From the NCBI GenBank assembly GCA_963711795.1, contig CAVQFD010000005.1:713695-777694 (forward strand): a stretch of 64,000 nt of DNA, given 5' to 3'. Below the pieces are notes generated by a model. It searched no databases, had not been told where the DNA came from, and worked only from the letters and a program-made list of their open reading frames with translations. Below are positions 1 to 64,000 of the stretch, one piece after another (position 1 is the stretch's first letter; every line of letters begins with the position of its first letter). The position numbers were made by a program, and so were the translations under genes. This stretch comes from an uncultured Acidobacteriota bacterium (GTDB lineage Bacteria > Acidobacteriota > Vicinamibacteria > Vicinamibacterales > CAVVIG01).

Positions 1-2367
1 GGCAGCACCGTGTTGACGAGCAGTGCGTACCCGCCGGTGCCGGATTGCCGGTCCGTGGCGTCGGCGTGGCCGTCCCGCCGGAAGACGTCGACGGCGAACA
101 GGATGAAAGCGGCAAACGACACGACGGCAATGGAGAGGACGCTGCGCGAAGGCCTGAACGACGCGTTTCGTCCGCCGAGCCGGACGAGGGGCCACCACCC
201 ATGTCCGCTCAGCGGCGAGGCAGACGGGCTTTGAAGGCGCGACGCGATTGCAGCGAGCGCGGCGCCGAGCAGGGCGCCGCCGGCTCCAAAGAACGCGCCC
301 GTCCGGCCAATCGTGCCGGCCGTGCCGAGGCCTATCAGGAGTGCGCCGACCGCGGCGAGAGCCAACGCCAGGATGGCCGGGCTCCGCCGTCGCGTTGTGG
401 CCGGTTGGCCGTCGCGATCCAGGGAGACCTGGCCGGCAAGCAGGCTCCGTTCCGAAATCCGCGCGAGCGACCGCAGCGTCCACCAGATGCACCCGAGGGC
501 CGCCGCGATGCCGCCGCCGGCGCCGATGGCGAGCGATATCGGTGAGACATGAAGGACGAGCGCGGTTGTTCCGACAGCGTCCACCCACCAGGTCCGAAGC
601 CCGGTCATCATGAGCTCGCCGTAGAGCACTGCACCGCTGATGCCTGCGAGGCTCCCGATGGTGGCGAGGAGCAGGCCCTCAACCAAAAACTGACGGCGTA
701 CCGTTGACGCAGAGAATCCGACTGCCCGGAGCAACCCGATCTCCCGGCCTCGTTGTTCGACGCCCAGCTTGAAGAAGAGCGCGGCGAGGAGCACGGCGGA
801 GATGACCAGGAAGAAGCTGAAGTAGGTGAAGTACTCGCCGAAGTCGGTCGCGCCACGAGAGGCGGCGAGGCCTTCTTCGCGCACGGCGCGCACGGCAAGG
901 CCCGCAGCCACCGGGTCGAGCCTGGTCCGCAGCGCCGCCGCGAATTGGTCGCGGGCTTCGGGAAGCGGTGTCCCTTTCGGTGCGACACGGATCGACGTCA
1001 GCTCGCCGTATCGGGATCGCCAGAGCACACGGCCGTCGAGCTCGGGGATGAAAGCTTTCGGTGTCGTCCTGAACTTCTCCCAGTAGTCCTCGTCGGCCGG
1101 GCGGACGCGCTTGAGATCGAGGGGGAAGGGTGGATCCCAGTCGGCGAAAGTGTCGGACCCGGTAATCCCGGGGAACTCCGGCGCCAGATCCCGGTCCGCG
1201 GCTGGCCCGGCCATAGGCACGATGGCCGCCAGCACGAAGCTCGCGCTCTTCGTGGCGAGCTGGCCCGGCTCCTCCCACACGAAATACTCGAGCGTGACCC
1301 GCTCGCCGACCTTAGCGCCCAGGTCCTTCGCGGCCCAGTCGTTCAGGATGATGGGTGGCAGTCCGCTTTCGGTCCGCCGGAAACCCGGAACGATCGTCTC
1401 GAGCTCGATCGCGGTGACCAGCGAGTACGGGATGGCGCGATCGCCGGTGCGGATGTCGTTGACGAGATAAGTCAGGACAGGCCGGCGCTCGCCGATGGCT
1501 TCAGCCGCCGACATCGCGGCCTCTTCCCGCGCCGTGTCGATCAGCGATCCGTTGGCCTCGAGCGCGACGACACCCTGTGCGTCGAGGACACGCAGCTTCA
1601 GGCCGATGTCCTCCAGCGCCGCATGCTTGCGCACGAGCGCCTGCAGGCGCTCCTCGCCCTGCCTGCCCCGCCTGCCCTGAAACGAGCATGACGTTGACGC
1701 GATCGGGCAGCTCGATCTCCTGTTGCAGCCTTGAGAGCGGCACGAAGACCGCGCGGACATCGCCTTGTTGAGGCTGGAGCGAAAACTCACCGAGCTCGGC
1801 GGCCGGGAGCACGGCGCTCAACTGCAGCCGTAGCGTCCGTCCGACATCGTCCTTCCGTCCGTGCATCGACTCGAGGGGAATGGCCGACGGCCGCTGGAAG
1901 CGGACGAGCACCGTGTTGCCGGCCTCGGCGTCAAGCTCGCGCGCGAGTGCCGGGCTGAAGAACGCCTCCCGGCCCGCCGGTCCGGTGCGCGTCGTGTCGT
2001 GGAACGCCCAGAATCGATCGTCCACGCCGTACACCGACACCCGCGAGGCCCGCCGGCCGCTCGCTTGATCGATCGCGATCCCGTCGACGACGACGAGTGC
2101 GGTCAGTTGGCCACCGGCCGCCGCAAAGTCCGCATCGGTGCGGATGTCGTCGGCCAGGGCCGCGCGGAAGAACTCCGGCGACACGACCGCGAGCTCGGTC
2201 CCGCCAAGCCGCTGGAGCACGAGGTCCCTCAGGCTCCCGCGAACCGAGTCCCCGACGAGCAGAGCGCCGGCCAGAACCGTCACCGCGATGGCGACTCCTC
2301 CCACCACGGCGAGATTTGTTCGCCAGTAATGGAGGAGGCTGCGACGCACAAGATCGACTGGCGTCAT
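1..2367 (-). CDS. ABC-type efflux permease, FtsX/MacB-like with two FtsX domains; 3' end runs off the window; one frameshift near 1660-1680
   Basis: ATG at 2367 gives MTPVDLVRRSLLHYWRTNLAVVGG. The listed ORF stops at 1501, but an adjacent minus-strand frame reads cleanly to position 1 (QGEERLQALVRKHAALEDIGLKLRVLD...DFGEYFTYFSFFLVISAVLL...GREIGLLRAVGFS...). It lies just downstream of an ABC ATPase. Confidence 0.8.
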
Positions 2368-2370
2368 CGT

Positions 2371-2523
2371 CGTCCTTGGGTCTTGGGTCTTAGTCCTTGG
2401 GCGGTGCCTGCTCCTTCGACCGTCCCTGGCCCTTGGCCTGATGCGCCGACCGCACGACAACCAGGGACCAACAGCCAAGGACTGCCAAGGCCTAAGGACC
2501 GCCGAAGCACTAAGGACCAAGCA
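2371..2523. repeat. ~150-nt imperfect palindrome of CCTTGG/CCAAGG/CTTAG words between the ATPase stop and the permease start
   Basis: Left arm is tccttgggtcttgggtcttagtccttggg. Right arm is ccaaggactgccaaggcctaaggacc...actaaggaccaagcactaag. Confidence 0.6.
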
Positions 2524-3186
2524 CTAAGCATCAACACGGTGCAGCTTCCTGTCCCCCAGCTCAAACCGGATGGCGCACCTCTCCGCAAGCTGAGGGCTGT
2601 GCGTCACGATGAGCAGGATCGCCTGCTGGCGCGCGTGCAGATCCAGAAGCACGCCAGCGACGGTGTCAGCGGATGCGCGATCCAGGTTCCCGGTGGGCTC
2701 GTCGCACAAAAGGAGCCGCGGTTGGCGGATGAGCGCGCGGGCGATGGCCGCTCGCTGGCGCTCGCCGCCGGAGAGCGCCGCCGGCCGGTGATCCGCGCGA
2801 TCGGCGAGGCCGACCTGTTCGATGAGTGCCTTTGCCCGGGCGGTGTCGTCGGCACGGCCGCTTGCCACGAGCGTTGGCAGGAGGACGTTCTCGAGCACGC
2901 TCAGCTGCGGCAGCAGACAGTGATCCTGGAAGACGAACCCGATCTTGTCGTTGCGGAAGGCCGCGAGGGCCTTTCCTTCGAGCGCTGCCGGGTTCTGGCC
3001 GTCGAGCGTGATGGTGCCCGACGATGGCGGCTCGAGAGCCCCGAGCAGATACAACAGGCTGCTCTTGCCGCTCCCCGAGGGTCCCATGATGGCCGCCGCA
3101 TCCCCCGCGGCGAGCGACAAAGACACATCGTCCAGGATCGCCAGCGGCCCGCGGGCCGTCGGATAGCTCTTGCTGACGTGGCTCAC
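2524..3186 (-). CDS. ABC transporter ATP-binding protein (LolD/MacB-type)
   Basis: Walker A GPSGSGKSS, signature LSGGERQR and Walker B LLLCDEPTGNLD are present. GTG at 3186 gives a 221-aa product; the upstream part of listed ORF 2524..3531 looks non-coding. Confidence 0.9.
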   Translation of the reverse strand: MSHVSKSYPTARGPLAILDDVSLSLAAGDAAAIMGPSGSGKSSLLYLLGALEPPSSGTITLDGQNPAALEGKALAAFRNDKIGFVFQDHCLLPQLSVLENVLLPTLVASGRADDTARAKALIEQVGLADRADHRPAALSGGERQRAAIARALIRQPRLLLCDEPTGNLDRASADTVAGVLLDLHARQQAILLIVTHSPQLAERCAIRFELGDRKLHRVDA

Positions 3187-3191
3187 ACTAA

Positions 3192-3231
3192 GGGCGGGTC
3201 GGGCAGGTGGGGCGGGTGGGGCAGGCACAAT
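3192..3231 (+). repeat. G-rich tandem word repeat (GGGCRGGTN)x4 in the glycosyltransferase/ATPase spacer
   Basis: Sequence is gggcgggtcgggcaggtggggcgggtggggcagg. The same word family occurs at 1656-1679, 41898-41934 and 62175-62244. Confidence 0.6.
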
Positions 3232-3235
3232 ACGC

Positions 3236-4574
3236 TCAGTGCGCGGCGACGCGCGGTGGGACGGCCGCAGGCTGCGGGCGTCCGGTGATGACATCGGTGT
3301 AGATCGCGACCAGCCTGGCACCGGATTGCTGCACCGTGTAGTGCTCGCGGACACCGGCCTGGCCCTGCAGGCCGAGGCGCGCCGTCCGCGTACGATCCCG
3401 CCAAAGAGCAGCAAGCCCCTCAGCCAGCGCGTCGCGATCGTCAGGCGCCACGAGCAGGCCTCCGCCGGTGGTCTCGACGACCTCCGTGAACGAACCGCGC
3501 CGCGGTTGCAGCACGGCGGTTCCGCTCGCAAGAGCCTCGAGCAGGAACAGGCCCTTGGGTTCGTCGTACGTGGCGGGAACCGAGAGCACGTCGAGTGCCT
3601 TCAGGAACGCGATCTTGCCGGGGCGGTCGACGACGCCGTGATAGGCGACGTCGGCGGACAGTCCGGCGCGTGCGATCTGCTCCTGCACGCCGGCCAGGTA
3701 GGGCTTGTCGGCTGCCGCCAGGTAGCCGGCGATGTCGAGGCGAGCGAGCGCCGAGGGTTCGTTCCGCCTGAAGCGGATGAACGCGTCCGCGAGGACGTGC
3801 AAGCCTTTCTCCGGGGCCACCCGTGCGAAATAGCCGACGCGGAAAGGATCGGCAGCGCGAGCCGGTCGCGGGCCGGCGAACTCGTCGGCACTCACGCCGA
3901 GCGGGACGACGGAAATCCTCTCGGCCGGAACACGTAGAAAATCAGCCATGAAGCGCGCGCTGTACTCGCTGACCGCGACGAACCGCGAGACTTCGCATGC
4001 GGCCTGCTTGCGGAGGAGGGCCATCGCCTTGGTTCGATACGGTTCGAGCAGCTGGCTGAGAAACAGCTCCTCGCCCGAAAGCGTGCAGCAGACGGGGCGG
4101 CCCAGCGCTTCGCGAAGCGGCCTCGCGAGGGCGATGAGGAGCGAGTTCGGCAGGTTGACGATGTCGGGCGCGGGTTCGCCACGGACCCAGTCGATGAGCT
4201 TTTCGAACTCTTTCCTGAGGACGCCGTCACGGCCCTCCAGCATGGAAATCGTCATGTCGCCGAGGAGCCTCGGGTCGGTCGAGACGGAGCGATCGGCGAA
4301 CGCACTGATGAGCCCCGGCCGGTCGAGCAGCTTGCTCAGGGAGGTGGGCAGCCGCCTGAAGATCGATGAGGACCTGCTGCAGGTAGACGTTGATCCCGCC
4401 AAAGAGGACTTCGGGCCTCGTGACGTTCCGCTCGTCGGTGATGAGCGGCGTGTAGAGCGGGATCAGCGTGACGTCGTGGCCGCGGGCCACGAGCTCGGCC
4501 GCGAGCGCGTTGTCGCGCAGGCAGCTGCCGCAATACATGCCTGCCGCCCCCGCGGCCAGCGAGAGAATTCTCAC
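3236..4574 (-). CDS. Glycosyltransferase family 4 (GT-B) with an N-terminal CxxC; one frameshift near 4375-4400
   Basis: The N-terminus MRILSLAAGAAGMYCGSCLRDNALAAELVARGHDVTLIPLYTP...GGINVYLQQ (ORF 4227..4574) continues in ORF 3236..4402 (SIFRRLPTSLSKLLDRPGLI...EPKGLFLLEALASGTAVL). Confidence 0.8.
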
Positions 4575-4652
4575 GCGATCGGATCTCCCGCCGGGTCCAG
4601 AAGGACCCGGCCTAAAGCGCGAGGGTCGCAGGGCGGGTCTTCTTGGACCTGC

Positions 4653-6077
4653 CTACACGGCCGCTGATTGAAATGCGCGCGCCCGGAACAGGAACTCCAC
4701 GATATTGCCCTCGTGCGGCTGGAGCCAGTTGAGCTGAATGGTCGGCACCGGCCCGATGTTCAGGCGATCGATGTGGACGGCATCGACAAGTGCGCGCTGG
4801 AACTCGGGCTTGCTCGTCACGGCGCTGCAGACGAGCGTTGGCCCGATCTTGTCGAGCATCTGCGCCTCGGGGCAATCGACCACCGTCACGAAGGGGAACA
4901 TGTACTCCTTCTTCGAGATGGCGGCGTCCGGCGAGTCGCAATGGACGACGGTGGGCAGCAGGTACTCGGCGCGCTCTTCCTTCACCACGCGGGATCCGTC
5001 GCGGTACTTGGCCGAGACCTCGGTGACGCCCGCCGTCTGGCAGTCCACGTCGATCGACTGCGAGATGGCGTCGGCGGTGCCGGGTATGGTGAAGGCGGCG
5101 AGGCTCGACTCCGGATTGTCCACCGGGAGCGGGCGCACGCCGCCGATCCGCTTGGCGATCGCATCCGCGATCTCGCGCCCGTGGCGGCTCGCCCAGATCC
5201 CGGAGCAGTTGATGCACCCCCGCCCGCTGTTCGCGAACACGCTGCTCACCATGATGTCCAGGTACTTCTCCCACTGATCCACCACATCGTCGCCCAGCAG
5301 GATCTTGGAGAAGCCGGGACCGTGTGCCTGGACGCGCGGATTGCCCTTGTACCGGTCGACCGTTGGCGTGCCGCCAAAGATCAGGCTCCGCGAGCAGCCT
5401 TCCAGCACCGCCGCGCCCACGTCGCCCTCGCCCGGGTAGATCGAGATGGCTTCGCGCGGGATCCCTGCGGCGAAGAACGCCTCGGCCATGCGGAACGGGG
5501 TCCACGGCTCCTGGGGCCCGGGCTTGAGGACCAGGCCGATCTGCATCGGGATGACGGGGAGCCACAGCGTGTGGACGCCGGGAGAATTCGACGGGAGCAC
5601 CAGGCCGAGAACCGGGCTCTCGGCCTGATAGCTGATCGGGACGCCGCGCTCCTCGCCGTAGCCGCGCGAGAGCACATTGAGATCGAGATCGCGCGTGAGC
5701 GAGGTGAGGATGCGCCCCATCTCGGCCAGTACGAACCCGTTCTTCTTCATGTTCCCGCGGCACAGATGCTCCGGGATGCCGGTCGTTCCCGATTGCGCAC
5801 GGGCGAAGTCGTCGGGCGACTGCACGCCGTCGCCCATCGGGAGCTCGGCGTTCATGTAGAGCTCGCCGGCTTTGCCGACGCGGGCGATCAGTTCCTCGAC
5901 GGGAATCGCGCGGAGCGCTTCGCGCGCGCGCTGCGCCTTCTTGATATCGCGTTGAATGAGGCCGCCGTTGGCCCTGCTGACGCGGGCAATGGGCTCGCCG
6001 GTTCTGAAGTGCAGAACCTGGTCGATGTCCATGCTCGTATACGGCTGGCCCCAGCGGAGGACAGGTAGCTGCACCAT
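4653..6077 (-). CDS. Aldehyde dehydrogenase superfamily protein (474 aa)
   Basis: ATG at 6077 gives MVQLPVLRWGQPY. The catalytic-Cys region is FANSGRGCINCSGIW. The frame is intact. Confidence 0.85.
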   Translation of the reverse strand: MVQLPVLRWGQPYTSMDIDQVLHFRTGEPIARVSRANGGLIQRDIKKAQRAREALRAIPVEELIARVGKAGELYMNAELPMGDGVQSPDDFARAQSGTTGIPEHLCRGNMKKNGFVLAEMGRILTSLTRDLDLNVLSRGYGEERGVPISYQAESPVLGLVLPSNSPGVHTLWLPVIPMQIGLVLKPGPQEPWTPFRMAEAFFAAGIPREAISIYPGEGDVGAAVLEGCSRSLIFGGTPTVDRYKGNPRVQAHGPGFSKILLGDDVVDQWEKYLDIMVSSVFANSGRGCINCSGIWASRHGREIADAIAKRIGGVRPLPVDNPESSLAAFTIPGTADAISQSIDVDCQTAGVTEVSAKYRDGSRVVKEERAEYLLPTVVHCDSPDAAISKKEYMFPFVTVVDCPEAQMLDKIGPTLVCSAVTSKPEFQRALVDAVHIDRLNIGPVPTIQLNWLQPHEGNIVEFLFRARAFQSAAV

Positions 6078-6104
6078 GACGAAAGCTAGTATAGTCGGAA
6101 CCAA

Positions 6105-7446
6105 ATGAGCGCTTCGCCGGCCGTCGACCGCACCGAAGTCGGCAACTATTTCATTGCCAACTACCCGCCGTTCTCGGTGTGGAAGCCCGAGGCCGTCGAT
6201 GCAGATGCGCTGCCTGCGCTGGCAGCCGCGCCGGCAGCCGGCACACCGCTCGGCTTGTACTCTGCACATCCCGTTCTGCCGGAAGCGTTGTCACTTCTGC
6301 TACTTCCGTGTCTACACGGACAAGAACGCCTCCGAAGTGCAGGGGTATCTCGACACGCTCGCACGCGAGTGGGAGCTCTACGCGGCACAGCCCGCCATCG
6401 CCGGCCGTCCGCTGAACTTCGTTTACTTTGGCGGCGGCACGCCGTCCTACATCTCCACGAAGCAGCTCGAGAGCCTCGTCTCACGCATGGACGCGGTCAG
6501 TACCTGGCGGCAAGCCGAGGAAATCACGTTCGAGTGCGAGCCTGGCACGCTGACGGAGGCGAAGCTGGCCGCCATCCGCAACATCGGCGTCACTCGCCTC
6601 AGCCTCGGCGTCGAGAATTTCGACGACCAGATCCTCGAGGCCAACGGACGCGCGCACCGGTCAGGAGAGATCGGCAAAGCCTACGCGTTCGCGCAGACGC
6701 TCGGGTTTCCGCAGATCAACATCGATCTCATTGCCGGCATGCTGGGCGAGACCGACGCCAACTGGCGCGAGTGCGTGCGGAAGACGATCGACATGGCGCC
6801 CGACAGCATCACCATCTACCAGATGGAGCTGCCGTTCAACACGACGATCAGCAAGAACCTTCTCGCCCCCGCCACCGGCGAAGCCCCCGGCGGACCCGGT
6901 GCCGCGGGTGGTGTGGCCAACTGGTCCACCAAGCGGCGGTGGGTGGAAGAGGCGTTCGAAGCGCTGGAAAAGGCCGGGTACCACATCGGATCGGCGTACA
7001 CCGCGGTGAAGAGCCCGGCGACGAAGTTCGTCTACCGCGACCGGCTCTGGCAGGGCGCGGACATGGCGGGGCTCGGCGTTGCGTCGTTCGGTCACATCAA
7101 CGGCGTCCATATGCAGAACCTCGACTCGTTCGAGGCGTATTGCGCGAGCATCGAGCAGGGCCGGATCCCGCTGGCTCGCGGCCTCCGACCCACCGCCGAG
7201 GAACGGCTCATCCGTGAATTCGTCCTCCAGCTCAAGCTTGGAAGGCTGACACCGTCGTACTTCGCTGCCAAGTACGGCGTGGATGTCGTGGACCGCTTTC
7301 AGGCGCCGCTCGCCTCGCTCGAGAAGGAGGGCTGGCTCCAGCCGGGCCGCGACCAGATCGCGCTCACCCGCCAGGGGCTCCTGCGCGTCGACAGCCTCCT
7401 GCCGCGTTTCTTCAAGCCCGAACACACCACGGTCAGATACACGTAA
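6105..7446 (+). CDS. Radical SAM protein, HemN/coproporphyrinogen-III-oxidase-like; one frameshift at ~6258
   Basis: MSASPAVDRTEVGNYFIANYPPFSVW...PLGLY (frame of 6105) joins LHIPFCRKRCHFCYF (CxxxCxxC cluster, frame of 6154). One extra base lies in ttgtac-t-ctgcac. Confidence 0.85.
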
Positions 7447-7511
7447 TCGCAAATCGTCGATCGCAAATCGCAAATCTCAGTCTGCTGGTTTGCGATTTCC
7501 AATCTGCGATG
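7447..7511. repeat. Word-repeat hairpin (CGCAAATCG words) between convergent genes; putative bidirectional terminator
   Basis: gcaaatcgcaaatc ... ggtttgcgatttcc form complementary arms. Confidence 0.6.
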
Positions 7512-8066
7512 TCAAAGGCTTCCCGGCCGCTGTTCACGCACAGTCTCGACGAGCACGTCCAGCAGGCGCCGCCTGTCGAGGAACTCGATGAGGTTCAGGA
7601 CTTTGACCGGCTTGGTCGTGCCTCCGATGTCGTCGATCGATAGCCGGACGTCATGTCCGCGCGCCTGGCAGCGCGCCTGAATGTCTGCGCAGAGCAGCTG
7701 CAGTTCTTCGAGCCCGTAGGCTCGCTGAATCACGTTGCGCAGCACGACCGGATCGACGCTCACTGCCGGTCGCGGTGATGAAGCGGCCGGGGTGCCGGTG
7801 GCCAGGGTGCGATAGTCGGGTAGCGCCCGAAGCGCGGCGTTGTTCGGACTTGCGGCAAGCGCGCTCTCGACAAGGGTCGGGAGGAGTCCTCGCGCCTCCG
7901 CGAACCTGACGACTGCGAACACCTGATTCGACAGGTTGCCGGAAGCGATTTCCGGGAGGTTCACGGCCATGCCGAAGCGAAGCATCCGATCCAGCTCTCC
8001 CTCGGTGGGAAAGGCGGAGAGCAGTGCCTTGTAGAGCGCCTCGAGTTGCAGGTTGTCGCTGGCCAT
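7512..8066 (-). CDS. Stand-alone protein made of two effector-associated-domain (EAD)-like helical modules; putative adaptor
   Basis: The N-half LEALYKALLSAFPTEGELDRMLRFGMAVNLPEIASGNLSNQVFAVVRFAEARGLLPTLVESALAASPNNAALRAL matches the EAD1 pattern as I recall it. The C-half VLRNVIQRAYGLEELQLLCADIQ...VKVLNLIEFLDRRRLLDVLVETVREQRP matches the module at the C-terminus of the upstream gene. Confidence 0.65.
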   Translation of the reverse strand: MASDNLQLEALYKALLSAFPTEGELDRMLRFGMAVNLPEIASGNLSNQVFAVVRFAEARGLLPTLVESALAASPNNAALRALPDYRTLATGTPAASSPRPAVSVDPVVLRNVIQRAYGLEELQLLCADIQARCQARGHDVRLSIDDIGGTTKPVKVLNLIEFLDRRRLLDVLVETVREQRPGSL

Positions 8067-8090
8067 CTAGGTCGTCCGACGCACTGGGGT

Positions 8091-8903
8091 CTATACGGCT
8101 TCGTCGGGTCGCAGCTCCCTGACCGAGCGCATCAACGACCCTACCTGGTTCATCCGCTCGAAATACGCGATGATCTCGATTGTCTTTGCAGCTTTTGTCG
8201 CCCCCGGCAGATTCTCATAGTCCACGCGCAGGTCGAAGCACAACGCCCGCAGTTCGTCGTCGTTGAACCGGGTTTCGAGGACTCGCCGCAGCTGACGACG
8301 GTCGAGCGCGGGTGCCGGTTCCGGTTTGGCCTGGGCCACGCTCGTCGGCGAGCTCCCCGTGTGCTCCCCTCCCGACCGCGAAGCCGGTTCGTTGCTGGCG
8401 CGGTGGCTTTCCACACGCGAGCGCCAATCGTCGAAAATGCCGCAGAATTCCCGGTCGGACGCCGCGGCCGTGGTCAAGCGCATCCGTTTTACGTACCAGT
8501 CGTACCCCGTCTCCAGGAGCCCTTCGGTCCGAAGTTCCTCCTGCACCAGCACCAGCAACGGCAGGCCCCGGGCATACGCCATCGCAGCCTCGATCTGATT
8601 CCAGACGGTGGGCAGGGCGAAGTCTGCCAGCGCCCGCTCGTTCTCGCTTCCCCGGCGGTCGATTGCCTGCACGACCCGCAGGCGCTCGAAGCCGACAATC
8701 GCGACGCCGGAACACTGGCTCATCAACTCGTCGATGGCCCTGAGCGGCTGTTGGCTGGACCAATAGTTTCGGCCGAGGGACTGCGGCGTCAGGCCATGGT
8801 CAATCATGTGTGCCTCAATGGCGCTGACAAACTCCTCCTGCTGCGGTGTCGACGTCCGTCCGACGCTCACGAACACTTTGATGCCCGGCATGGGGCCGAT
8901 CAT
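8091..8903 (-). CDS. TIR-like / nucleoside 2-deoxyribosyltransferase-like Rossmannoid domain fused to a C-terminal EAD-like domain; putative conflict-system effector
   Basis: N-terminal domain is IKVFVSVGRTSTPQQEEFVSAIEAHMIDHGL...CSGVAIVGFERL...LPTVWNQIEAAMAYARGLPLLVLVQE. A low-complexity linker follows. The C-terminus is LRRVLETRFNDDELRALCFDLRVDYENLPGATKAAKTIEIIAYFERMNQVGSLMRSVRELRP. The listed ORF starts at TTG 8930; ATG 8903 or 8891 is more likely. Confidence 0.65.
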   Translation of the reverse strand: MIGPMPGIKVFVSVGRTSTPQQEEFVSAIEAHMIDHGLTPQSLGRNYWSSQQPLRAIDELMSQCSGVAIVGFERLRVVQAIDRRGSENERALADFALPTVWNQIEAAMAYARGLPLLVLVQEELRTEGLLETGYDWYVKRMRLTTAAASDREFCGIFDDWRSRVESHRASNEPASRSGGEHTGSSPTSVAQAKPEPAPALDRRQLRRVLETRFNDDELRALCFDLRVDYENLPGATKAAKTIEIIAYFERMNQVGSLMRSVRELRPDEAV

Positions 8904-9063
8904 TGATCGAAGGCGCGGGCTGTTGTTCAAAATCCCGTCTGAAAGCGTTCTCTAAGATTGCCGAAGGGCGACGGGTTGGACTCCAGCCCTCAGCCCCGGA
9001 GCCCAGCCCCTCCGTGTAACGTCGGGGCCGGTGGATTCACCAGCTTCTGTCAGGGAGTTCGCC

Positions 9064-9306
9064 ATGCTGAAGGAAGTCTCGTCGGTCATTGCGACGGTCG
9101 CGGCAATCGGGGCGGTCATCATCGGCATCGCGGTGGCCTGGGAGCGGAACCAGCAGCACACCGACGATTTGGAACGCCGGATCGAGATTCTCGAGCGGGT
9201 TCTCTACGCCGAACACCCGGAGTACTCGCTGGCGCTCTTTTGGGCGACCGGGACGGAGCCCAACGGGTTGGGGAAGCAGCGAGCGGAATTGAGAACTAGG
9301 AAGTAA
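9064..9306 (+). CDS. Small single-pass membrane protein (80 aa), hypothetical
   Basis: MLKEVSSVIATVAAIGAVIIGIAVAW is followed by a charged helix. An agggag RBS-like motif precedes ATG 9064. The gene is divergent from the TIR-like/EAD gene. Confidence 0.4.
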   Translation: MLKEVSSVIATVAAIGAVIIGIAVAWERNQQHTDDLERRIEILERVLYAEHPEYSLALFWATGTEPNGLGKQRAELRTRK

Positions 9307-9330
9307 GAACTACGAAGTAAGAACTACGAA
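9299..9330. repeat. Short tandem repeat (GAAGTAAGAACTAC)x2 between convergent gene ends
   Basis: Sequence is ggaagtaagaactacgaagtaagaactacgaagg. Confidence 0.5.
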
Positions 9331-9743
9331 GGACGAAAGACTTCGAACCTGGAAGAGATGTCGGCGGGAATCGTCGTGGCTTTCATCGGCTCGCCCGGTC
9401 GGCGCGTCGCGCAGACTATGGTGAGCGAGCCGATGGCGAGGTTCTCGCCGTCCTTCGTCAACAGAGCCTCGTAGCGCAGCGACTTGTCCCGGAGTTCGAC
9501 GATTCTCAGGCGGACATCGAATTCGTCCTCGAAGCGCAGCGGCTTCCTGAACTCGAAGCTCGCAGCCACGCGAGGCCAGGTGATCTCGCGCATCCGGTCG
9601 TAGACCGTCAACCCCGCCGCCCGCCACATCGCGTGCTCGGCTTCTTCGACGTACTTGAAGAAGTTGGTGAAATGCACGATGCCCGATGCATCGGTTTCGG
9701 GAAACTGCACCCGCCGGCGGTAGACGAACTCGCTTATTGCCAC
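9324..9743 (-). CDS. Acyl-CoA thioesterase, 4HBT/YbgC-like hotdog fold
   Basis: MAISEFVYRRRVQFPETDASGIVHFTNFFKYVEEAEHAMWRAAG from a GTG start; 139 aa. Confidence 0.85.
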   Translation of the reverse strand: MAISEFVYRRRVQFPETDASGIVHFTNFFKYVEEAEHAMWRAAGLTVYDRMREITWPRVAASFEFRKPLRFEDEFDVRLRIVELRDKSLRYEALLTKDGENLAIGSLTIVCATRRPGEPMKATTIPADISSRFEVFRPS

Positions 9744-9882
9744 AGGTCGAATTGGGTGAATGAGTAAATGGGTAAATGAGTAATGGTTCGATCTGGTAAT
9801 TGGGTGATCTGGAAATTGAGTAATTGATCACCCAATTTCCAAATTCCAGTTACCCAATCACTCAATTACCAAATTACCCGAT
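9744..9882. repeat. 139-nt lower-GC word-repeat hairpin (AATTGGGTAA words) between ligase and thioesterase
   Basis: ggtaattgggtgatctggaaattgagtaattgatcacccaatttccaaattccagttacccaat; the two arms are complementary. Confidence 0.65.
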
Positions 9883-10920
9883 TCAGTAAACACCAACCGT
9901 CGTGGCCTGGGCGACCCCTCTGAACGGCTTGACGCCGCTGATGCCGTCCCACGGGTACTGCTCGCACGGCGGCTCGCGCTCGCCCTCGTCGCGCTCGAGG
10001 AAGCCCGGCACGAAGAACTCACGGGTGAGCGTCGTGAGCTTGACGCGCCCGGACTCGCCGTAGTTGACGATGCGCGTGGGATCGTCGAAGTCCACGACTT
10101 CGATGACCGCCCGCGGCTGCGGTGCGTGGTAGGCAATCTTGTAGTTGTTATGAGGTCCGGTGGGCGCGCTTGCCGCCAGGCCCATCAGCGTGTTGCCGTA
10201 AGTCGGCGTCATGTACGCGCCATCGAGCAGTTCTTCGTGGGCGAACCGGTTCCACTGGGGTGTGAATTCGGTTCCGCCGGAGAAGATGCCCGTGATGCCG
10301 GCCTTGCGGATCGTCGTGCCCAGCGCCTCGAGACGGTTCGCAAACGACTCGAGCAGCTTCGGCGTCGTAAACATGCACTTGATGTCGTGTCCGGCCTCCA
10401 GAATCGTGACCGCCTGGTCGATCACGTGGGCCTTGTACGCTTCGAGGTGCTCGCCCCAGCCTTTCTTGATCAGCTTGATGACCCACCTCGGATCGAGGTC
10501 GACACAAAAGCAGATCCCGCCGCGGTACTGCGCGAGGTGCTCAACCGACAGCCGAAGGCGCCGGGGGCCCGAGGGGCCGAGCATCAGCCAGTTGGCGCCC
10601 TTCGGGAAGTACTGCTCGGGCAGCGTGTCGCTGAAGATTTCGTAGTCGGTCCGGAAGTCCTCGATGGCGACGCGTGACTTCGGTATGCCCGTCGTGCCGC
10701 CTGTCTCGAACACGTAGACGGGCTTGCCTGCGAAGCCCTTGGGCACCCAGCGCTGGACCGGGCCGCCCCTGAGCCATTCGTCTTCGAAAGGCGGGAAGCG
10801 CGAGAGATCGCCGAAGGTCTTGATCTCCTTGCGCGGATCCCAACCAAGTTTTTTCGCGTAGTCCAGCCAGAACGGGCAACCGGTCGCCGGGTCGAAGTGC
10901 CAGCCGACGATTTCGCGCAC
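9883..10920 (-). CDS. Adenylate-forming enzyme of the PaaK / F390-synthetase / LuxE-like type (345 aa)
   Basis: MREIVGWHFDPATGCPFWLDYAKKLGW...VYVFETGGTTGIPKSRV carries a P-loop-like SGTTG-type motif. GTG start at 10920. Confidence 0.65.
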   Translation of the reverse strand: MREIVGWHFDPATGCPFWLDYAKKLGWDPRKEIKTFGDLSRFPPFEDEWLRGGPVQRWVPKGFAGKPVYVFETGGTTGIPKSRVAIEDFRTDYEIFSDTLPEQYFPKGANWLMLGPSGPRRLRLSVEHLAQYRGGICFCVDLDPRWVIKLIKKGWGEHLEAYKAHVIDQAVTILEAGHDIKCMFTTPKLLESFANRLEALGTTIRKAGITGIFSGGTEFTPQWNRFAHEELLDGAYMTPTYGNTLMGLAASAPTGPHNNYKIAYHAPQPRAVIEVVDFDDPTRIVNYGESGRVKLTTLTREFFVPGFLERDEGEREPPCEQYPWDGISGVKPFRGVAQATTVGVY

Positions 10921-10978
10921 CTGCGCGTCGAGGTGATCCTTTGCAGACGGCCGCGGCCGCCGGGTCGGTCGAGGGGGT

Positions 10979-11218
10979 ATGGGAAGCCTGCATGATGGCG
11001 CGAGTATACTGCGGGCCGTGCACCCTCTGGCAACGGCCGCCCTCGTCGCCCTGCTCTATGTCCTGCACCAGGACATCTGGTTCTGGCGCGATGCACGTCC
11101 GCTGGTCTTTGGCTTCCTGCCGATCGGCCTGGCGTATCACGCGGCCTTCACTCTGTCGATCTCGCTGCTCATGGCGCTGCTCGTCGCGCGTGCCTGGCCG
11201 GATCATCTCGACGAATGA
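10979..11218 (+). CDS. Small membrane protein, DUF3311-like partner of the sodium:solute symporter
   Basis: Two TM helices ([16 protein letters not shown]...[25 protein letters not shown]). Its stop overlaps the symporter ATG (ATGA at 11215-11218). The true start may be GTG 11018. Confidence 0.6.
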
Positions 11219-12883
11219 TTCCAGCCGCCGTCGTCTTTGCCTATCTCGCCGTCTCCCTGTACATCGGGATCTTCGCGTTCCGATCCTCGCGGGCGCGCGG
11301 GAACGCGGAAGACTACTTCCTGGCCGGACGATCGCTCGGTCCCGTGGTGTTCCTCATGTCGCTCTTCGGGGCGAACATGACGGCGTTCTCGATCCTCGGG
11401 GCCTCGGGCCACGCGTTCGCCAACGGCATCGTGACGTTCGGCCTCATGGCCTCGTCGTCCGCGCTCGTCATCCCGGTCTGTCTCTATACGATCGGCACGC
11501 GCCTGTGGGCGCTGGGGCGGCGCAACGGGTTCATGACGCCGGTGCAGATGTTCCGCGACCGCTGGGAGTGCGGCCACATCGGCACGGTGATTTTTGCGGT
11601 CCAGGCCGTGCTGCTCGTGCCCTACATCATCATCGCGGTGATGGGCGGGGGCACGACGCTCGTCGCGGTCAGCGGCGGCCGCGTGCCGTTCTGGCTCGGC
11701 GGCCTCATCGTCTCGCTCGTGGTGATGGGCTACGTGTCGTTCGGCGGCATGCGGGGAACGGCCTGGGTCAACACGATGCAGACGACGCTGTTCCTGCTGT
11801 TCGGGGCCATCGCGGTCAGCGTGATCGCGTCCGGCATGGGCGGGTTCGGGCCGGCCGTGCAGTCGCTCCTCGACGCGCCCTCGACCGCTCCGCTCCTGAC
11901 GCGCGAGCGCGTGTCGCCCTGGTATTTCTTCAGCTACACCTTCATTCCGCTCTCGTCGATCGCCTTTCCGCACATCGGCATCTTCTGCCTGACGGCGAAG
12001 AAGCTCTCGCATTTCAAGAAGACCGTGATCCTGTATCCCATCTGCATGATTGCGATCTGGCTGCCGTCGGTGTTCCTGGGCGTGGTCTCGAACGCTGCCC
12101 ACGATGTGCCGGCGATCGAGGCCAAGCTCGAGGCTCGGGCGACGCTCGCGGCATCGGCCACCGGGGGGCCCGCGTTGACGCCCGGCGAGCGCGACCAGCT
12201 GCGGGTCCGTTCGGCCGGAGACGATGTGATCCTGCGGCTGGTCGAGGGCTACGCGCCGCTGTGGCTTGCGTCGCTGCTCGGCGCGTGCGTGATGGCGGCG
12301 GTCATGGCGAGCGACTCGCAGATCCTGGCGCTGTCGACGATGTTCACCGAGGACGTGTTTGCGTTTTATGGGGGACGCAGCCGTTTTGGCGAAGCGGTGC
12401 AGGTCTACACGGGCCGCGTGTTCATCGTTCTCATCACGGCCGTGGCCTATCTCATCGCGCTCAATGTGCCCCAGTCGATCTTCGACGTGGCGACGCAGTA
12501 TGCCTTCGCCGGCTATTCGTCGCTGGCCCCGCTGCTTGTGGCGGCGCTGTTCTGGAAGGGCAGCACCAGGTGGGGCGCGCTGGCCACCACCCTCTGGACG
12601 GCGTTGGCCGTAGGCGATGGTGGCCTGGGTGCAGCAGACGATTCCCCCGCCTCCACCCGGAGTGCTCGTGCCGGTCTGGTCGCCCTTTGGCGCCGAAGTC
12701 GTCGTCCGCGCCGTCCAGGGCACGCTGGTGTTCGGCATGCTTCCCGTCGTGCCCATGACACTGGTTTCGGGAATGCTCATGGTCGTAGTCTCGATGCTGA
12801 CACCCGCCGCACGGCCGTCGCCCGCAACCCTGGGCCGATACTCGTTCGACAAGGGTATACTCCCGGCCGTCACCAAGAATTAG
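11215..12883 (+). CDS. Sodium:solute symporter (SSS) family transporter; one frameshift near 12609-12616
   Basis: [25 protein letters not shown]...[11 protein letters not shown] is a typical SSS N-terminus. The C-terminus continues in ORF 12617..12883 ([21 protein letters not shown]...). Confidence 0.85.
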
Positions 12884-12927
12884 CAATCGATTGCAATCAG
12901 CACCATCAGCATTTCGAGTGTTCTTAT

Positions 12928-14275
<1,348 letters not shown>

Positions 14276-14288
14276 CCTGCTCGGGGCG

Positions 14289-14378
14289 GTTCAAGGTTCA
14301 AAGTTCAGGGTTCAATGTGCGGGTTCTCAGTTCTGGGTTACCTGAACTTTGAACCTTGAACTCTGAACCTTGAACCGT
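14289..14378. repeat. Word-repeat hairpin (GTTCAAGG / CCTTGAAC words) between convergent MFS and Lrp genes
   Basis: gttcaaggttcaaagttcagggttcaat ... ctgaactttgaaccttgaactctgaaccttgaacc. Confidence 0.7.
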
Positions 14379-14383
14379 GACGT

Positions 14384-14877
14384 TCAGGCATTCTTGACGC
14401 TTTTCGTCACCGTCTCCAACGGTAACACCGTCGAGTACTTCACCTGCTTCAGCGCGAAGCTGGACTTGATGCCGGCCACGCCCTCCAGCCTCGTGAGCAC
14501 GTCCTTCAGAAAGCGCTCGTAAGCCGCGACGTCAGGCACGACCACGCGGACCAGGTAGTCCGCGTCGCCGGTCATGAGGTAACACTCGAGCACCTCGGGG
14601 CGCTTGAGGATCGCACGCTCGAAGAGATCGAGGCGGTTCTCCACCTGCAGATCGAGCGAGATCTGGACGAACACCGTGACGCCCATGCTGACGGCCGCCG
14701 GGTCGAGCAGCGTGACGTACTTCCGAATGACGCCGTCCTCTTCGAGGCCCCGCACCCCCGAAGGCAGGGCGCCGCGGACAGCCCGACCTTGTCGGCCAGG
14801 TCCACATTCGAAATCCGCGCGTTCTCCTGGAGCTGCTTGAGGATCTTCCGGTCGATCTCGTCGAAGTCAGAGAGCAT
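14384..14877 (-). CDS. Lrp/AsnC family transcriptional regulator; one frameshift near 14757
   Basis: The HTH part [40 protein letters not shown] (ORF 14572..14877) joins [18 protein letters not shown]...[17 protein letters not shown] (ORF 14384..14755). Confidence 0.85.
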
Positions 14878-14907
14878 GTGAGCTGCGCTCCAGAACTGGG
14901 CGGATGT

Positions 14908-14922
14908 CGCAATGATATTGCG
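14908..14922. promoter_or_regulatory. Inverted repeat CGCAAT-gat-ATTGCG in the Lrp/E1 divergent spacer; candidate operator
   Basis: A 6-bp-arm palindrome was read directly. Its function is inferred only from position. Confidence 0.25.
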
Positions 14923-14957
14923 CCATAGACTACCACAACAGCTCGAATAGCAACGTC

Positions 14958-17375
14958 ATGGTGCACTCCGTGAGCTACGATCCAGCGTGGCCCCGGCAGC
15001 TCGCGATCCCCGTTCTCGAATCCGCCGATCCCCCGATCCCCGATCCCCGATCCCCGTTCACTGATCGGATCCGCTGTCTGCGGGCGCTCGAGCGAAGGTC
15101 CTCTGGCTGGCCGTCTGGATGATCCACCACGCGAACCACCTGCGGCCGAAGCGCGACGGCCTGAAGGTCGGCGGGCACCAGGCCTCGTCGGCGTCGGTGG
15201 CGACGCTGATGACGGCGCTGTACTTCGATGTGCTGCGGCCCGCCGATCGCGTCGCCGTCAAGCCGCACGCGAGCCCCATCTACCACGCGATCCAGTACCT
15301 GCTCGGCCGGCAGTCGCGTGAGCAAGCTGGAACGGTTCCGCGCCCTCGGCGGCGCGCAGGCCTATCCCTCCCGCACCAAAGACGCCGACGATGTGGATTT
15401 TTCGACCGGATCGGTGGGCCTGGGTGTGGCGATGACGAGCTTCGCGGCGCTCGTTCAGCGACTACCTCCGGATCGAAGAACCTCGTTGGCGGAGCCCGAG
15501 CGCGCTCGGGGCGGATGGTTGCCCTCGCCGGCGACGCGGAGTTCGACGAAGGCAATGTCTTCGAGGCGATGCTCGAAGCGTGGAAGCACGACGTCCGGAA
15601 TGTCTGGTGGATCATCGACTACAACCGCCAGAGCCTCGATGCGGTGGTCACCGACCGCCTGTTCCTTCGGCTCGACGGCATCTTCCGCGGCATGGACTGG
15701 CAGCGTCGTGACGCTGAAGTACGGCCGCGCTGCTCGAGGCAGGCGTTCGACCCGCCGCGGCGGCGACGCGCTGCGGCAGTGGATCGACGACTGCCCGAAC
15801 TCCTGGTACTCCGCGCTGGCGTACAAGGGAGGCGCGGCCTGGCGGCGAGCAGCTCCTGTCGCGACCTCGGCGACACGTCGGGCATCCGCGAGATGCTCGA
15901 CGAGCACGACGACCGTTCGCTGCAGCAGCTGATGACGAACCTCGGCGGCCACGATCTGGAGTCGCTCCTCGACGCCTTCCACGGCGCTCGAAAGCGATCG
16001 GCCCACCTGCTTCATCGCCTACACGATCAAGGGATTCGGCCTGCCGTTTGCGGGCCACAAGGACAACCACGCCGGCCTGATGACGCCCGAGCAGATCGAC
16101 GCGTTCAAGCGCGCGGATGGGCATCGCCGACGGCGAGGAGTGGGAGCCGTTTCGCCGGCCTCGACGTGCCGGCCGAGCGAGCTGCGCGCATTTGTCGAGT
16201 CGGTGCCGTTCGACGCAGCCGGCGGCGCGACGGCACGCGGCGCCGCAGCGTCGCCGTGCCCGAACGGCTTCGAGCCGCCGCGTCGAGCGAGACGCTGTCC
16301 ACGCAGGCAGGCTTCGGCCGCCTGCTCGCCGATATCGCGCGCGCGCACCCTGATGCTCGCCGATCGCATCGTCACGACGTCGCCGGATGTGACCGTCTCG
16401 ACCAACCTGGGTGGCTGGGTCAACCGGCGCGCGATCTTCGATCCGCACGACGCGTACCGACGCGTTCAAGGACGGAGGCGATCGCCTCGCCCCAGAGCTG
16501 GGCGATGTCGCCGCGCGGTCAGCACATCGAGCTCGGGATCGCCGAGAGCAACCTGTTCATCCTGCTCGCGGCGCTGGGCCTTTCCGGGCCGCTCTTCGGC
16601 ACGCGGCTCCTCCCGATCGGCACCGTGTACGATCCGTTCATCGCGCGCGGGCTCGACGCGCTCAACTACGCGTGCTACCAGGACGCGCGCTTCATCCTCG
16701 TCGGCACGCCGTCGGGCGTGGCGCTCGCCCCCGAAGGCGGGGCGCACCAGTCGATATACACGCCGCTCATCGGCATGGGGCAGCCGGGCCTCACCGCGTT
16801 CGAGCCGGCGTATGTCGACGAGCTCTGCGAGATCCTGCGCTGGAGTTTCGAGCACCTGCAGGACGAAGGACGGCGGCGCCGTGTACTTGCGGCTGTCGAC
16901 GCGGCCGGTCGATCAACCCGGACGGACGTTGACCGCCGCGATGCGAGCCGACATTCTCGCCGGCGGCTACTGGCTCGTGCCACCGGCCCCAGATGCCGAA
17001 CTCGCCATCGTCGCCTGCGGTCCCGTTGTCGCCGAAGCGCGCGAGGCGCACGCACAGCTCGCGGAAGATCTGCCGGGCACCGGCCTCCTCGTGGTGACAT
17101 CACCCGACCTGCTCGAGCGCGGGTGGCGAGCTGGAAAGCCGTCGCACATCGATCGGCTGCTGGGTGAACTGCCGGACGAAGCCGGACTCGTCACGGTCCT
17201 GGATGCCCACCCGGCCACCCTGTCGTGGCTCGCCGGCGTCCGCCGCCACCGCCTCGAGGCCCTCGGCGTGGACCGCTTCGGCCAGTCCGGCGACATACCG
17301 GACGTCTACCGCCTCCACCGCATCGATGCAGATGCGATTCTTGGGGCGGTTGCAAGGCTGATCTCTGAACCTTGA
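14958..17375 (+). pseudogene. Thiamine-diphosphate 2-oxoacid dehydrogenase E1 / transketolase-family protein (AceE-like); many frame disruptions and an uncertain start
   Basis: Fragments occur in three frames: LWLAVWMIHHANHLRPKRDGLKVGGHQASSASVATLMTALYF; YPSRTKDADDVDFSTGSVGLGVAMT; ALAGDAEFDEGNVFEAMLEAWKHDVRNVWWIIDYNRQSLD; FIAYTIKGFGLPFAGHKDNHAGLMTPEQIDAFK; SPDLLERGW...LGVDRFGQSGDIPDVY. Confidence 0.7.
15027..15056 (+). repeat. Heptamer tandem repeat (GATCCCC)x4
   Basis: gatcccccgatccccgatccccgatccccg lies at the 5' end or leader of the E1 gene. Confidence 0.7.
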
Positions 17376-17386
17376 ACTTTGAACCG
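17363..17386. repeat. GAACCTTGAAC word repeat overlapping the E1 stop codon
   Basis: Sequence is ctctgaaccttgaactttgaacc. Confidence 0.5.
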
Positions 17387-17396
17387 TCCTTACCGC

Positions 17397-18245
17397 CTAC
17401 TGCGTTGCGTACTTGTCCGCCATCGCCTGCGCGAGCGGCAGGCTGACGGGGCAGGAGGGGTCGTCGACGCGGCACTTCGCGACCGTCAGGCCGCAGCCGC
17501 AGGTGCAGGATTCCTTGTTGAGGGCGCGCAGCACATCAGGGCGGCGCTCGGAAGACACCTTCTCGAGGTTCACGCCAGGGACGCTCTTGATCTCCGCGAT
17601 GCGCTCGTCGCTCAGGCTGTTGGAGTCGTCGACGTGCTCGACCTTCGCGTCGGTCTCGAGGCCCGACAGCACGCGCGCGAGCGCCTCGGTCTGTTCGGCG
17701 TGCAGGAGGCCGACGTGCTTCTGCACCATCTTCCCCTGCCGATCGAGCGCAAACGTCGTCGGTAGCGCGACGACACCTGGGAACAGCGCCTGGAGCTCGG
17801 GCGTGGACATCACGAGCGGGTAGTTGATTTGCTTGTCGGCGGCGAACTTCCTGACGAGCGCCTCGCCGTTTTCGTCCTCCGACACGCCCACGATCACCAG
17901 CTGCTCGGGGTACTTGGCCTGGAGCTTCACCAGGTCGGGAATCTCCACGACGCAGGGACCGCACCAGGTCGCCCAGAAGTTGATGAGGACGACTTTCCCT
18001 TTCAGGCTGTCGGAGGTGATGGTCTTTCCGTCGATGTCGGTCATCGAAAACGCCGGCACGTCCACGGGCGTTCTCAGCAGCTCGACGACCAGCGGACCGT
18101 GGCCGTGCCCATCGTCGCCAGCCTCAACGTCAGCCGAGCCGGTGGCGGGATCCTGGCCCCGCAGAAACATGACGGCGAGCACCCCGGCCAGCGCGATGGT
18201 CAGCACGCCGATTCCGGCCAGAACCGCCTTTCGTTCGTTCCCCAC
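17397..18245 (-). CDS. TlpA/ResA-family thiol:disulfide oxidoreductase, membrane-anchored, with a C-terminal Cys-rich domain
   Basis: N-terminal TM helix. The motif is FWATWCGPCVVEIP. The C-terminus is CTCGCGLTVAKCRVDDPSCP. Confidence 0.85.
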   Translation of the reverse strand: MGNERKAVLAGIGVLTIALAGVLAVMFLRGQDPATGSADVEAGDDGHGHGPLVVELLRTPVDVPAFSMTDIDGKTITSDSLKGKVVLINFWATWCGPCVVEIPDLVKLQAKYPEQLVIVGVSEDENGEALVRKFAADKQINYPLVMSTPELQALFPGVVALPTTFALDRQGKMVQKHVGLLHAEQTEALARVLSGLETDAKVEHVDDSNSLSDERIAEIKSVPGVNLEKVSSERRPDVLRALNKESCTCGCGLTVAKCRVDDPSCPVSLPLAQAMADKYATQ

Positions 18246-18268
18246 GCCTCCAATCGTAACAGGTTAGA

Positions 18269-18760
18269 ATGCCGCCCATCATGCGCACACTGTTCAGCAG
18301 GCGGATGACCGGGGCCGGGGTCCTGGCCGCTGCCCTGGTCGTGGGGCTCACCCCGGCGACGCTCGTTGGCCAGGCCCGAACTTACCAGACACGCCTTTCG
18401 CCGGTTCCCATTGACACTGCGATGATGGCCACGATCGCTGGGTCCGGCCAGGTCACGGCGACCCTGACTGGCACAAAGCTGAGCATCTCTGGCACGTTCG
18501 AAGGCCTGAAGTCGCCCGCAACCGTCGCCCGCTTGCATCGCGCCCAGAAGGGCGTGCGCGGCCCGGCGGTTTTCGACCTCGTTGTCGCGAACACGCCCGC
18601 AGCATCGTCGATGGCGGGAACCCTGAGCGCGACGCTCGACCTCACACCCACGCAGGTGGACGACCTCGGGCGCGAGCGCTTCTACGTGCAGGTTCACAGC
18701 GAGAAAGCGCCGGAGGGCAACCTCTGGGGCTGGCTCCAGCTTCAGGAGAGCAAACGATGA
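18269..18760 (+). CDS. CHRD domain-containing secreted protein
   Basis: Signal peptide, then [18 protein letters not shown]...ARLHRA...[19 protein letters not shown]. Its stop overlaps the next ATG (ATGA at 18757). Confidence 0.65.
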
Positions 18761-20952
18761 ACCCGGTGAAATCCGCGCGGCGCATTGCCGCGGCAGCCCT
18801 GTCGGGCGCCGCCGCCATGGTCTACGTTGCTGCGGGCCAGCAACCGGCAGCAGGGGTCTTCACGGCGGAACAGGCCGCCGCGGGGCGCACCACCTACACA
18901 GAGCGCTGCGCGAGCTGCCATGTCGCGGATCTCCGCGGTCGCAACGAAGCCCCGGAGCTGGCCGGTCCGAACTTCCTGAACACCTGGCGCACGCGAACCA
19001 CGCGCGATCTCACCGACCTCATTCAGACCACGATGCCGCCCGGTGGCGCGAATCTCACAGCCGATCAAGCCACGGGGCTGGCCGCGTACATCCTCGAGTC
19101 CAACGGCGCCGTGCCGGGTCCGCAGGCGTTGACGACGACGGGTGCGGCGTCGATCGGCGCGATCGCGAGTGGACGTCCTGTGGCTGCTCCTGGAGCGCCC
19201 GCAGCTGGAGGCCAGGTCGCTGGCGGCCGCGGACAAGCGCCCGGAGGCCGCGGGCAGGGGCCAGGCGGTGGCCGCGGGCAGGCGCCCGCCCCCGCCCGGG
19301 GGCTGACGATCGCCGGTGAAGTGAAGAACTACGTGCCCGTCACCGACGAGATGCTGAAGAACCCGCCGCCGGGCGACTGGCTGATGGCCAGGCGCAACTA
19401 CCAGGCGTGGAGCTACAGCCCGCTGACCGAGGTGACGCGCGCGAACGTCAAGGATCTGCGCCTCGCCTGGGTCTGGAACATCACCGAGACCGGCGCGAAC
19501 CAGAACATGCCCATCGCGCACAACGGCGTGATCTACGTCGTGAACCCGGGCAACATCGTGCAGGCCCTGGACGGAGCCACCGGCACCATCATCTGGGAGA
19601 ACCAGGTGGGGCCGACCGAAGCGGTCGGGTTCGGCTCGATGCGGAACTTCGCCATCTACGACGACAAGATCATCATCGCGACGTCCGACGCCCGTCTCGT
19701 CGCGCTCAGCGCCCGAAACGGCGAGAAGATCTGGGACGTCACGATTGCGGATCGCGCGAAGGGCTACTCCAACACCAGCGGCCCCATCGTCGCGCGCGGC
19801 AGGGTGATTCAGGGGCTGCAGGGGTGCAGCCGCTTCCAGGAGGAGCGCTGCTTCATCAGCGCGTACGACGCGCGGACCGGTAAGCAGCTCTGGAAGTTCC
19901 ACACCGTGGCGCGCACCGGCGAGCCCGGCGGCGACACGTGGGGGATGCTCTCGGACGTGCTGCGCGCGGGCGGGGAGACGTGGATCGCGGGCAGCTACGA
20001 TCCCGATCTCGATCTCACCTATTGGGGCATCGCCCAGGCAAAACCGTGGATGCCGCAGAGCCGTGGCACGACCGCGTTCGACAAGGTGCTCTATACCGGA
20101 TCGACCGTGGCCCTCCGCGTGGAGGACGGTTCGCTCGCCTGGCACTACCAGCACGCGCCGGGCGAGTCGCTCGATCTCGACGAGGTCTACGAGCGGGTGC
20201 TCGTGGACGTCGGCGCTCAGAAGACCGTGTTCTCCGCGGGCAAGGCGGGCATCCTGTGGAAGCTCGATCGAACGAACGGCCGCTTCCTCGGACACAAGGA
20301 GATGGTCTACCAGAATGTGTTCGAGCGCATCGACCCGCAGACCGGTGTGCCCACGTACCGCGCGGACATCATCGAGCACCAAATCGATCAGTGGGTGCAG
20401 TCGTGCCCGAGCACCGAGGGCGGCCACAACTGGCAGGCGATGAGCTACAACCCCGGCGTCAACGCCGTGGTCGTTCCGCTGAGCCAGTCGTGCATGGAAA
20501 TGGCCGCGCGCAAGATCGAGCTGATTCCCGGTTCCGGCGGTACGAGCGCGGGCCGGCGCTTCTTCGAGATGCCCGGGAGCAACGGCAACGTGGGCAAGCT
20601 GGCGGCCTACGACGTCGTGTCGATGAAGGAGCTGTGGAGCCGCGAGCAGCGGGCCGCGTTCCTCACCGCAGTGCTCACCACGGGCGGCGGGATCGGCTTT
20701 GTCGGCGATCTCGACCGCACCTTCCGCGCGTTCGACGTGCGGACCGGCGAGACGCTGTGGGAATCCCGGCTGGGCACGTCGGTGCAGGGTTTCCCGATTT
20801 CATTTACCTCGGGCGGCAAGCAGTACGTCGCGGTGACGACGGGGCTCGGCGGCGGCAGCCCACGGCAGGTGCCGGCGACGATTTCGCCCGAGATCAAGTA
20901 TCCGCAGACGGGCAACGCCCTCTACGTGTTCGAGCTGCCGGATCGCCGCTAG
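18757..20952 (+). CDS. PQQ-dependent dehydrogenase (8-blade propeller) with an N-terminal cytochrome c domain
   Basis: Heme motif CASCH is followed by a Gly/Arg-rich linker [30 protein letters not shown]-propeller segments follow (YSPLTEV...[11 protein letters not shown]...). The 731-aa frame is intact. Confidence 0.85.
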
Positions 20953-21231
20953 CTCCGGGAATGTAGGGGCACACGGCGGCTCCTACGTTCCTGTCGCCGG
21001 CGGCCGCGGGGTCGGTCCAGGGGGAATGTCGGCGTAACTCGTTGTGCGGTGAGGGCTGGAAAGGCCCCCGACGCAAAACCGCAGGCGACAAGTTCGTGGC
21101 TCGCCCCTTGCTCCTGCTGGAGGTGCACCCGATGCCTCCAGCTTCGTTCCCGACCCGAAGCGCGGGGACCGACCGACCGCGGTCCCCGCGTGGTGCCTGC
21201 TTCGCCGAGATTGGCCGTGCCCCTGTCGCAG

Positions 21232-22710
21232 ATGTCGCCGAAGTCGCCGCTCTCGTCGCCGTCGCCGTTCGGCGCGCTGTTTTCGAGCTATCAGCTCGAC
21301 GCCGCCTACGACGAGATGTTCGACCGTTCGGGCCAGGCGCGCCCGCATTGCCGGGCTCTGTACGAAGACCTGCTCGCCGCGTCGCTCGGTGACCTCCGGC
21401 AGCGACAGACCGAGGCCGACAAGGCGTTCCTCACCCAGGGCATCACGTTCACGGTCTACGGCGACAACCAGGGCACCGAGCGCATCTTCCCCTACGACAT
21501 CCTCCCGCGCATCGTCACGGCGGGGGAGTGGCGGACGCTCGAGCGCGGGCTGACGCAGCGGCTGACGGCCATCAACCTGTTCCTCAAGGACGTCTACCAC
21601 GAGGGACGCATCCTGGCCGAGGGCGTGGTGCCGAGGGAGCTGGTCCAGAGCTGCAAGCACTACCGTCGCGAAATGCGGGGTGTGCACGTCCACCGCGACA
21701 TTTATGTCTCGGTGGCCGGCACCGACCTGATCCGCATGGAGGACGGCCGCTTCGTCGTCCTCGAAGACAACCTGCGCGTGCCGAGCGGCGTGTCCTACAT
21801 GCTGGCGAACCGCGAGGTGATGAAGCGGACGTTCCCGGGTCTCTTCGATCGCTACAACGTGAGCCCGATTGCCCACTACGGACGCGCGCTGCTCTCAACA
21901 GTCCGGGCCCTGGCGCCGCCCAGCCGGGCCGAGGCCACCATCGTCGTCCTGACGCCAGGCGTCGCCAACTCCGCCTACTTCGAGCACGCGTTCCTCGCGC
22001 GCGAGATGGGTGTCGCGCTGGTCGAGGGCCGCGATCTGCTCGTGCACGACAACATCGTGTACATGCGCACGACGGCCGGCCTGCGCCGCGTCGATGTCAT
22101 CTACCGGAGGGTGGACGACGACTTCCTGGACCCGCTCGCCTTCCGCCCGGACTCGTATCTCGGCGTGGCCGGCCTGCTCAACGCCTACCGGGCGGGCAAC
22201 GTGTCGCTCGCGAATGCCATCGGCACCGGTCTCGCGGACGACAAGGCGATGTACGCGTACATCCCCGCGATCATCCGCTTCTACCTTTCCGAGGAGCCCA
22301 TCCTCCAGAACGTGGAGACGTACCTCTGCAGCGACCCTTCGCAGAGGACGTTCGTGCTCGAGCACCTCGACTCACTGGTCGTAAAGGCCGTGGGCGAGTC
22401 GGGCGGCTACGGCATGCTGATCGGGCCGCACAGCACGGCGCGTGAACGCGACGAGTTCCGCGACAAGATTCTGGCCGACCCGCGGAACTTCATCGCGCAG
22501 CCCACGATCTCGCTGTCGCGTGCCGCCTGCTTCGTGGACGACCGGGTCGAACCCAGGCACATCGATCTCAGGCCGTACGTGCTCTACGGCGAGCAGGTCA
22601 CGATCGTGCCGGGCGGGTTGACCCGCGTCGCGCTTCGAAAGGGGTCGCTGGTGGTGAACTCGTCGCAGGGTGGTGGCAGCAAGGACACCTGGGTCCTGCA
22701 GGACGACTGA
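21232..22710 (+). CDS. Circularly permuted type-2 ATP-grasp protein (COG2308-like)
   Basis: [31 protein letters not shown]...[25 protein letters not shown]...[19 protein letters not shown]...[17 protein letters not shown]. Confidence 0.85.
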
Positions 22711-22714
22711 CGCC

Positions 22715-23662
22715 ATGCTGCTGTCGCGCACTGCCGACGCCCTCTACTGGATCAGCCGCTACCTCGAACGCGCGGAGCACGCCGCGCGCCTGATCGACGT
22801 CCGCCTCGATCTCGGGCTGGATCGCACACCGGACGGCTGGCAGTTCGATCGCTTGTACGCGAGCCTGCGCCTCAAGCCGCCGGACGAGCGCGTACCGGGA
22901 CCGTCCGAGCTGGTGGATCTCCTGATCTTCGATTTGGGCAACCGCGACTCGGTGGCATCGTGTGTCACGGCCGCGCGTGAGAATGCCCGCCAGGTGCGCG
23001 AGGAGATCAGTCAGGACATGTGGGAGCAGATCAACGGCCTGTATCTCCGGCTCCGCGATGCGCACGCCGAAGGCACCTGGACGGGCCGGCCGCACTATCT
23101 CTGCCGGATGGTCATCGAAGGCGTGCATCTTTTCCAGGGGGTGACCGACGCCAGCATGGGGCATGGCGAGGGCTGGCAGTACCTCCAGGTGGGACGGCTG
23201 CTCGAGCGCGCAGACGTTACGGCGGCGCTGCTCGACCTGCACTTCAGGGATTCGTCGAGGGCCGGCGGGTCGGCCGATCACACTGAATGGGTGGGGTTGC
23301 TGCGGTCGTGCTCGGCACTCGAGTCCTATTGCCGCTGTTACACCGCGGAACTGCGCCGCGAACGGATCGCCGAGTTCCTCCTGCTCAACCCGGAGTTCCC
23401 GCGCTCGGTGCGCTTCGCCGCCGCCGGCGTGGAGTCCGCCCTCAGGGGCGTCTCGCAGATGACGGCGCGCGGCACCGGCGGCCGCCCGGAGCGGCTGGCC
23501 GGACGCCTGCACGCCTCGCTCGACTACGGCCAGGTCGACGAGATCCTGAACGACGATCCGCACGCGTACCTCGAAGGCATCGGGCGTCACTGCGCGCAGA
23601 TCCACACGGCGCTCCACCAGTCCTACATCGGCTACCCGATCGAGGAGGCGCTGCCCGCGTAG
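22715..23662 (+). CDS. Alpha-E domain protein (COG2307-like)
   Basis: MLLSRTADALYWISRYLERAEHAARLIDV. It starts 5 nt after the ATP-grasp stop. Confidence 0.85.
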   Translation: MLLSRTADALYWISRYLERAEHAARLIDVRLDLGLDRTPDGWQFDRLYASLRLKPPDERVPGPSELVDLLIFDLGNRDSVASCVTAARENARQVREEISQDMWEQINGLYLRLRDAHAEGTWTGRPHYLCRMVIEGVHLFQGVTDASMGHGEGWQYLQVGRLLERADVTAALLDLHFRDSSRAGGSADHTEWVGLLRSCSALESYCRCYTAELRRERIAEFLLLNPEFPRSVRFAAAGVESALRGVSQMTARGTGGRPERLAGRLHASLDYGQVDEILNDDPHAYLEGIGRHCAQIHTALHQSYIGYPIEEALPA

Positions 23663-23665
23663 GCC

Positions 23666-24637
23666 ATGTATTTCACGATCCGCCACACGACCCGTTTCAC
23701 CTACGAGTCGCCCGTCAGCGAGAGCGTCATGGAAGCGCGCATGCAGCCGAGGAGCGAGGCCGCCCAGCGCTGCATCCATTTCGGCCTCAGCACGACGCCG
23801 GCCTCGCGCGTGATGATGTACCAGGATCACGACGGCAACATCGTCCACCACTTCAACATCCCGGGCCGTCATGCGCGGCTGACGGTCAGCGCCCAGGCTC
23901 TCGTCGAGAGCCAGAGCGCCAACACGATTCCCGAACGGCTGGGCCCTGACAGCTGGCAGGCGCTCGACGCGCTCGTGGCGGCAGGCGAGTACGGGGATGC
24001 GATGGGGCCCAGCACGTTCGTGCGCCAGACACCGCTGCTCGAGAAGTTCTCGCGCGAGATCGCGATCGAGCGCGGCGCGGACGATCCATTGACGACGCTG
24101 AAGCGAATCACGCACGAGGTGTACGACCGCTTCGAATACAAGCCGCGAAGCACCCGCGTGGACTCGCCGATCGACGATGCGCTCGAAGCCCGCTGCGGCG
24201 TGTGCCAGGACTTCACGCACATCATGACGGGGCTGGTACGGGGACTGGGCATTCCGTGCCGCTATGTGAGCGGGTACTTCTTCCAGCAGGAGGATTCGGC
24301 GGACCGATCGTCCGACGGCGCCACGCATGCCTGGGTCGAGGCACTGTTGCCCGACCTCGGCTGGGTCGGCTTCGATCCCACCAACAACCTGCTTGCCGGC
24401 GACCGTCACATCCGCGTGGCGATCGGCCGGGACTATGCCGACGTCCCCCCGACGCGCGGCGTCTACAAGGGCGTGACCGCCGTCAAGACCGAGCTGGCGG
24501 TTGCCGTCCGCGTGGGCCCCGTGCAGATGGCCATTGCCGGCGAAGCCCTGCCTTTCGTGCCCTGGATGTCGCGCGAAGCCGTCGCGCCCATGGCAGAATC
24601 AGTGACCAGGCAGCAGCAACAACAGCAACAGCAATAG
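23666..24637 (+). CDS. Transglutaminase-like cysteine protease-fold protein with a C-terminal poly-Q tail
   Basis: The N-terminal Bact_transglu_N-type segment is MYFTIRHTTRFTYESPVSES. The core is CQDFTHIMTGLVRGLGIPCRYVSGY...THAWVEALLPDLGWVGFDPTN. The protein ends RQQQQQQQQ. Confidence 0.85.
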   Translation: MYFTIRHTTRFTYESPVSESVMEARMQPRSEAAQRCIHFGLSTTPASRVMMYQDHDGNIVHHFNIPGRHARLTVSAQALVESQSANTIPERLGPDSWQALDALVAAGEYGDAMGPSTFVRQTPLLEKFSREIAIERGADDPLTTLKRITHEVYDRFEYKPRSTRVDSPIDDALEARCGVCQDFTHIMTGLVRGLGIPCRYVSGYFFQQEDSADRSSDGATHAWVEALLPDLGWVGFDPTNNLLAGDRHIRVAIGRDYADVPPTRGVYKGVTAVKTELAVAVRVGPVQMAIAGEALPFVPWMSREAVAPMAESVTRQQQQQQQQ

Positions 24638-24651
24638 GAACCTGCACACAG

Positions 24652-24731
24652 CCAGTTCAACGTTCAGGGTTCAAGGTTCAAGGTGCACTTAGAACCCGCA
24701 CTTTGAACCTTGAACCTTGAACTTTGAACCT
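24652..24731. repeat. Word-repeat hairpin (GTTCAAGG words) after the transglutaminase stop
   Basis: cagttcaacgttcagggttcaaggttcaagg-tgcacttagaacccgca-ctttgaaccttgaaccttgaactttgaacc. Confidence 0.7.
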
Positions 24732-24752
24732 CGGCCAGACAAAGGAGCTCCC

Positions 24753-25244
24753 ATGCGTCTCTGTCATTTTGTCGTGGCGACCGTCCTTTCGCTGCCTCTT
24801 GCGGCCTCCGCACAAGGCGTGACGTTCTATGGCGCCCCGACCGCCGCCATTTCGAGTGGAGTCGTGATTCCGCCCAACCGCGCCTGGGTGTGGACGAGCG
24901 GCACGGTACCGGCCGTGGCGGATGCGAATGCAAAGCCCGGCACCCGCGAGCGCTTCGGCGACACGCGCGCGCAGGCGACCAGCATTCTGAAGAACATCGA
25001 GGGCCAGCTCCAAAAGCAGGGGCTCACGATGAAGGATGTCGTTTATCTGCGTGCCTATCTCGTCCCGGACACGACCAAGGGCAACCGCATCGACATGGAT
25101 GGCTGGTCCGCCGCCTACGGCGAAGTGTTCGGCACCGCGGCGAACCCCACCAAGCCCGCCCGATCCACCGTCGGCGTCTCGGCGCTCGTCAACTCCGACT
25201 GGCTGATCGAGATCGAAGCGTTTGCGGTCGTGCCGCCCAAATAG
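24753..25244 (+). CDS. RidA/YjgF-family protein with a signal peptide
   Basis: An aaaggag RBS precedes ATG 24753. Sequence reads MRLCHFVVATVLSLPLAASAQ...DVVYLRAYL...ARSTVGVSALVNSDWLIEIEAFAV. Confidence 0.8.
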   Translation: MRLCHFVVATVLSLPLAASAQGVTFYGAPTAAISSGVVIPPNRAWVWTSGTVPAVADANAKPGTRERFGDTRAQATSILKNIEGQLQKQGLTMKDVVYLRAYLVPDTTKGNRIDMDGWSAAYGEVFGTAANPTKPARSTVGVSALVNSDWLIEIEAFAVVPPK

Positions 25245-25434
25245 GTTCAAAGTTCAAGGTTCAACGTTCAAAGTTCTAGTTCTAGGTTCAAGGTTCAGCG
25301 TTCTGGGTTCTGGGTTCTGGGTTCTGTTCGAGGTTCTGCTTCCATGAACGCAGCACCCAGCACCTTGAACCTAGCACCTAGAACCAGGACCCTGAACCAG
25401 AACCCTGAACCTTGAACTTTGAACCTTGAACCGA
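25245..25434. repeat. ~190-nt long hairpin of GTTCAAGG/GTTCTGGG words and their complements
   Basis: Left arm is ggttcaaagttcaaggttcaacgttcaaagttctagttctaggttcaaggttcagcgttctgggttctgggttctgggttctg. Right arm is cagcaccttgaacctagcacctagaaccaggaccctgaaccagaaccctgaaccttgaactttgaaccttgaacc. Confidence 0.75.
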
Positions 25435-25445
25435 TGAGAGACAGG

Positions 25446-25982
25446 TTACTTATATGTCTCAGCCGTGGCAGGAATCGGATTGACGACCGGGGCGGTCGAG
25501 ATCCATGTAGATGGTGCCGGGCGTGTCGGTGGCGAAGTACCTTCCGGCCCGGTGGATCCGAACGCGGTCGGGACGGCGCTGGCGAAGAACGAGCTCGTGC
25601 GCGGTTGCGCCGCCGCGTTGCACGTCGCGGTGAGGACGTCGAAGGTACCGGGATCGGCGTTTCTGGCGACCGCGAAGCGGTAGCCGCTCTTCACCACGTT
25701 ATTGGCGCTCAAGTCCGCGCTGAGAAACGCGTGGTTCGATCCGGCGGGCGCCCGCACGAGGTCGGCGAGGTCGGTCGCAAAGCCGCCGCTCGCGCACGTC
25801 GCCGCATAGTTGGCCTGGCTGCTCGAGATCGCGCGCAGGCCGGCCACGCCTGCCGCTTCCTGGCTGTGCATGCGTGCCTGCGCGAGAGCGGGAATGGCGA
25901 TCGCCGCCAGCACGCCGATGACAGCCACCACAATCAGCAGCTCGATGAGCGTGAACCCCGCCTGACGCCTGTTGGTACTCAC
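25446..25982 (-). CDS. Type IV pilin / pseudopilin-like protein with a prepilin N-terminal methylation motif; C-terminus ambiguous
   Basis: MSTNRRQAGFTLIELLIVVAVIGVLAAIAIP from a GTG start. Near 25540 an alternative frame reads YFATDTPGTIYMDLDRPGRQSDSCHG, which looks more pilin-like, so a frameshift is possible. Confidence 0.8.
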   Translation of the reverse strand: MSTNRRQAGFTLIELLIVVAVIGVLAAIAIPALAQARMHSQEAAGVAGLRAISSSQANYAATCASGGFATDLADLVRAPAGSNHAFLSADLSANNVVKSGYRFAVARNADPGTFDVLTATCNAAAQPRTSSFFASAVPTAFGSTGPEGTSPPTRPAPSTWISTAPVVNPIPATAETYK

Positions 25983-26104
25983 GCTAGCCGCAATCGCAAG
26001 AGCTGGACCGCGCCTTCACGTTCGCAAATGCCTGCAAATGCACGGAAAGCGCACCGCGAGTGACGAGGAATGGCACACGTAGGCTGACAGGAAGTGTCAC
26101 TACA

Positions 26105-26268
26105 CGGGCTTCAGGCTCCGGGCTTCGGGCTCCCGGGGCTTCGGGCTTCAGGTCTTCGGGCCTCAGGAGGGTGAATGAAAGGTCTCAAGCCCCCGGAGCC
26201 GGAAGCCTGAAGCCCGGAGCCCGAAAGGCCTGAAGCCCCCGGAGCCGGAAGCCCGGAGCCCGGAGCCT
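26105..26268. repeat. ~165-nt long hairpin of GGGCTTCGGG / CCGGAGCC words
   Basis: Left arm is gggcttcaggctccgggcttcgggctcccggggcttcgggcttcagg. Right arm is cccccggagccggaagcctgaagcccggagcccgaaaggcctgaagcccccggagccggaagcccggagcc. Confidence 0.75.
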
Positions 26269-26269
26269 G

Positions 26270-27723
26270 TTATTGCAACGGCGCCGGCAGCTCGGATCGG
26301 CCCATCAGGTAGACGTCCACGCCGCGAGCGCACGATCGGCCTTCGGCGATGGCCCACACGATGAGCGATTGGCCGCGCTGCATGTCGCCGGCAGTGAAGA
26401 CGCCGGGCACGCTCGTCATCCAGCGCTCGTCGCGCCAGACGTTCCCGCGGTCGGTCATCCTGACGCCGAGCTTGTCGAGCATGCCGTCGCGTTCCGGACC
26501 GACAAACCCCATGGCCAGGAGCACGAGCTCCGCCTTGATCTCCTGCTCGCTCCCTGCGACGGGCTTGAACTCCATCCGGCCGTTGGTCGTGACCGGCTTC
26601 GACCCGATGCGCGTGGAGCGAGCTGACGCGCCCCTCGGCGTCGCCCGCGAATTTCTCGGTCAGGATCGAGTACAGGCGCTCGCCGCCCTCTTCGTGCGCC
26701 GACGACACGCGGAAGATGTTCGGCCAGAGCGGCCATGGATTGGTCTCGGCGCGCGCATCCGGCGGCCTCGGGCAGCAGCTCGAACTGCTGCACCGATGCC
26801 GCGCCCTGGCGATGGGCCGTGCCGAGGCAGTCGGCGCCGGTATCGCCGCCGCCGATGATCACGACGTTCTTGTCCTTCGCGCAGAGATCCGCCCGGAGTC
26901 GGCGACCGCGTCGCCCTCGTTGGTGCGGTTCTGCTGCGTCAGGTACTCCATGGCGAAGTGGATGCCCTTCAGCTCGCGGCCGGGCACCGGCAGGTCGCGC
27001 GGCCGCGTCGACCCGCCGGCCAGCACCACCGCGTCGAACTGCACCTTCAGCTCTTCGACCGGGATGTCGACGCCGACGTTCACGCCGGTCCTGAACTCGA
27101 TGCCTTCCTCCGTCAACAGCTGCAGCCGCCGGTCGAGGAACCGCTTCTCGAGCTTGAACTCCGGGATGCCGTATCGCAGCAGGCCGCCGATCCGATCGGC
27201 GCGCTCGAAGACCGTGACCGCATGTCCGGCCCGGTTCAACTGGTCGGCTGCCGCCAGGCCGGCCGGTCCCGATCCCGACGACCGCGACGCGGCGGCCCGT
27301 GCGGGCCTCGGGCGGTCGTGCCGTGACCCATCCTTCGTCGAACGCGCGGTCGATGATCGAGACCTCGACGGCCTTGATCGTGACCGGGTCGTTGTTGATG
27401 CCGAGCACGCACGCGCCTTCGCACGGGGCGGGGCAGAGACGGCCGGTGAACTCCGGAAAGTTGTTCGTCGCGTGCAGCCGATCGATGGCCGCGCGCCAAC
27501 GGTCGCGATACACGAGATCGTTCCAGTCCGGGATCAGGTTCCCGAGCGGGCAGCCCGTGTGGCAGAACGGGATGCCGCAGTCCATGCATCGCGCCGCCTG
27601 ATCCTTCAGCCCCTGTTCGGGATACGGCAGGTAGACCTCGCGCCAGTCGTGCAGCCGCTCCTCGACGGGCCGCGTCGGCGGCTTCTTGCGCGCGATTTCC
27701 AGGAAGCCGGTGACCTTACCCAT
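26270..27723 (-). pseudogene. gltD: Glutamate synthase small subunit (NADPH), at least 5 frame disruptions
   Basis: [31 protein letters not shown]...[27 protein letters not shown]...VAVVG, then [30 protein letters not shown], then [24 protein letters not shown], then VFTAGDMQRGQSLIVWAIAEGR. These lie in different frames. Confidence 0.85.
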
Positions 27724-30700
27724 TGACGGCGACTCCGCTCAACTCGAGGAACGACGCCTCGCGGCCGGCCGCGGCCGCGCGCGCCTGCGCGAGCAGCACG
27801 CGCTTGTAGTCGCGCGGCATGATCTTGACGAATCGGCGCACCGCGGCGTCCCAGTCGGAGAGCACGCGCTGGCCCGGCTGCGCTGCCCGTCAGCTGGACG
27901 TGCCGCTCCACGAGCGCTCTGCACCTCTGCCAGATCGTCAGGCGAGTCGAGGCCTTCGAGATCGACCATGTCCTTGTTGCAGCGGCGGGTGAAGGTGCCG
28001 GCGGCATCCAGCACGTACGCGACGCCGCCGCTCATGCCGGCCGCGAAGTTGCGGCCGGTCCGGCCGAGCACGACCACGCGGCCGCCCGTCATGTACTCGC
28101 AGCCGTGGTCGCCCACGCCTTCGACGACCGCCAGGGCGCCGCTGTTCCGCACGCCGAAGCGCTCGCCGGCCACGCCGCGGAAGTACGCCTCGCCGCTCGT
28201 GGCGCCGTAGAGCGCCACGTTGCCGATCAGGATGTTCTCTTCGGCCACGAACGCCGCGTTGACCGGCGGGAAGACGACGATCCTGCCGCCCGAGAGTCCC
28301 TTGCCCACGTAGTCGTTGGCATCGCCTTCGAGCGTGAGCGCGATCCCGCGCGGCACGAACGCGCCGAAGCTCTGGCCGGCCGACCCGGAGAACCTGATCC
28401 CGATCGTGTCGTCGGGCAGCCCCTCGCCGCCGTACCGCTTCGTCACCTCGTAGCCGAGCATCGTGCCGACCGTGCGGTTGACGTTGCGGATCGGGAACGA
28501 GAGCGAGACCCGGGCCCCGCGTTCGAGCGCCGGCTGCGACGCGGCGATGAGCTCGTTGTCGAGGGCCGCGCCGAGCCCGTGATCCTGCGCCCTGCATGCG
28601 CCGCCTCGGCGCGCCCGGCTGCACCCGGGGCTCGTGGAGGATCTCCGAGTAGTCGAGGCCCCGCGCCTTCCAGTGGTCGACGGCCTTGCGGAAGTTCAGC
28701 CGATCCACGCGGCCGATCATCTCGTCCATCGTGCGGAAGCCGAGGGCGGCCATGTACTCGCGCACTTCTTCGGCGATGAAGCGGAAGAAGTTCACGACGA
28801 ACTCGGCCTGGCCGGTGAACTGCTTGCGCAGCTCCGGATCCTGCGTGGCGACGCCTACCGGGCAGGTGTTGAGATGGCAGACGCGCATCATGATGCAGCC
28901 CGAGACGACGAGCGGCGCCGTCGCGAAGCCGAACTCTTCGGCGCCCATCAGCGCTGCGATGATGACGTCCCGGCCCGTCTTGAGCTGGCCGTCGACCTGC
29001 ACCGTGATGCGGTCGCGGAGGCCGTTCATCATGAGCACCTGCTGTGTTTCGGCGAGCCCGAGCTCCCAGGGCACGCCGCCGTGCTTGATCGAAGTGAGCG
29101 GAGAGGCGCCCGTGCCGCCGTCATGGCCAGAGATGAGCACGACGTCGGCGTGAGCCTTGGCCACGCCGGCCGCCACCGTGCCCACGCCGGCCAAGCGCCA
29201 CGAGCTTCACGTGAATGCGCGCTTCGCGGTTGGCGTTCTTCAGGTCGTAAATGAGCTGCGCCAGGTCCTCGATCGAATAGATGTCGTGGTGCGGCGGCGG
29301 CGAGATGAGGCCGACGCCGGGCGTGGCGTACCGCACTTTCGCGATCCACGGATAGACCTTGTGGCCGGGCAGCTGGCCGCCCTCGCCGGGCTTGGCGCCC
29401 TGGGCCATCTTGATCTGCAGATCGTCGGCATTGACGAGGTACTCGCTCGTCACCCCGAACCGCGCCGAGGCAACCTGCTTGACGGCGGAACGGCGCGAGT
29501 CGCCGTTCGAGTCCGCCGTGTACCGTGAGGGATCCTCGCCGCCCTCGCCCGTGTTCGACTTGCCGCCGATGCGGTTCATCGCGATGGCGAGCGTTTCGTG
29601 CGCTTCCTTGCTGATCGAGCCGTACGACATCGCGCCTGTGGCAAATCGCTTGACGATCGAGTCGACCGATTCGACCTCGGCTATCGGCACCGGCGTCGGC
29701 GCGTTCTTGAGCTCGAGGAGGCCGCGCAGCGTCGCGAGCTTCTGGCTCTGGTCGTCCACGAGCCTCGTGTACTCCTTGAAGATCGGAGTACTGGCCGCTC
29801 CGCGTCGAGTGCTGCAGCTTGAACACCGTGTCGGGGTTGAAGAGGTGGTACTCGCCGTCCCGGCGCCACTGGTACTCGCCGCCCCACTCGAGGTCGTGCT
29901 CGCCCATCGGCCGCGAGGGGAACGCGCGCTGGTGGCGGCGCCGCACCTCTTCCGAGACGACCTCGATACCAACGCCGCCGATGCGGGACGCGGTGCGCGT
30001 GAAGTACTTCTGGACGAACGCCCGGTCGAGGCCCACGGCCTCGAACACCTGCGCGCCGCAGTAGCTCTGGAGCGTCGAGATGCCCATCTTGGACATCACC
30101 TTGAGGATGCCCTTGTTGAGCGCCTTGATGTAGTGCTTCACCGCCTGCTCGTGCGTGATGCCGACGAGCATCCGCTGGCGGATCATGTCGTTCAACGTCT
30201 CGAACGCCAGGTACGGATTGACGGCGCCGGCGCCGTAGCCGAGGAGCAGCGCGCAGTGATGCACTTCGCGCGCGTCACCTGATTCGACGACGAGCGCGCA
30301 GCGCGTGCGGGTGCCCAGGCGCACCAGGTGATGGTGCACGCCCGAGGTTGCCAGCAGGCTTGGAATCGGCGCGCGAACGCGGTCCGCGTCGCGGTCCGAC
30401 AGGATGAGGATCGTGTAGCCCGCCTCGACCGCGTCGCTCGCGCGGCGCTTCAGGTCCTCGAGCGCCCGCTCGAGCCCGGGACCGTCCTGCAGGGGGTCGA
30501 ACAGCATCTGCAGGCGGATGGCGCGGAAGCCCGGATCGTAGACGTGGCGCAGCTTCGCGAGCTGGTTGTTGTCGATGATCGGATACTTGATCTTGATCTG
30601 GCGGCACGACTCCGGCCGCGGATCGAGGAGGTTGCCCTCCGGCCCGATCGTGGATTCCATCGAGGTCACCAGCTCCTCGCGGATCGCATCGAGCGGCGGG

Positions 30701-32388
30701 TTGGTGACCTGCGCGAACACCTGCTTGAAGTAGTCGTAGAGCAGGCGGGAACGGTCCGACAGCACGGCCAGCGACGTGTCGGTGCCCATCGAGCCGAGCG
30801 CTTCCTCGCCGTTGGTCGCCATCGGGCCGAGGAGCAGCCGCAGATCCTCGTGCGTGTAGCCGAAGAGCTCCTGCCGCTGCACGACGGTCTCGTGGCTCGG
30901 GGGCGGGAGATACGGCGCCGGGTCCAGGTCCTCGATGTCGATCAGGTTCGAGAGCCACTCCTTGTAAGGATGCGCCGCGGCCAGCTCCCGCTTGACCTCA
31001 TCGTCTGAGACGATCCGGCCCTTCGAGGTGTCCACCAGGAAGATCCGCCCCGGGTGCAGGCGCTCCTTGAGCACGATGTCTTCGGCGGGAATGTCGAGCA
31101 CGCCGACCTCGGACGCCATGATGACCAGGTCGTCCTTCGTCACGTAGTAGCGCGATGGCCGCAGCCCGTTGCGATCGAGCACGGCGCCGATGAGCGTGCC
31201 GTCCGAGAACGCGATGGCCGCCGGGCCGTCCCACGGCTCCATCAGCGACGAGTGGTACTCGTAAAACGCCTTCAGCTCGGGCGACATGCTCTCGTGGCCC
31301 GCCCAGGGCTCCGGGATCATCATCAGGATCGCGTGCGGCAGCGAGCGGCCCGTCTGGACGAGGAACTCGAGCACGTTGTCGAAGGTGGCCGTGTCGCTGC
31401 CGCCCTCGCGGATGATCGGGAGGATCTGCTTCATGTCCTCGTGATCGCCGAGGACGTCGGACTGGAGCAGCCCTTCGCGTGCGCGCATCCAGTTGATGTT
31501 GCCGGTGAGGGTGTTGATCTCGCCGTTGTGCGCGATCATGCGGTACGGGTGGGCGAGCGGCCACGCCGGAAACGTGTTGGTGCTGAAGCGCTGGTGCACC
31601 AGCGCCAGCGCCGACTCCACGAGCGGGTTCCGGAGATCGGGAAACATGATCTCGATTTGCCCGGCCGTGAGCATGCCCTTGTAGATCAGCGTGTTGCAGG
31701 ACAGGCTGACGACGTAGAAGAACTTCTTCGCCTCGGCCGGCATGCGGTCGCCGAGCTCGTCCATCGCGTGCTCGACGCGCTTCCGGATGACGTAGAGCTT
31801 TCGTTCGAATCGCCGCCGCGCGGTCTCGCTGCTCCCAGCGCCTGGCGACGCATCCGCGTTCGAAGCCGGCCCCCGGGCGATGAAGATCTGGCGGAACACA
31901 GGCTCCACGGCCACCGCGCTCGGGCCGATCGGGCTGTCGTCGGTCGGCACATCGCGCCAGCCGACGAGCACCTGCCCTTCTTCCTTCACGATTCGGGCGA
32001 AGATCTGCTCGATGATCGCGCGGTTCTCCGGCTCGCGCGGCAGGAAGATCAGGCCCGCGCCGTATTCCCCGGCCGGCGGCAACGGCGCCGGCGCCACGGT
32101 GCGCAGAAACGCGTCCGGCATCTGGATGAGGATCCCGGCGCCGTCGCCGGTATTGACCTCGCAGCCGCACGCGCCGCGGTGCGCCAGGTTCTTCAGGACC
32201 TGAAGGGCCTGCCCGACAATCGCGTGCGACTTCCGGCCCTTGATGTCCACGACGAAGCCGACGCCGCAGGCGTCGTGCTCGTGGGACGGGTCGTACAGGC
32301 CTTCCGCCTCGGGCGGGCCGTGCCGGAGCGGCGCTTCGCCAGGGGCGGGGCAGGGCGGCGTGTTATGGTCGGCATCCATAGGGCACAT
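27716..32388 (-). pseudogene. gltB: Glutamate synthase large subunit; 5' ~2.4 kb intact, 3' half has multiple frame disruptions
   Basis: The N-terminal amidotransferase domain is HDACGVGFVVDIKGRKSHAIV (ORF 29029..32388). FMN-domain and C-terminal fragments lie in ORFs 29121..29972, 27938..29194 and 27739..28461. The reconstructed end ...[12 protein letters not shown] overlaps the gltD ATG (ATGGGTAA). Confidence 0.9.
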
Positions 32389-32469
32389 AGGGAAGTAGTT
32401 TTATCGCCCAGTACAAAGCAGAAGTAAAATACAAACATCGTATCAAATACATGATTAATACAGATGGAT

Positions 32470-32520
32470 GCAGGCTCCGGCCTACGTCTTGGGCTCAGGG
32501 CTCAGGGCTCAGGCCGCAGG
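32470..32520. repeat. GGGCTCAGG word repeat in the gltB/tadA divergent spacer
   Basis: Sequence is ggctccggcctacgtcttgggctcagggctcagggctcaggcc. Confidence 0.5.
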
Positions 32521-32578
32521 TCATACAACAGAATTGTGTCTTCTTCGTGTTTTCGTACTTTCGTGTCCTTCGCGCCCT

Positions 32579-33025
32579 ATGAGTCACGAGGCGCTCATGG
32601 CCGAGGCGCTCGTCGAGGCACGAAAAGCGCGCGACGCGGGCGAGGTGCCGATCGGCGCCGTGGTTGTCGCCGGCGGCGCGATTGTCGGGCGCGGGTTCAA
32701 CCAGCCGATTGGCGCGGGTGATCCCACGGCGCACGCCGAGATGGTCGCCATCCGCGACGCAGCACGACAGCTCGGCAATTACCGGCTGACGGGCGCCACG
32801 CTTTACGTGACCATCGAGCCTTGCCTGATGTGCGTCGGCGCGCTGGTGCACGCGCGGATTCAGACGCTCGTATACGGCGCGGCGGAACCGCGCACGGGAG
32901 CCGTCCTGTCCACCGTGCGTGGCGGAGAGCTGCCCGGCCACAACCACCGGTTCGAGGTCGTGTCAGGGATCGCGGAAGCCGAGTGCCGCGAGCTGATGCA
33001 GGTGTTTTTCAGGGACCGGCGCTGA
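32579..33025 (+). CDS. tadA: tRNA adenosine(34) deaminase
   Basis: [17 protein letters not shown]...[13 protein letters not shown]...[16 protein letters not shown] carries the HAE and PCxxC zinc motifs. Confidence 0.9.
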
Positions 33026-33280
33026 CTAGCGAGCCGACAAGAGCGCCATCGCGATCGTCACGAGAATCATTCCAAGGGCGAACGCACCAACGAGCGTCAC
33101 CCCGATGACCGCCGGACGAGAGGGATCGAGCCTCGCGCCGATGAACCAGGCCACGACGCTGTCGCCGACGTTCTCGGGCGAGGCGGTGTGCCGGCTCGGA
33201 TCCGCACTGTCGTGTCCCGCGTGCTCCGAGGGGAACTGCTCGATGGAGGTGTTCAAGCCACCTCGACCGTTGCAAGACAC
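33026..33280 (-). CDS. Hypothetical small protein with a C-terminal TM helix
   Basis: This is an ORF only. A hydrophobic tail AVIGVTLVGAFALGMILVTIAMALL is present. No recognisable family. Confidence 0.3.
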   Translation of the reverse strand: MSCNGRGGLNTSIEQFPSEHAGHDSADPSRHTASPENVGDSVVAWFIGARLDPSRPAVIGVTLVGAFALGMILVTIAMALLSAR

Positions 33281-33378
33281 CCTCCACGGCGCAAACGACC
33301 GGATATCCGCCGCTTTCGCGATCTTCCCGCCCTGTGCTAGTCAGCGGCCGCGAAGAATATTGTCTTACAATCGCGGCC

Positions 33379-33903
33379 ATGTCCTCCGACCTCAGCTATC
33401 CCATCGGCCGGTTCAGCGTGCGCATGGTGACTACAGCTGAGACACGCCGGGAGGGCATCGAGGACATCGCGGCGCTGCCGGCTCGCATGCGCGACGCGCT
33501 CGCGGGCTTGAACGAGGCCCAGCTCGACACGCCGTATCGCCCCGAAGGGTGGACCGTTCGGCGGCTGGTCCACCACGTGGCCGATAGCCATATGAACGGC
33601 TACATCCGCCTCAAGCTCGCGCTGACGGAAGACAACCCCACAATCAAACCGTACGAGCAGGCTGAGTGGGCGGAGCTCTCAGACAGCCGCCTGCCCGTGG
33701 CGTTGTCGCTTGGCATTCTGGACGGCGTGCACGCGCGCTGGACGGCGTTGTGGCGCGCGATGAAGGAGGAGGATTTCCAGCGCACGTTCAACCACCCGGA
33801 GCTCGGGCCGCTGACGACGCATATCCACGCACACCTTTACGGGTGGCACTCGCGCCACCACGTGGCGCACATCACGGCTCTTCGTCAGCGCGAAGGCTGG
33901 TAG
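33379..33903 (+). CDS. DinB/YfiT-family putative metal-dependent hydrolase or thiol transferase
   Basis: MSSDLSYPIGRF...RPEGWTVRRLVHHVADSHMNGYIRLKL...HLYGWHSRHHVAHI. Confidence 0.8.
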   Translation: MSSDLSYPIGRFSVRMVTTAETRREGIEDIAALPARMRDALAGLNEAQLDTPYRPEGWTVRRLVHHVADSHMNGYIRLKLALTEDNPTIKPYEQAEWAELSDSRLPVALSLGILDGVHARWTALWRAMKEEDFQRTFNHPELGPLTTHIHAHLYGWHSRHHVAHITALRQREGW

Positions 33904-33909
33904 CTCGCG

Positions 33910-34725
33910 CTACGGCGTGGCGAGCGTGGCAGTCCAGGTCTCCATGCCACGCGACCCGGTGATGCGGTTGCCGTCGACTTTCCCGGTGTATTCGGTCCCC
34001 CCGGCGGTGAACGTGATCTGCTCGCCGACCAGTTTCCCCTCGAGCGCCGTCGCCGCGCCGTTGGCTCGCACGGTGCCCGTGACCTTCTGATAGGCCTGGA
34101 CGATCTCGACCTCGCCTCCCGAGAACTTCCAGGTGCCGGCGGCCTTCGCCGGCACGATGTTCAGCAGCGACGTGCACCAGCTCGAGCAGTTGCCGGTGAT
34201 GCGGACGGTCTCGTCGGGCTCCCATTCGGGAATCGCAAACGTGTTGAGCACGATGCGCGTGCCCGGCTTCAGCGCCAGGAACTTGTCGCGCAGCTTCTCG
34301 AGGTTCTGCGGCAGCAGGAACAGCGCCATCACGGACGCCTTCGAGATGTCGGCCTCGTACATGTCGCCCTGGACGAATTGCGCCTTCGCCGAGACGCCAG
34401 CCTCTTGCGCTTTCCTGCGCGAGAGCTCGACCATGTCGGGGTTGAACTCCACGCCGACGGCTGTCGCGCCGCGCTTGGCAGCGCCGATGATGTTGCGGCC
34501 ATCGCCGGAACCGAGGTCCATCACGTAATCGGCAGGCGTGACCTTCGCCATGTCGAGCATCTTCTCGACCAGCTCCTCCGGCGTCGGTACCCAGACGACG
34601 TCCTTGCCCGCCTGGCCCACGCTTGGCTCGAAGGGCTGCTGCTGTTGTGCCCAGGCATCGGCCACCGCCACCGTCGCTACGAAGGCGGTCAGCAGCACCG
34701 CGCGGATTACGTGCGTCGCCATCAT
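33910..34725 (-). CDS. Secreted class I SAM-dependent methyltransferase with an extra C-terminal beta domain
   Basis: Signal peptide, then VMDLGSGDGRNIIGAAKRGATAVGVEFNPDMV (motif I). Confidence 0.75.
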   Translation of the reverse strand: MMATHVIRAVLLTAFVATVAVADAWAQQQQPFEPSVGQAGKDVVWVPTPEELVEKMLDMAKVTPADYVMDLGSGDGRNIIGAAKRGATAVGVEFNPDMVELSRRKAQEAGVSAKAQFVQGDMYEADISKASVMALFLLPQNLEKLRDKFLALKPGTRIVLNTFAIPEWEPDETVRITGNCSSWCTSLLNIVPAKAAGTWKFSGGEVEIVQAYQKVTGTVRANGAATALEGKLVGEQITFTAGGTEYTGKVDGNRITGSRGMETWTATLATP

Positions 34726-34812
34726 CAGATGTCTCCAGAGGAATGACTGCAGGTCAGCAGTTCACCGGTCGAAACGGGCCATTCTAGCCCGGGAACCGCC
34801 GACGAATGGACG

Positions 34813-35280
34813 TCAGTGCTTTTCGTAGACGCGCGGCGGCTGGCCGCCGCCGAAGGCGACGACCGAATAGGCGTCCTTCTTCCCGCTGGGCACTTCCATC
34901 CCCGGGGAGCCCATGGGCATGCCTGGGACCGCGAGCCCGGTGATCTTGGGCCGCTCCTTGAGGAGCCTCTGCACCGTCGACGCCGGCACGTGACCTTCGA
35001 TCACGTAGCCATCCACTTGGGAAGTGTGGCAGGAGCTGATCTCGGTGGCGACGCCGAGCCGTTCCTTGACCGCGGCGATGTCCTCGACGTCGCGCACGCG
35101 CATCTCGAACCCCGCAGCTTTCATATGCTCGACCCACTGGCTGCAGCATCCACACGTGGCGGTCTTGAAGACCGACACCACCGGCGGTTTCTGCTGGGCC
35201 GAGGATCCGGAATTGAAGAACAGGGCCGCCGCGGAGGCCGCTGCGACCGTTACCAGCGTGGCCGTAGACCAGTTGCGCAT
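34813..35280 (-). CDS. DUF411 (CopG-like) periplasmic metal-binding protein
   Basis: VFKTATCGCCSQWVEHMKAAGF...CHTSQVDGYVIEGHVPA...GMPMGSPGME. Confidence 0.8.
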   Translation of the reverse strand: MRNWSTATLVTVAAASAAALFFNSGSSAQQKPPVVSVFKTATCGCCSQWVEHMKAAGFEMRVRDVEDIAAVKERLGVATEISSCHTSQVDGYVIEGHVPASTVQRLLKERPKITGLAVPGMPMGSPGMEVPSGKKDAYSVVAFGGGQPPRVYEKH

Positions 35281-35355
35281 GGCCCAATCTTAGAGCATCC
35301 GGGCACGTTTGGTCGAAGGCGCGTACACTGGTTCGGACCGAGAGGGAGGCCCGTA

Positions 35356-35583
35356 ATGAAGACCGTCCGCATCCGTTACTGCCGGGTTTGAAACTATCTC
35401 CCCCGCGCCGCCCGTGTGGCGGCGGTGATCAAGGACGCGCTGGGCATCGACGCCGAGCTCCAGGAAGGCGCGCGCGGCGAGTTCTCAATCTGGGTTGGCG
35501 AGAAACGGGTCGCGCAGAAGGGCCCCGAAGGCTTTCCGTCCGAGGAAGACGCCCTCGCAGCCGTCAAAAGCCACATGAATTAG
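35356..35583 (+). CDS. Rdx-family (SelW/SelT-like) selenoprotein; in-frame UGA (Sec) at 35389-35391
   Basis: A gagggagg RBS precedes MKTVRIRYCRV-U-NYLPRAARVAAVIKDALGIDAELQEGARGEFSIWVGEKRVAQKGPEGFPSEEDAL. The CxxU motif sits where the family has CxxC/CxxU. A hairpin lies 15 nt after the UGA. selABCD are adjacent. Confidence 0.8.
35406..35424 (+). promoter_or_regulatory. Candidate SECIS stem-loop for the Rdx selenoprotein
   Basis: CGCCGCC-cgtgt-GGCGGCG: 7-bp stem, GU-containing loop, 15 nt downstream of the UGA. Confidence 0.6.
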
Positions 35584-35650
35584 GAATTGGGAATTGTAAA
35601 TTGTGAATTCGTACGAATTCACAATTCCTAATTCCCAATCTCCCGTGCCT
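35584..35650. repeat. Lower-GC word-repeat hairpin (GGAATTG words), near-perfect palindrome centred on cgtacg
   Basis: gaattgggaattgtaaattgtgaattcgtacgaattcacaattcctaattcccaat. Confidence 0.75.
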
Positions 35651-35652
35651 TT

Positions 35653-36246
35653 CTACTGCTTCGCCGGCGGCGTGTTGAACCCCTTGAGCTTGCCGGAGAT
35701 GGTTTCTCCAGCCACGGCGGGGTTGACCTTCTTGTCGATCTCCAGGATCTTGCCGTCCGGCCCGATATAGAACGTCCAGCGGTTCGCCACCTCGCCGAGG
35801 TTGAATCGGCTGAAGTCGCCGAGAACGCCGTACTTCCTGGCCGTCTCCTTGGTCGGGTCGGCCAGCAGCGGAAAGTCCGCGCTCTCCTTCTTCGCGAACG
35901 CCGTGTTGTCCTCCAGCGTGTCGACGCTGATCATGAAATACGCCACGTCGAACGCTCGAATCATTGGGCCACTCTCACGGAGGGCTCTGCATTCGGCCGT
36001 TCAACCAGCGGTGAACGCCTTGGGGAACCACGCGAGCACCACGGTTCGGCCGCGCAGTTTCGACAAGGTGTAGGTCTGGCCGTCGGTGGCTTGCAGCGTG
36101 AAGTCGGGTGCCAGATCCCCGACCTGCAGCTCCGGCGGCGCGGCCGCAGGCTGCTGTGCGCCTGCAGGTCCCGCCAGACATCCCACCGCTGCCAGGGCCA
36201 GCGCGTGGGCACGAACCCATCTCTTCATCGAAGCCCTCCCTCCCAA
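35653..36246 (-). CDS. Peroxiredoxin (BCP/PrxQ-like) selenoprotein; Sec replaces the peroxidatic Cys; in-frame UGA at 36000-35998
   Basis: ORFs 36001..36246 and 35653..35964 share a frame and are joined by one TGA: ...[41 protein letters not shown].... Signal peptide is [20 protein letters not shown]. The start may be 36228. Confidence 0.8.
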
Positions 36247-36341
36247 TCCCGGCCGTCGCGCCTTGGCGCTTCGGCGGGCAAAGCAATGCGTACCGTAGCA
36301 CGGACCAGACCCGCCGCGGGGCCTGTGTTACGCTCGCTTCA

Positions 36342-37396
36342 ATGCACCGTTCGGTGATCCTCGGCCCTTCTGCTGACCGGCCTCCTCTGGCAGTTCCCGG
36401 CGGCCCAGCCGGCCGCCCCTGCGCCCGTGGACATCGCGGCGCTCGGTCCGCAGGTCGGCGAGCAGATTCCCGACTTCCGCCTCCCCGATCAGACAGGCCG
36501 GGTCTGGACGCGCGAATCGATCATGGGCCCCCGCGGGGCCATGCTCGTGTTCTACCGTTCCGCCGACTGGTGACCGTACTGCAAAACGCAGCTCGTTGAG
36601 CTGCAAGGCCGGCTGAAGGAGCTGCAGGACAAGGGCCTCGGGCTGGCGGCCATCAGCTACGACTCGCCCGAAATTCTCGCGGCGTTCAGCAAGCAGCGCG
36701 GCATCACGTTCCCGCTGCTGTCGGACCGCGGCTCCGCCGATCATCAAGGCCTACGGCATCCTGAACGCGTCCGCCCGTGGTGTGGCGGTGGGCGTCCCGC
36801 ATCCAGGCACGTTCATCGTCGATCGCGCGGGCCGTGTCACGTCCCGTTTCTTCGAAGCGGCGTACTCGGACCGCAGCACCGTCTCGAGCATGATGGTCAG
36901 GCTCGGCACCGGCTCGGCGCCTGTCGCCGCGACGAAGATCTCTTCGGCGCAGCTCGACATGACGACGTTCGCGAGCGACGAGGAAATCGCGCCGGGCAAT
37001 CGCTTCTCGCTGGTTGTCGATGTCGTGCCTGGTCCCGGCATGCACGTCTACGCGCCTGGCGCGTCCAGCTACCGGGTCGTGTCGATCTCGCTCGCGCCGC
37101 AGCCGTTTGTGCAGCCGCAGCCGACCGTCTATCCGCCCTCGGAGATCTACTTCTTCCAGCCGCTCAACGAGCGCGTGCCGGTGTACCAGAAGCCGTTCCG
37201 GCTCGTGCAGGACGTGCTGCTCGAGGCGACGCAAGAGTCGCAGAAGGCGCTGCTGGGCCGCGAGTCGCTCTCGCTGATCGGGACAGTGGACTACCAGGCG
37301 TGCGACGACAAGATCTGCTACAACCCCGTGTCGGTCCCGGTGTCGTGGACGCTGAAGCTCAAGCCGCTCATCCTCGAGCGTCCTCAGGTCAGATAG
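36342..37396 (+). CDS. AhpC/TSA-redoxin selenoprotein (WUPYC motif) fused to a DsbD-N-like domain; UGA at 36571-36573; two frameshifts (~36365, ~36735)
   Basis: MHRSVILG then, after a shift, LLLTGLLWQFPAAQP...IPDFRLPDQTGRVWTRESIMGPRGAMLVFYRSADW-U-PYCKTQLVELQ...ITFPLLSDRGSA. After a second shift it reads IIKAYGILNA...HPGTFIVDRAGRV. The C-terminus is ...GTVDYQACDDKICYNPVSVPVSWTLKL. Confidence 0.7.
36588..36604 (+). promoter_or_regulatory. Candidate SECIS stem-loop for the WUPYC redoxin
   Basis: GCAGCTC-gtt-GAGCTGC, starting 15 nt after the UGA. Confidence 0.5.
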
Positions 37397-38478
37397 ACCC
37401 ACGCATCGCGCTTCTTCGTGGCCCGGCCGACAATCGCGGCGCAGACGATGCCGCTGGACCGCAGTCGGGTGACCAGGCGTGCGGCGGCCCGCGGTTCGAG
37501 CGCCACCAGCAGCCCGCCTGAGGTCTGCGGGTCGAACGCGATCTCGGCAAGCTCCGGCGCGATCGACGGACTCACGACGACCTTGTCCTCGAGGTAGGCG
37601 CGATTACGTCGGCACCCGCCCGTCAGGAATCCGCGGCCGGCCAGCTTCATCGCACCCGGGAGGATCGGGAGCCTGCCCGAGTCGAGCACCAGCGTGACGC
37701 CGCTGCCCATGGCCATCTCCGATGCGTGGCCCAGCAAGCCAAACCCCGTGACATCCGAACACGCATGAACCCGGAACGTCCGCGCAATCCTGGATGCCGC
37801 TTTGTTCAGCGTCACCATCGACCGCACGGCTTCCCGGACGTACGCCCTCGATGCCTTGCGCTGCTTGAGCGCCGTCGTCACGATTCCGGTACCGAGCGCC
37901 TTCGTGAGGACGAGCGCGTCGCCCTCCCGCACGCCCACGTTGCGCAGGACGCGCTTGGGATGAATGACGCCCGTGACCGCCATGCCGTATTTCAGCTCGG
38001 GGTCGATAATCGTGTGCCCTCCAATCACGACCGCACCCGCCTCGGTTGCCCGCTCGATGCCGCCACGCAGGATGTCGGCCAGGATCGCGACATCCATCTG
38101 GCCCTTCGGAAACCCGACGATGTTGAGGGCCGTGATCGGATCGCCGCCCATGGCGTAGACATCGCTCAGCGCGTTGGCGGCTGCGATCTGTCCGAATACA
38201 TATGGGTCGTCCACGATCGGCGTGAAGAAATCCACCGTGTTGACGATTGCCAGATCGGGCCCGAGGCGAAACACTCCCGCATCGTCGGAAGTATCGGTTC
38301 CGACAATCACTGCGGGGTGCACGATCGGGGGCAGCTGGCGCAGCACGTGCGCCAGATCGGCAGGGCCGAGCTTGGCCGCTCAACCAGCGGCGGCCACCTG
38401 CTGCGTGAGCCCGAGCGATTTGATGACCGCCTTGCGTCCCCCGCGGGCTGCGCGAGGCGCGGGCTTGCGGGCTTTCAT
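37384..38478 (-). CDS. selD: Selenide, water dikinase (selenophosphate synthetase), Sec-containing form; in-frame UGA at 38382-38380
   Basis: MKARKPAPRAARGGRKAVIKSLGLTQQVAAAG-U-AAKLGPADLAHVLRQLPP... then the intact AIR-synthase-like body. The U sits at the catalytic Cys/Sec position of the N-terminal loop. The ATG overlaps the selB stop (ATGA). Confidence 0.9.
38335..38355 (-). promoter_or_regulatory. Candidate SECIS stem-loop in selD
   Basis: On the mRNA this reads CTGGCGCA-cgtgc-TGCGCCAG: 8-bp perfect stem, 24 nt after the UGA. Confidence 0.6.
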
Positions 38479-40411
38479 GCGGTCTCCGTGAGCCGTGGTC
38501 GTTTCAGTTTGCGCACCTCTCCTACTCTGACAGTCAATCCCTCGCGGTCGAAGAACTCGAGCAGCGGGATCGCGTACTTACGGGACGTCTGGTACTGATC
38601 CCGGAATGCCGCCGCGGTCATGGTCTTCCCGCCGGACAGCGCCTCGACGAGACCTGTGCGCAGACGCTCGACGACTGCGGCCGCGAAATAGAGGTCGGGC
38701 GCAATGGCGACGACGGAATGCTCCGCCTCGAGCGCGCGCATCAGGCCGATGAGTTTTGGGCGCTGGACGCCAAGCTCCTCCGCGATCTGCTTGAGATCGG
38801 GCGGTGCCATCGGCGCTTTGTCGAGCAGCGCGCGGATGCGGTCGACCAGCGCCTGATCGCCGGTCGGCACCTGGACGCGATGGCCGGGCAGCCGCAGCAG
38901 CGGACCCTCGCGATTGAGCGCTCCCTCGGTTTCGAGCTCCTGCACGAGCAGCCGCACGATCTTCGGCGGCGTGTGCGGAGGGCAGCCCGCGCGTGCGTCC
39001 TCGACGTCCATTCCCGGCAGGAGCGGGTGAGAGGCATGCCAGGCGCGCACCCGATCGACAATCTCGGTCTTGGCTCGCCGGCAATCCTCCTCGGGCGCGT
39101 AGTGCAGATCGCTCTCGAGGCGGAACACGTGGATGTCGGCTCGCGCCTCCAAGCGCGCGCGCAGATCCTCCTGTCGCTCGTTGAGCACCAGCGACAGCTG
39201 CTGCAGCGGTACCGCCAGCTCGCCGCTGTTCCAGGCGAGGCTCTCGACGACCACTCCCTCGTTCCCCCGATCGAAACCCTCCAGCCGCGCCAGCAGTGAG
39301 GGGCCAGCCCTCTTGTGTTTCGGCGCCGCCGGCCAGACGACCGTGCCGCCCGCAATCGTCCGCTGCGCCGTTTCGTCGCGCAGGATGAAGCGATCGCCCC
39401 GCAGGGCAAGGAACGGCTCGGTGAGCTCGATCTGGCAGTACGCGCGCCCTCCAGGCTCGACTTTCGCAGCGGCCGGACCGAACACGATCACCTTTCCCAT
39501 GCGCTCCGACGTGCCGAGGTGAACGCGCACGCGCTGATGGCTCTTGATGCCGGCCGGCGCGCCAGGCGGCACTTCGATACGGGCGTCGAACCGGTCGCAT
39601 GTGAGCGTGATTGCCTCGTCGCAGATCGTGTCGCCGCGGGTGATCGGCGTCCGCGTGTCGCCCGCCAGGTTCAGCGCGAGCCGCTGTCCCCAGCGAGCCG
39701 ACGTCCGCGGGCTCGTTGTGCACCTCGACGCTGCGAACGCGCACGACATCGCCTCCCGGCAGACGACGCACGTGGTCGCCGGGCCGGACCTCACCGCGCG
39801 ATGGCGGTGCCGGTCACGATGAGGCCATGCCCCGGCGACGCGAAGGCCCGATCGACCGGCAGGCGGAAGCGGCCGTCCGGCTTCGGCTTTCCGCTCGAGG
39901 CGAACACGTCGGCGCAATCAGGTCGCGCAGCTCCGCCAGGCCTTCGCCGGTGACGAACGAGAAGGGCACGACGGCGATTCCTGCGAGCGTCGTGCCCGCG
40001 ATCAGTCCGCGGATCTCGTCGCTCACCTCGCGCACGCCGCTCTTCCGAGACCAGGTCGGTCTTGGTGATGACGAAGATCGCGCGCTCGACCCCCAGCAGG
40101 TGGAGGATGTCGAGATGCTCCACGGTCTGCGGCATCACGCCATCGTCGGCCGCGACGGTGAAAAGCACGAGGTCCATGCCGTGTGCGCCGGCCAGCATGG
40201 TGCGGATGAAGCGCTCGTGGCCCGGCACGTCCACGACCCCGGCCCGGATTCCGTCGGGCAGATCGAGGTGCGCGAACCCGAGCTCGATCGAAATGCCGCG
40301 CTCCTGTTCTTCCTTGAGCCGATCGGTGTTCTGGCCGGTGAGCGCCTTGACGAGGCTCGTTTTCCCGTGGTCGATGTGTCCGGCCGTTCCGACGATCCAG
40401 TGTGTGGTCAC
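38475..40411 (-). pseudogene. selB: Selenocysteine-specific elongation factor; several frame disruptions
   Basis: GTG 40411 gives [47 protein letters not shown]...[16 protein letters not shown]. Domains II-III lie in other frames. The C-terminal winged-helix region is intact (ORF 38475..39917, ...YAIPLLEFFDREGLTVRVG). Confidence 0.85.
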
Positions 40412-41804
40412 TCCGGTCTCCCACCGGGGGACGAGGTCGGCCGGGTCGTCGACCGTGCGCAGGTCGAGGAGGAAGCGCCCGTCGCTGATGCGTCCGATGA
40501 TCGGCGGGTGCGCGGCGCGGAAGCGTTCGGCGAGACGGTCGGCCGAGAGGCTGTCGCTCTCGATCGCAATGACCTTGGTCGGCAGTTCCTCGGTCGGTAA
40601 GGCGCCGCTGCCGATCTGCGACGTGGAATCCTCGAGCGACACACGGCAGCCGGCGCCGAGCGCCCGTTGCAGAGATGGCAGGACGTGCCGGCCCATCTCG
40701 GCGATCTCGTCCAGGCTTCTGGTGAAGGCCCTGAGCGTCGGGATGCTGCGGGCGACGTCCGCTGACTGCTGGTAAAGCTTCAGCGTGGCTTCCAGCGCCG
40801 CAAGGGTCAGCTTGCTGCAGCGCACGGCGCGGTGGAGCGGGTTGCCGGCAATCTGTCGCACGAGCGCGCGGGAGCCGACGATGAGCCCCGCTTGAGGGCC
40901 GCCGAGGACCTTGTCGCCGCTGAACGTCACGATGTCGGCGCCAAGCGACACACGCTCGGACACGAGCGGTTCCTTCGGCAGGCCATAGCGGCTGAGATCC
41001 ACGAGCGCGCCGCTCCCGAGGTCCTCCATGACGGGGACGCCGCGGCTTCGGCCAATCGCCACGAGATCGCCGAGCGCGACGTCGGCCGAGAAGCCCACGA
41101 TGCGGTAGTTGCTCGTGTGGACCTTGAGCAGGAGGCCGGTGTTCGGCCCGATGGCCTGCTCGTAGTCGCCCGGATGCGTGCGATTGGTCGTCCCCACTTC
41201 GCGCAGGACGGCGCCGCTCTTGGCGACGATGTCCGGGAATCCGGAATGCCCCGCCGATCTCGACGAGCTCGCCGCGCGAGACCACGACGTCTTTTCCGCT
41301 GGCCAGCGTGTTGATCGCGACCAGGACAGCGGCGGCGTTGTTGTTGACGACCGTGGCGGCCTCGGCGCCGGTCTGCTGGACCAGGAGCGATTCGACCAGC
41401 GCTTCGCGGCTGCCGCGGGCGCCGCGCGTCCAGGTCGTACTCCAGGTTGACCGGGTGACGCGCGGCGAGCGTCAGGGCGTCGATGGCCGGCTGGGGCAAC
41501 AGGGCGCGGCCGAAGTTGGTGTGGAGGATGGTGCCGGTCGCGTTGACGATGCGGACCAGGCCGCTCTGGCGGTCGTGCCGCATGCGCCGCTCGACCCTCG
41601 TGAGGATGTTGTGATCGTCGAGCTCGGCGTGCGGCACCGAGGCTCCCTCCGCGATCTGCCGCCGCAGGTCTGCCACGACGTCACGGCACAGGCCTGCGCA
41701 CGTACGTCGCGGCCGACGCTCGCCATCCAGGCCGTCGCGCGTGCGTGCGACAGCAGCCGATCGACGGACGGCAGGTCTCTGAGCGAGGCTTTCGCCTGCG
41801 TCAT
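40408..41804 (-). pseudogene. selA: L-seryl-tRNA(Sec) selenium transferase; several frame disruptions
   Basis: MTQAKASLRDLPSVDRLL...; IVNATGTILHTNFGRALL; [20 protein letters not shown]...; [18 protein letters not shown] (PLP-lysine region). These lie in different frames. The stop overlaps the selB GTG (GTGA). Confidence 0.85.
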
Positions 41805-41897
41805 GCTCGACGAGGCTGGCACAGTGGGCGCAGGATTTCAACCGAGGGCAGGCTGACGACTGGTTGCAGCGTTAGAGTATGAGGCGCTTCACGCTCA

Positions 41898-41934
41898 GGG
41901 CAGGCGGGGCAGGTGGGGCAGGTGGGGCGGGCAG
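41898..41934 (+). repeat. G-tract repeat GGGcaggcGGGGcaggtGGGGcaggtGGGGcGGGcagg; potential G-quadruplex
   Basis: Five G3-4 tracts with 1-5-nt loops lie between the selA start and tRNA-Sec. Confidence 0.6.
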
Positions 41935-41984
41935 GAGCGACGGTGAAACGTAGGCACGAGTCCTCTTTGGACCCGGCACTCAGG

Positions 41985-42079
41985 GGAGAAGGAAGGTGCC
42001 CGGTGGTGCCGCTGGTCTTCAAAACCAGTCTGGGGGCCGTCAGGCCCTCGGAGGGTTCGACTCCCTCCCTTCTCCGCCA
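41985..42079 (+). tRNA. selC: tRNA-Sec (anticodon UCA at 42019-42021), 95 nt including CCA
   Basis: 8-bp acceptor GGAGAAGG/CCTTCTCC. Anticodon arm CTGGT-CTTCAAA-ACCAG. Long variable arm GGGGCC-gtca-GGCCC. T arm GAGGG-TTCGACT-CCCTC. Discriminator G followed by CCA. Confidence 0.9.
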
Positions 42080-43230
42080 CTAAGTGTTGGCAGAGCTGAG
42101 GTTCACGATCTGCACCAGTCCGCCGTTGCCACGATGTCTGCCACGAACGGCGGAGATTCCGGGGGACTCGAGCAAATCGAATCGCGCCATCGAGCGCTGG
42201 CAGGACTGAGGTGCATGTACCGCTGCGTCGTCGTGAAGTTGGCATGCCCGGCCAACTCCTGAATCGCCCGCGGCGCCGCGCCCCGCATCGCGAGATGCGA
42301 ACAGAACGTGTGCCGTAGACGATGCGGACCATTGCCCTGCAAGGCCTGCGCGTCGTGCCGCTCGGACGACCGCGCCCGCGACGGTGCCTTCGGTAAACGG
42401 CTTGCCGCTGTCGCGATACAGCACCCGTGGGCCCCGCAGATGTTGACGCTTCCGAAGGGCCGCGGTCAGACGAGCCGTCATCGGCACATACCGGAATCCG
42501 GCCGCCCTTCGGCGAATCACCTGGCCTTCCCAGGCGTTCCGCTGCACGCAGAGCGAGCGTTTGACCAGATCCAGGTCGGTCCACTCCAACGCCATAATCT
42601 CGCCCGACCGCAGGCCCGCCTCGCCACTCAGGAGCACGAGCAGATACGTACGACATCGATCGCGTTCGCGGCGGCATCGACGAACCGCTCGTACTCATCG
42701 AAGTCGTAGAAACGAGACCGCGCGACTTGGAGACCTTCAACAGCTTGATCGCTGCACGGCATCTGGTCGATCACGCCCCATTCCACCGCTTTCTTGAGCA
42801 GCGTGTTCAACACGGTGAGGACATTGTTCACGGTCTTCGGCGACTTGCCCTTGCAGATGGGCCTTCAGCCGCTGTACATCTTCGGTCGTGATGGCGTCGA
42901 GCCGCTTGCGCCAACATTGGCTGCAAATGCACGCGCAAGATCAAGTCCTTGGCGTGAATGCCGCTCGGCTTTGTGCTGGTTGGCCCGGGCGTGGCCGTCC
43001 AAAAACCGCGGCGAGAAGTCTTCTAAGGTTGGCACCTCCTTCTTGGGTGAGCGGGTCAGGCGTGGTGCAGCAGATGACCACTCCCGCTCCTGGCTCCCCC
43101 ATCGCTGGGCGGCTATTCGACCCGTGACCGGTCGCCTTCCGCTCCCGGATACGTCGTGCCGTCCGGCAGGACGACCCGAATATCCACATCCCAGCCACCC
43201 TCGTCGATACGGTCTGACTGTTACGCTCAT
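42080..43230 (-). pseudogene. Tyrosine-type site-specific integrase (phage/ICE type, arm-binding N-terminus); several frame disruptions; stop codon abuts the tRNA-Sec 3' end
   Basis: MSVTVRPYRRG...; KEVPTLEDFSPRFLDGHARANQHK; KTVNNVLTVLNTLLKKAVEWGVIDQMPC; LLSGEAGLRSGEIMALEWTDLD; [41 protein letters not shown]. The R..HxxR..Y catalytic elements are visible. Confidence 0.85.
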
Positions 43231-43271
43231 CGCTGTCTACCTTCCAGCGATGGCGTGGACTTCTGGCGAAG

Positions 43272-43523
43272 CTAGTTTAGCAGAGCGTCCTCGCGGACCA
43301 GCACGCGGCGTCCGATGCGGACGATGCCGGGGAGCTGGCCCCGCTCCACCATCGAGTAGATCGCCTTCCTGGTCGTCCGCAGGAGTTCGGCCACTTCGAC
43401 CGGCGTCAACAAGGCGGGAGCGGGGCTGAGTCTCTGTGCCGCCGTCTCACTTGAGCACGGTGGATGCGCCAGGGTCAGAGGCGCGTGTAGCTTTCCACGA
43501 CTCGGGCTGGCGGGCTTGTTCAT
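43272..43523 (-). CDS. Excisionase/AlpA-like helix-turn-helix protein
   Basis: LLTPVEVAELLRTTRKAIYSMVERGQLPGIVRIGRRVLVREDALL. The ATG shares one nt with the upstream stop (TGATG). Confidence 0.6.
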   Translation of the reverse strand: MNKPASPSRGKLHAPLTLAHPPCSSETAAQRLSPAPALLTPVEVAELLRTTRKAIYSMVERGQLPGIVRIGRRVLVREDALLN

Positions 43524-43855
43524 CAACTCGTCGATTCGGTCCTGGCTCGAATGGCGGACAGGCGCTCGTCCACCTTTTTCCATTTATCGCGGTCCGCCCG
43601 ATCGATCAGTGCGCGCATGGAATCCGCGGTCACGGCTGTTCCGTCTACGAGTGCGAAATGCAGATTCAGGAGGATGACTCGCAGGGCCAGGAACTCGGCG
43701 AGTAACGCGGTCACCATGGGATCGGGCTGCACCGCATGCAGCAGGGTTTTGCGCGCCCACTCGCTAATCGTCAGCGGGGCGGCGAGACTCGCGACGAGCT
43801 CGTACTCCGCGTCTGTGACTTTGGTGCTGAGCGACTTCGTGCGTCGTGTGGCCAT
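43523..43855 (-). CDS. Ribbon-helix-helix (CopG/MobC-like) DNA-binding protein
   Basis: MATRRTKSLSTKVTDAEYELVASLAAPLTISEWARKTLLHAV. It is the first gene of the RHH-Xis-Int operon. Confidence 0.55.
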   Translation of the reverse strand: MATRRTKSLSTKVTDAEYELVASLAAPLTISEWARKTLLHAVQPDPMVTALLAEFLALRVILLNLHFALVDGTAVTADSMRALIDRADRDKWKKVDERLSAIRARTESTS

Positions 43856-43922
43856 GGGGTTCTCCGCAGAGCGAAAACCGGGCCGAAGATCGGCCGCTTC
43901 TCTAACCCGCATCGATTCAACG

Positions 43923-44017
43923 AGTTCCCTGTTGGCAACCGATGTTCCTGGCGAGGAACCGCGCACCGCCAACCGGCGTGTCTTCAGAAGGTTCCGAATG
44001 AGGAACCGAGGTTCCTG
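43923..44017. promoter_or_regulatory. Cluster of GGTTCC/GGAACC inverted and direct repeats upstream of the RHH gene; candidate operator or recombinase arm sites
   Basis: gttccctg, GTTCCTggcgAGGAAC, GGTTCCgaatgaGGAACCgaGGTTCC. Confidence 0.35.
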
Positions 44018-44189
44018 GGCAGCACCCTGCTGGGGGTGACGTGTCACACCTACTCCCGCTGCGCAGCAGCGCTCTTCGCGGCACGCCGTCGCGCGGGTCA
44101 GAATCTGACTCTGCTCGGTCACCAGCCGAGGGTCAGATTTGACCCTTATGGCGGAGCGGTTTCGCAAGGGGAGTTGGCTGACGAGTGAA

Positions 44190-44508
44190 CTACTTACCGA
44201 TCCGGGAAAGCCAGTAGCCAGGTTCGCGGCTGTCGTGCGCAAACGCCAGAATTCGAAAGGCGCCTTCCCACGGTAAGTACACGACGTGGTACGGGAAGCG
44301 CTTCACCGGGACTTGGCGGACGGGCACGTCGTTGGGTAGGCCAGGAACTCGGCGCCCGATCTGCGGCCAACCGGCGATCTGTTCCAGCGCGAAGTCCACG
44401 GCCTGGACCAACTCCAAGCCAAGCCCGTGCGCTGGCCTTCTGTACGACAGTGCGGCGTCTTCAAGCTCGGCGGAGGCTTCTGGCTCGGGGCGGAACTGTA
44501 CCGGTCAT
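44190..44508 (-). CDS. ParE/RelE-family toxin; frameshift right after the ATG
   Basis: ...VQFRPEPEASAELEDAALSYRRPAHGLGLELVQAVDFALEQIAGWPQIG...FPYHVVYLPWEGAFRILAFAHDSREPGYW. The ATG overlaps the antitoxin stop (ATGA). Confidence 0.7.
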
Positions 44509-44750
44509 CGTTCGGTCAGCCGTCGGACAACGCGCGCGCGCACGTCTTCCCACGGTTCACCGGCCGATTCGCCGTTCATCACACGTCGCGCCCGTCGTTC
44601 GATTTCATGAGCCCAGGCGGCTTCGACCTCGGCGGCATTTTTCGCCGGCGCCTCGTCGAGGCTGGCCAACAACTCGGCGGCCACGTCGGCGCGTTCTTCA
44701 ACGGGCAACGTCAAGGCTTCTCGAAGAAGTTCTTGCGCTCGGGACGTCAT
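44505..44750 (-). CDS. Addiction-module antitoxin component
   Basis: MTSRAQELLREALTLPVEERADVAAELLASLDE...EVEAAWAHEIERR. Confidence 0.7.
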   Translation of the reverse strand: MTSRAQELLREALTLPVEERADVAAELLASLDEAPAKNAAEVEAAWAHEIERRARRVMNGESAGEPWEDVRARVVRRLTER

Positions 44751-44776
44751 GTCGCCATTCTAGACTCGGCCGGGCA

Positions 44777-44847
44777 GCCCAACAAGCGGCTGCACCAGAC
44801 GGCTGCGAGCTTTTTGTGCAGCCGCTGGTGAGCCGCGATCGTTAGGC
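44777..44847 (+). repeat. attC site 1 (R'' GCCCAAC ... R' GTTAGGC)
   Basis: gcccaacaagcggctgcacc...ggtgcagccgctggtgagccgcgatcGTTAGGC. L''/L' pair with unpaired bases. Confidence 0.75.
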
Positions 44848-45052
44848 CCTCGGCGGACGGAAGAGCAAGATGACTATCCAGTACGCGCTGTGGCCCGGCG
44901 ACAGTTTCTCTGAACTCTCGGACTTAATTCGTCGTTCGCGGGTGCCGCGTGCGGCTAATTGGGGCTGTGTTGTCGGTTGAATGCGAGCCTGCCCAAGCAA
45001 CGGAAGCGGCGGCTCTTGCCAACGAGTACGGTGAGGCGCTCCGGAAATACTT

Positions 45053-45526
45053 TTGGTTCGCTCGGCTCATGACTGTCGAGGAGGACCGGGGCAATGCCAG
45101 CACGAGCAGTCACCATCCAAGGCAAAACCGCGCCCGAAGGCATCGCGGGATTGTGTGCGACTGAGAGACGCCCGGCGCTCGATTGTCAAACGCGCACATG
45201 CGCGTTTGAGTCAGTGCTACGACTACTTCCAGCTGGCCCGCGATGAACCGAAGCATGCCTTGTTCAATATCTACAAGCTCATTGAGACGATCGAGGGTGA
45301 GTATGGTGGCGAGAAGGAGGCAGCTCGCGCCCTCGACGATGGTGGGCTCATTAAGCGGCTCAAGCGTCACGCGAACCAGGGGGATCATGACCAGCGCCAC
45401 GCCCCGCTTGACCCCGGAGCCGCCGTGCCGATTGACGACAACTCTTTGGCACTGTTGACTGAGGCGACGAACGACTTGCTTCGTAGGTACGAGGATGCGG
45501 TTGCATCAGCGGCGCCATCCTCTTAG
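45053..45526 (+). CDS. Hypothetical cassette ORF; start and frame uncertain
   Basis: ORF only. Readable part is ...RLSQCYDYFQLARDEPKHALFNIYKLIETIEGEYGGEKEAARAL.... Overlapping ORF 44949..45164 suggests a possible frameshift. Confidence 0.35.
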   Translation: MVRSAHDCRGGPGQCQHEQSPSKAKPRPKASRDCVRLRDARRSIVKRAHARLSQCYDYFQLARDEPKHALFNIYKLIETIEGEYGGEKEAARALDDGGLIKRLKRHANQGDHDQRHAPLDPGAAVPIDDNSLALLTEATNDLLRRYEDAVASAAPSS

Positions 45527-45549
45527 TCCTGCTGGCCAAATGCTTCGTG

Positions 45550-45621
45550 GCCTAACAGCGTTCCACCAGTCGGCCGCTGATGCGATCGTGAGCGGCCGCT
45601 CGTGAACGCTGGCCGTTAGAC
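45550..45621 (+). repeat. attC site 2 (GCCTAAC ... GTTAGAC)
   Basis: gcctaacagcgttccaccagtcggccgctgatgcgatcgtgagcggccgctcgtgaacgctggccgttagac. Confidence 0.8.
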
Positions 45622-45721
45622 CGCCAGTCAAGGAGAGGGTGCCGCTCTAGGAGAACTGGTAGGGTACGTCGTCGCGACCGAGTCCGCCTTCTCAATCATT
45701 CACTCATCCAAGGAGACACAC

Positions 45722-46245
45722 ATGCCCATCACCGCATTCAACAGTTTCAGCGACGGACTCGCTCCGAATCAAAGAAGCCGGGAGCATTTCATCGCCAACA
45801 TCGATCTGAAGACGGCCCGCACTGGGTGCCCTATGCCGACGGCGTCTGGATCCAACTCTGCCACTTCAATGTCACGTCCGGCGGATTCAGCGTTGTCCTG
45901 AAAGGTCTCCCGGGCGCCGCGCTGGGCACTCACTACCACATCGGGACCGTTCGGGGCTTTACGATGCGTGGTCAGTGGCGGTACCTGGAACATGACTGGG
46001 TTGCGAAGCCCGGCACGTTCATCTACGAACCCGCCGGCGAGGCCCACACGCTGGTCATCACGGACGACTCCCCGGAGCCGGCGCTGATCTTCTTCGCGGT
46101 CGAGGGCGGCCTCATCTACCTGGACAAGGCGGTCGACGGCGGTTTTGCCGCTTATGAGGACGGCTTTACCGCTTTGGAACTGGCCCGAAAGTACTATCGT
46201 GAGGCCGGTCTCGATGTGCGCAAGCTGGATGCGCTAGTTCGCTAA
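45722..46245 (+). CDS. Cupin-fold protein, 2,4'-dihydroxyacetophenone-dioxygenase-like; one frameshift ~45810
   Basis: An aaggag RBS precedes MPITAFNSFSDGLAPN...EHFIANIDLK. After the shift it reads DGPHWVPYADGVWIQLCHFNVTSGGFSVVLKGLPGAALGTHYHIG...YEPAGEAHTL. Confidence 0.65.
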
Positions 46246-46255
46246 TTGGGCTGCG

Positions 46256-46316
46256 GTCTAACAACCGGTTGCAGCGGACGGCGCTGTCGCGCCGCCGCTG
46301 AACCGGAGCGTTAGCC
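46256..46316 (+). repeat. attC site 3 (GTCTAAC ... GTTAGCC)
   Basis: gtctaacaaccggttgcagcggacggcgctgtcgcgccgccgctgaaccggagcgttagcc. Confidence 0.8.
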
Positions 46317-46347
46317 GGACGAACCAAGCAATTCAGGCTCAAGAACA

Positions 46348-46793
46348 TTGACTGACAATGAACTGGTTCTTGAACACTCCGTCGAGGCAGATGTGAGCGC
46401 GGCATTTGCCTGGGAGGACCGGACCGACATTACAACCTGGATCGATCCACCCGCGACGTTTCAGCTCAATGGGCCATTCGTTGAGGGAACCCAGGGGACA
46501 ACCCTCATGCCGGGACAAGACCGGCTCACGTGGTGGATTCGCGATGTTCACGCCGGATCGTCGTTCGCGATCGAAATGCCATTGGATCGAGCGACGCTCC
46601 GATTCGAATGGCACGTTGTCCCGGTCTCGGAGCAACGGACAAAGCTCACGCAACGGATCATTCTCTCAGGAAGCAACGCCACAGCGTATCGCGAACAGCT
46701 TCAAACGGGATTCGGGTCGACGCTTGCGGCCGGTATGGCAAGGATGTCAGCAGACATGGTGGCGGCGGAGAGAATCGGAAGACTCCCGGCTAA
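46348..46793 (+). CDS. SRPBCC (polyketide cyclase/START-like) protein; frameshift ~46765. The restored frame stops at the TAA inside attC R''
   Basis: MTDNELVLEHSVEADVSAAFAWEDRTDITTWIDPPATFQLNGPF...WWIRDVHAGSSFAIEMPLDRATLRFEWHV. Confidence 0.6.
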
Positions 46794-46866
46794 CTTTCGC
46801 CTGGAGCCGACGCGCCGTTCTTCTGTGCGATCATGCCTGGCGCGCGGCTCAGGCGCAGCGTTGGGC
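46788..46866 (+). repeat. attC site 4 (GGCTAAC ... GTTGGGC)
   Basis: ggctaactttcgcctggagccgacgcgcc...ggcgcgcggctcaggcgcagcgttgggc. Confidence 0.7.
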
Positions 46867-46879
46867 GGACAAGCGATGT

Positions 46880-47551
46880 TCAAGTCTGTACCGAGGCATC
46901 AACCACAGTCTTACGCGATTGAATCGCCCGCCATGAGACGGTCATCAGCCAGGCACAAAAGCTCAGCACCATCAGGCGGTTCAGCCATCCGTTCCACGAG
47001 CCGGGACCGAACACGCGGCCGCTCGACAGTACCGCGATGGTATGGACCAAGGTCACCGCGACGCTTATCCACATGAAGTGGGCTGTCCATCGAATCGACT
47101 GCATGGCGGCCCGCCATGTCTGGCGGCGTCCAAGACTTCGGCTGAGAAGCACACCGGCGATCGGCAAGCTAAGAATGAATATCGCTCCGGCCGCACTATG
47201 AAGCATCCCGTGCGTCGTCATGTCTTCCGGCTTTGTCGTGATGGGATCCACGACAAAGATGCCGCCCACAGCCAGAGCCGCGGCGACAACAAGAAGCAGG
47301 CTGAGCGCGATCCTGCCGCCGGTGGTTTCGATCTCGGAGCGAAGGGCCGCAAATAACGCGGCGCAGCTGAGGGCCATGGAAAACATTGCCATCCTCATGA
47401 CCCAGCCGTAGTCTCCGATGGCGTATTCACTGCCCATACGCCATGAGGGATCCAGTTCCGGTTTGAGGACGTGCAAGATAGCGAGCAAAACAAGGAACGC
47501 GGCGGCAGCGGCAAATGACACGCGAGCTGCAGGTATTGAACTTGCCGTCAT
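46880..47551 (-). CDS. DUF998-like polytopic membrane protein (reverse-oriented cassette)
   Basis: Six predicted TM helices. Sequence includes MTASSIPAARVSFAAAAAFLVLLAILHVLKPELDPSWRMGSEYAIGDYGWVMR. Confidence 0.6.
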   Translation of the reverse strand: MTASSIPAARVSFAAAAAFLVLLAILHVLKPELDPSWRMGSEYAIGDYGWVMRMAMFSMALSCAALFAALRSEIETTGGRIALSLLLVVAAALAVGGIFVVDPITTKPEDMTTHGMLHSAAGAIFILSLPIAGVLLSRSLGRRQTWRAAMQSIRWTAHFMWISVAVTLVHTIAVLSSGRVFGPGSWNGWLNRLMVLSFCAWLMTVSWRAIQSRKTVVDASVQT

Positions 47552-47623
47552 CGATACAACCTCATTCTTCTTTTCGATTCGATGTCATTATCCGTTGTTT
47601 TTCAGCTCAAATAGTTAGCGGTT

Positions 47624-48603
47624 TGGAGTTCCCAGGATTCAGTGGACAGTCGTTTTAGCATCCGCAGCGGAGGCCGATGCCGATGTCCACGAAGCCAGCG
47701 CCGGGCGAGTCCGGTCGACGTACGAATTCATCAAGGCCCATCGAGACCAGTACAGCGTGCAGACGATGTGTCGCGTCCTCGGCGTCGCTCCGAGCGGCTA
47801 CTACGAGTGGCTTCAGCAGCCGATCTCGAACCGCGCGCAAGAGGATGCCCGGCTGCTTCGCCTGATTCGGGCGTCGTTCGTCGCGAGCCACGGCATCTAC
47901 GGCGCGCCGCGCGTCTTCCTCGATCTGCGTGAAGCGGGAGAGACCTGCAGCAAGCATCGCGTCGCGCGGCTGATGCGCGAAGCCAATCTGCGGGCGCTGC
48001 ATGGCTATCGCACGCGGCGCTGGGCCGTCGGGAAGCCGTCGGTCCTGATTCCGAATCTGCTGCAGCGACAATTCACCGTCGACGCGGCCCAACAAGGCCT
48101 GGGTGACCGATATCACCTACATTCGGACCTGGCAGGGCTGGCTCTACCTGGCCGTCGTCATGGATCTGTTCTCGCGCAAGATCGTGGGCTGGGCCGCCGG
48201 CCCGACCATTCACCGCGAGCTCGTGCTCGATGCCGTGCTGATGGCGGTGCGGCGACGACGGCCGCGCGGCACGCTGATTCACTCCGATCAGGGCACCCAG
48301 TACGGCAGCGACGCGTGGCGGCGATTCTGCCGTTCGAATCACCTCGAGCCGAGCATGAGCCGGAAGGGCAACTGCTGGGACAACGCCGTCGCCGAGTCCT
48401 TCTTCAGCAGCTTGAAGAAAGAGCGGATCAAGAAACAGATCTACAAGAACCGGGAGCTGGCGATCGCCGACGTGGCCGACTACATCGATACGTTCTACAA
48501 TCGGACGCGCCGCCACAGTCATCTCGGCGGGCTGAGTCCCGAGCAATTCGAAGCGGCTCACAACCGGCGCCGAAAACGTCTCCACTGAATCCTGGGAACT
48601 CCA
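47624..48603 (+). mobile_element. IS3-family element remnant (980 bp) with 23-bp terminal inverted repeats and no intact orfA
   Basis: IRL TGGAGTTCCCAGGATTCAGTGGA starts at 47624. Its reverse complement ends at 48603. No clear target-site duplication (gtt versus ggc). Confidence 0.8.
47757..48588 (+). pseudogene. IS3-family transposase OrfB (HTH_21 + rve/DDE integrase core); frameshift ~48085
   Basis: MCRVLGVAPSGYYEWLQQPISNRAQEDARLL...HGYRTRRW (ORF 47757) joins VTDITYIRTWQGWLYLAVVMDLFSRKIVGW...IHSDQGTQYGS...DNAVAESFFSSLKKE (ORF 48103..48588). Confidence 0.85.
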
Positions 48604-48646
48604 GGCTCGGCGGTTGCAAGATGAGATGGCGGGCGTGTGATGAGCG

Positions 48647-48718
48647 GTCTAACATGCGTTGCACCAGACGACCGCTGATGCGATCGTGAGCGGCCGCCGG
48701 TGAACGCGGACGTTGAAC
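48647..48718 (+). repeat. attC site 5 (GTCTAAC ... GTTGAAC)
   Basis: gtctaacatgcgttgcaccagacgaccgctgatgcgatcgtgagcggccgccggtgaacgcggacgttgaac. Confidence 0.8.
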
Positions 48719-48929
48719 CGCCGTAGCCCTCAGCGGACCTCCAAAAGACGGACGAACGTTGCCACGATATTGCCACGACGGAGGGCGATTCCAGCGGAGT
48801 CTCGGGGACACCAGTGAACGATTGCACGGTCTAAACTTGATGACTCGGCAGGGCTTGTTGCCAGAAGTCCCACGCCATCGTCATGTTAAAGAATCACGTG
48901 AATAGGGTTCACTCTCCCTTCTCCGCCAC
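48713..48929 (+). repeat. Non-coding cassette segment X, copy 1: ~190-nt conserved block ending in a degenerate copy of the tRNA-Sec 3' end (48905-48929)
   Basis: Near-identical to 52522-52731. It ends gggttcactctcccttctccgccac, against the tRNA sequence gggttcgactccctcccttctccgccac. Confidence 0.8.
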
Positions 48930-48950
48930 GCCCATTCGGGCGTGGCGTTC

Positions 48951-49389
48951 GAAGGGAGCGTCTAGGCTTCGGCCAATGGGCTTCGCCCATCGGCCTCGGC
49001 ACGACTCCCACTGAAGGGAGCGTCCAGGCTTCGTGCGACGGGTTTCACCCATCGCCCTCGGCACGACTCCCGCGGTAGTGCGCGACGTCGGTTCGGGCGT
49101 GGCGTTCGAAGGGAGCGTCTAGGCTTCGGCCAACGGGCTCTGCCCGTTGCCCTCGGCACGACTCCCTCTGAAGGAAGTGTCTGAGGTTCAGGCGATGGGC
49201 TTCGCCCATCGGCCTCGGCACGATCCCCTTGAAGGAGCGGTCTAGGCTTCGGCACGACTCCCGGTTCGAGGGAGCGACTAGGCTTCGGCCATTGAGCTTC
49301 GCTCGTCGGCCTCGGCACGACTCCCTCTAAAGGAAGCGTCTAGGCTGGTTACGATGGCTTCACCAATCGCCCTTGGCATGACTCTCTCT
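48951..49389 (+). repeat. Tandem array of ~7 units (~61-63 nt), each with a GGGAG...CTCCC frame around an internal hairpin
   Basis: Unit is gaagggagcgtctaggcttcGGCCAATGGGCttcGCCCATCGGCCtcggcacgactcccact. Units start at 48951, 49013, 49107, 49170, 49231, 49268 and 49329. Confidence 0.8.
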
Positions 49390-49462
49390 GACTAGCACAC
49401 GTTGCACCTGGCGGCGGCTGTTGCGAGACTGAACCGCCGCTCGTGAACGATAGCCGCTAGGC
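49390..49462 (+). repeat. attC site 6, degenerate cores (ACTAGCA ... GCTAGGC)
   Basis: L''/L' cgttgcacctggcggcgg ... ccgccgctcgtgaacg resemble those of attC 2 and 5. Confidence 0.55.
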
Positions 49463-49641
49463 AGCTACGACCGAATTGGAGAATCGCTCCGCCGATTTGA
49501 ATTGTTCCGTCGCCCAGCTCTGCAGTACAGTCGGCCAACTTACCACACGGCCGCAGACGACGGATATCGTGCGCCGGTGCTGATGCGGCTCCGTTCGGCC
49601 GACTCGCACTTCGCCAATGTGTGAACTGGAAGAGAGTTGCT

Positions 49642-50120
49642 ATGAAATGGCTGCTGCTCACCATCGGACTAGCTTCCTTAGCCGCTGGTCTGTCTTCGCA
49701 GGGCAAGCGGGTTATCGTCGTCCAGCCTTTCACTCTTGCGTCCGGTGTGGAATTGCCGTACGACACCAAGCTGCTTCAAACACAACTTGTCGCTGATCTC
49801 AAAGTTCAGATCGGCAAGGAGTTCGACTTCGTCGTGGAACCTCCCGCAGCTCCTCAGGGGTCGCTTTATAAGCTGGATGGGGAGATCACGGGCTGGCGTC
49901 CAGGCAATGCTGCCAAACGCCTCGTTATCGGCCTAGGCTCTGGTCGAGAAGCGACGGACATCCATTATTTTGTTACCGACACGTCTGGCCAAAAGGCCAT
50001 CGACCGGACGGACACAATACGTACAACTTCTACTCTCAAGGTGCTGGGTCTGTCGGGACGCTGGTGCATCCGATCGCTCAAAAGATCGCTGAGCGCCTTA
50101 AGGACGCTAGGTTGAAATAG
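49642..50120 (+). CDS. DUF4410-like lipoprotein; frameshift ~50025
   Basis: MKWLLLTIGLASLAAGLSSQGKRVIVVQPFT...LDGEITGWRPGNAAKRLVIGLGSGREATDIHYFV. The restored end is RTNFYSQGAGSVGTLVHPIAQKIAERLKDARLK. Confidence 0.55.
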
Positions 50121-50208
50121 GCCGCCGAACATGGATTGCAGCTGAACGGCGGTCCCAGGACCTGATGACGCGTCGCCGGAAGAAGAGATGATTTCGCGCC
50201 AAGGGCCG

Positions 50209-50317
50209 GTCTAACCGGCCGCTGCACCTGACGGCATCGGGCCGCGCTCACGCGCGCCCCTCGCGCTCGGTGCTATGGTGACTCGCGCGTGCCGCAGCTA
50301 AGCGGCAGGCGTTAGGC
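50209..50317 (+). repeat. attC site 7, long form (GTCTAAC ... GTTAGGC)
   Basis: gtctaaccggccgctgcacc...gtgccgcagctaagcggcaggcgttaggc. Confidence 0.65.
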
Positions 50318-50340
50318 TGACCTTAAGGCCGGGAAAGACG

Positions 50341-50820
50341 ATGCTCATGGATGTGGAGATCCTCGCAGATCAGATCAGCAGGGCCTTCCGGGGCGAGTCC
50401 TGGCATGGGCCCTCGGTGCTCGAGGTGCTGGCGGGTGTCTCGGCGGAAGACGCCGCCGCCCACCCAATTGCCGGAGCTCACAGCATTTGGGAGATCGTCC
50501 TTCACCTGGGTGCTGGATACACTTTGGTCCTTCGGCGCGTTCGTGGAGAGCGTGCAGCGCTCTCGCCGGAAGAAGAGTGGCCTCCAGTGCCGGCGTCCAG
50601 TTCGGAGGCGTGGCGCGAAAGCCAGCGAGCCTTGGAGGAACTCAACGAGCAGCTGCAGGGCGTTGTGCGCGCCTTCCCGGCGGAGCGCCTTCTCCAGGAG
50701 CTGGGCTCCGAGTACTCGGCGTACACCCAGTTCGCCGGCACGCCGCAGCACGACCTATATCATGCGGGTCAGGTCGTTCTACTCAAGAAGGCACTCGCTG
50801 CCTCGCGAAGGGCAGCCTAA
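50341..50820 (+). CDS. DinB-family (DinB_2-like) protein
   Basis: MLMDVEILADQISRAFRGESWHGPSVLEVL...AHSIWEIVLHL...HDLYHAGQVVLLKK. The stop TAA lies inside attC R'' GCCTAAC. Confidence 0.75.
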   Translation: MLMDVEILADQISRAFRGESWHGPSVLEVLAGVSAEDAAAHPIAGAHSIWEIVLHLGAGYTLVLRRVRGERAALSPEEEWPPVPASSSEAWRESQRALEELNEQLQGVVRAFPAERLLQELGSEYSAYTQFAGTPQHDLYHAGQVVLLKKALAASRRAA

Positions 50821-50890
50821 CAACGAGACGAAGCTGACAAGCTGCGATGACGTTGGCTCCCGCACCTTGCAGCTTATCTCGGTGTTATCC
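50815..50890 (+). repeat. attC site 8 (GCCTAAC ... GTTATCC)
   Basis: gcctaacaacgagacgaagctgacaagctgc...gcaccttgcagcttatctcggtgttatcc. Confidence 0.65.
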
Positions 50891-50940
50891 GGACACGGAA
50901 CAAACGCGAATCCAATTCGCGGATCGTTATTGACCTGGCA

Positions 50941-51390
50941 ATGTTTGAACACGTTACTGAGAAGAAGCGCAGTCGATGGCGGACCTTCTGGCCAGAGGTT
51001 GCGGACATCGGTGGAGCCGACGAAGCCATCCGTCTGGGCTACTGGACATGCTCCTTGGTAGCCGGCTTGACTGCTGTGGTGGCACTATTCGGGCAGACAT
51101 GGTCGGGATTGGTCGACGCCCTCGTCTTCGCGCTGCTCGGTCTTGGGTTGAAGCGAAGGTGGCGAAGCGCCGCCGTTGCGGCCTTTCTCCTTTTTGCACT
51201 CAACGTCGTCATCAGCCTCAGTCGCTCGCCGCTTGTCGGGGTGCTCACGGTCATCTTCTTTGTCTGTCTGCTGAGCGGAGTCCGCGGCACGTTTGCGCAC
51301 CGGCGTCTCATCGCCCAAGGCATACAGCCCGGGTCTGGCGTGCCGGTGAATCTAGAAGCTGCGAAACAGGATGGGGACGGTGCCGGATAA
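50941..51390 (+). CDS. Hypothetical membrane protein (3 TM helices)
   Basis: LGYWTCSLVAGLTAVVALFG...LVFALLGLGL...AAFLLFALNVVISL...VLTVIFFVCLLSG. The stop TAA lies inside attC R'' GGATAAC. Confidence 0.5.
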   Translation: MFEHVTEKKRSRWRTFWPEVADIGGADEAIRLGYWTCSLVAGLTAVVALFGQTWSGLVDALVFALLGLGLKRRWRSAAVAAFLLFALNVVISLSRSPLVGVLTVIFFVCLLSGVRGTFAHRRLIAQGIQPGSGVPVNLEAAKQDGDGAG

Positions 51391-51478
51391 CAGCGGCTGG
51401 ACCCGACGGCGGCCCTCGTCGCGAACGAGCTGACTCGCGGGTGATCAGCCACCGCGGGTCAGCCGCCTGCCGTTAGGT
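51385..51478 (+). repeat. attC site 9 (GGATAAC ... GTTAGGT)
   Basis: ggataacagcggctggacccgacggcgg...ccaccgcgggtcagccgcctgccgttaggt. Confidence 0.65.
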
Positions 51479-51497
51479 GCTGCCCATCCCTCTCAAT

Positions 51498-52013
51498 ATG
51501 CGACTCCTCCTCGCACTCAGAGCTCTCTTCTTCGTCCTGCTGCTACCCGGTACACTGGCCGGCTACATCCCATTCAGCATCCTCCGAGCCGACAACCTAC
51601 TGCGCGTCCCAGCCCTCGGGCTCTCCTCCGTCTGCGCCGCCGTCTTCGCCATCACCGGTGCTCTTGTCCTCCTCCGGTGCGTCTGGGACTTCTTCGACGC
51701 AGGCAAGGGCACTCTCGCCCCTATCGATCCCCCACGCTTCCTTGTTGTCCGAGGTCTGTACCGCTTCACCCGCAACCCTATGTACAACGGCGTCATCGCC
51801 CTCATCCTCGGGGAGGCGTGGCTTTTCCAGAGCATCGGTCTGGCAAAGTACGCACTTCTAGTCCTCATCCTCTTCCACTTGTTCGTGGTCCTCTACGAGG
51901 AGCCTGCCCTTGAGTCACAGTTCGGGGAGTCGTATCGGGCCTACCGGCGTGCGGTTCCCCGCTGGGGCTTCACGACTCGGCCGTTTCAAGAGAGCACCGG
52001 GAGCACCGCCTAA
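51498..52013 (+). CDS. Isoprenylcysteine carboxyl / phospholipid methyltransferase-family membrane protein
   Basis: MRLLLALRALFFVLLLPG...LVVRGLYRFTRNPMYNGVIALILGEA...EEPALESQFGESYRAYRRAVPRW. The stop TAA lies inside attC R''. Confidence 0.75.
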   Translation: MRLLLALRALFFVLLLPGTLAGYIPFSILRADNLLRVPALGLSSVCAAVFAITGALVLLRCVWDFFDAGKGTLAPIDPPRFLVVRGLYRFTRNPMYNGVIALILGEAWLFQSIGLAKYALLVLILFHLFVVLYEEPALESQFGESYRAYRRAVPRWGFTTRPFQESTGSTA

Positions 52014-52102
52014 CATGCCGTTGCAGCTGACTGTCACGAGCCCTGCCGGCGCGAGCACGCGCAGCAGGGCTCGCGCCAGCAGCTGGACGCCGGTCGTTAG
52101 GC
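52008..52102 (+). repeat. attC site 10 (GCCTAAC ... GTTAGGC)
   Basis: gcctaacatgccgttgcagctg...cagcagctggacgccggtcgttaggc. Confidence 0.75.
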
Positions 52103-52457
52103 GGACAAGGCCAGGAAAGAGGGGGGAGTGTGCCCAATTCGATATCTCCAGAAGAACTCCGAGACCTGCACCTGCCTCAGCTTGGTCGGCGACTTAATTT
52201 CAAACGTGCGGGCTCGATTCGACCTTCAGGCGCCTGGGGCGCCTGCGAAGCGCAGGTCGATGACGTCACCACATGTGTTCATGTGTTCTCTATGCCGAAA
52301 TAGTAGAAGGACACGTGAAGAAGTTCGGCACAACTGGCTCGTTGCGGGACAGACAGTCACTGATGCCAAGACGTAGAGGGTGAGCTCAACGATCACGACA
52401 AGACAATTGAGTACCGGTTGGGCAACGAGGCGGAATTGATTGCGGACATGCATGACT

Positions 52458-52527
52458 GCCTAACATGGCATGCAGCCGACAGCGCGCGTGACTACGAGTG
52501 CGCTGCGGCTGAAGCCTGACGTTGAAC
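52458..52527 (+). repeat. attC site 11 (GCCTAAC ... GTTGAAC)
   Basis: gcctaacatggcatgcagccgacagcgcgcgtgactacgagtgcgctgcggctgaagcctgacgttgaac. Confidence 0.75.
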
Positions 52528-52731
52528 CGCTGTAGCCCTCAGCGGACCTCCAAAAGACGGACGAACGCTGCCACGATACTGCCACGACGGAGGGGAGTCT
52601 CGGGGACACCAGTGAACGATTGCACGGTCTGAACTTGCTGACTCGGCAGGGCTTGTTGCCCGAAGTCCCATGCCATCGTCATGTTAAAGAATCACGTGAA
52701 TAGGGTTCGACTCCCTCCCTTCTCCGCCACT
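52522..52731 (+). repeat. Non-coding cassette segment X, copy 2, ending in an exact 29-nt copy of the tRNA-Sec 3' end (52703-52731)
   Basis: gggttcgactccctcccttctccgccact is identical to 42053-42081. Confidence 0.85.
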
Positions 52732-52761
52732 TTCCTCGCTTGTGGCTCGGTCAGTAGCGGA

Positions 52762-52870
52762 GAAAGGGAGCGTCTAGGCTTCGGTCAACCGGCTTTGCCC
52801 GTTGCCCTCGGCACGACTCCCACTGAAGGGAGATCTAGGCTTTGGGCAATGAGCTCCGCTCATCGCCGAT
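52762..52870 (+). repeat. Two further units of the ~62-nt hairpin tandem repeat
   Basis: gaaagggagcgtctaggcttcggtcaaccggctttgcccgttgccctcggcacgactcccact and gaagggagatctaggctttgggcaatgagctccgctcatcgcc. Confidence 0.75.
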
Positions 52871-52944
52871 CCTACACAGGTCGTAACCCGTGTCGTCGCG
52901 TGGCTCCGTCAGCGGTAATCTCGGTCGACAACATCAGATGGGTC

Positions 52945-53017
52945 GGCTAACCTCCGCTTGCAGCCGTCGGCGGCTGGTGCGATCGTGAGCCGCCGCGGCT
53001 GAAGCGGCGCGTTGGGC
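52945..53017 (+). repeat. attC site 12 (GGCTAAC ... GTTGGGC); last one seen
   Basis: ggctaacctccgcttgcagccgtcggcggctggtgcgatcgtgagccgccgcggctgaagcggcgcgttgggc. Confidence 0.8.
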
Positions 53018-53134
53018 TGCGGACGTGTGTTCTTGGATGGAGAGCGAGGCACTATGCAGGTCATTCGACGGTTCGCCGGTGCTGTTTGCGTTCGACAACA
53101 TCGTGGCCGAGTTGGTGCAAAAGGCGGGTGCCGC

Positions 53135-54241
53135 ATGATGACCCTGCAGCGTTGGATCCTTGCTGCCATCATTCTTTTCATTGGCGCCGTCACACCCTCC
53201 GTCGTGGCCCAGAACGCGAACGTCTCACCACCTGCCGCCAGCGCACCTGCCCCGCAGGCTGTCGCGCCTTCGTCCGGTTGTCACAACGAGCAGGGACTGA
53301 CCTACCTGTGTGACCTCAGCGTCCCGGAAGACATCCTGAACCTTGGTTCCTCCGGCCTTCTGCTTGTGTCCGGTCACCGTGCGCCCGGTCACCTGTATCT
53401 GATCGATCCTGCGACACGGACGCAGTCGGAGCTCATCCACGGCGCTACCTTCAGGCTCCAGCACGACACCCGCGCCTATCCCGACTGTCCGGGGCCGCTG
53501 AACCTGCAGGCCTTCGATGTCCACGGTCTCAGCCTGGCCGAGACGTCGCCCCGGTATTTCAGCCTGTACACCACGAGCCATGGCGCGCGCGAAGCCATCG
53601 AAATCTACGATCTCGACCTTCGCGGCACGGCGCCGAGCCTCACCTGGAAGGGCTGTGTCCTCCTGCAGCAGGACAGTTACCACAACAGCGTCGCCCGGCT
53701 CGCCGACGGCGGATTCGTGACGACCAGAATGCGGGACCAGAACTTCAGGGGTGGTGGAGGTGCCCCAGCCGGCATCACCGGCCATCTGATCGAGTGGCAT
53801 CCGGGCGGCCAACCCCAGCCGCTCCCCGACACCGAGATGTCGCTGCCGAACGGCATCGACGTCTCGAAGGACGAGCGCTACATCTACGTGGCCGCCATCG
53901 GCTCGCAGGAGTTGGTTCGTTTCGATCGCCGGGCGACGCCGATTGCCAAGCGCACGGTGTCACTGCCCATTCGGCCGGACAACGTCCACTGGGCCACCAA
54001 TGGCAAGCTTCTGACCGCCGGTCCCAACTATGTCCCGCCTGCGGTGTGCAGCGGCGCGGGCTGCGCCACGGGCTGGTCGGTGCTCGAAGTCGATCCGGAG
54101 ACGTTGGCCTTCTCGCGGCTCGGCGGCGCGGATCAAACGGCCGCGATGCAGCGCGTGAGCTCGGCCATGCGAGTGGGCGACGACATCTGGGTTGGCAGCA
54201 ACGACGACCGTATCGCCCGCTTCTCGCTGCGCCGGCCTTGA
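53135..54241 (+). CDS. Secreted SMP-30/gluconolactonase/arylesterase-like beta-propeller protein
   Basis: Signal peptide is MMTLQRWILAAIILFIGAVTPSVVAQ. Further segments: ...LPNGIDVSKDERYIYVAAIGSQELVRF...DDIWVGSNDDRIARF. Confidence 0.6.
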   Translation: MMTLQRWILAAIILFIGAVTPSVVAQNANVSPPAASAPAPQAVAPSSGCHNEQGLTYLCDLSVPEDILNLGSSGLLLVSGHRAPGHLYLIDPATRTQSELIHGATFRLQHDTRAYPDCPGPLNLQAFDVHGLSLAETSPRYFSLYTTSHGAREAIEIYDLDLRGTAPSLTWKGCVLLQQDSYHNSVARLADGGFVTTRMRDQNFRGGGGAPAGITGHLIEWHPGGQPQPLPDTEMSLPNGIDVSKDERYIYVAAIGSQELVRFDRRATPIAKRTVSLPIRPDNVHWATNGKLLTAGPNYVPPAVCSGAGCATGWSVLEVDPETLAFSRLGGADQTAAMQRVSSAMRVGDDIWVGSNDDRIARFSLRRP

Positions 54242-54343
54242 ACACACTCCGGGATCAGTTCGACTGATCGCCCACTCGCGTGACCGCGCCACGACGTAAG
54301 CGCTCTGGATGAATTACACCGTGTCCAGGCTTCGGAGGCTGAC

Positions 54344-54826
54344 ATGACGAATCGCGGCTCGAGGAGCGTGTGGTCGATATGCGTCCTGTTAGCGGCTTTC
54401 TGCTCGGTGGCGGCACAGCCGCCGGGTGTCGCGGCGGACGTACTTGCCTTCGAGCGCGAGATTGAGGCCGCAGTCGTTCGCGGCGATGTTCGCTTCGTCG
54501 ACGCCGCATCGGCGCCGACCTTCACCTTCACACACGGCGATGGGTGGACCACGGGTGGCGCACCGCTCCGCGTCGACAGCCGCGCGGATTGGCTGGCGAC
54601 GGTGGCCAAGTCACCATACGCGTCGCGCGTGCTCGACTCGGTGAAGACCGAAGTGCATGGAGATGTCGTCATCACTTACGGACGCTACGTCGGGCGCTTC
54701 AAGGACGCCGCTCCTGGACGCCGGCAGTTCACCGTGTGGTATCAGCGTGTTTACGCGAAGCGCGACGGCAAGTGGCAGTACCTCTCGCATCGCACGGTCC
54801 ACGGACCCGTCTACGAGAAAGAGTAA
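54344..54826 (+). CDS. DUF4440/SnoaL-like (NTF2 fold) secreted protein
   Basis: LAFEREIEAAVVRGDVRFVDAASAPTFTFTHGDG...VVITYGRYVGRF...FTVWYQRVYAKRDGKWQYLSHRT. Confidence 0.7.
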   Translation: MTNRGSRSVWSICVLLAAFCSVAAQPPGVAADVLAFEREIEAAVVRGDVRFVDAASAPTFTFTHGDGWTTGGAPLRVDSRADWLATVAKSPYASRVLDSVKTEVHGDVVITYGRYVGRFKDAAPGRRQFTVWYQRVYAKRDGKWQYLSHRTVHGPVYEKE

Positions 54827-54828
54827 TC

Positions 54829-55912
54829 ATGTCCAAGCCAGAATCAACCTCCAGCGGACGCCGTGATTTTCTGCAGGCCATGATTGGTGCGCCTGCGCTC
54901 GCCGCCGCGCTGGTCGAGACGGCGCAGGCAGCAGCAGGCGCAGCGCGACGTCTTCGTCAAGCACGCGTACGAGGAACACACGGTCAACCTTGGCGAGGTG
55001 GTGATGAATTACGTGGTCTCGGGCTCAGCGGCGAGCCCGGCCCTGCTGCTCATCCCGGGCCAGACCGAGTCGTGGTGGGGGTTCGAGAAGGCCATAGCCC
55101 TTCTGGACAAGGAGTTTCAGGTGTATGCCGTGGATCTGCGCGGGCAGGGCCGCAGCACGTGGACGCCGCGCCGCTACACGCTCGACAACATGGGCAACGA
55201 CCTCGTGCGCTTCATCGCCCTGGTGATCAAACGGCCGGTCATCACCAGCGGGTGCTCGTCCGGCGGCGTGCTGTCGGCCTGGTTGTCGGCCTTTGCCATG
55301 CCCGGGCAGGTGCGTGCGTCCCACTACGAAGATCCACCGCTCTTTGCCTCCGAATACAGCCCCCGCTACGGTCATTCCGTCCGCCAAAGCGCCGTTGGCC
55401 CGGCCTTCGAAGCGTTTGCGAAGTACCTCGGCGATCAGTGGAGCGTTGGCGACTGGGCAGGAATGGTGGCGTCTCGCGCGGCCGGCGCGCGTTCAACTGC
55501 GGGAGCGCAAAGGGGCGGCGCGCAGGGCGGTGCAGTGCCGCGAGCCGATGCGGCGGCGGCCGGCGGGCCGCCGCCCGGGCCTCCACAGAATCTCAAGGAA
55601 TATGATCCCGAATGGGCGCGGGCCTTCATCGAGGGGACCGTGGCCCTGAGCTGCCCCCACGAGCGGATGCTGGCCCAGGTCAAAGTGCCCGTGCTCTTCA
55701 CCCACCACAGCCGCGCGATCGATCCTGCCACCGGCCAGCTCGTTGGCGCGATTTCGGACTTGCAGGCCACCAAGGTGAACGAAATCGTGACCGCTGCGGG
55801 CCAATCATTTGAGTACGTGTCATTGCCCGACGCGGCGCATGCGATGCACCAGGCAGATCCTGCCCGCTTTGCTCAGGTGCTGACTACATGGGCAAGGAAA
55901 CTTCCTGCGTGA
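54829..55912 (+). CDS. Alpha/beta hydrolase with a Tat-type signal; frameshift ~54940
   Basis: MSKPESTSSGRRDFLQAMIGAPALAAAL, then after the shift ...ALLLIPGQTESWWGFEKAI...VYAVDLRGQGRS...ITSGCSSGGVLSAWL (nucleophile elbow)...DAAHAMH. Confidence 0.75.
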
Positions 55913-56292
55913 CGAAGCCTGCAGAACAGCACCTGTTCGGCAACGGCCGGCTGTCCTACATTCAGATTCCAGCGGCCAGCGTGCGGGAATCAGCTGCGTT
56001 CTACGCAAGCGTCTTCGGATGGGAAATCCGCGGCGGAAACGACAATCACCTGAGCTTTACCGATGCAACGGGGGACATGATTGGCGCCTGGGTGACAGGC
56101 CGGGCTGTGAGTGGAGAGCCAGGTGTGTTGCCATACGTCTACGTTCACGGGATCGATGCGGCCGTCGACCGAATCAAAGCCAACGGCGGTGACGTGGTGA
56201 AGCCCCCGTACGACGAGGGCGGCCTTTGGGTGGCCACATTCCGCGATCCGGCGGGCAACGTGCTGGGGATTTGGCAGAACGGTCCGCGGTGA
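55888..56292 (+). CDS. VOC (glyoxalase/bleomycin-resistance) family protein
   Basis: RLSYIQIPAASVRESAAFYASVFGWEI...LWVATFRDPAGNVLGIWQ. Confidence 0.75.
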   Translation: MGKETSCVTKPAEQHLFGNGRLSYIQIPAASVRESAAFYASVFGWEIRGGNDNHLSFTDATGDMIGAWVTGRAVSGEPGVLPYVYVHGIDAAVDRIKANGGDVVKPPYDEGGLWVATFRDPAGNVLGIWQNGPR

Positions 56293-56345
56293 GCGCGGTG
56301 CGCATGTGAGACGCGCTCGAGGAGCGTCAGTGAGAAGGAGCCGCG

Positions 56346-56831
56346 ATGCATAACCACGCGTCCCGCCGCCGGTTCGTGAAAGCCGTTGTGGGTGCGGCTG
56401 CCGTCGCTGGAGGCCGGAGCGCCTCGGCACAGCAGCCTGGACAAATTCGGGGCTTCGACCATGTCGCGGTGCCGATGCAGAACACCGAGGCCATGCTCAC
56501 GTTCTATCGCGCGCTCGGCTTGCAGATGAACGAAACCGCTGGCGCCGTCTCGGTGTATGTCGGCGCCGATCAGATGATCAACTTCCACCGGCCGGCACGC
56601 TGGCCGGATCCAGCTTTCACGTTGCGCGCCCCGGCCGCCCGACCCCCGTGTGGTGACTTCTGCTTCGTGTGGGACGGGAACGCCGAGTCGCTGAAGGCGA
56701 CCTTGGACAGGGTTGGGGCGAAGGTAGAAGTGGGCCCGGCTCAACGGGCCGGGGGCCGGCGCAGGAACGGCACGAGCACCTACGTGCGTGACCCGGACGG
56801 GAATCTGCTCGAGTTCATCATCTACTCATGA
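56346..56831 (+). CDS. VOC family protein with a Tat-like signal
   Basis: MHNHASRRRFVKAVVGAAAVAGG...FDHVAVPMQNTEAMLTFYRALGL...TYVRDPDGNLLEFI. Confidence 0.75.
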   Translation: MHNHASRRRFVKAVVGAAAVAGGRSASAQQPGQIRGFDHVAVPMQNTEAMLTFYRALGLQMNETAGAVSVYVGADQMINFHRPARWPDPAFTLRAPAARPPCGDFCFVWDGNAESLKATLDRVGAKVEVGPAQRAGGRRRNGTSTYVRDPDGNLLEFIIYS

Positions 56832-57626
56832 GCACCGTCCGCATCGCGCTCGCGAACCTCCGTGTGCCCTCGACGCCAGACGAGTCCGTCTCCCTGGCGA
56901 CATCAGCGGTCGCCGACGCCGGCCGGCAGTCCGCGACCGTGATTTGTTTCCCGGAATGCTTCGTTCCCGGGTATCGCTGGCCCGGCGAGACGGCGCCAGC
57001 ACCCGATCCTGCCTTCCTCGAACGGGCATGGGCTGAAGTCGCGCGCGCCGCCGGAGCGGCCCGCATCACCGTGATCCTTGGCACGGAGCGGATCACCAGC
57101 CGCGGCTTGCAGATCACCGCATGTGTGATCAACCCGGACGGCACGGTCGCGGGATGGCAGGACAAAGCGCAGCTCGACCCGTCGGAGGAGGCCACGTATC
57201 CGGCGTTCGGGACCGAACGCCAGGTATTCACGGCGGGCCCGCTGACCTTCGGCGTGGTGATTTGCCACGAAGGGTTCCGCTATCCGGAGACCGTGCGGTG
57301 GGCGGTCCGGCGCGGCGCGCAGGTCGTGTTCCACCCGCACGCGGATGTCGCCGCAGCCCGGCAGCTATCGCCCGCTCACGTTCGCGGATCCGGCCAACAC
57401 GTTCCACGAGAAGGCGATGCTGTGTCGCGCGGCGGAGAACACGTGCTACTTCGCGTCCGTGAACTGCGCAAGCGAAGGCTCCGGCACGACGTCGGCAATC
57501 GTGCGTCCGGACGGTACGCTGCAGGCCTTTCAGCCTTACGGACAGGAGGGCCTCCTCGTGGCGGACCTGGACCTCAGCACGGCGACCGGACTGCTCGCTT
57601 CGCGGTGCCGGACGTGGCCGATGTAA
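56828..57626 (+). CDS. Carbon-nitrogen hydrolase (nitrilase superfamily); frameshift ~57345
   Basis: VICFPECFVPGY (Glu), AQLDPSEE, FGVVICHEGFRYPE (catalytic Cys). After the shift it reads ...NTFHEKAMLCRAAENTCYFASVN. ATGA overlap with the previous gene. Confidence 0.8.
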
Positions 57627-57661
57627 ACAGTCTGAGACGCGAGAGACACCGAGGTGCGGTC

Positions 57662-57860
57662 ATGGGGTACGACATCCACATTACCCGCGCAGAGTCTTGG
57701 GCCGAGAACGAGGGCCATTGGATTGAAGAGGGCTCAGTACAAAAACCCGGATCGGGCCATCGTGATGAAGATGCTCGAGATCGCCATTCGCCTCGGAGCA
57801 CGCATTCAGGGCGACGACGGCGAGTTCTACGATGACGCTTCCGTGTTTCCGGATGACTGA
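57662..57860 (+). CDS. Small hypothetical protein; internal frameshift
   Basis: MGYDIHITRAESWAENEGHWIEE, then ...NPDRAIVMKMLEIAIRLGARIQGDDGEFYDDASVFPDD in the adjacent frame. Confidence 0.4.
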
Positions 57861-57873
57861 CTGCGTTCACCTA

Positions 57874-58372
57874 ATGAGCAGCCGCATCTGCCAGACGTCA
57901 CGCTGGGGACGATGTGCACTGGTGTTGTTGATCGTGCTGCTGCTTTCGGGTTCTCTGAGCGCCCAGGGAAAGAGCTACGCCTACGTTTCGCTCGGTGCCG
58001 GTGCCACTGATATCAACGGCGGGTTGGACTGGGCCATCTCGGGCGGGCCGATCGGAATAGGCGGGGAAGTCGGGACGGGCTGGGTGTTTCTAGGGGCCGT
58101 CACAGGGTCGTATCACTTCCTCGCCGACCGACCGAGAAAGCACGATGTGTTCGCAACGGTTGGCTACGCGGGCCTGGGGAGCAGCGAGTTCTCCTCGCAG
58201 GGCATGACTGTCGGGGGCGGCGCGAGCGTACTGGCCGCTGGCACGCCTTGGTCTCCGGTTCGATGGCTTTCGGTTCTTGCCCGTTTCGACTGATGACAAG
58301 ATTCCCGCCGCGGAACGTTCTCCGTCTCGGTACTGGGGCCTGCGGGTGGGCGTGGCATTTCGGTTTCGTTGA
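57874..58372 (+). CDS. Small outer-membrane beta-barrel-like protein; frameshift ~58235
   Basis: Signal peptide is MSSRICQTSRWGRCALVLLIVLLLSGSLSAQ. The restored C-terminus ...YWGLRVGVAFRFR has an aromatic-rich barrel end. Confidence 0.5.
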
Positions 58373-58382
58373 GGCCGAGTGG

Positions 58383-58782
58383 ATGGACAGGATGAGCTAT
58401 CAGTCACGAACCGGCGCAGTGCTCTTCGCGAAGAACCTGGACAGGATCGCGGCCTTCTACTCGGCAGTGCTCGGGCTCACCGAGGCGAATCGGGACGAGG
58501 ATCACATCCTGCTCGAATCGCCGGGATTTCAGTTGGTGGTCCATCGGATCATCGGTGGCGGCTCCGCGGCAGGGGACTGAGCGTCCCGCTGCGCGCCGCT
58601 CGACGGCAGCGTTCAAGCCGGTCTTCTTTGTCCCGAGCATCTCGCGCCTCCGGGCAACTGCGGAGATGCGTGGCGGAGTCATGGAGCCGGCCGACCAGGA
58701 GTGGTCGTTCGATGGCATCACGGTGTGTGATGGGTTGGACCCGGAAGGCAACGTGATTCAGTTTCGCGAGCAACCCCGCTGA
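58383..58782 (+). CDS. VOC/glyoxalase-like protein; frameshift ~58560
   Basis: GAVLFAKNLDRIAAFYSAVLGL...ILLESPGFQLVVHRI, then FKPVFFVPSISRLRATAEMRGGV...DPEGNVIQFRE. Confidence 0.55.
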
Positions 58783-58803
58783 CAAGCGGGACGACGGCTC
58801 TCT

Positions 58804-59310
58804 TTGACTGCTCGACTTCTTGAATCCAGGCGTCAGCCGGAGTTCAGAGCCGCCGCTCTGAACGGATTGTTGATGCTCCTTTTGCCTGCCTTCTGGGCTG
58901 GTTACCTCAACTACACATCCACCGCGGTTCGCCCGGTTCCAGCCACGGTCCTCTCTTCTGCGATAAGGGCGCTGCCCGTGCTGTTCGTTTTCGCGCCGGT
59001 CTCGTTGGTGGTGTTCTGGAGGACCTACGTCCACGCACGAGCGTACGTTCGCCATCCGGCGACCGTTTGGCGGGGTCCCGTCGAGAGCATGGCGCTCGGC
59101 GGCGGTATAGCTCTGCTGATCATGCTGTGGGCGACAGCGGGGACCTGGGCAAGAGAGCCCTTCCACATGGTCACCCTGTACATTGCGATCTACGTCATCG
59201 GAACCGCTCTGGTTGGCCTGGTGCTCGGCCTCCTGTTCGCAGGAACGGCGCTGCTAGCCGTCGTCTTCACACGCAGAGATGGCGTTGTGAGCCTCGATCC
59301 CGAGAGATGA
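58804..59310 (+). CDS. Hypothetical polytopic membrane protein
   Basis: Four hydrophobic segments. TTG start, with an alternative ATG at 58873. Confidence 0.45.
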   Translation: MTARLLESRRQPEFRAAALNGLLMLLLPAFWAGYLNYTSTAVRPVPATVLSSAIRALPVLFVFAPVSLVVFWRTYVHARAYVRHPATVWRGPVESMALGGGIALLIMLWATAGTWAREPFHMVTLYIAIYVIGTALVGLVLGLLFAGTALLAVVFTRRDGVVSLDPER

Positions 59311-59657
59311 AGGAATCCCGAGTTCTTCACCAGGTTCGCAAGCGATGCCTCTCGCTGCCGGAGAGTTCCGAAGTGGCGTCGTGGGGTCATCCGAACTTCC
59401 GCGCCGGTAAGCGAACCTTCATGACGTTCGAGTGGATCCATGGACGGCCTTCGATTGCCTTCAGGCTGAATTCAACGGACATCGACCTGCTGCTTCGCCG
59501 TAAGGGCTTCTTCGTCACGCCGTACGGCCAGGGACGGTGGGTCAGCGTCTGGGCCGACGGCCCGCTCAACCGGGGCCTGGTCGAGCGCCTGATCGACCGG
59601 AGCTATCGTATGGTGGCACTCAAGCGAATGATCGCGGCGTTGGACGCGAAGATCTGA
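59307..59657 (+). CDS. MmcQ/YjbR-family protein
   Basis: MKESRVLHQVRKRCLSLPESSEVASWGHPNFRAGKRTFMTFEW...FFVTPYGQGRWVSVW. ATGA overlap with the previous gene. Confidence 0.8.
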   Translation: MKESRVLHQVRKRCLSLPESSEVASWGHPNFRAGKRTFMTFEWIHGRPSIAFRLNSTDIDLLLRRKGFFVTPYGQGRWVSVWADGPLNRGLVERLIDRSYRMVALKRMIAALDAKI

Positions 59658-59769
59658 ACGGGTCATGAGAAAGATCAGCAAAACCGGTGGACGGCGGGCA
59701 ACCCGCAGGCAGCAACAGCTGGACATTGCCGGCGTGGCCAAGGCCAATGCTGAAGGGACGCGGCCTCCA

Positions 59770-60282
59770 ATGGCATCAACGGGTTTCGATCCTGTTGCTG
59801 GTCCGGACGCTCGAGTACTGATCCTCGGGACGCTTCCCGGCGCGATGGCGTTGGCGAAGGGTGAGTACTACGCCCAGCCTCGGAACGCGTTCTGGCACAT
59901 CATGGCGGAAGTCGCTGGCGCGGGGCTTGCTCTTCCCTATGAAGAACGCAAGCGCCGTTTGATCAAGCGCCGGCTGGCGGTCTGGGACGTGGTTGCCAGT
60001 GCCGTGCGACCTGGCAGTCTGGACTCGAGAATTCAGGCGGGCTCGATTCGGCCGAACGACTTCGCGACGTTTCTCGCGTCGCAACCCGACCTTCAGCTGA
60101 TCTGCTTCAACGGGATGAAGGCCGCTGATCTGTTTGCCCGCATGGTCTTGCCGAAGCTCGAGGCGCGATGGACTAGCGTCCGGCGCGTGATCTTGCCGTC
60201 CACCAGCCCCGCGCATGCGGCCATGCCACTCAAGCGGAAGATTCAGGTGTGGCGGAATGCACTGGCTGATGGTGAAACCTAG
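59770..60282 (+). CDS. DNA-deoxyinosine glycosylase (UDG superfamily, hypoxanthine-DNA glycosylase type)
   Basis: GFDPVAGPDARVLILGTLPGAMALAKGEYYAQPRNAFWHIMAEV...ILPSTSPAHA. Confidence 0.8.
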   Translation: MASTGFDPVAGPDARVLILGTLPGAMALAKGEYYAQPRNAFWHIMAEVAGAGLALPYEERKRRLIKRRLAVWDVVASAVRPGSLDSRIQAGSIRPNDFATFLASQPDLQLICFNGMKAADLFARMVLPKLEARWTSVRRVILPSTSPAHAAMPLKRKIQVWRNALADGET

Positions 60283-60919
60283 CCTGGCTGGCCAGCAGAC
60301 CGCGGCCGGTATCGCTCTCGCGCTGACCCTCGCCTGTTCGCACACCCCGAGCGCCGGATTCTGGTTTCAGCGCGACGACCTGAGGCTCCCGGGTGTTGTG
60401 GCCGACCGCATCGGCGGGCCGCTCACGCGCGATGAGCTGCTCTCAATACAGCAGCTCGCGCGTGCCGAGGTCGAACGCGCGTTCGAAGGGTTGGCGATTA
60501 CCGTGACGTCGGATGAAGGGTCATTCTGGCGCGTCGTCGTGGTCGAAACGTTGCCGGCCAGCCGGAACTCGCAGACACCGCGCGCGGGCGAGTCGCTCGC
60601 CATGGGGTTTCTCGGCGGGTCCGGTGCCGTGGGCTTCGACTTCGTCGCCGCACAAGCCGCGTCCTTCGCGGGCCCCGACGAGACGCGGCCCTCGATCGTC
60701 GCTGCAATCGGGCGCGGAGTCGGCCGGGTAGCCGTTCACGAGTTCATGCACCAGATGCTCGGGACTTCCATCGGCCACAACGATGCCGATCCCGACAGCT
60801 ACGAACACGGCCGCCCCGATCGCCGATCGCAGTACTACGGCGAGCTGCGCTGGACGACCGCACGGCCCCTGCTGGAGCAGAGATTCGGCGTGCGTCGAAC
60901 CCTGAACCTTGAACCCTGA
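60257..60919 (+). CDS. Putative lipoprotein with an HExxH zinc-metallopeptidase-like motif
   Basis: Lipobox ALTLAC. The motif is VAVHEFMHQMLG. The 3' end runs into a GAACCTTGAAC repeat. Confidence 0.5.
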   Translation: MHWLMVKPSLAGQQTAAGIALALTLACSHTPSAGFWFQRDDLRLPGVVADRIGGPLTRDELLSIQQLARAEVERAFEGLAITVTSDEGSFWRVVVVETLPASRNSQTPRAGESLAMGFLGGSGAVGFDFVAAQAASFAGPDETRPSIVAAIGRGVGRVAVHEFMHQMLGTSIGHNDADPDSYEHGRPDRRSQYYGELRWTTARPLLEQRFGVRRTLNLEP

Positions 60920-60945
60920 ACCTTGAACCTTGAACCTTGAACTGA
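60898..60945. repeat. GAACCTTGAAC word repeat, one arm only
   Basis: Sequence is gaaccctgaaccttgaaccctgaaccttgaaccttgaaccttgaac. Confidence 0.6.
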
Positions 60946-60984
60946 CGCCGAACCGAGCACCGCTTCGTTCAAGCGCCAGTGCGC

Positions 60985-61413
60985 TTAGTCATCCAGGAGC
61001 GCAAACGCCACGACCATCAGCCCGAAGAACACGCCGGCCCCGACGCCCGCGCCGACCAGCACAGCCTGCGCGACGTTGGTGCCGTTGCGCTTTGTGATTT
61101 CCAGTTGCCGGATCGCGTCGAAGCGGATCTCGCGCGGCGGCTCAGGCACACGCGTCCTGGGGCTGACGGTGATCGCCTCGTCTCCGACGGCCAGAAGCGT
61201 CCCCGTGAAGCGTCCCGTCGAACCCGTGCTGACGCGGACGTTCGTGCCCACCGGCAGCTGCTGCGCGTACTTGCGCCAGAGCTCGGGCGCGGAGTTGGGC
61301 TGGGGAGCGGGCACTGCGGTGTCGACGATGGATGTGCGGGATGCCGCGGGTCCGCGCGCGGCACAGTTCGCGCTCATGGCGGCAAGCAACAGAAGAGCAA
61401 TAGCTCGTTTCAT
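60985..61413 (-). CDS. Hypothetical lipoprotein with a C-terminal Gly-rich TM helix
   Basis: MKRAIALLLLAAMSANC ... VLVGAGVGAGVFFGLMVVAFALL. Confidence 0.55.
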   Translation of the reverse strand: MKRAIALLLLAAMSANCAARGPAASRTSIVDTAVPAPQPNSAPELWRKYAQQLPVGTNVRVSTGSTGRFTGTLLAVGDEAITVSPRTRVPEPPREIRFDAIRQLEITKRNGTNVAQAVLVGAGVGAGVFFGLMVVAFALLDD

Positions 61414-61431
61414 GACTCTCTCCTCGAAGCG

Positions 61432-62115
61432 TCAGAAGTCCACGCCGGCGCCAAGCTTCCACACGACGTGATGGACGCCGCTGCGGATCTGCACTTTCAG
61501 ATCGGTGCGAAAGAACGTGCGCTCGTTGAAGTAGGCCTTGAAGCCGACCGACCCGAAGGGCACGGCATCGTGGGTGATGGTTTGCTGGTGCAGCGCGGGT
61601 ACCCGCACGGGCGGCGGCGCAGGTCCCGGTCCGCTGGGGTAAGCGAACTGAGCAGGGCGATCGATCTCGTGCTCGGTCCGCACGTAGTCCACGCCCGCAC
61701 CGACCCAGGGATGGAACATCGCATTCCTGCCGAATTGCCAGAGCTGGGCCACGCCGAACTGCCGCGTCGAGACACGGCTCGTGTGGGGAATCCAGCCGAT
61801 TTGGCCAGCCGGTCCGTAGACTACGGTGCTGCCGTAGCTCTGGCCCTCGCTCGTCCAGAGCGCCTCGACCTCGGTCTTGAGGTGGTCGGTCCAGTAGTAG
61901 CCGGCGCTGACGTCGAAGAGCGCCGTATTGATCCAGTGGTCGTAGTCGGGTTGCGTGCCCGGTGGATCGACCTCGTCTGAATCCAGGCTGAACAGCCCGG
62001 TGTAGACCGCGACGTCGCCACGGGCGACGGGGCCGGTTATGACTTGTCCGGACGCTGGCGGAAGCCCCGCCCCCAGGAGCGCGACGGCAAGGGCCAGTGC
62101 CACTCGAACGTGCAT
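61432..62115 (-). CDS. Outer-membrane beta-barrel protein
   Basis: Signal peptide is MHVRVALALAVALLGAGLPPASGQ. Alternating amphipathic strands are present. The C-terminus is VWKLGAGVDF. Confidence 0.65.
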   Translation of the reverse strand: MHVRVALALAVALLGAGLPPASGQVITGPVARGDVAVYTGLFSLDSDEVDPPGTQPDYDHWINTALFDVSAGYYWTDHLKTEVEALWTSEGQSYGSTVVYGPAGQIGWIPHTSRVSTRQFGVAQLWQFGRNAMFHPWVGAGVDYVRTEHEIDRPAQFAYPSGPGPAPPPVRVPALHQQTITHDAVPFGSVGFKAYFNERTFFRTDLKVQIRSGVHHVVWKLGAGVDF

Positions 62116-62174
62116 GGGATTCCCCCTCGATCCCCCATGCGAAATTCAGCGTCCGATCGGCTCACTTGGCAAAA

Positions 62175-62244
62175 GGGCAGGCGGGGCAGGCGGGGCGGGC
62201 AAGGCAGGAGGGCAAGGCAGGCTGGGTAGGCGGGTAGGTAGGGC
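62175..62244 (+). repeat. G-rich word repeat (GGGCAGGCG / GGCAAGGCAGG / GGTAGG)
   Basis: gggcaggcggggcaggcggggcgggcaaggcaggagggcaaggcaggctgggtaggcgggtaggtaggg. Confidence 0.6.
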
Positions 62245-62247
62245 TGG

Positions 62248-63546
62248 CTACCAACGAATCGCGCCTGTAAGGAGCGCCGTCAGGGTCATCACCAGCGTCA
62301 CGCCGAAGGCGTACGGAATGGTCCGCCGCTGGTGGTCCGCCAGGTCCACCTGGGCCAGCCCGACGAGCAGGAATGTCGCGGGCGTGAGCGGGCTCACCGG
62401 GAATCCCGTCGTCATCTGCCCCAGCAGCGCCGCCCGGGCCACCTCGATGCCGGATCCTCCCGCCGCTTCCGCAGCGGTCGAGAGAACGGGCAGCACACCG
62501 AAGTAGAACGAGTCGGGATCGAACATCAGGCTGAGCGGCATCGAGGCCACAGCGACGACCACGGCGAGGTGTTCCTGGATCGAGAGGGGCAGCGCACCGG
62601 CGACGTCCCTGGCCATGGCCGTCAGCATGCCGGTCTTCGTCATGATTCCCGCGAAGAGGCCGGCGGCGAGCACGGTCGTGACCATCACCATGGCCGCGCT
62701 GCCATGCGCTGTCAGCCGCTCCTGTTGCTCGCGAGCCGACGGAAAGTTCACCACGAGCGCCACGGCACACGCGATCAGGAAGACGACCGGCAGCGGCAGC
62801 AGTTCGATCACGAGCGCCGCAATGGCCGCCAGCGTCAGCACCAGGTTGAACCACCATCTGCCGCCGGAGCCTGCTGCGACCACGACGTCTCGATCGCCGG
62901 CGCTCTCGGCATGCGTCAGTCCAGTGTGTTCACCCGCCAGCCGGCGCCGTTCCCTGTAACCCATGATCGCAGCGAAGGCGAACACGGCGATCATGCCTGC
63001 CACTGTCGCAGCCGCCAGCGGTGCGAAGACCTGGCTGACGTCCACCTGCAACACGGTCGCGGCCCGGCTGGCCGGACCGCCCCACGGCAGGATGTTCATC
63101 GTGCCGGCTGCAAGCGCCGTCGTGCAAGTGAGCACCAGCGGATCCATCCCCAGCCGCGTGTAGAGCGGCAGCATCGCCGGCACGGTCACCATGAACGTGC
63201 TCGCGCCGGCCCCGTCGAGGTGCGCAATCGAGGCGATGGCGGCCGTGCCGACCACGACCTTCAGCGGATCGCGGCCGACGAGCGCGGTCACGCGGCGGAT
63301 CAGCGGATCGAACAGCCCGGCGTCGTGCATCACGCCGAAGAACAGGACCGCGAACGCCAGAAGCGCTGCCGTCGGCGCAACGCTGCGCATGCCCTCCATC
63401 GCGAATGCGCCCAGGTCGCCGGCGAATCCGCCCGCGAGCGCCGCCGCGACAGGCACGACAGTGAGCGCGACGAGCACTGATGTGATGCGAAAGAGGATCA
63501 GCGTGAGCAGGAGGGCGATGGTGGCGACGCCGAGGAAGGTGAGCAA
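62248..63546 (-). CDS. CitMHS-family citrate/divalent-cation:H+ symporter
   Basis: TTG 63546 gives MLTFLGVATIALLLTLILFRITSVLVALTVVP...GVMHDAGLFDP...NILPWGGP. The product is ~433 aa, typical for the family. The upstream part of the listed ORF is non-coding-like. Confidence 0.8.
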   Translation of the reverse strand: MLTFLGVATIALLLTLILFRITSVLVALTVVPVAAALAGGFAGDLGAFAMEGMRSVAPTAALLAFAVLFFGVMHDAGLFDPLIRRVTALVGRDPLKVVVGTAAIASIAHLDGAGASTFMVTVPAMLPLYTRLGMDPLVLTCTTALAAGTMNILPWGGPASRAATVLQVDVSQVFAPLAAATVAGMIAVFAFAAIMGYRERRRLAGEHTGLTHAESAGDRDVVVAAGSGGRWWFNLVLTLAAIAALVIELLPLPVVFLIACAVALVVNFPSAREQQERLTAHGSAAMVMVTTVLAAGLFAGIMTKTGMLTAMARDVAGALPLSIQEHLAVVVAVASMPLSLMFDPDSFYFGVLPVLSTAAEAAGGSGIEVARAALLGQMTTGFPVSPLTPATFLLVGLAQVDLADHQRRTIPYAFGVTLVMTLTALLTGAIRW

Positions 63547-63551
63547 CGATC

Positions 63552-64000
63552 TTACCGCGCGCAGAGCGCCGCGGCGGTTTGCCGTGCGGCAGGCGTCGCG
63601 TCGGCGTTCCGTGGAAGCAGCGCGCTCGCTGACGCCTCGGCCACGAGACGATCGGCGTCTGCCCTGAGCAGATACCGGTTGCTCAATAGCGAATCGGCGG
63701 CCCGCCTGACGGCGCAGACGTAGCCGTCCTGCGTGCCGTAGCGCTCCTCGATGGACGGCCGCGGGTCGCCGGAGGCCTGGCGCTCGGCGCGGGTTGCGGC
63801 AAATGGCACGTAACCACCCTGGAAGCCGCAAATCTGGCCTTTGAAGAAGCCTGACTTCTGGACGTTCCACCCGAGATATGTGCCGAGCGGCGCCTGGTGC
63901 AGCGCCGAAGCGATGCCCGATGTTTCGTTGCCGTCGGCGTTGACCCGAGGGACGAGCGTCGGCAGCACCTGCGTGATCCGCGGTGGCTGCTTCGCGATGA
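63552..64000 (-). CDS. C-terminal part of an alpha/beta-hydrolase-domain protein; 5' end beyond the window
   Basis: ...LPTLVPRVNADGNETSGIASALHQAPLGTYLGWNV...GGYVPFAATRAERQASGDPRPSIEERY. The frame is open to position 64000. Confidence 0.55.
   Translation of the reverse strand, partial: IAKQPPRITQVLPTLVPRVNADGNETSGIASALHQAPLGTYLGWNVQKSGFFKGQICGFQGGYVPFAATRAERQASGDPRPSIEERYGTQDGYVCAVRRAADSLLSNRYLLRADADRLVAEASASALLPRNADATPAARQTAAALCAR

Follow-up and report, generated by a model that had tools for sequence, protein, structure and literature searches.

A probable composite integrative island with integron-type cassettes at a tRNA-Sec gene

About 12 kb of foreign DNA, comprising a broken integrase/excisionase module and a dozen integron-type cassettes, is located at the tRNA-Sec gene of the window, the 64-kb stretch of DNA analyzed in this work. 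The locus is likely to be a degenerate composite integrative island that consists of at least two tandem segments and carries as cargo a CALIN, a cluster of attC sites lacking an integron integrase (Cury et al. 2016, PMC4889954). The first-pass annotation had proposed a tyrosine-recombinase insertion in the 3' end of tRNA-Sec, bounded by attL and attR; this interpretation is supported by relatives at tRNA-Sec, repeat-bounded islands, arm-type sites, GC content (0.61-0.62 in the island, 0.66-0.67 in the flanks) and an unoccupied locus, L001. The island is of an ordinary kind, and its relatives show whole integrons travelling inside such islands.

The tRNA-Sec target and the repeats of its 3' end

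The target gene and three copies of its 3' end were located as follows:
41985..42079, + strand: intact tRNA-Sec gene (anticodon TCA; ARAGORN and Rfam RF01852)
42052..42081, + strand: attL core, 30 nt, identical to 52702-52731; the core of L082 has equal limits
48905..48929, + strand: middle att core, 3 nt shorter in its T-loop part
52702..52731, + strand: right att core, 30 nt, an exact match to the tRNA 3' end

The RF01852 match is full length, with 74.2 bits against a gathering score of 47 (Rfam). The attL core spans the region from the first T stem base to CCA plus 2 nt. The exact repeat, originally described as 29 nt, was confirmed: the 29-mer at 42053-42081 and 52703-52731 has two exact occurrences (0 expected, 100 shuffles), and the identity reaches one base further left, which makes the repeat 30 nt long. 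The decayed copy in the middle was likewise recovered. Its sequence is GGGTTC+ACT+CTCCCTTCTCCGCCAC, with GACTCC reduced to ACT, and it keeps an exact 16-mer of the core (three matches versus 0.08 expected). Chance does not account for this copy: its 193 upstream nucleotides (48712-48904) share 91% identity with the 182 nt that precede the exact copy. The view of tRNA-Sec as an uncommon target had to be dropped, as selC (tRNA-Sec) is a known integration site and a classical target of both islands and phages (PMC6174562).

The integrase-excisionase module and the extent of its decay

Three genes of the module were found next to the tRNA gene:
42080..43230, - strand: full-length tyrosine integrase, 371 aa, reconstructed by three-frame translation (Pfam Phage_integrase, 99 bits)
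43233..43583, - strand: excisionase (HTH_17; Pfam PF12728, 41.8 bits; PHROG excisionase family)
43523..43855, - strand: conserved 110-aa protein upstream of xis, with same-position homologues in L083, L086 and L168

By homology the integrase is full length (99% coverage, 4464 relatives), and it is 63-72% identical to nine aligned homologues. Its last segment (...VNLSSANT*) stops with a TAG at 42082-42080 on the minus strand, directly after the CCA of tRNA-Sec as had been noted before, and the last two bases of this codon fall within the 30-nt identity block; the intact homologues in L082, L083 and L086 likewise end directly against tRNA-Sec. The caveat is that the integrase is not one open frame: it contains at least 14 frame changes, and its ungapped tblastn pieces are spread over all three frames. 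In xis, a Trp codon is changed to a stop at 43272, 13 codons short of the normal end, as identified against the Xis proteins of L082, L083 and L086. For the previously suggested RHH-Xis-Int operon, Int and Xis were borne out, albeit frame-broken and prematurely stopped, whereas the RHH part is unproven, the sole family match of the 110-aa protein being weak and NikA-like (E 0.012).

The frame breaks in the integrase, the xis stop and the frameshifts in selA and selB, which adjoin the island, can reflect either decay or local assembly error. It is quite conceivable, if somewhat short of an even chance, that much of the apparent decay arose locally during the assembly or polishing of a metagenome-assembled genome and that the island is intact and active; such errors would account for the shifted frames of int, selA and selB and perhaps also for the three nucleotides missing from the middle core. 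The integrase breaks are mostly single inserted bases in conserved, non-homopolymer contexts, with 17 insertions versus 6 deletions relative to L081, whereas deletion bias is normal in natural pseudogenes; moreover, amino-acid identity to the family consensus is 82-96% within the integrase segments, and one insertion lies inside an arm-type site. On the other hand, other long genes in the window have unbroken frames (ORFs of 1124, 846 and 835 aa among them), the xis stop is of the substitution type, and the clean absence of IntI and the presence of an IS remnant both fit real degeneration. Because many of the single-base insertions in int may be assembly errors, the term "degenerate" may be overstated.

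Integrase-binding arms and the order of the segments

Sequences on both sides of the cores were delineated as follows:
42126..42146, + strand: arm-type integrase sites in the P' arm (TTGCCACGATGTCTGCCACGA); the paired motif is also present in both P arms
48712..48904, + strand: P arm copy 1, with arm-type sites TTGCCACGATATTGCCACGA at 48759-48778
48930..49387, + strand: hairpin spacer F1 and 62-nt hairpin units with a 157-nt period, 2.8 copies
52521..52701, + strand: P arm copy 2, with arm-type sites at 52568-52587
52732..52870, + strand: spacer F2 and ~1.7 hairpin units

A conserved integrase-binding arm lies left of both downstream cores. Paired TTGCCACGA sites occur in both of these regions and also adjoin int; the paired motif is kept in L081, L083 and L086, and in L082 the arm-type sites change jointly in both arms. 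The first P arm copy is homologous to the right end of the L086 island.

Both downstream repeats share one module layout, namely attC, integrase-binding arm, core, hairpin repeats and attC, and immediately after the core the two arm-core copies continue into unrelated flanks. The flank of the middle copy (48930..49387) is 91% identical to the sequence directly 3' of tRNA-Sec in the closest relative, L081, which supports a tandem arrangement, and the first 9-10 nt of spacer F2 resemble the native post-tRNA flank of L001. Of the two arrangements considered earlier, a single element of ~10.7 kb or two tandem elements, the latter is the better fit given these unrelated flanks; cassettes also extend past the right repeat. 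Against a simple tandem integration, the predicted P'/int remnant to the right of the middle core is absent, with hairpin repeats and an attC found there instead. In addition, an attC R' site marks the exact start of each module, which fits cassette-type mobility as well.

An unlikely alternative to the tandem arrangement is that there is one island with one true attR, and that the second arm-core-hairpin module was copied by homologous or integron-type (attC x attC) recombination; lying between two attC sites, the attR junction would have acted as an ORF-less cassette and re-entered the array at another position. The modules are indeed bounded by attC, their high identity begins exactly at the R' site GTTGAAC of the preceding attC (attC 5 for the middle module), and each module has cassettes on both sides; chromosomal integron arrays often contain duplicated cassettes and cassettes without an ORF. 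However, the 22-32 nt right after the core are unrelated between the copies while both sides are >90% identical, and the terminal attC sites are only 71% identical, versus 91-93% elsewhere in the modules, and are not mutual closest relatives. The flank of the middle copy also equals native post-tRNA sequence in L081, and in L168 and L086 the arm-core ends the island with no attC after it. The repeats are not explained purely as cassette duplications, an objection that had been anticipated, yet they do sit between attC sites.

From the anatomy of the family and the established biology of tyrosine recombinases, we infer that a circular element would carry an attP with three parts: a P arm of ~190 nt that has two arm-type sites, the 30-nt core identical to tRNA-Sec from the T arm to CCA, and a P' arm that also has two such sites and overlaps the 3' end of int. 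Int would recombine the core with the tRNA gene, rebuilding the tRNA and leaving the displaced copy at the far end, and excision would be directed by Xis. As its cargo, the element has the integron-type cassette array, which is placed between the P arm and the recombination module. In the tandem arrangement, segment A (42082-48904) includes Int-Xis, segment B (48930-52702) is devoid of int and intI, and a truncated cassette remnant follows segment B up to ~54255. Since int and xis are disrupted and IntI is missing, the island is probably now fixed in place.

Cassette cargo and related islands

The cargo comprises the following attC sites (scored with covariance model R1) and genes:
44190..44750, - strand: toxin-antitoxin cassette (ParE-like ORF 44190-44504, antitoxin 44505-44750)
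44777..44847, + strand: attC 1, 64.9 bits, also found by the structural scan
45053..45526, + strand: cassette ORF, no family match
45550..45621, + strand: attC 2, 62.7 bits, 86% identical to an attC of the L168 integron
45826..46245, + strand: cassette ORF, ChrR-like cupin (Pfam Cupin_7, 52 bits)
46256..46316, + strand: attC 3, 56.5 bits
46788..46866, + strand: attC 4, 54.2 bits
46880..47551, - strand: cassette ORF, DUF998 membrane protein (Pfam, 87 bits)
47655..48588, + strand: IS3-family transposase remnant (HTH_21 and rve), frame broken
48647..48718, + strand: attC 5, 62.8 bits
49390..49462, + strand: attC 6, 53.0 bits, R'' and R' degenerate
49642..50115, + strand: cassette ORF, DUF4410 lipoprotein (Pfam, 38.5 bits)
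50209..50317, + strand: attC 7, 41.5 bits
50341..50820, + strand: cassette ORF, DinB_2 (Pfam, 42.5 bits)
50815..50890, + strand: attC 8, weak, 22.4 bits, E 6e-4
50941..51390, + strand: cassette ORF, membrane protein, no family match
51382..51478, + strand: attC 9, 36.1 bits
51477..52013, + strand: cassette ORF, PEMT/ICMT-type methyltransferase (Pfam PEMT, 43 bits)
52008..52102, + strand: attC 10, 44.4 bits
52458..52527, + strand: attC 11, 41.9 bits
52945..53017, + strand: attC 12, 71.2 bits, top-scoring, outside the repeat-bounded segment
53018..54255, + strand: SMP-30/SGL cassette (gene 53135-54241), own attC lost

All 12 attC sites are co-oriented on the plus strand within 44777-53017 and score 22-71 bits with R1, a model derived solely from 10 attC sites that adjoin true IntI genes at other loci; the best R1 score elsewhere in the 64-kb window is 17.5 bits. 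The array has one ORF per cassette. The antitoxin matches PF09720 at 51 bits, and its pair with ParE is 73-75% identical at the nucleotide level to cassettes beside IntI in L083 and L170. The ORF starting at 46348, before attC 4, gave no Pfam match, and the joined translation of the IS3-family remnant matches rve at 101 bits. No mobilisation genes were found. IntI is cleanly absent from the window, with none within reach of the attC sites, and the array is therefore classified as a CALIN. The SMP-30/SGL cassette is 90% identical at the nucleotide level to L172 (9868-11121), where two attC sites flank it, and 94% identical to L171, the homology stopping at 54244-54255. Cassette DNA runs ~1.5 kb past the right repeat, to ~54255, and with an attC and a cassette lying beyond the exact right copy, only part of the array falls within the repeat-bounded segment.

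This continuation past the repeat would suit an explanation without any integrative island, in which a sedentary chromosomal cassette array adjoins tRNA-Sec by chance and the tRNA-like fragments are cassette content; in L167 and L170, moreover, IntI of the same clade is part of an ordinary chromosomal integron that has no Int-Xis. We regard this as highly improbable. The search for the same integrase at tRNA-Sec elsewhere, suggested by the first-pass annotation, showed that the four closest integrases (P0001, P0002, P0003 and P0019; 67-75% identical) all lie against tRNA-Sec on four independent contigs, ending directly on it in three of the four, with different cargo each time. The arms flanking the core are kept in the cassette-free L082, which has a 29-nt repeat 9.5 kb away and the same core limits as the window. 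Finally, L001 has the same selD-selB-selA-tRNA-Sec order with integrase, repeat and cassette array all absent, although its SelA is only 73% identical and its right flank is not syntenic.

Small Int/Xis islands form a family in soil Acidobacteriota-like bacteria; the integrative island of the window is one of them, and some members bear integrons. The wider integrase family always lies 3' against a tRNA or tmRNA gene, and in L090, L137 and L168 a 27-nt stretch of the respective tRNA gene recurs 4.5-11.6 kb away. IntI is found beside Int-Xis in L081, L083 and L084 (TIGR02249, 378-446 bits versus a cutoff of 265) and, by tblastn and gene calls, in L143, L153 and L168; the L081 and L083 loci end at contig ends, and no single locus combines the integrase clade of the window with IntI and both ends. 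The sole relative seen with both ends, L168, is an 11.6-kb tRNA-Ser island bounded by 27-nt repeats, with IntI, six attC sites and little beyond the two recombinases and cassettes. A further tRNA-Sec island, L086, has seven attC sites and lacks IntI.

Several known systems resemble parts of this locus. In Enterobacteria, LEE, PAI-I of UPEC 536, SHI-2, SPI-3 and retronphage phiR73 are selC insertions, which share the tRNA-Sec target, the tRNA-adjoining tyrosine integrase and the bounding direct repeats of the tRNA 3' end. In contrast, the integrase lineage of the window is unrelated (<29% identity to any integrase of the phage collection), its hosts are soil bacteria that have not been cultivated, and the element, at 7-12 kb, is far smaller and carries integron cassettes instead of virulence genes. 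Salmonella genomic island 1 (SGI1) carries the class 1 integron In104 and integrates at trmE, and SXT-type ICEs can also carry an integron. SGI1 is likewise an Int/Xis-driven integrative element with an integron inside (PMC9035990), as are the SXT-type ICEs that enclose one, but the SGI1 integron came in secondarily on a transposon and sits in a large mobilisable backbone, whereas in the relatives of the window IntI lies directly beside Int-Xis in islands targeting different tRNAs. CALINs and sedentary chromosomal integrons are alike in the 12 co-oriented attC sites with the R''/R' consensus and bulged hairpin, the small single-ORF cassettes, the toxin-antitoxin cassette and the absence of IntI; unlike them, the window array sits between the att sites of a second tyrosine-recombinase system, which set its limits, and the arm and core of that system make up two of the array's "cassettes". 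Tandem accretion of ICEs and integrase-less derivatives is exemplified by ICESt1/CIME of Streptococcus thermophilus, with three direct att copies and an integrase-bearing segment followed by an integrase-less one that has the same end, as at this locus, whereas the internal att of the window has hairpin repeats and an attC on its right in place of the int-side arm.

The tRNA-Sec island and its counterparts in relatives

The island begins at the 3' end of the tRNA-Sec gene, where two features adjoin:

41985-42079, + strand: tRNA-Sec, intact (ARAGORN and Rfam)
42080-43230, - strand: tyrosine integrase (Pfam Phage_integrase, PF00589, 99 bits)

The first-pass annotation had described a 29-nt direct repeat of the tRNA 3' end, a decayed third copy and an integrase stop codon abutting the CCA end, and all three descriptions hold. 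The 29-mer occurs exactly twice, with no occurrence expected by chance, and one extra base of identity on its left extends it to a 30-nt core (42052-42081 and 52702-52731, spaced by 10.65 kb). The core spans the first T-stem base, the T loop, the 3' acceptor strand, CCA and two further bases, and the same core is present in L082, a relative's locus. The third copy (48905-48929) keeps an exact 16-mer, with GACTCC shortened to ACT, and is homologous to the others because the 193 nt in front of it match the sequence preceding the exact copy at 91% identity. The final segment of the integrase (...VNLSSANT-stop) terminates on the base following CCA.

A search for the same integrase at tRNA-Sec elsewhere, as had been proposed, returned four nearest integrases (P0001, P0002, P0003 and P0019), all of them encoded against tRNA-Sec. 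The int stop codon touches the tRNA end in L082, L083 and L086, selA-selB adjoins in L081, L082 and L086, and L082 carries a 29-nt repeat 9.5 kb off with the same core limits as in the window. The farther integrase relatives (48-66% identity) adjoin tRNA-Asp, Met, Ser, His, Ala, Gly, Leu, Sec or tmRNA and keep the same geometry in every case; in three of the relatives' loci (L090, L137 and L168) the local tRNA recurs as a 27-nt repeat 4.5-11.6 kb away. Putative arm-type sites, represented by paired TTGCCACGA motifs, were found in the P' arm of the window (the int-side arm), 45-65 nt to the right of the attL core, and in its two P arms, 125-146 nt to the left of the downstream cores. L086 carries the pair in its two arms, and L081 and L083, the right ends of which are cut off, carry it in P'. 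In L082 another motif takes its place in the two arms; such co-variation between arms would be expected of arm-type integrase sites.

The GC content of the island is 0.61-0.62 versus 0.66-0.67 outside. L081, L082, L083 and L086 combine the same int with differing cargo, whereas L001 has the order selD-selB-selA-tRNA-Sec with no integrase and no repeat, a polymorphism seen at genus or family distance rather than at strain level. The suggested comparison with an empty site yielded an island-free locus at that distance and no same-species empty site: a genome scan with a SelA query returned no same-species genome (best match 73% identical), and tRNA-Sec lay beside selA only in L001 and L008. Exact-protein look-ups of three window proteins (54344-54826, DinB and DUF998) found none on record, and therefore no second assembly of the locus.

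LEE, PAI-I, SHI-2 and phiR73 are all inserted at selC, the gene for tRNA-Sec. This gene is a classical integration site (PMC6174562), so the target of the island is not unusual, contrary to the first-pass annotation, which had considered it uncommon. Several element types were rejected, namely a prophage (no phage genes; integrase less than 29% identical to any phage integrase of the phage collection searched), an ICE or IME (transfer genes not found) and an SGI1-like mobilisable island (ORFs of the island without Pfam matches to relaxase, oriT-protein or replication genes). Solved tyrosine recombinases, too, are only remote relatives of the integrase. The island of the window is an ordinary one: small, tRNA-inserted and probably dead.

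Two other types of intergenic repeats were observed in the window: G-rich 9-mer repeats (GGGCAGGYG; 3174-3227, 62157-62210 and, just upstream of tRNA-Sec, 41898-41932) and TTGAACC/GGTTCAA heptamer tracts in both orientations (14289-14387, 17358-17385, 24662-24741, 25245-25443 and 60884-60961).

Frame breaks in the integrase module and in selA-selB

By homology the integrase is full length (371 aa reconstructed, 99% coverage, 63-72% identity to the aligned homologues), and the catalytic R...HxxR...Y signature is present in the motifs LRSGE, HRLRHTF and TTQRYMHL. Its ORF is scattered over the three frames and changes frame at least 14 times, and the individual segments are 82-96% identical to the family consensus. 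Relative to L081, the closest relative (87% nucleotide identity across int-xis), int contains 17 single-base insertions and 6 deletions, mostly in conserved, non-homopolymer contexts, one of them inside a putative arm-type site. The excisionase Xis, recognized by HTH_17 (41.8 bits) and by a PHROG excisionase family, has a Trp-to-stop change 13 codons short of its end. The position of the 110-aa gene upstream of xis is conserved in L083, L086 and L168; its earlier assignment as RHH is unproven, the protein giving only a sub-threshold NikA-like match. In the product of L081 4258-4881, called a 207-aa Xis, the 110-aa gene and xis are fused by frameshift, and therefore this public MAG also carries indels in the module.

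Directly left of the tRNA, selA and selB (38478-41680, - strand) are multiply frameshifted, with no stop between the two, while the selD-like gene (37384-38379) and tRNA-Sec appear intact, as are the other long genes in the window. The damage to selA and selB means either that selenocysteine use is being lost or that this stretch is poorly assembled. The frame breaks of the island likewise reflect either recent decay or locally poor assembly: the substitution-type xis stop, the missing intI and the IS remnant argue for real degeneration, and the insertion bias argues for assembly error.

The cassette array and integrons within tRNA-targeting islands

Imperfect palindromes of the form RYYYAAC...GTTRRRY, sought with a structural scan, occurred only at 44.8-52.1 kb in the window and, across 86 integrase-family loci (578 kb), only in loci encoding the integron integrase IntI. 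A covariance model of attC was built from ten sites of other loci, every one beside a true IntI, and applied to the whole window with filters off. It identified 12 attC sites on the + strand, scoring 22-71 bits and all inside 44777-53017; the best score outside the array was 17.5 bits, and the - strand scores at the 12 sites were far lower. The cassettes between these sites are 425-855 nt long with one ORF apiece, and their cargo includes a ParE-like/antitoxin pair, a cupin, DUF998, a DUF4410 lipoprotein, DinB_2, a membrane protein, a PEMT-type methyltransferase and unknowns. One cassette, the fourth, reaches 1.85 kb and contains an insertion sequence remnant that ends about 60 nt before attC 5:

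47655-48588: IS3-family transposase remnant (HTH_21 and rve), frame broken, no orfA

A tblastn search of the window with three IntI proteins gave only a cross-match to the catalytic region of Int, the island's own integrase. With co-oriented attC sites and IntI absent, the array is therefore a CALIN, an attC cluster without integron integrase, by the published definition (PMC4889954).

In relatives, a true IntI was found directly beside Int-Xis in islands at tRNA-Sec, tRNA-His, tRNA-Ala and tRNA-Ser. TIGR02249 (cutoff 265) recognized it in L081, L083 and L084 at 378-446 bits, and tblastn combined with gene calls located it in L143 (tRNA-His), L153 (tRNA-Ala) and L168/L169 (tRNA-Ser). The L168 island (7805-19495) is complete: tRNA-Ser is followed by Int, Xis, the 110-aa gene, IntI and six attC sites, a P arm begins immediately past the final attC, and the 27-nt repeat lies at a distance of 11.6 kb from the tRNA; L169 is another example of an integron within an island. 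The tRNA-Sec island of L086 has seven attC sites and, as in the window, no IntI. This IntI clade is labelled Vicinamibacterales in public records, and L167 and L170 carry it with no Int-Xis alongside.

Chromosomal integrons are termed sedentary, though their phylogeny implies transfer, and to our knowledge the vehicles for this transfer are poorly known. In SGI1 and SXT, integrons are secondary insertions in large mobilisable backbones, whereas in the present family it belongs to the island backbone, in members targeting four different tRNAs, and the sole complete example, L168, is just 11.6 kb. The position of the L168 integron inside a repeat-bounded island points to a simple vehicle by which whole integrons could pass between genomes, and one suggested origin of integrase-less arrays is that islands of this kind lose their intI, the window and L086 being examples. 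A non-exhaustive literature check found no description of integrons as backbone parts of tRNA-targeting islands.

Downstream att modules and the order of events

Both downstream core copies are embedded in modules of the same order: attC, P arm, core, short spacer, 62-nt hairpin units and attC. High identity between the modules extends exactly from the R' site of the preceding attC to the core end. The 22-32 nt that follow (spacers F1 and F2, after the middle and right core, respectively) are unrelated, the hairpin units beyond them are again about 93% identical, and the attC sites closing the modules are only 71% identical. F1 with its units is 91% identical to the sequence directly after tRNA-Sec in L081, where one hairpin unit is followed by a second core copy of 22-24 nt and then by Int; F2 opens with a few bases similar to the native flank of L001, a weak indication. 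The hairpin units were located as follows:

48930-49387: hairpin units (62 nt), window
52764-52870: hairpin units (62 nt), window
6015-6096 of L081: hairpin unit (62 nt)

These units fold as hairpins and form a 157-nt tandem array in 2.8 copies, the second period of which opens with an equally long but decayed core; each unit ends in a T-loop-like pseudo-core, CGACTCCC. They always lie directly after a full tRNA-Sec core. Rfam, for which tRNA-Sec was the sole match over the island, gave no partial tRNA-Sec match in them. The idea that they are attC sites or the attI region was rejected, the units having no match to the attC model and being present only in the window and L081. The hairpin blocks may be stretches of native flank that provide secondary sites, or they may constitute a miniature element.

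Two integrase-mediated events are indicated because two independent arm-core junctions join different flanks. The tandem segments would be A (42082-48904; 6.8 kb, with Int-Xis) and B (48930-52702; 3.8 kb, without). The option of two tandem elements raised by the first-pass annotation agrees with the two junctions but not with the right side of the middle core, which has no int-side arm. When examined as an internal att of the ICE/CIME type, this core has a P arm on its left and F1, hairpin units and attC on its right, with no remnant of P' or int. The missing arm, together with the attC after each module, does not fit simple accretion. In an alternative reading, the attR junction, flanked by attC sites, was itself copied in the manner of a cassette. 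We consider this alternative unlikely; a simple duplication of the two att modules as whole cassettes is weakened by the unrelated post-core spacers and by terminal attC sites that are only 71% identical. A nested, cross-acting pair of tyrosine-recombinase systems in this family is a further and quite improbable reading, in which Int/Xis would carry whole integrons (IntI and array) between tRNA genes, IntI would copy the att module (arm, core and hairpin repeats, between attC sites) within arrays as an ORF-less cassette, and the 62-nt hairpin blocks may be miniature non-autonomous elements using the same core.

Under two integrase-mediated events, segments A and B would be followed by an older truncated remnant. 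Right of the exact core copy lie attC 12 and an SMP-30-like gene (53135-54241), which is 94% identical to L171 and 90% identical at the nucleotide level to a bona fide cassette lying between two attC sites in L172; this cassette travels widely. Homology stops at 54244-54255, and therefore the SMP-30-like cassette of the window has lost its own attC; the mobile DNA therefore spans 42082 to about 54255. In the L172 region (3164-20767), tRNA-Gln, a 460-aa integrase, Xis and two IS elements precede an array with at least 17 attC sites, and the SMP-30-like cassette is part of this array. Homologues of the SMP-30-like protein, 88-95% identical and others at about 80%, were also observed on contigs labelled Acidimicrobiia or Gammaproteobacteria.

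Follow-up and report, generated by a model that had tools for sequence, protein, structure and literature searches.

Organisation of the locus

The DNA analysed, a stretch of 64,000 nt referred to below as the window, comes from an uncultured Acidobacteriota bacterium (assembly GCA_963711795.1, contig CAVQFD010000005.1, positions 713,695–777,694, forward strand; GTDB lineage Bacteria; Acidobacteriota; Vicinamibacteria; Vicinamibacterales; CAVVIG01). The left part of the locus consists of a tRNA gene, the adjoining genes of an integrating island and the boundary at which the cassettes begin:

tRNA-Sec gene, 41985–42079 (+): ARAGORN; Rfam RF01852, 74 bits
int, 42080–43230 (−): island integrase, a lambda-type tyrosine recombinase that begins 1 nt past the tRNA
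xis, 43272–43583 (−): excisionase-type HTH gene (Pfam HTH_17; TIGR01764 excisionase domain)
orf110, 43523–43855 (−): small gene, kept between xis and intI in every related island
orf110–intI intergenic region, 43856–44172 (no strand): palindromes GTTCC-N6-GGAAC, GTGACGTGTCAC and GGGTCAGATYTGACCC
Deletion junction, 44162–44183 (no strand): intI and attI missing

To the right follow twelve units, each ending in an attC site (a1–a12), one of them interrupted by an insertion sequence:

Cassette 1, 44174–44847 (−): ParE-family toxin-like ORF (44193–44504) and Unstab_antitox antitoxin (44508–44750), both reversed; a1, 44777–44847
Cassette 2, 44842–45621 (+): 157-aa ORF (45053–45526), no family match; a2, 45550–45621
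Cassette 3, 45616–46316 (+): ChrR-type cupin (45826–46245; Pfam Cupin_7); a3, 46256–46316
Cassette 4, 46311–46866 (+): ORF from 46348, no family match; a4, 46788–46866
Cassette 5, 46861–48718 (−): DUF998 membrane protein (46880–47551; Pfam DUF998), reversed; a5, 48647–48718
IS3-family remnant, 47624–48606: interrupts cassette 5 downstream of the DUF998 gene; Pfam HTH_21 and rve
Unit X1, 48713–49462 (+): non-coding; a6, 49390–49462
Cassette 7, 49457–50317 (+): DUF4410 lipoprotein-like ORF (49621–50115); a7, 50209–50317 (109 nt)
Cassette 8, 50312–50890 (+): DinB_2 protein (50341–50820), stop TAA within R''; a8, 50815–50890
Cassette 9, 50885–51478 (+): 149-aa membrane protein (50941–51390), stop TAA within R''; a9, 51385–51478
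Cassette 10, 51473–52102 (+): PEMT/ICMT-family methyltransferase (51477–52013), stop TAA within R''; a10, 52008–52102
Cassette 11, 52097–52527 (+): one short ORF (52128–52376), no matches; a11, 52458–52527
Unit X2, 52522–53017 (+): non-coding paralogue of X1; a12, 52945–53017

The element is bracketed by an exact 30-bp repeat, the copies of which are 10.65 kb apart: the left copy (42052–42081, the attL core) is the 3' end of the tRNA-Sec gene and the right copy (52702–52731, the attR core) lies in X2, with TGCCACGA doublets near both island ends. A tyrosine integrase adjoining a tRNA gene, together with a second, distal copy of the 3' end of that gene in direct orientation, identifies a tRNA island. 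The initial annotation did not mention the 30-bp repeat, the frameshifts in the integrase, the IS3 remnant or the duplicated island ends.

Identity of the attC sites

The twelve elements (61–109 nt), which the initial annotation had read as attC sites, are identified as such with two covariance models and from their folds. Model R1 was made from the elements themselves and, when scanned against the 64-kb window, returned only these twelve, on a single strand and at 47–80 bits, the next best match reaching 23.5 bits. Model R2, a surrogate for the IntegronFinder model, was made from nine class 1 integron attCs only, all from clinical plasmids, and its top ten minus-strand matches in the window were ten of the twelve elements, on the predicted strand, with scores from 39.2 (a3) down to 14.1 bits. 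Their E values ranged from 8e-8 to 0.32, five being below 0.01; IntegronFinder retains attC matches with E < 1 (PMC4889954). R2 missed a9 and a6, the latter scoring 57 bits with R1 and having altered R boxes (AAC/GTT to AGC/GCT). Elsewhere in the window R2 gave nothing above 11.5 bits except a 15.3-bit plus-strand echo of a3.

Folding of the bottom strands, proposed earlier as a check on extrahelical bases, yields hairpins whose 3' arm bears two bulges of one base each (first T, then C, with a distance of 6 bp), at positions that agree with those of aadA-type (T/G) and VIM-2/cmlA1/estX-type (T/C) attCs folded identically. The L'' motif GYTGCAGCCGAC and the same T and C bulges separated by 6 bp are common to the array elements and the blaVIM-2, cmlA1 and estX attCs. 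Both strict cores (RYYYAAC for R'', GTTRRRY for R') are present in half of the elements, the other six being off by one or two bases, and 8 of the 13 consensus pairs carry compensatory changes (RNAalifold). In a set of 60 distinct attCs of the array's type, drawn from 12 loci, pairing extends to 94% of cells and both partners vary in 13 of 20 pairs, values reached by none of 500 shuffles; the R-box pairs in this set are 89% paired.

It is exceedingly improbable that the repeats represent an unrelated REP-type or other palindromic family that mimics attC. They are short, GC-rich, imperfect palindromes and have no Rfam match at gathering thresholds, as that explanation would have it, but the window's other 55 kb contain no copy, all twelve share one orientation and separate single-gene units, and a model trained on clinical attCs alone finds them. 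Moreover, arrays of the same attC type start beside a bona fide IntI and attI in four related loci (L018, L021, L023 and L024). The elements are real attC sites and, from their sequence, predicted substrates of IntI; the array is a genuine integron gene-cassette array in the chromosome of a soil Acidobacteriota.

Contents of the array

Most of the gene labels first given to the array found support in Pfam (Unstab_antitox, Cupin_7, DUF998, DUF4410, DinB_2 and PEMT/ICMT). The ParE label is supported indirectly: the toxin-like ORF, which has no proper start codon, is 39% identical (E 2e-16) to a toxin of L005 that itself has a weak ParE_toxin match. The SRPBCC label gained no support from Pfam, NCBIfam or PDB sequence searches. 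Four ORFs had been described as ending at the TAA inside R''; three are real (DinB, the membrane protein and PEMT), whereas the fourth (52681–52950) is spurious because it spans attR and the repeats. In cassette 3 an ATG at 45722 is out of frame with the cupin ORF, and the ORF of cassette 4, as the sequence stands, continues through the attC. The proposal that the cassettes might hold defence genes received no backing from PADLOC, which matched none of 10 cassette ORFs.

The IS3 remnant in cassette 5 has lost orfA and has a frameshifted orfB, with terminal inverted repeats visible in the sequence. The non-coding units that had been noticed include X1 and X2, which are duplicated island ends. 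X1 begins at the TT of the a5 core and holds a copy of the island right arm in which TGCCACGA occurs twice, a degenerate copy of the tRNA-Sec 3' end at 48904–48929 (repeat families) and seven 62-nt tandem units at 48935–49378 (TRF). X2 holds the right arm, again with two TGCCACGA repeats and matching the attR of the L022 island, then the exact 30-bp tRNA-Sec copy and two 62-nt units at 52764–52870, and its attC, a12, lies outside the 30-bp direct repeats.

The island integrase

The int gene is disrupted by many frameshifts (three-frame translation; list of indels relative to L021), while the xis reading frame is open and orf110 has a faint NikA/RHH-like match (PF21983, E 0.012). Intact homologues of int are 371–380 aa long, the best being 75% identical, and int falls among lambda-type island integrases that have an arm-binding N-terminus, a family with over 4000 members. 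Reconstructed int matches Pfam Phage_integrase, lacks the IntI insertion and scores 42.7 bits on TIGR02249 (cut-off 265), against 508 bits for IntI1, 446 for the IntI of L021 and 410 for that of L018 as positive controls. These values rule out int as an IntI, in agreement with the initial annotation.

A further suggestion was that the array is a working integron-like platform served by this atypical recombinase, which lies on the side where the attC orientation would place an integrase and is the sole recombinase within 10 kb. This is very unlikely: the gene is broken, its family is that of the lambda-type island integrases, a close homologue sits at tRNA-Sec in L022 on an island without any attC, and relatives with the same int (L021, L024 and L026) also have a true IntI beside the array. 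The fit of the sites to a model made from IntI1 substrates likewise argues against a different recombinase.

Mobility of the island would need int and xis able to act, and int is frameshifted as the sequence stands. The frameshifts cluster with similar damage in the neighbouring selA and selB genes, and int might be intact if they reflect a locally error-rich assembly. An island that is still mobile and carries the cassette array, with the int, selA and selB frameshifts as local assembly errors, is an outside possibility. The unpaired indels relative to L021 are mostly 1-nt, non-homopolymer insertions concentrated in 38.6–43.2 kb, and selD appears to retain an in-frame Sec codon, which makes sense only with working SelA and SelB. 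However, long flanking genes are uninterrupted (for example a 1119-aa ORF at 29029–32388), so assembly errors would have to be strongly localised, and the IS3 remnant and degenerate second tRNA copy point to an old, decaying locus; intI and attI are missing either way. The host island, inserted at the tRNA-Sec gene, is probably decayed and has lost its own integron integrase.

Probable loss of intI and attI

The attC orientation implies an integrase on the left, as had been observed, and related Vicinamibacterales contigs have intI exactly there, between orf110 and the array: in these the int-xis-orf110 module is followed by an intact IntI, attI and cassettes with the window's attC type. L021 has tRNA-Sec, int (75% amino acid identity), xis, a 320-aa IntI and attCs of the same type. 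At tRNA-Ser(GCT), L024 and L026 carry the int-xis-orf110 module together with IntI and six attCs, and the L024 island is fully delimited by a 20-nt repeat that bounds 11.6 kb. In L018 the IntI adjoins nine attCs of the array's type, and a 110-aa gene occupies the orf110 position in L024, L025 and L026. Islands homologous to that of the window are located at tRNA-Sec (L021 and L022) and at tRNA-Ser (L024), and each has a repeat of its own. The window and its relatives have no cassette ORF in common, and common descent of the islands therefore rests on the int-xis-orf110 module and the attC type.

In L018, L021, L023 and L024 intI is transcribed in the cassette direction and attI lies downstream of its stop codon. 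The attI of the lineage is located ~255 nt past that stop and ends in CTACTCCAATACNC|GTTAG; in three relatives conservation of the region extends as far as GTTAG. A search of the window that allowed up to three mismatches did not find this motif, and tblastn of the 64-kb window with IntI1 and the L018 and L021 IntI proteins gave no remnant, its sole match being to the generic C-terminal box of int. There is accordingly neither an intI beside the array nor an attI at its integrase-proximal end.

The palindromes that had been taken for part of an attI-like junction belong to the orf110–intI intergenic region, which is conserved in a four-way alignment with L021, L024 and L026; they are probably operators or promoters. 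Identity to L021 is 87% as far as 44145, and TCGCAAGGGGA (44162–44172) matches an L021 stretch of 11 nt ending 6 nt ahead of the intI ATG. Homology stops at G|TTGGCT (44173–44179), a few bases short of the intI start codon, and GTTGGCT at 44173, previously counted as part of the attI-like junction, marks a deletion junction, with a breakpoint uncertain by ~10 nt.

With twelve attCs in 8.2 kb and no intI in the 64-kb window, the array has the features of a CALIN (at least two clustered attC sites, no intI nearby). Since relatives carry an intact IntI and attI after int-xis-orf110 and both are gone here, the region 44777–53017 is in all likelihood a CALIN that arose by integrase loss, the remnant of an integron once carried by a small tRNA-integrating island. 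The earlier idea of a CALIN carried on a tRNA-Sec island is borne out by the twelve attCs, the lack of intI in the window and the 30-bp tRNA-Sec repeat.

Relation to known systems

Integrons are carried by integrative elements elsewhere, such as the class 4 integron on the SXT ICE and the class 1 integron In104 on SGI1. As in those cases, the integron here lies on an element with its own tyrosine integrase, excisionase and specific chromosomal target. In contrast, the islands of the relatives are short, that of L024 measuring 11.6 kb, with the integron as essentially the sole cargo, intI lies directly beside int-xis-orf110, the targets are tRNA-Sec or tRNA-Ser, and no conjugation genes were seen in the parts of the islands that were read. 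The selC (tRNA-Sec) islands of enterobacteria, such as LEE and SHI-2, likewise have a P4/lambda-type integrase adjoining tRNA-Sec and a tRNA 3'-end repeat at the far end, but their cargo and host are unrelated, and the present island has a decayed integrase and a duplicated distal end.

CALINs were defined by Cury 2016, who proposed integrase loss as one origin and could recognise intI pseudogenes close to just 15 of 279 CALINs (PMC4889954). The array resembles them in its attC number, single orientation, promoterless single-gene cassettes, absence of intI within 10 kb, IS within the array and probable intI-loss origin, one of the routes proposed there (PMC4889954). It differs in that relatives allow the ancestral state to be reconstructed, placing the deletion within ~10 nt of the intI start, and in that the array is inside a tRNA-Sec island.

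An Acidobacteria-specific attC type was described by Ghaly 2021 (PMC8352920). The present array shares with those chromosomal integrons the phylum, attCs that are homogeneous within a lineage and the cassette content of soil arrays (DinB, methyltransferases, toxin-antitoxin pairs and unknowns); unlike them, the window has no defining integrase, and the likeness is one of general description (PMC8352920). NCBI holds entries named 'integron integrase [Vicinamibacterales bacterium]'. The relatives' intI, codirectional with the cassettes and with attI past its stop, recalls the inverted-integrase integrons of Treponema and others (PMC4889954), although these belong to another phylum and the likeness is one of arrangement.

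Proposed history of the island

In intact relatives the order of the island is tRNA / int(−) xis(−) orf110(−) / intI(+) attI / cassettes(+) / right arm / tRNA 3'-end copy. Lambda-type Int and Xis would integrate the whole island at a tRNA-Sec or tRNA-Ser gene and excise it again, and IntI would shuffle cassettes at attI and at folded attC bottom strands. On the island of the window a deletion would have taken intI and attI, with its left end ~10 nt or less from the intI start codon and its right end at a cassette-type G|TT boundary, and frameshifts would also have accumulated in the island's own int.

Because the right-arm module is present twice and a12 falls beyond the 30-bp repeats, an account with a single island and a single array is incomplete. 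The two copies of the series right arm, tRNA 3' end, 62-nt units and attC may represent two stacked island generations, or an IntI-mediated duplication of the junction as a cassette. The island would now be fixed in place, its cassettes presumably movable only by an IntI that acts in trans from another site in the genome, and retention of the array may be aided by the reversed ParE/antitoxin cassette.

attC identity of the elements

The initial annotation described twelve attC-like elements (a1–a12) between 44777 and 53017, and all twelve are present where it placed them. On the plus strand, each element has an RYYYAAC-like box at the 5' side and a GTTRRRY-like box at the 3' side, with both cores conforming to the strict consensus in six of the twelve. 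When the minus strands are folded as single-stranded DNA, the check that the annotation had proposed, they form hairpins with a terminal loop of variable length and, on the 3' arm, two single-base bulges (T then C) that lie 6 bp apart and 3 bp from the unpaired spacer. Alignment of the twelve elements gives 13 consensus pairs, eight of which show compensatory changes.

A covariance model built from the twelve elements (R1) was searched against the entire window, filters off, and matched these elements only, at 47–80 bits and all on the minus strand, and the elements are therefore confined to 44.8–53.0 kb and co-oriented. The sole R1 match outside the array (32211–32279, minus strand; 23.5 bits, E 0.002) lies inside a 1119-aa ORF and is probably due to chance, the second model described below having no match there.

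As a test of attC identity R1 is circular, and an independent model (R2) was therefore made from nine attCs (aadB, aadA1, aadA2, aacA4, cmlA1, aac(6')-29a, blaVIM-2, psp and qacL) of class 1 integrons in clinical plasmids, which were located by the IntI1 protein and from which eight arrays were read. With R2 run over the window, filters off, the top ten minus-strand matches are ten of the twelve elements with correct ends (39.2–14.1 bits, E 8e-8 to 0.32); IntegronFinder retains attC sites at E < 1 (PMC4889954). All other loci in the window stay at or below 11.5 bits, the sole further match above this value being a plus-strand echo of a3 (46256–46316) at 15.3 bits, and a6 and a9 were undetected in this whole-window run. 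Because R2 matches the minus strand, the top strand is the plus strand, with the integrase-proximal end to the left, in agreement with the orientation originally assigned. The aadA-type attCs have T/G bulges at positions matching the T/C bulges of the window; in the blaVIM-2, cmlA1 and estX attCs the bulges are of exactly the same kind as in the window's elements, with which these attCs also have the L'' motif GYTGCAGCCGAC in common.

An alignment of 60 distinct attCs of the same type, drawn from 12 loci, has 94% of its cells paired, and changes on both sides are seen in 13 of 20 pairs; these counts lean towards the model, to which the alignment was fitted. The values are not reached in any of 500 shuffles, and pairing in slid controls is at most 39%. 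The observation of the array is confirmed. In a6 (49390–49462), R'' AAC is changed to AGC and R' GTT to GCT, matching changes that keep the pairing; judged by its sequence, a6 is probably an inactive attC that has lost the conserved cleavage triplet.

Beyond the last attC, at 53012–59400, small and medium plus-strand genes (SGL-like, DUF4440, alpha/beta hydrolase and others) occur at slightly lowered G+C, with no attC found there by R1 or R2. A strict-core match at 59564–59645 was rejected as an attC, as neither model supports it. The only Rfam match in the window at gathering thresholds is tRNA-Sec, a result given no weight for or against attC identity.

The island integrase and its tRNA-Sec setting

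The G+C content of the window is about 66–70% and drops to 60–63% at 42–53 kb. The left end of this region is laid out as follows.

Features at the left end of the island
41985–42079: tRNA-Sec gene, downstream of selD, selB and selA
42080–43230, minus strand: int, island integrase gene
43272–43583, minus strand: xis, excisionase-type gene
43523–43855, minus strand: orf110, 110-aa gene

The int gene is split into pieces across all three frames and was scored as a conceptual reconstruction. The reconstructed protein aligns with Pfam Phage_integrase over 168 residues and has no insertion, where IntI1 spans 201 residues for the same profile positions. Against NCBIfam TIGR02249 (cut-off 265 bits) it scores 42.7 bits, compared with 508 bits for IntI1 and 446 and 410 bits for the integrases of the related loci L021 and L018; because this is far below both the cut-off and the controls, int is not an IntI, as had been recognised from the sequence. 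Its family comprises over 4000 integrases of 371–380 aa, mostly from soil metagenomes, and its closest homologue (75% identity) is intact.

The 3' end of tRNA-Sec is present as an exact 30-bp repeat (42052–42081 and 52702–52731), an excisionase-type gene (xis) is present, and TGCCACGA doublets, predicted to be arm-type binding sites, lie near both island ends. Together, the repeat, the excisionase gene and the doublets identify int as the integrase of a lambda-type island in tRNA-Sec. The suggestion that the array is served by an atypical recombinase is rejected, since the adjacent enzyme is this island integrase and not an IntI.

Related loci with the same module

A scan for the shared attC centre, covering one genome per species, yielded four Acidobacteriota MAG contigs, one of them named Vicinamibacterales, each with an R1-type array in a single orientation. 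Further arrays were reached via a cassette protein, and the key loci via homologues of the island integrase. L021 (GCA_973516775.1) carries tRNA-Sec, int, xis and a full-length 320-aa IntI (446 bits), followed by cassettes with R1-type attCs up to the contig end, and it has intact selA, selB and selD genes in synteny with the window. In L022 the same int and xis are found at tRNA-Sec, in an island of roughly 9.5 kb from which attC is absent. Via the L021 IntI, three loci from three samples (L024, L025 and L026) were reached, with the order tRNA-Ser(GCT), int, xis, the 110-aa gene, IntI and six attCs, in which a 20-nt repeat of the tRNA 3' end bounds an 11.6-kb island.

In L018, an IntI (410 bits) lies to the left of nine attCs of the same type and is co-oriented with them. 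The protein, encoded at 477–1355, terminates in ...STTMITRTC* in place of ...STTMIYTHV; the catalytic tyrosine is thus apparently missing, owing to either a frameshift or an error in sequencing. A related IntI with attCs also occurs in L023, where neither int nor xis is in the vicinity. NCBI already names many of these proteins 'integron integrase [Vicinamibacterales bacterium]', and an Acidobacteria-specific attC model has been published (PMC8352920).

Two loci (L006 and L019) encode homologues of cassette proteins but lack an integrase and have few attCs or none, and they are uninformative here. In L005 (1–260) and L007 (6586–8054), arrays abut housekeeping genes (OMP decarboxylase and a glycosyltransferase, respectively) without an integrase, and the L007 array starts with a reversed toxin–antitoxin unit, like that of the window. 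CALIN-type arrays, those lacking an integron integrase, seem common in the lineage, which bears on the lineage and not on this locus.

Loss of intI and attI

Over the stretch that starts at the tRNA core, takes in int, xis and orf110 and reaches 44145, the window and L021 are 87% identical; the orf110–intI intergenic region is kept in the window, L021, L024 and L026. At 43900–44145 it contains strongly conserved palindromes (GTTCC-N6-GGAAC two or three times, GTGACGTGTCAC and GGGTCAGATCTGACCC), which in the relatives lie between the divergent orf110 and intI genes and may be operators linking control of the island to that of the integron integrase. An 11-nt match, TCGCAAGGGGA (44162–44172), corresponds to the bases ending 6 nt before the intI ATG in L021, and homology stops at G|TTGGCT. 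The attI of the relatives is a stretch of roughly 255 nt following the intI stop and is kept up to ...CTACTCCAATACNC|GTTAG, with divergence beyond; it has no match in the window, which also contains no IntI remnant. Given where homology ends and the lack of both attI and an IntI remnant, intI and attI have been deleted, and the array now starts with a reversed toxin–antitoxin unit. The breakpoint of the intI deletion is uncertain by about 10 nt; its right-hand side falls at a GTT of the cassette type, as an IntI-mediated event at a secondary site might produce.

The junction that had been read as attI-like therefore falls away, its palindromes being the conserved orf110–intI intergenic region and the relatives' attI being absent from the window. 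The description of the locus as a CALIN on a tRNA-Sec island holds, and can be sharpened to an island-borne integron remnant left after loss of intI and attI.

Duplicated right-arm units

Two non-coding units of the array, 48713–49462 and 52522–53017, are paralogues. Each starts at the TT of a GTTGAAC core and contains the right arm of the island, a tRNA-Sec 3' copy that is degenerate in the first unit and exact in the second, 62-nt tandem units and, at its end, an attC. The last attC, a12, falls outside the interval bounded by the 30-bp repeats.

The 62-nt tandem units
48935–49378: 7 copies
52764–52870: 2 copies

Two histories fit these paralogues: the border between cassette and island end is seen twice, two islands having been stacked, or the junction was copied as if it were a cassette. 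Under both, similarity would begin exactly at the core, as it does.

The 62-nt units are imperfect hairpins ending in CGACTCCC, like the tRNA T-arm, and are found after each additional copy of the tRNA-Sec 3' end. As L021 also has one, between tRNA-Sec and the island (6015–6089), they seem native to the sequence downstream of this tRNA and may act as secondary attachment sites. A CRISPR-like or attC-related array was rejected, as there are no spacers, neither attC model matches and a unit follows the L021 tRNA-Sec.

Cassettes and their ORFs

Cut at G|TT of each core, the cassette units are 425–1852 bp long. Pfam matches among their ORFs are an Unstab_antitox antitoxin, a ChrR-type cupin, DUF998, DUF4410, DinB_2 and a PEMT/ICMT methyltransferase. 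The toxin ORF beside the antitoxin has no Pfam match and, as the sequence stands, no proper start codon; a related array encodes a ParE/Unstab_antitox pair whose toxin shares 39% identity with it, and the best support for the ParE label in a PDB sequence search is E 0.66. An SRPBCC label given to one cassette protein is unsupported, PDB sequence searches included. Three ORFs (DinB, membrane protein and PEMT) do end at the TAA inside R'', fewer than the "at least four" first counted. An IS3-family remnant (47624–48606) with terminal inverted repeats of ~23 bp lies within the DUF998 cassette; its orfA is missing and its orfB is frameshifted near 48085.

The cassettes had also been put forward as a possible source of defence genes, and PADLOC gave 0 defence-family matches among their ORFs. 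The array is real, but without its own recombinase and without recognisable defence or resistance genes.

Decay versus assembly error

Damage similar to the frameshifts in int is also seen in selB and selA (38400–41900, minus strand), which are split over several frames, whilst the long flanking genes are intact; the counterparts in L021 and L022 are intact, with SelA of 457–463 aa and SelB of 638–643 aa. The selD gene (37387–38379) is open, and the in-frame stop before it may encode selenocysteine. Two readings fit: decay of the selenocysteine pathway beside a tRNA-Sec that has been retained, or an error-rich stretch of the assembly. Two further comparisons are of limited resolution: the list of nucleotide indels relative to L021 is confounded by alignment artefacts at 77–87% identity, and a GC3 frame plot is too noisy to tell pseudogenes from assembly errors. 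The frameshifts are read as real local decay, to which the IS remnant and the degenerate second core also point, and locally error-rich assembly is considered an improbable source of the damage in int, selA and selB.

Elsewhere, at 6300–7500, plus-strand coding is suggested by the noisy GC3 frame plot, yet the ORFs open there are all short and on the minus strand, and nothing is found in Rfam at gathering thresholds; this segment may be a disrupted gene or a non-coding RNA.

Proposed integron islands

CALINs are common and their origin is usually untraceable. The intact relatives place the loss of intI and attI to about ten bases, making this a clear case of how an orphan array originates. A more interesting lead than the window's array itself is the small tRNA-targeting islands with complete integrons in related genomes: in these relatives, the integrons of an abundant, little-studied soil phylum sit on such islands, equipped with an integrase and an excisionase of their own. 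Apart from transposons and plasmids, these islands suggest a further route by which whole arrays could move between genomes.

It is tentatively proposed, at somewhat less than even confidence, that the int-xis-orf110-intI-attI module is an undescribed self-mobilising 'integron island' of soil Vicinamibacterales, of which the window holds a decayed, perhaps twice-stacked example. If so, an integron island would be a small integrative element with a complete integron as its essential cargo, and the duplicated unit of right arm, tRNA 3' end, repeats and attC would show IntI treating an island junction as a cassette. Whole cassette arrays would be carried between tRNA-Sec and tRNA-Ser genes of different genomes, and these chromosomal integrons would therefore be mobile rather than sedentary.

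Follow-up and report, generated by a model that had tools for sequence, protein, structure and literature searches.

Two copies of a tRNA-Sec 3′ end within an integron cassette array as probable attR junctions of a small integrative element

An array of integron cassettes in the 64-kb stretch of DNA analysed here, hereafter the window, contains a block that occurs twice, at 48713-48929 (copy A) and 52522-52731 (copy B), and carries the 3′ end of the tRNA-Sec gene, which raises the question of what this block is and how it came to be present in two copies among the cassettes. The original prediction put forward a free-standing, attP-like cassette that would couple the mobility of the integron with that of an island, and named an attR junction and a small RNA with a tRNA-like tail as alternatives. 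Our analysis indicates that the blocks are probably attR junctions, each composed of the P arm and core of a small element integrated at tRNA-Sec, with the two copies corresponding to two insertions of related elements.

The duplication was confirmed at the positions proposed for it. From TTGAAC up to the core, 175 of 182 aligned bases were identical between copies A and B (96%), with one 11-nt gap in copy B, and blastn within the 64-kb window paired the two with an E value of 1.6e-76. Neither blastn nor the P-arm profile described below found a third copy in the window. The direct repeats are 3.8 kb apart, and the 3.6-kb stretch between the copies is unique in the window, which excludes the tandem duplication of a larger segment including genes. 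The high identity opens at the TT of the attC core GTTGAAC and closes at the end of the tRNA-Sec 3′ copy; the attC bodies upstream of the two copies were identical at only 35 of 56 positions, and the 4 nt directly ahead of the TT were the same in both (4/4). BLAST of the block against plasmid and phage collections gave no match, exact-pattern scans of genome contigs with a 26-mer from the block and with the pattern GTTAAAGAA..core gave 0 matches, and an exact look-up of two window proteins found neither on record. A generic repeat was likewise excluded, since the 64 kb contain only two copies and every homologue is an island end, as described below. ORFs called mechanically overlap the edges of the block at 48428-48811 (minus strand) and 52681-52950 (plus strand), but none is common to both copies.

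A covariance model built from ten candidates identified 12 attC sites at 44775-53019, all on the plus strand, with starts at 44775, 45548, 46254, 46786, 48645, 49388, 50207, 50813 (weak), 51383, 52006, 52456, and 52943. The two sites just upstream of the blocks, at 48645-48720 (78.5 bits) and 52456-52529 (54.9 bits), end in the GTTGAAC that opens each block. Because these upstream elements scored as real attC-type sites, the left boundary of the block is the G|TT crossover point, as had been proposed for TTGAAC. The next sites lie at 49388-49464 after copy A and at 52943-53019 after copy B. The proposed reach of the block to the next attC was correct in that hairpin units and then an attC follow both copies, but not for the high identity, which stops at the core. 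No IntI was detected in the 64-kb window by tblastn with two IntI proteins. The window array is therefore not a complete integron with IntI beside it but is of the CALIN type, CALINs being attC clusters without an integrase (Cury et al 2016, bioRxiv 10.1101/030866). Its first cassette, with its attC, contains a reversed toxin-antitoxin pair (44190-44750), and further cassette ORFs matched Cupin_7, DUF998, DUF4410, DinB_2, PEMT, and others in Pfam. The cassette just upstream of the attC of copy A also contains an insertion sequence of 980 bp (47624-48603, plus strand), with an rve transposase and perfect terminal inverted repeats of 23 bp.

The source of the tRNA-like sequence is the only tRNA gene of the window, tRNA-Sec (selC) at 41985-42079 on the plus strand, which was identified by ARAGORN and by Rfam (RF01852, 74.2 bits) and represents the integration target. 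The core common to this gene and the blocks consists of the last ~27-28 nt of the tRNA, from 42052 onward. In blastn, 42052-42081 and 52702-52731 were identical at 30 of 30 positions (E 1.8e-11), covering the last 28 nt of the tRNA and the 2 following bases; the core of copy B (52704-52731, plus strand) is thus an exact tRNA-Sec 3′ end. The core of copy A, placed by alignment at 48906-48929 (plus strand), is a degraded T-arm/acceptor/CCA sequence of 24 nt that has lost 3 nt and reads GGGTTCACTCTCCCTTCTCCGCCA. The prediction of a tRNA-Sec 3′ copy in the block was thus correct. The bases CT that follow CCA in both copy B and attL were considered as a sign of the origin of the element; this was dropped, since a match of two bases lacks significance and this position varies among other right junctions. 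The genes selD, selB, and selA are located across tRNA-Sec from the integrase described next. In the core genome upstream of 42 kb, the G+C content was 0.67-0.69; over 42-54 kb, it was 0.60-0.63.

Beside the intact tRNA-Sec gene, we found a module of three genes on the minus strand. The gene at 42103-43230 encodes a tyrosine integrase that, judged from the stitched protein and its homologues, belongs to a family targeting tRNA-Sec, tRNA-Ser, and tmRNA and is not IntI. The stitched protein had 3960 homologues, the best of which were 72-75% identical, and two more distant ones (63-64% identical) carried the source names Acidobacteria/Vicinamibacterales. This tRNA-adjacent type of integrase fails the model of integron integrases, as an intact relative (P0001) scored 41 bits on TIGR02249 at a cutoff of 265. 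The integrase has ~60 extra residues N-terminal to its SAM-like and catalytic domains, and this region had no match among the arm-binding families of Pfam. The gene at 43242-43583 is an excisionase-type HTH_17 gene (TIGR01764 and PF12728, and tblastn with the excisionase of the related locus L003), and that at 43553-43882 is a small conserved accessory gene, which had no family match and looks RHH-like by its sequence. The window was 87% identical to the related locus L001 over 42058-44145, and the homology stops at 44145, where the IntI gene of L001 begins. As assembled, the integrase is readable only across ~9 frame changes, and, compared with L001, the int-xis region contains ~20 single-base insertions. 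Frameshifts also affect selA and selB, while the rest of the window has intact ORFs of up to 1119 codons. The locus is thus either decaying or poorly assembled here, and the frameshifts may be assembly errors.

The relatives of this integrase support the assignment of tRNA-Sec as the target. All five distinct loci with a 70-75% identical integrase have it within ~100 nt of a tRNA-Sec 3′ end (L001, L002, L003, L026/L030, and L033). L001 (integrase 72% identical) lies at a tRNA-Sec gene adjoining selA-selB-selD and has a true IntI (446 bits on TIGR02249, cutoff 265), and its contig ends in the array. L003-L005 (71%), also at tRNA-Sec, have a true IntI as well (378 bits on TIGR02249, cutoff 265), which in L003 sits between the accessory gene and the toxin-antitoxin genes, and they contain an antitoxin gene and attC homologous to the first cassette of the window. 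As the homology with L001 stops at its IntI and the antitoxin and attC of L003 are homologous, the element in the window looks like the L001/L003 design minus IntI. L026/L030 (70%, tRNA-Sec) have ~9 attC and no IntI; in L030, which is complete at 10.5 kb, an arm at 11062-11279 (GTTGCCACGATGTTGCCACGACGAAGGGCGATTCC...) closes the array and is followed directly by chromosomal genes, with no attC beyond, and it is preceded only by a degenerate attC-like 5′ half. In L033 (~70%, same 90% cluster as P0013; tRNA-Sec), the far end at 4451-4634 consists of the arm and a perfect tRNA-Sec core within an attC array, an attC ending ~40 nt before the arm and four more following the core. The window is therefore not unique in having a junction embedded in an array. 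L002 (75%), with selA-selB-selD near its tRNA-Sec, gave no attC matches and has a second tRNA-end copy 9.5 kb off, which follows a homologous arm; at this far end (1576-1800), the arm and the last 80 nt of the block had 75% identity. The far ends of the complete relatives L002, L030, and L033 all consist of a homologous arm and then a copy of the core. More distant relatives use other RNA genes and have other cargo, L029 (65%) being located at a tmRNA gene and L031 and L032 (64-65%) at tRNA-Ser(GGA). The proposed coupling of integron and island mobility was correct.

The sequence between the attC boundary and the core was then compared with that beside the intact tRNA gene. The octamer TGCCACGA occurs 9 times in the 64 kb compared with 3.4 expected, a number reached in 0 of 100 shuffles, and six of the nine occurrences form three tandem pairs, located in the P′ arm and the two P arms. 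In the P′ arm module of attL (42121-42176, plus strand), which overlaps the C-terminal codons of the integrase, the octamer starts at 42127 and 42139 and is followed by GATTCC. In the P arm of copy A (48713-48905, plus strand), it starts at 48760 and 48771, followed by GATTCC and, beside the core, by CCAGAAGTC..GCCATC..GTTAAAGAA. In the P arm of copy B (52522-52703, plus strand), the repeats start at 52569 and 52580, and the 11 nt missing there (GCGATTCCAGC), which are kept in all aligned relatives, remove the GATTCC-containing stretch that follows every other pair. The pair of the P′ arm lies 48 and 60 nt beyond the end of the tRNA, and those of the P arms lie 146 and 135 nt (copy A) and 135 and 124 nt (copy B) ahead of their cores. 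Judged from the sequence, this paired layout is that expected of arm-type integrase sites flanking an attachment site.

We then built a P-arm profile solely from arms outside the window (L030, L002, L020, L012, L014, and L011) and searched the window with it by nhmmer. It matched copy A at 48755-48923 (E 6.6e-29) and copy B at 52566-52737 (E 1.7e-23), as well as the P′ module at 42121-42176 (E 9e-4) and the tRNA core, and nothing else in the window. Because a profile made from the right ends of other elements matches exactly both blocks, we take the block to be an attR junction, in which the P arm and the core make up half of attP. The P′ module was also found in L001, L003, L030, and L033. 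The sequence of the repeat varies among elements yet agrees between the P and P′ arms of one element, at conserved distances: the repeat is TTGCCAC in the window, L030, and L033 and TCTCCA in L002, in which CTCTCCAAAAC occurs twice in the P arm and matches GTCTCCAC, present twice in the P′ arm. The repeat GTCTCCAAAAT was likewise common to the tmRNA-type right-end arms of L012 and L014 and to the P′ arm of the tmRNA-adjacent integrase of L029. The correspondence of P and P′ repeats within one element thus exists at the sequence level.

Those tmRNA-type arms came from a metagenome scan with GTTAAAGAA joined to the T-loop as the pattern, which retrieved 20 loci. Most of these (~18 fragments) end in GGGTTCGACTCCCGCCGCCTCCACCA, a tmRNA-type 3′ end. 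A tmRNA gene was called by ARAGORN in L008 alone, and Rfam at the gathering score, applied to 10 of the 20 loci, matched tmRNA in the same locus alone. The tmRNA-type fragments share the whole arm of ~170 nt with the block, including the tandem repeats, GATTC, and CCAGAAGTC..GCCATC..GTTAAAGAA; therefore, they represent the right ends of tmRNA-targeting relatives, which fits L029. We also considered that the core-proximal 60 nt could be derived from tmRNA by a switch of target from ssrA. This was rejected, since only L008 was called as a tmRNA gene and the whole arm is shared; the presence of GTTAAAGAA in all tmRNA-type loci is imposed by the search pattern and is not evidence for such an origin.

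These results argue against a free-standing attP-like cassette, since the same arm forms the right end of integron-less elements (L002 and the ~18 tmRNA-type fragments), and support the attR junction mentioned as an alternative, in which the arm is the fixed right end of related elements. The features of such a junction were present, namely, a direct repeat of the target 3′ end, an integrase and an excisionase beside the intact target, and an arm homologous to the far ends of relatives. Integration itself is read from this architecture, because genome scans found no empty site, excision product, or close strain.

In the mechanism that we propose, the element would be ordered as the tRNA-Sec core (attL), P′ arm, integrase, excisionase, accessory gene, array, last attC, ~40 nt, P arm, and core (attR), followed by the native trailer. 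The N-terminal region of the integrase would bind the tandem TGCCACGA in both arms, and its core-binding and catalytic domains would exchange strands within the T-loop/acceptor sequence common to attP and the tRNA. Insertion would rebuild the tRNA, and the 3′ end and trailer that it had before would come to lie beside the P arm, on the far side. The identity of the copies would start at G|TT because cassette exchange between attC and attC replaces everything to the left, with TTGAAC and the P arm remaining constant, and would end at the core because the core is the crossover region of the island integrase. The present element probably spans 42080-48929 and is closed by copy A, with an older layer running to 52731; copy B and the cassettes at 49465-52521 may be the remnant of an earlier element without its integrase end. 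The system appears to be decaying as assembled, with a frameshifted integrase, a damaged core in copy A, and the 11-nt deletion in the arm of copy B. That the integrase binds the arm repeats, where exactly the crossover lies, and in which order the events took place are inferences.

The sequences on the far side of the two cores differ. After CCA, copy A continues with the trailer CGCCCATTCGGGCGTGGCGTTCGAAGGGAGCG, and the intact tRNA-Sec of L001 is followed by TGCCCATGCGGGCATGGCATTCGAAGGGAGCG and one unit of a 62-nt hairpin (H). In the flank of copy A (48930-49387, plus strand), which is collinear with this sequence of L001, the trailer hairpin is followed by ~6 H units arranged in three super-units of ~157 nt. 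The trailer of the copy A type pairs with the 3′ strand of the acceptor (z = -8.75), with a compensatory change between the window and L001 (GCCACGCCC/GGGCGTGGC against GCCATGCCC/GGGCATGGC). Because of this collinearity, including the compensatory change, copy A is considered to be joined to the native downstream flank of tRNA-Sec (B′), where the native status is defined by one relative, L001. The flank of copy B (52732-52880, plus strand) has a different trailer of ~35 nt, which likewise pairs with the acceptor strand (z = -3.9), and then 2 H units. Each H unit ends in CGACTCCC, the same eight bases as in the T-arm of the tRNA, and the H units after the two cores are ~89% alike. In L001, an H unit and then a second core of 22 nt lie between the tRNA and the P′ arm of the element, from which we conclude that secondary target sites within the hairpin array are used; several histories are possible for the order of events.

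The main competing explanation for the two copies is that the unit formed by TTGAAC, arm, core, hairpins, and attC is an integron cassette that was excised and re-inserted by IntI and may carry the half-site between arrays. Formally, 48713-49457 and 52522-53013 are built as cassettes, since each starts with TTRRRY after G and ends in its own attC; the attC sites thus bracket both copies, and identity begins at G|TT. Furthermore, H units follow both cores, the arm and core of L033 also lie inside an array with four attC beyond, and relatives have functional-looking IntI genes. However, the whole unit including its 3′ attC does not recur: the next ~35 nt after the core differ, the version in copy A matching the native trailer of L001, the hairpin counts are 6 and 2, and the 3′ attC sites are no more alike than any two attC sites of the array, which also contradicts the predicted attP-like cassette running to the next attC. 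In addition, the arm of L030 closes its array, with chromosomal genes next and no attC; homologues of the arm form the right ends of elements in which no attC was detected; IntI is absent from the window; and copy B is the most distal unit, while new cassettes normally enter at attI. Two insertions are therefore favored, because the copying of a cassette should extend the 96% identity through the trailer to the same 3′ attC, which it does not, and we regard transfer as a cassette as improbable. Ordinary segmental duplication by homologous recombination or slippage, with boundaries that are coincidental or result from later gene conversion, is considerably more improbable still. Unequal crossing-over can generate direct repeats at a distance of 3.8 kb, and hairpin arrays are prone to recombination, as seen from their variable unit number and super-units; but the duplicated tract is ~210 nt with unique sequence between its copies, each of its ends coincides with the crossover point of a different site-specific recombinase, and the independent single-copy elements L030 and L033 have the same boundaries.

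A gene for a small RNA whose 3′ tail is tRNA-like or tmRNA-like seems a scarcely credible reading of the block, although the block ends in a T-arm/acceptor/CCA sequence and the 60 nt ahead of the core resemble fragments with a tmRNA-type 3′ end. The block had no match in Rfam even at E ≤ 10, its fold was no more stable than that of shuffled sequence (z = +0.17), and it contains no 5′ acceptor strand, so that neither a curated RNA family nor a stable fold with a paired acceptor stem was found. The resemblance to tmRNA is weakened by the single gene in L008 among the look-alike loci (one of 20 by ARAGORN and one of 10 by Rfam), and the 3′ end type of the homologues, tRNA-Sec or tmRNA, is that of the RNA genes targeted by integrases of this family.

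Serial insertions and subsequent decay are the most likely origin of the two copies. This reading has costs of its own. No remnant of an integrase, an excisionase, or IntI was found by tblastn between or beyond the copies, and the stretch between them opens with hairpin repeats and not with a P′ arm; consequently, an extra deletion must be assumed for the older element. The attC at 52943-53019 beyond copy B requires either that cassettes moved across the junction or that a remnant of even greater age is present. It could also be that part of the copy flank was copied together with the block, as the H units are ~89% alike.

The anatomy of the block is that of textbook site-specific recombination. 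In systems of the lambda type, attP is composed of a P arm, core, and P′ arm, and arm-type sites are bound by the N-terminal domain of the integrase, together with Xis. Similarly, the locus described here shares its core with the target and has short tandem repeats placed at fixed distances in each arm, ~60 extra N-terminal residues in the integrase, and an excisionase gene directly upstream of int. It differs from lambda in that the target is a tRNA 3′ end, the P′ repeats lie inside the coding sequence of the integrase, and the N-terminal region of the integrase matches no arm-binding family of Pfam. Islands at selC are represented in enterobacteria by LEE, SHI-2, and PAI-I of E. coli 536, and tRNA/tmRNA-targeting islands in general are known. 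As in selC islands, insertion here is at the 3′ end of tRNA-Sec, with a far direct repeat, the integrase beside the tRNA, and a G+C content lower than that of the flanks, and, as in tRNA/tmRNA islands, relatives of the integrase family use tRNA-Ser or tmRNA. Unlike in selC islands, the host lineage is a different one, the backbone is very small, being composed of int, xis, and one small gene, and the cargo is an integron cassette array instead of virulence genes.

Islands with integrons and CALINs are also already known, SGI1 being an integrative element with a class 1 integron. The cassette array here is, as in SGI1, located inside a site-specifically integrating island, and, as in a CALIN, it is without IntI; unlike in both, the integron fills the whole cargo space, with the last attC ~40 nt from the P arm, and attC sites continue past attR in the window and L033. 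Tandem accretion of islands at one tRNA gene is a known kind of event. The locus is similar in having several direct copies of the tRNA 3′ end, each after the arm of an element, and differs in that the inner unit lacks the integrase end and starts with hairpin repeats, so that it is at best a remnant. Our literature search found no description of a small tRNA-Sec-specific int-xis module with an integron as its sole cargo and the last attC ~40 nt from the P arm, which is no proof of novelty.

The cargo is less familiar than this anatomy: a very small module specific for tRNA-Sec carries an integron, or an attC array lacking an integrase, on at least five independent contigs. A much wider reading, which we put forward as a rather unlikely one, would be that a minimal int-xis family inserts at tRNA-Sec with nothing but a complete integron as cargo (IntI, attI, and a set of cassettes whose last attC adjoins the P arm), thereby mobilising "sedentary" chromosomal integrons; that serial insertion and decay build CALINs; and that IntI could also excise an attC-bracketed attR as a cassette, moving the half-site to other arrays. 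For annotation, the gain is precise element boundaries, and other related islands could be delimited with the P-arm profile. If the cargo pattern holds widely, the module would represent a vehicle for the transfer of chromosomal integrons between soil bacteria and a route by which integrase-less attC clusters are formed as elements insert one after another at a single tRNA gene and then decay.

The 62-nt hairpin repeat (window 48951-49387 and 52763-52880; 6017-6096 in L001, a locus with a homologue of the window integrase) was found to end in CGACTCCC, a stretch that occurs unchanged within the tRNA-Sec T-arm. Because the element in L001 is separated from the intact tRNA by one hairpin unit and a second 22-nt core, it is suggested that the repeat holds a pseudo-site at which integration, or with which recombination, occurred. 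The sequence just 3' of tRNA-Sec (window 48906-48960; L001 6040-6130) was complementary to the 3' strand of the tRNA acceptor, and a strong hairpin was predicted for it (z = -8.75), in which the window and L001 versions differ by a compensatory base change. This hairpin may be a conserved structure of the precursor trailer.

The last hairpin unit directly abuts the attC site at 49388-49464, in which the conserved GTT of R' is replaced by GCT. R'' has AGC instead of AAC, matching the GCT, and thus the substitution is compensated without loss of pairing; despite this, the site lacks the triplet that is regarded as essential to recombination.

In two other loci with integrase relatives, L027 (11010-11360) and L028, arm-like repeats and a core resembling the T-loop and acceptor precede the integrase relative, and no tRNA was found at this core-like site by ARAGORN. 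The layout, P-core-P' within a 65-kb contig, is attP-like. In L002, a group II intron domain (1777-1917; RF02003, 94 bits) directly adjoins the P arm at the right end of the element.

The window also has intergenic heptamer arrays (of GTTCAAG, GTTCTGG and similar units) at 14288-14380, 24655-24731, 25243-25432 and 60897-60942, each followed by an inverted array (CCTTGAAC and similar), the two together forming long imperfect palindromes. Short tandem runs of GGGCAGGYG occur at 3192-3225, 41898-41932 and 62175-62212, one of them directly upstream of tRNA-Sec.

The reading of selB and selA on the minus strand (window 38475-41841) takes at least three frame changes per gene, which reflects either decaying selenocysteine machinery or local assembly errors. 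The selD gene (about 37384-38478) is intact, and a TGA lies in frame near 38380-38382, within a GxAAK motif of the kind typical of a selenocysteine site. Compared with the L001 backbone (87% identical), window 42080-44150 contains about 20 single-base insertions, mostly outside homopolymer runs, and the window integrase can be translated only with about nine frame changes. A nitrilase/CN-hydrolase-like gene (56828-57626) also appears to be split by a frameshift, with successive portions of it in the ORFs at 56828-57835 and 57345-57626.

In L033, the int-xis module is separated from the cassettes by a serine recombinase of 649 residues with Resolvase/Recombinase domains (6738-8687), which sits roughly at the position of the integron integrase, IntI, in L001 and L003. 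The IntI genes of these two loci (L001 2894-3856; L003 1929-3221) lie on the same int-xis backbone in opposite orientations relative to the cassettes, and the L003 protein has an N-terminal extension of roughly 100 residues. Therefore, the int-xis backbone of L001 and L003 has acquired different integron platforms.

Follow-up and report, generated by a model that had tools for sequence, protein, structure and literature searches.

The window, the whole stretch of 64 kb that was analysed, holds an intact tRNA-Sec gene, and immediately behind it on the opposite strand lies the integration module of a genomic island, with an integrase, an excisionase and a small RHH-like ORF (Table 1). The frameshifts in this integrase and in a transposase of the window may be assembly errors. 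Scored against the integron-integrase models of NCBIfam, the integrase falls far below the cut-offs; it is a generic Xer-like enzyme and not an IntI. Between 42 and 54 kb the GC content is lower, at 0.60-0.63 as against about 0.68. In this region the 3' end of tRNA-Sec recurs twice, once decayed and once exact, each time immediately upstream of an array of short tandem units and each time behind a copy of a longer sequence, X.

The two copies of X are 90-96% identical. Both end at the tRNA fragment and carry two TGCCACGA repeats, like the segment just past tRNA-Sec itself, and homologous arms adjoin tmRNA or tRNA-Sec 3' fragments at three other loci (L031, L040, L051). For these reasons X is, judged by its sequence, the attR-side arm of islands of the integrase type that have inserted in tRNA-Sec. 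The original prediction had taken X for a repeat with units appended to it, and this has to be given up. Locus L006, which is syntenic with the window upstream of tRNA-Sec at 86% identity and in which no integrase homologue was found, runs from tRNA-Sec directly into leader a and a unit; a pseudo-3'-end, leader b and a second unit come next. In this lineage the units thus belong to the native 3' flank of tRNA-Sec and do not form part of X, and in the window they sit on the chromosomal side of each island junction.

On this basis the history of the locus can be tentatively reconstructed. An island A (42.08-48.90 kb) appears to have entered tRNA-Sec itself and to have moved units U1-U7 6.8 kb away, and a second, integrase-less island remnant (about 49.4-52.7 kb) seems to part U1-U7 from leader a, U8 and U9. 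The reconstructed order is tRNA-Sec, island A, the decayed att, leader b with U1-U7, the remnant ending in X copy 2, the exact att, leader a, U8 and U9. One idea, that U7 opens the second island with a P' arm resembling that at 42.1 kb, found no confirmation: what follows U7 is an attC-like site and not a TGCCACGA arm, which leaves the left end of this island uncertain.

Sites resembling integron attC are found in the window at 45.5-53 kb only, where they flank small gene cassettes as well as both blocks of X, att and units. As bottom-strand single-stranded DNA they fold with paired R boxes and with bulges (z -2.6 to -5.0).

Table 1. Positions of the features of the window
Feature	Position	Strand	Basis or remark
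tRNA-Sec gene, intact	41985-42079	+	ARAGORN; Rfam RF01852, 74 bits
attL identity block, last 30 nt of tRNA-Sec	42052-42081	+	exact repeat of 52702-52731
Island integration module (integrase, excisionase, RHH-like ORF)	42080-43855	-	Pfam, NCBIfam, three-frame translations
Xer-like tyrosine integrase, frameshifted	42080-43230	-	Pfam Phage_integrase; NCBIfam Xer-like
TGCCACGA x2 repeats in integration module	42127-42150		
Excisionase	~43230-43523	-	NCBIfam
Small RHH-like ORF	within 42080-43855	-	
attC-like site (R'' GCCTAAC ... R' GTTAGAC)	45550-45621	+	repeat search, folding
attC-like site	48647-48718		
X copy 1, attR-side (P) arm of integrated island	48712-48903	+	TGCCACGA x2, arm-type-like repeats
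tRNA-Sec 3' end, decayed copy (AGGGTTCACTCTCCCTTCTCCGCCAC), attR core	48904-48929	+	comparison with tRNA
Leader b	48925-48962	+	hairpin GCCACGCCC/GGGCGTGGC on tRNA terminus, plus IR of tRNA 3' end (..GTTCGAAGGGAGCGTC)
Tandem array U1-U7	48951-49392	+	head-to-tail units of ~62 nt
U1	48951-49012	+	
U2	49013-49074	+	
Linker between U2 and U3	49075-49107		33 nt
U3	49108-49169	+	
U4	49170-49230	+	
U5	49231-49266	+	collapsed, central hairpin deleted
U6	49267-49329	+	
U7	49330-49392	+	decayed
attC-like site, variant	49390-49452		
attC-like site	52458-52527		
X copy 2, attR-side arm of second (remnant) island	52521-52701	+	
tRNA-Sec 3' end, exact 30-nt copy, attR core	52702-52731	+	100% identity
Leader a	52732-52775	+	conserved loop TTCCTCGCTTGTGGCTCGGTC, then IR AGTAGCGGAGAAAGGGAGCGTC
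Second array U8-U9	52763-52870	+	
U8	52763-52824	+	intact
U9	52825-~52870	+	truncated
attC-like site	52945-53017		

The unit arrays of the window

Seven and two tandem units of about 62 nt had been predicted, and direct reading, TRF and a repeat search all find them; read by sequence, six of the nine are intact. In the U1-U7 array a unit consists of an IR remnant (GAAGGGAGCGTC), TAGGCTTCG, a 10-bp variable hairpin, CTCGGCA and CGACTCCC. TRF reports the array at a period of 62 (2.0 copies, score 186) and of 157 (2.8 copies, score 505), and the 157-nt super-period, which is two units plus the 33-nt linker, marks a block duplication. The repeat search of the window recovers the identical unit family. 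Across the 64 kb, CCTCGGCACGACTCCC with up to three mismatches has 11 matches against 2.3 ± 1.5 expected, eight of them in the two arrays, and all five matches of GGGAGCGTCTAGGCTTCGG (0.08 expected) lie inside the arrays. The idea of a coding repeat was rejected, because neither 62 nor 157 nt is a multiple of 3 and no Pfam match is found for the ORFs that overlap the repeats.

The units are structured, as had been proposed. Against dinucleotide shuffles the intact ones fold better, whichever strand is taken (plus strand z -2.2 to -4.0, minus strand -1.6 to -5.3); U7 does not. Within the window alone, 10 compensatory cells are counted against 5.6 ± 1.6 in shuffles (0/500), and the proposed structure is 84% paired, compared to 35-52% in slid controls.

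The resemblance to a tRNA T-arm noted at the outset is genuine: CGACTCCC(TCT), to which the direct repeat in the window array has been cut down, copies tRNA-Sec starting at T-loop position 56. The GGGAG...CTCCC outer frame is present as well, but as a remnant of a pair made of an inverted repeat (IR) and a direct repeat (DR). The original prediction missed that both flanks of a unit copy the tRNA 3' end, the 5' flank in inverted and the 3' flank in direct orientation, which is the key to the identity of the units. The IR in leader a (52753-52774), for example, matches the tRNA-Sec 3' end in reverse complement (GACGCTCCCTTTCTCCGCTACT versus the DR GACTCCCTCCCTTCTCCGCCACT). Leader b is also present in L006 and L031, and in L031 the match between IR and DR is seen as well.

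Anatomy and fold of the module

Compared across loci, the repeated element proves to be a module of about 85-160 nt, in which the hairpin unit takes up roughly 50-60 bases. Its first part, DR1, supplies the end of the gene, which runs from C56 in the T-loop as far as the discriminator or CCA (nt 73-77). This is followed by a conserved loop, which is TCCCTCGCTTCGCTCGGTC-like in tmRNA modules and TTCCCTCGCCGTTGGCTCGGTCA in tRNA-Sec modules, and by the IR, which repeats the 3' end of the host gene as an imperfect reverse complement. Between the IR and the second helix, P2, stands TAGGCTTCG. P2 itself has a 10-bp stem and a 3-nt loop and is free in sequence while its pairing is conserved. CTCGGCA then leads into DR2, a second copy of the gene 3' end (the displaced native end). 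Unit periods are 51-62 nt, with gaps of 3-10 nt or att/leader sequence between units. No integrase is borne by a module, and the ORFs across the arrays have no Pfam match, so that the modules are at most non-autonomous (CIME-like). The terminator scan found no intrinsic terminator at any unit; there is no T-run after the stem, and CTCGGCACGACTCCC stands there instead.

Both flanks follow the gene beside which the module lies. The 3' flank reads CGACTCCCGCCGCCTCCA(CCA) in tmRNA modules, CGACTCCC(C)TCCCTTCTCCGCCA in tRNA-Sec modules and CGACTCCCTGCCTCCCAGCCA in tRNA-Gln modules, each time a copy of the gene, and even the T-stem variant CCCAC of L050 is copied in the module flank. Direct repeats DR1/DR2 of 17-21 nt are seen in L010, L026, L027, L028, L034, L036 and L021. 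The IR aligns better to its own type of gene than to the others, with mean alignment scores of 23.6-25.6 versus 13.6-15.7 for tRNA-Sec modules, 16.8-17.9 versus 11.6-12.0 for tmRNA modules and 20-21 versus 7-11 for tRNA-Gln modules.

The covariation suspected in the inner stem is real. In the family-wide set of 39 distinct units, P2 is 92% paired (slid controls 26-50%), nine of its 10 stem pairs have changed on both sides, and the count of compensatory cells is 89 against 23 ± 4.3 in shuffles (0/500), with a covariation score of 0.366 versus 0.124. The stems are wholly different between genomes (AGCGACATTC/GAATGTCGCT, AGCAACGAAT/ATTCGTTGCT, ACCGACGCAC/GTGCGTCGGT and others), and through this divergence neither the length of the stem nor the 3-nt loop changes. 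A further helix, P1 (H1), forms between the terminal nucleotides of the gene copy (C72-N77) and the 5' end of the IR. It covaries as CACCA/TGGTG, CAAA/TTTG, CACTTC/GAAGTG and CAATTC/GAATTG, and 87 of its positions are paired against 68.4 ± 3.6 in shuffles (0/5000). P1 was tested with anchored 6-mers because RNAalifold, run on whole modules, recovered P2 and misaligned P1.

If the DR is made to follow P2, which is its position at the junction of a tandem or a circle, a long imperfect hairpin is predicted (z -3.7 to -4.9). It consists of H1, a TC/TC internal loop, H2 (GGCGGCG/CGCCGCC), a 5-nt bulge ACTCC, CGT/ACG, GCT/GGC and P2. As a guide to the strand that folds, the mismatches on the sense strand, A.C in 13 cells versus G.T in 3 (about 6 versus 3 independent events), and the conserved T.G in GCT/GGC point in opposite directions. 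Pairing looks slightly better in copies next to the gene than in displaced copies, of which L028, L034 and U8 of the window have extra mismatches, in what is a small sample.

Occurrence, accretion and probable island docking

The family extends well beyond the window. A scan for the exact pattern in one genome for each of 185,579 species, among which the window's own genome is absent, returned 20 loci. Five are real, all in Acidobacteriota MAGs (Vicinamibacterales and relatives), and 15 are chance matches, including four within one conserved gene. At these five, the gene directly 5' of the unit is tmRNA (L008, L010, L011, L015) or tRNA-Sec (L006). The same exact pattern scanned against metagenomes gave 34 soil and rhizosphere contigs, all 34 of them real; with five Acidobacteriota genomes and these contigs, the search for the unit in other genomes proposed at the start has been answered. 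Since the scans demanded exact AGGCTTCG and CTCGGCACGACTCCC, the invariance of the flanks and the taxonomic range are biased by the search method. The pattern scan of viral contigs gave no matches, and a phage origin was discarded on that account.

The unit is co-oriented with the gene, or with a displaced fragment of it, in 39 of 39 true loci. The context is tmRNA in 19, tRNA-Sec in 9 and tRNA-Gln (CTG) in 2; the rest have a displaced gene 3' fragment, with an island arm before the fragment, as in the window. From the T-loop to AGGCTTCG there are 59-64 nt in the case of tmRNA and 66-70 nt in that of the tRNAs. Full-length tmRNA, tRNA-Sec and tRNA-Gln are called at module loci by ARAGORN and Rfam. 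At the gathering threshold, Rfam 15 matched only tRNA-Sec, tmRNA and tRNA in the window and seven loci, and an E-value scan of 48600-49500 gave only noise. Divergent relatives also exist, for example an element E2 in L032 and a segment GTAGCGCGCAGCG...CTGGCAAGCC in L008, L011 and L046. No full-size element with this arm was found, the module always being compact, and the literature searched holds no description of such modules.

Several loci bear signs of insertion. The tRNA-Gln modules end in CGACTCCC+TGCCTCCCAGCCA, while the T-loop of the tRNA-Gln gene is CGAATCCC, and their P2 resembles a tmRNA-type subfamily. The foreign CGACTCCC and the tmRNA-like P2 mean that the unit came from another locus and not from local duplication. 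Another example is element E1 (P1 CAAA/TTTG, P2 ..CGACGAAT..), whose DR1, CCTCCAAAT, completes the tmRNA in L010. In L032 and L041, E1 is displaced behind a second, divergent element and still carries CCTCCAAAT, which indicates that DR1 is part of the element and that new elements enter beside the gene. In L010, L026 and L028 CCA is not encoded in the copy that completes the gene but is present in the displaced one.

The arrays are polymorphic as well. Their content differs among near-identical contigs (L021 versus L025; L052 versus L029 versus L051 versus L022), and so does their order. Together with this polymorphism of order, attP-like internal junctions in the arrays of L022, L025, L039 and L053 are indirect signs of excision to a circle and re-integration. 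L021 and L025 were considered as a clean empty-site pair and rejected as such, being alternative array contents instead. Integration would not be the only way in which arrays grow. L008 contains four 158-nt copies that are 100% identical, and these, together with the 157-nt super-period of the window, show growth by unequal crossing-over as well. Where there is no leader between units, in U1-U2 and in the L029 arrays, slippage or unequal crossing-over and not integration multiplied them.

Islands in turn adjoin units. In L048 and L053 an integrase gene homologous to that of the window begins right after the CGACTCCC of a unit, and in these loci units look like secondary att sites used by integrase-bearing islands. 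L051 has an island between two unit arrays, as in the window. The third unit of L006 is truncated. It is joined to a sequence whose counterpart in the window (91% identity) stands right past the int-xis-RHH module, and after it comes the same cupin cassette (95%). The likeness of these junctions suggests that the same island type docked on a unit in L006 and on tRNA-Sec itself in the window.

Origin and possible action of the modules

With moderate confidence, we regard the modules as miniature, gene-less integrative elements (CIME-like) that insert in T-loops, multiply in tandem and serve as secondary att sites. Within this reading, how modules arise and spread has the best support. A module would enter the T-loop via site-specific recombination, bringing its own copy of the gene end, with the classic attL/attR outcome. 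Having no recombinase gene, it must be mobilised in trans, as a CIME is, by a recombinase supplied from elsewhere. Modules would then pile up by repeated insertion beside the gene and by unequal crossing-over into arrays such as U1-U7, and each unit, ending in a pseudo-attB (..CGACTCCC..), could be used by integrase-bearing islands. Observed are the distribution, the build of the modules, covariation in both helices, polymorphic arrays and islands that adjoin units. From comparative anatomy we infer that the module is mobile, and likewise inferred is the recombinase that would move it; its hairpin may act in DNA or in RNA.

Among the closest known counterparts are the ssrA islands of Dehalococcoides, which have tandem 20-bp ssrA repeats, insertion at a mid-T-loop position, a conserved motif upstream of each repeat, a serine recombinase and integrase-less, CIME-like members (PMC3146451). 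As in those islands, direct repeats of about 20 nt of the gene 3' end bound each element, accretion is in tandem downstream of a single-copy stable-RNA gene, a conserved motif stands just upstream of each repeat and some members are without an integrase. Unlike those islands, which measure kilobases, the modules are 85-160 nt long and ORF-less, hold an inverted att copy and a covarying hairpin, and serve three target genes with one module family. Only Xer-like tyrosine integrases are found beside the modules, compared to the serine recombinase of Dehalococcoides.

Some features fit this explanation less readily. Neither the IR nor P2 is required by an attP in double-stranded form, and classical integration therefore leaves the covariation unexplained. 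Either the site would work as a folded single strand, or P1 and P2 may be structures in the RNA trailer with which the element provides the gene that it completes. The arrays without a leader, U1-U2 and those of L029, also speak for growth by other means than integration. Given that the module is always compact, it is also possible that the modules are a fixed, vertically inherited and locally duplicated flank at the tmRNA and tRNA-Sec loci. Switching of att sites is rare, and three target-specific versions would require such switching.

A more specific proposal, unlikely in our judgment but not negligible, is that the module is a folded-single-strand recombination site, an ORF-less cassette that a tyrosine recombinase would insert at the T-loops of stable RNAs. 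The duplex of IR and DR would mimic the right half of the tRNA/tmRNA attB with the crossover bases ACTCC bulged out, and P2 would be the variable terminal hairpin. The analogy is with integron attC, likewise an imperfect palindrome of about 60-85 nt with bulged or unpaired bases, an outer inverted box pair (here IR/DR in place of R''/R') and a central stem conserved in structure and not in sequence. An integrated integron cassette also has the same order of direct repeat, content, inverted box, variable hairpin and direct repeat, and attC-like sites proper share the region of the window with the units. Unlike attC, however, the units have no RYYYAAC/GTTRRRY and read GTCTAGG ... CACGAC, no ORF stands between them, the window has no IntI, and the repeated box is 18-21 nt long and equals the tRNA 3' end. 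A second parallel is attP(+) of CTXphi (IMEX, XerCD/dif), with its two inverted target-like sites, predicted target-mimicking duplex and unpaired bulge (in the modules ACTCC); its integrated form has direct target repeats at the flanks, and tandem arrays are typical. The target of the modules is the T-loop/acceptor region and not dif, they have no phage genome, and a single-stranded stage is, compared with CTXphi, purely hypothetical.

Doubtful to much the same degree is a cis-acting RNA trailer, in which P1 and P2 would form a processing signal, an exonuclease block or a terminator without a U-tract, kept for the sake of the gene with nothing moving, the second 3'-end copy being an old duplication. 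Units always lie on the strand of the gene and immediately 3' of it, at a constant 59-70 nt; P1 uses, and covaries with, the last nucleotides of the mature RNA (C72-N77); P2 is a GC-rich hairpin of 10-12 bp; and the slightly better pairing of gene-adjacent copies, small as the sample is, points the same way. However, no unit is followed by a T-run, the terminator scan is empty at the units, and the IR would tie up part of the RNA of the gene itself, the 3' strand of its acceptor and T-stem. On the sense strand A.C mismatches outnumber G.T mismatches. Modules are also largely intact though displaced kilobases from any promoter (window, L040, L051), the tRNA-Gln module bears the T-loop sequence of another gene, and polymorphism of order and copy number and the accretion of E1 and E2 are unexpected for a fixed trailer.

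Less probable again is that the modules are inert relics, that is, decaying att scars and tandem duplications in which template-switch mutation and homogenisation by unequal crossing-over produced the compensation. Decay at the edges (U7, U9, the last copy in L008), the collapse of U5 and the recent block duplications of L008 (158-nt copies) and the window (157-nt super-period) would suit such a history. What it does not explain is the full divergence of the central stems between genomes while flanks, stem length and 3-nt loop are kept, covariation in two separate helices, or an IR that follows three different target genes. Nor would a neutral scar be expected to keep 18-21 nt of DR2 intact where P2 has fully diverged.

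The suggestion that these might be recombinase-related hairpins comes near the integrative module preferred here, while its other form, an array of operators for the RHH protein, Xis or integrase of the island, is very improbable, as is a set of replication or partition iterons. Head-to-tail repeats near an island with an integrase, Xis and an RHH-like ORF do invite it, but units stand behind tmRNA or tRNA genes in unrelated chromosomal loci, in L006, L010, L011 and L015 there is no integrase, Xis or RHH within reach, and there are no rep or par genes. The palindromes conserve pairing and not sequence, which is the opposite of a sequence-specific operator. Almost no credence is left for a genome-wide REP/BIME palindrome or a CRISPR-like array: the units are imperfect palindromes in tandem, and REP/BIME are likewise short, GC-rich and sometimes clustered, but the units are not dispersed, occur at only two att-linked sites within 64 kb, and across the 185,579 species-representative genomes all true matches (39 true loci with the metagenomes) are linked to tRNA/tmRNA 3' ends in a single orientation and include a gene-end copy; the units have no unique spacers, the variable part being the palindrome itself, they recur every 51-62 nt with gaps of 3-10 nt, and no cas domain or RAYT gene was found. 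The original prediction was right to set CRISPR aside, and the genome-wide REP/BIME identity that would have counted against it is not borne out. Retroelement-like (tRNA-primer) and guide-RNA-like (TnpB/CAST homing spacer) readings were rejected in view of the fixed orientation, the scaffold of about 46 nt and a "guide" that decays in arrays.

The modules are thus a previously undescribed, real and structured family, best filed as a miniature, hairpin-bearing variant of the integrative elements that target tRNA and tmRNA genes. They are a strongly covarying nucleic-acid family at the 3' ends of tmRNA, tRNA-Sec and tRNA-Gln in soil Acidobacteriota, which are abundant and poorly studied, and they account for the "tRNA-fragment plus repeat" clutter at tmRNA and tRNA loci. 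In practice, one could use them to delimit islands and to avoid the mis-annotation of tRNA fragments in MAGs. Multiplication of pseudo-att sites would steer the docking of islands, some of which hit a unit and spare the essential gene. The geometry of direct repeat, inverted repeat, variable hairpin and direct repeat makes the module a testable candidate for a folded-DNA recombination substrate. If that were true, it would be a third, independent class of structure-specific single-strand recombination sites, one that may be retargetable by changing the IR/DR pair alone, as the tmRNA, tRNA-Sec and tRNA-Gln versions suggest.

Island arms and a probable divergent relative of the unit

Both arms of the islands carry paired short direct repeats at a spacing of ~11 nt, which resemble arm-type sites for integrase binding. 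The sequence of the arm repeats varies among the island families, and the T-loop target is the same in all of them. In the arrays at tmRNA genes, a second recurring segment (..CCGTAGCGCGCAGCGCGAAGG...GCGTCTGGCAAGCC(ACCA)) lies between the ~62-nt hairpin units and is echoed by the linker between units in the window (49072-49090, GCGGTAGTGCGCGACG). The segment probably represents a divergent subfamily of the hairpin unit, as does E2, the second, divergent element of locus L032, in which GTAGTCAGGCAAGC is followed by a hairpin, by AACGTGCT and by the copy of the gene's 3' end (DR).

Positions of the repeats and of the apparently disrupted genes
Feature	Locus	Position	Detail
Arm repeat pairs	window	42127-42150, 48757-48780, 52566-52589	TGCCACGA
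Arm repeat pairs	L040, L051		TCTCCAC or CCTCCAC
Arm repeat pairs	L028, L034, L041		GTACCT
Second segment	L008	5590-6100	
Second segment	L011	~985-1090	
Second segment	L046	~615-680	
Second segment	L032, L041	between tmRNA and unit	
attC-like repeats (D3)	window	45550-45621, 48647-48718, 49390-49452, 52458-52527, 52945-53017	repeat family of 66-80 nt
attC-like repeats (D3)	L006 (syntenic relative)	~5011-5094, 6519-6609, 7632-7702	
attC-like repeat (D3)	L031	upstream of X	
IS3-family transposase	window	47420-48590	HTH_21 and rve domains; gene split by a frameshift
Integrase	window	42080-43230	apparently frameshifted
Transposase	window	47757-48689	apparently frameshifted
Alpha/beta hydrolase	window	54544-55912	apparently frameshifted
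Nitrilase-like gene	window	56828-57835	apparently frameshifted
Inverted heptamer arrays	window	14288-14380, 17366-17385, 24655-24731, 25243-25432, 60897-60942; also 26105-26267	
9-mer tandem repeat	window	3192-3225, 41898-41932, 62175-62212	

Chance matches and other repeats

Four matches of the search pattern (L003, L007, L009 and L012) were rejected as true units; they lack both a palindrome and a neighbouring tRNA. All four are chance matches inside a single conserved protein-coding gene that belongs to other Acidobacteriota. Several intergenic regions of the window hold long inverted arrays, in which a series of GGTTCAA/GTTCAAA heptamers gives way to the reverse-complementary form, TGAACCT/TTGAACC; CGGGCTT/CCCGAAG is a similar pair. 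The arrays are unrelated to the hairpin units. A 9-mer tandem repeat (GGGCAGGTG/GGGCAGGCG, four copies) is present at three sites, one of them ~50 nt upstream of tRNA-Sec.

attC-like repeats and gene cassettes

The D3 repeats share the hallmarks of integron attC sites, namely an R'' box, RYYYAAC (as GCCTAAC, GTCTAAC or GGCTAAC), an R' box, GTTRRRY (as GTTAGAC, GTTGAAC or GTTGGGC), and an imperfect palindrome with bulges. In the copy at 49390, the boxes are non-canonical but covarying (GACTAGC/GCTAGGC). The IS3-family transposase has inserted immediately upstream of the attC-like site ahead of X copy 1. The nearest relatives are long-read metagenome-assembled genomes, and therefore some of the window's apparently frameshifted "pseudogenes" may be assembly errors. 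Two D3 sites enclose each of the two X-att-unit blocks in the window, and D3 sites also flank single small genes (cupin, DUF998, DUF4410, DinB and PEMT). Because no IntI lies within the 64-kb window, the D3 sites and small genes 3' of tRNA-Sec are a CALIN-like cassette array.
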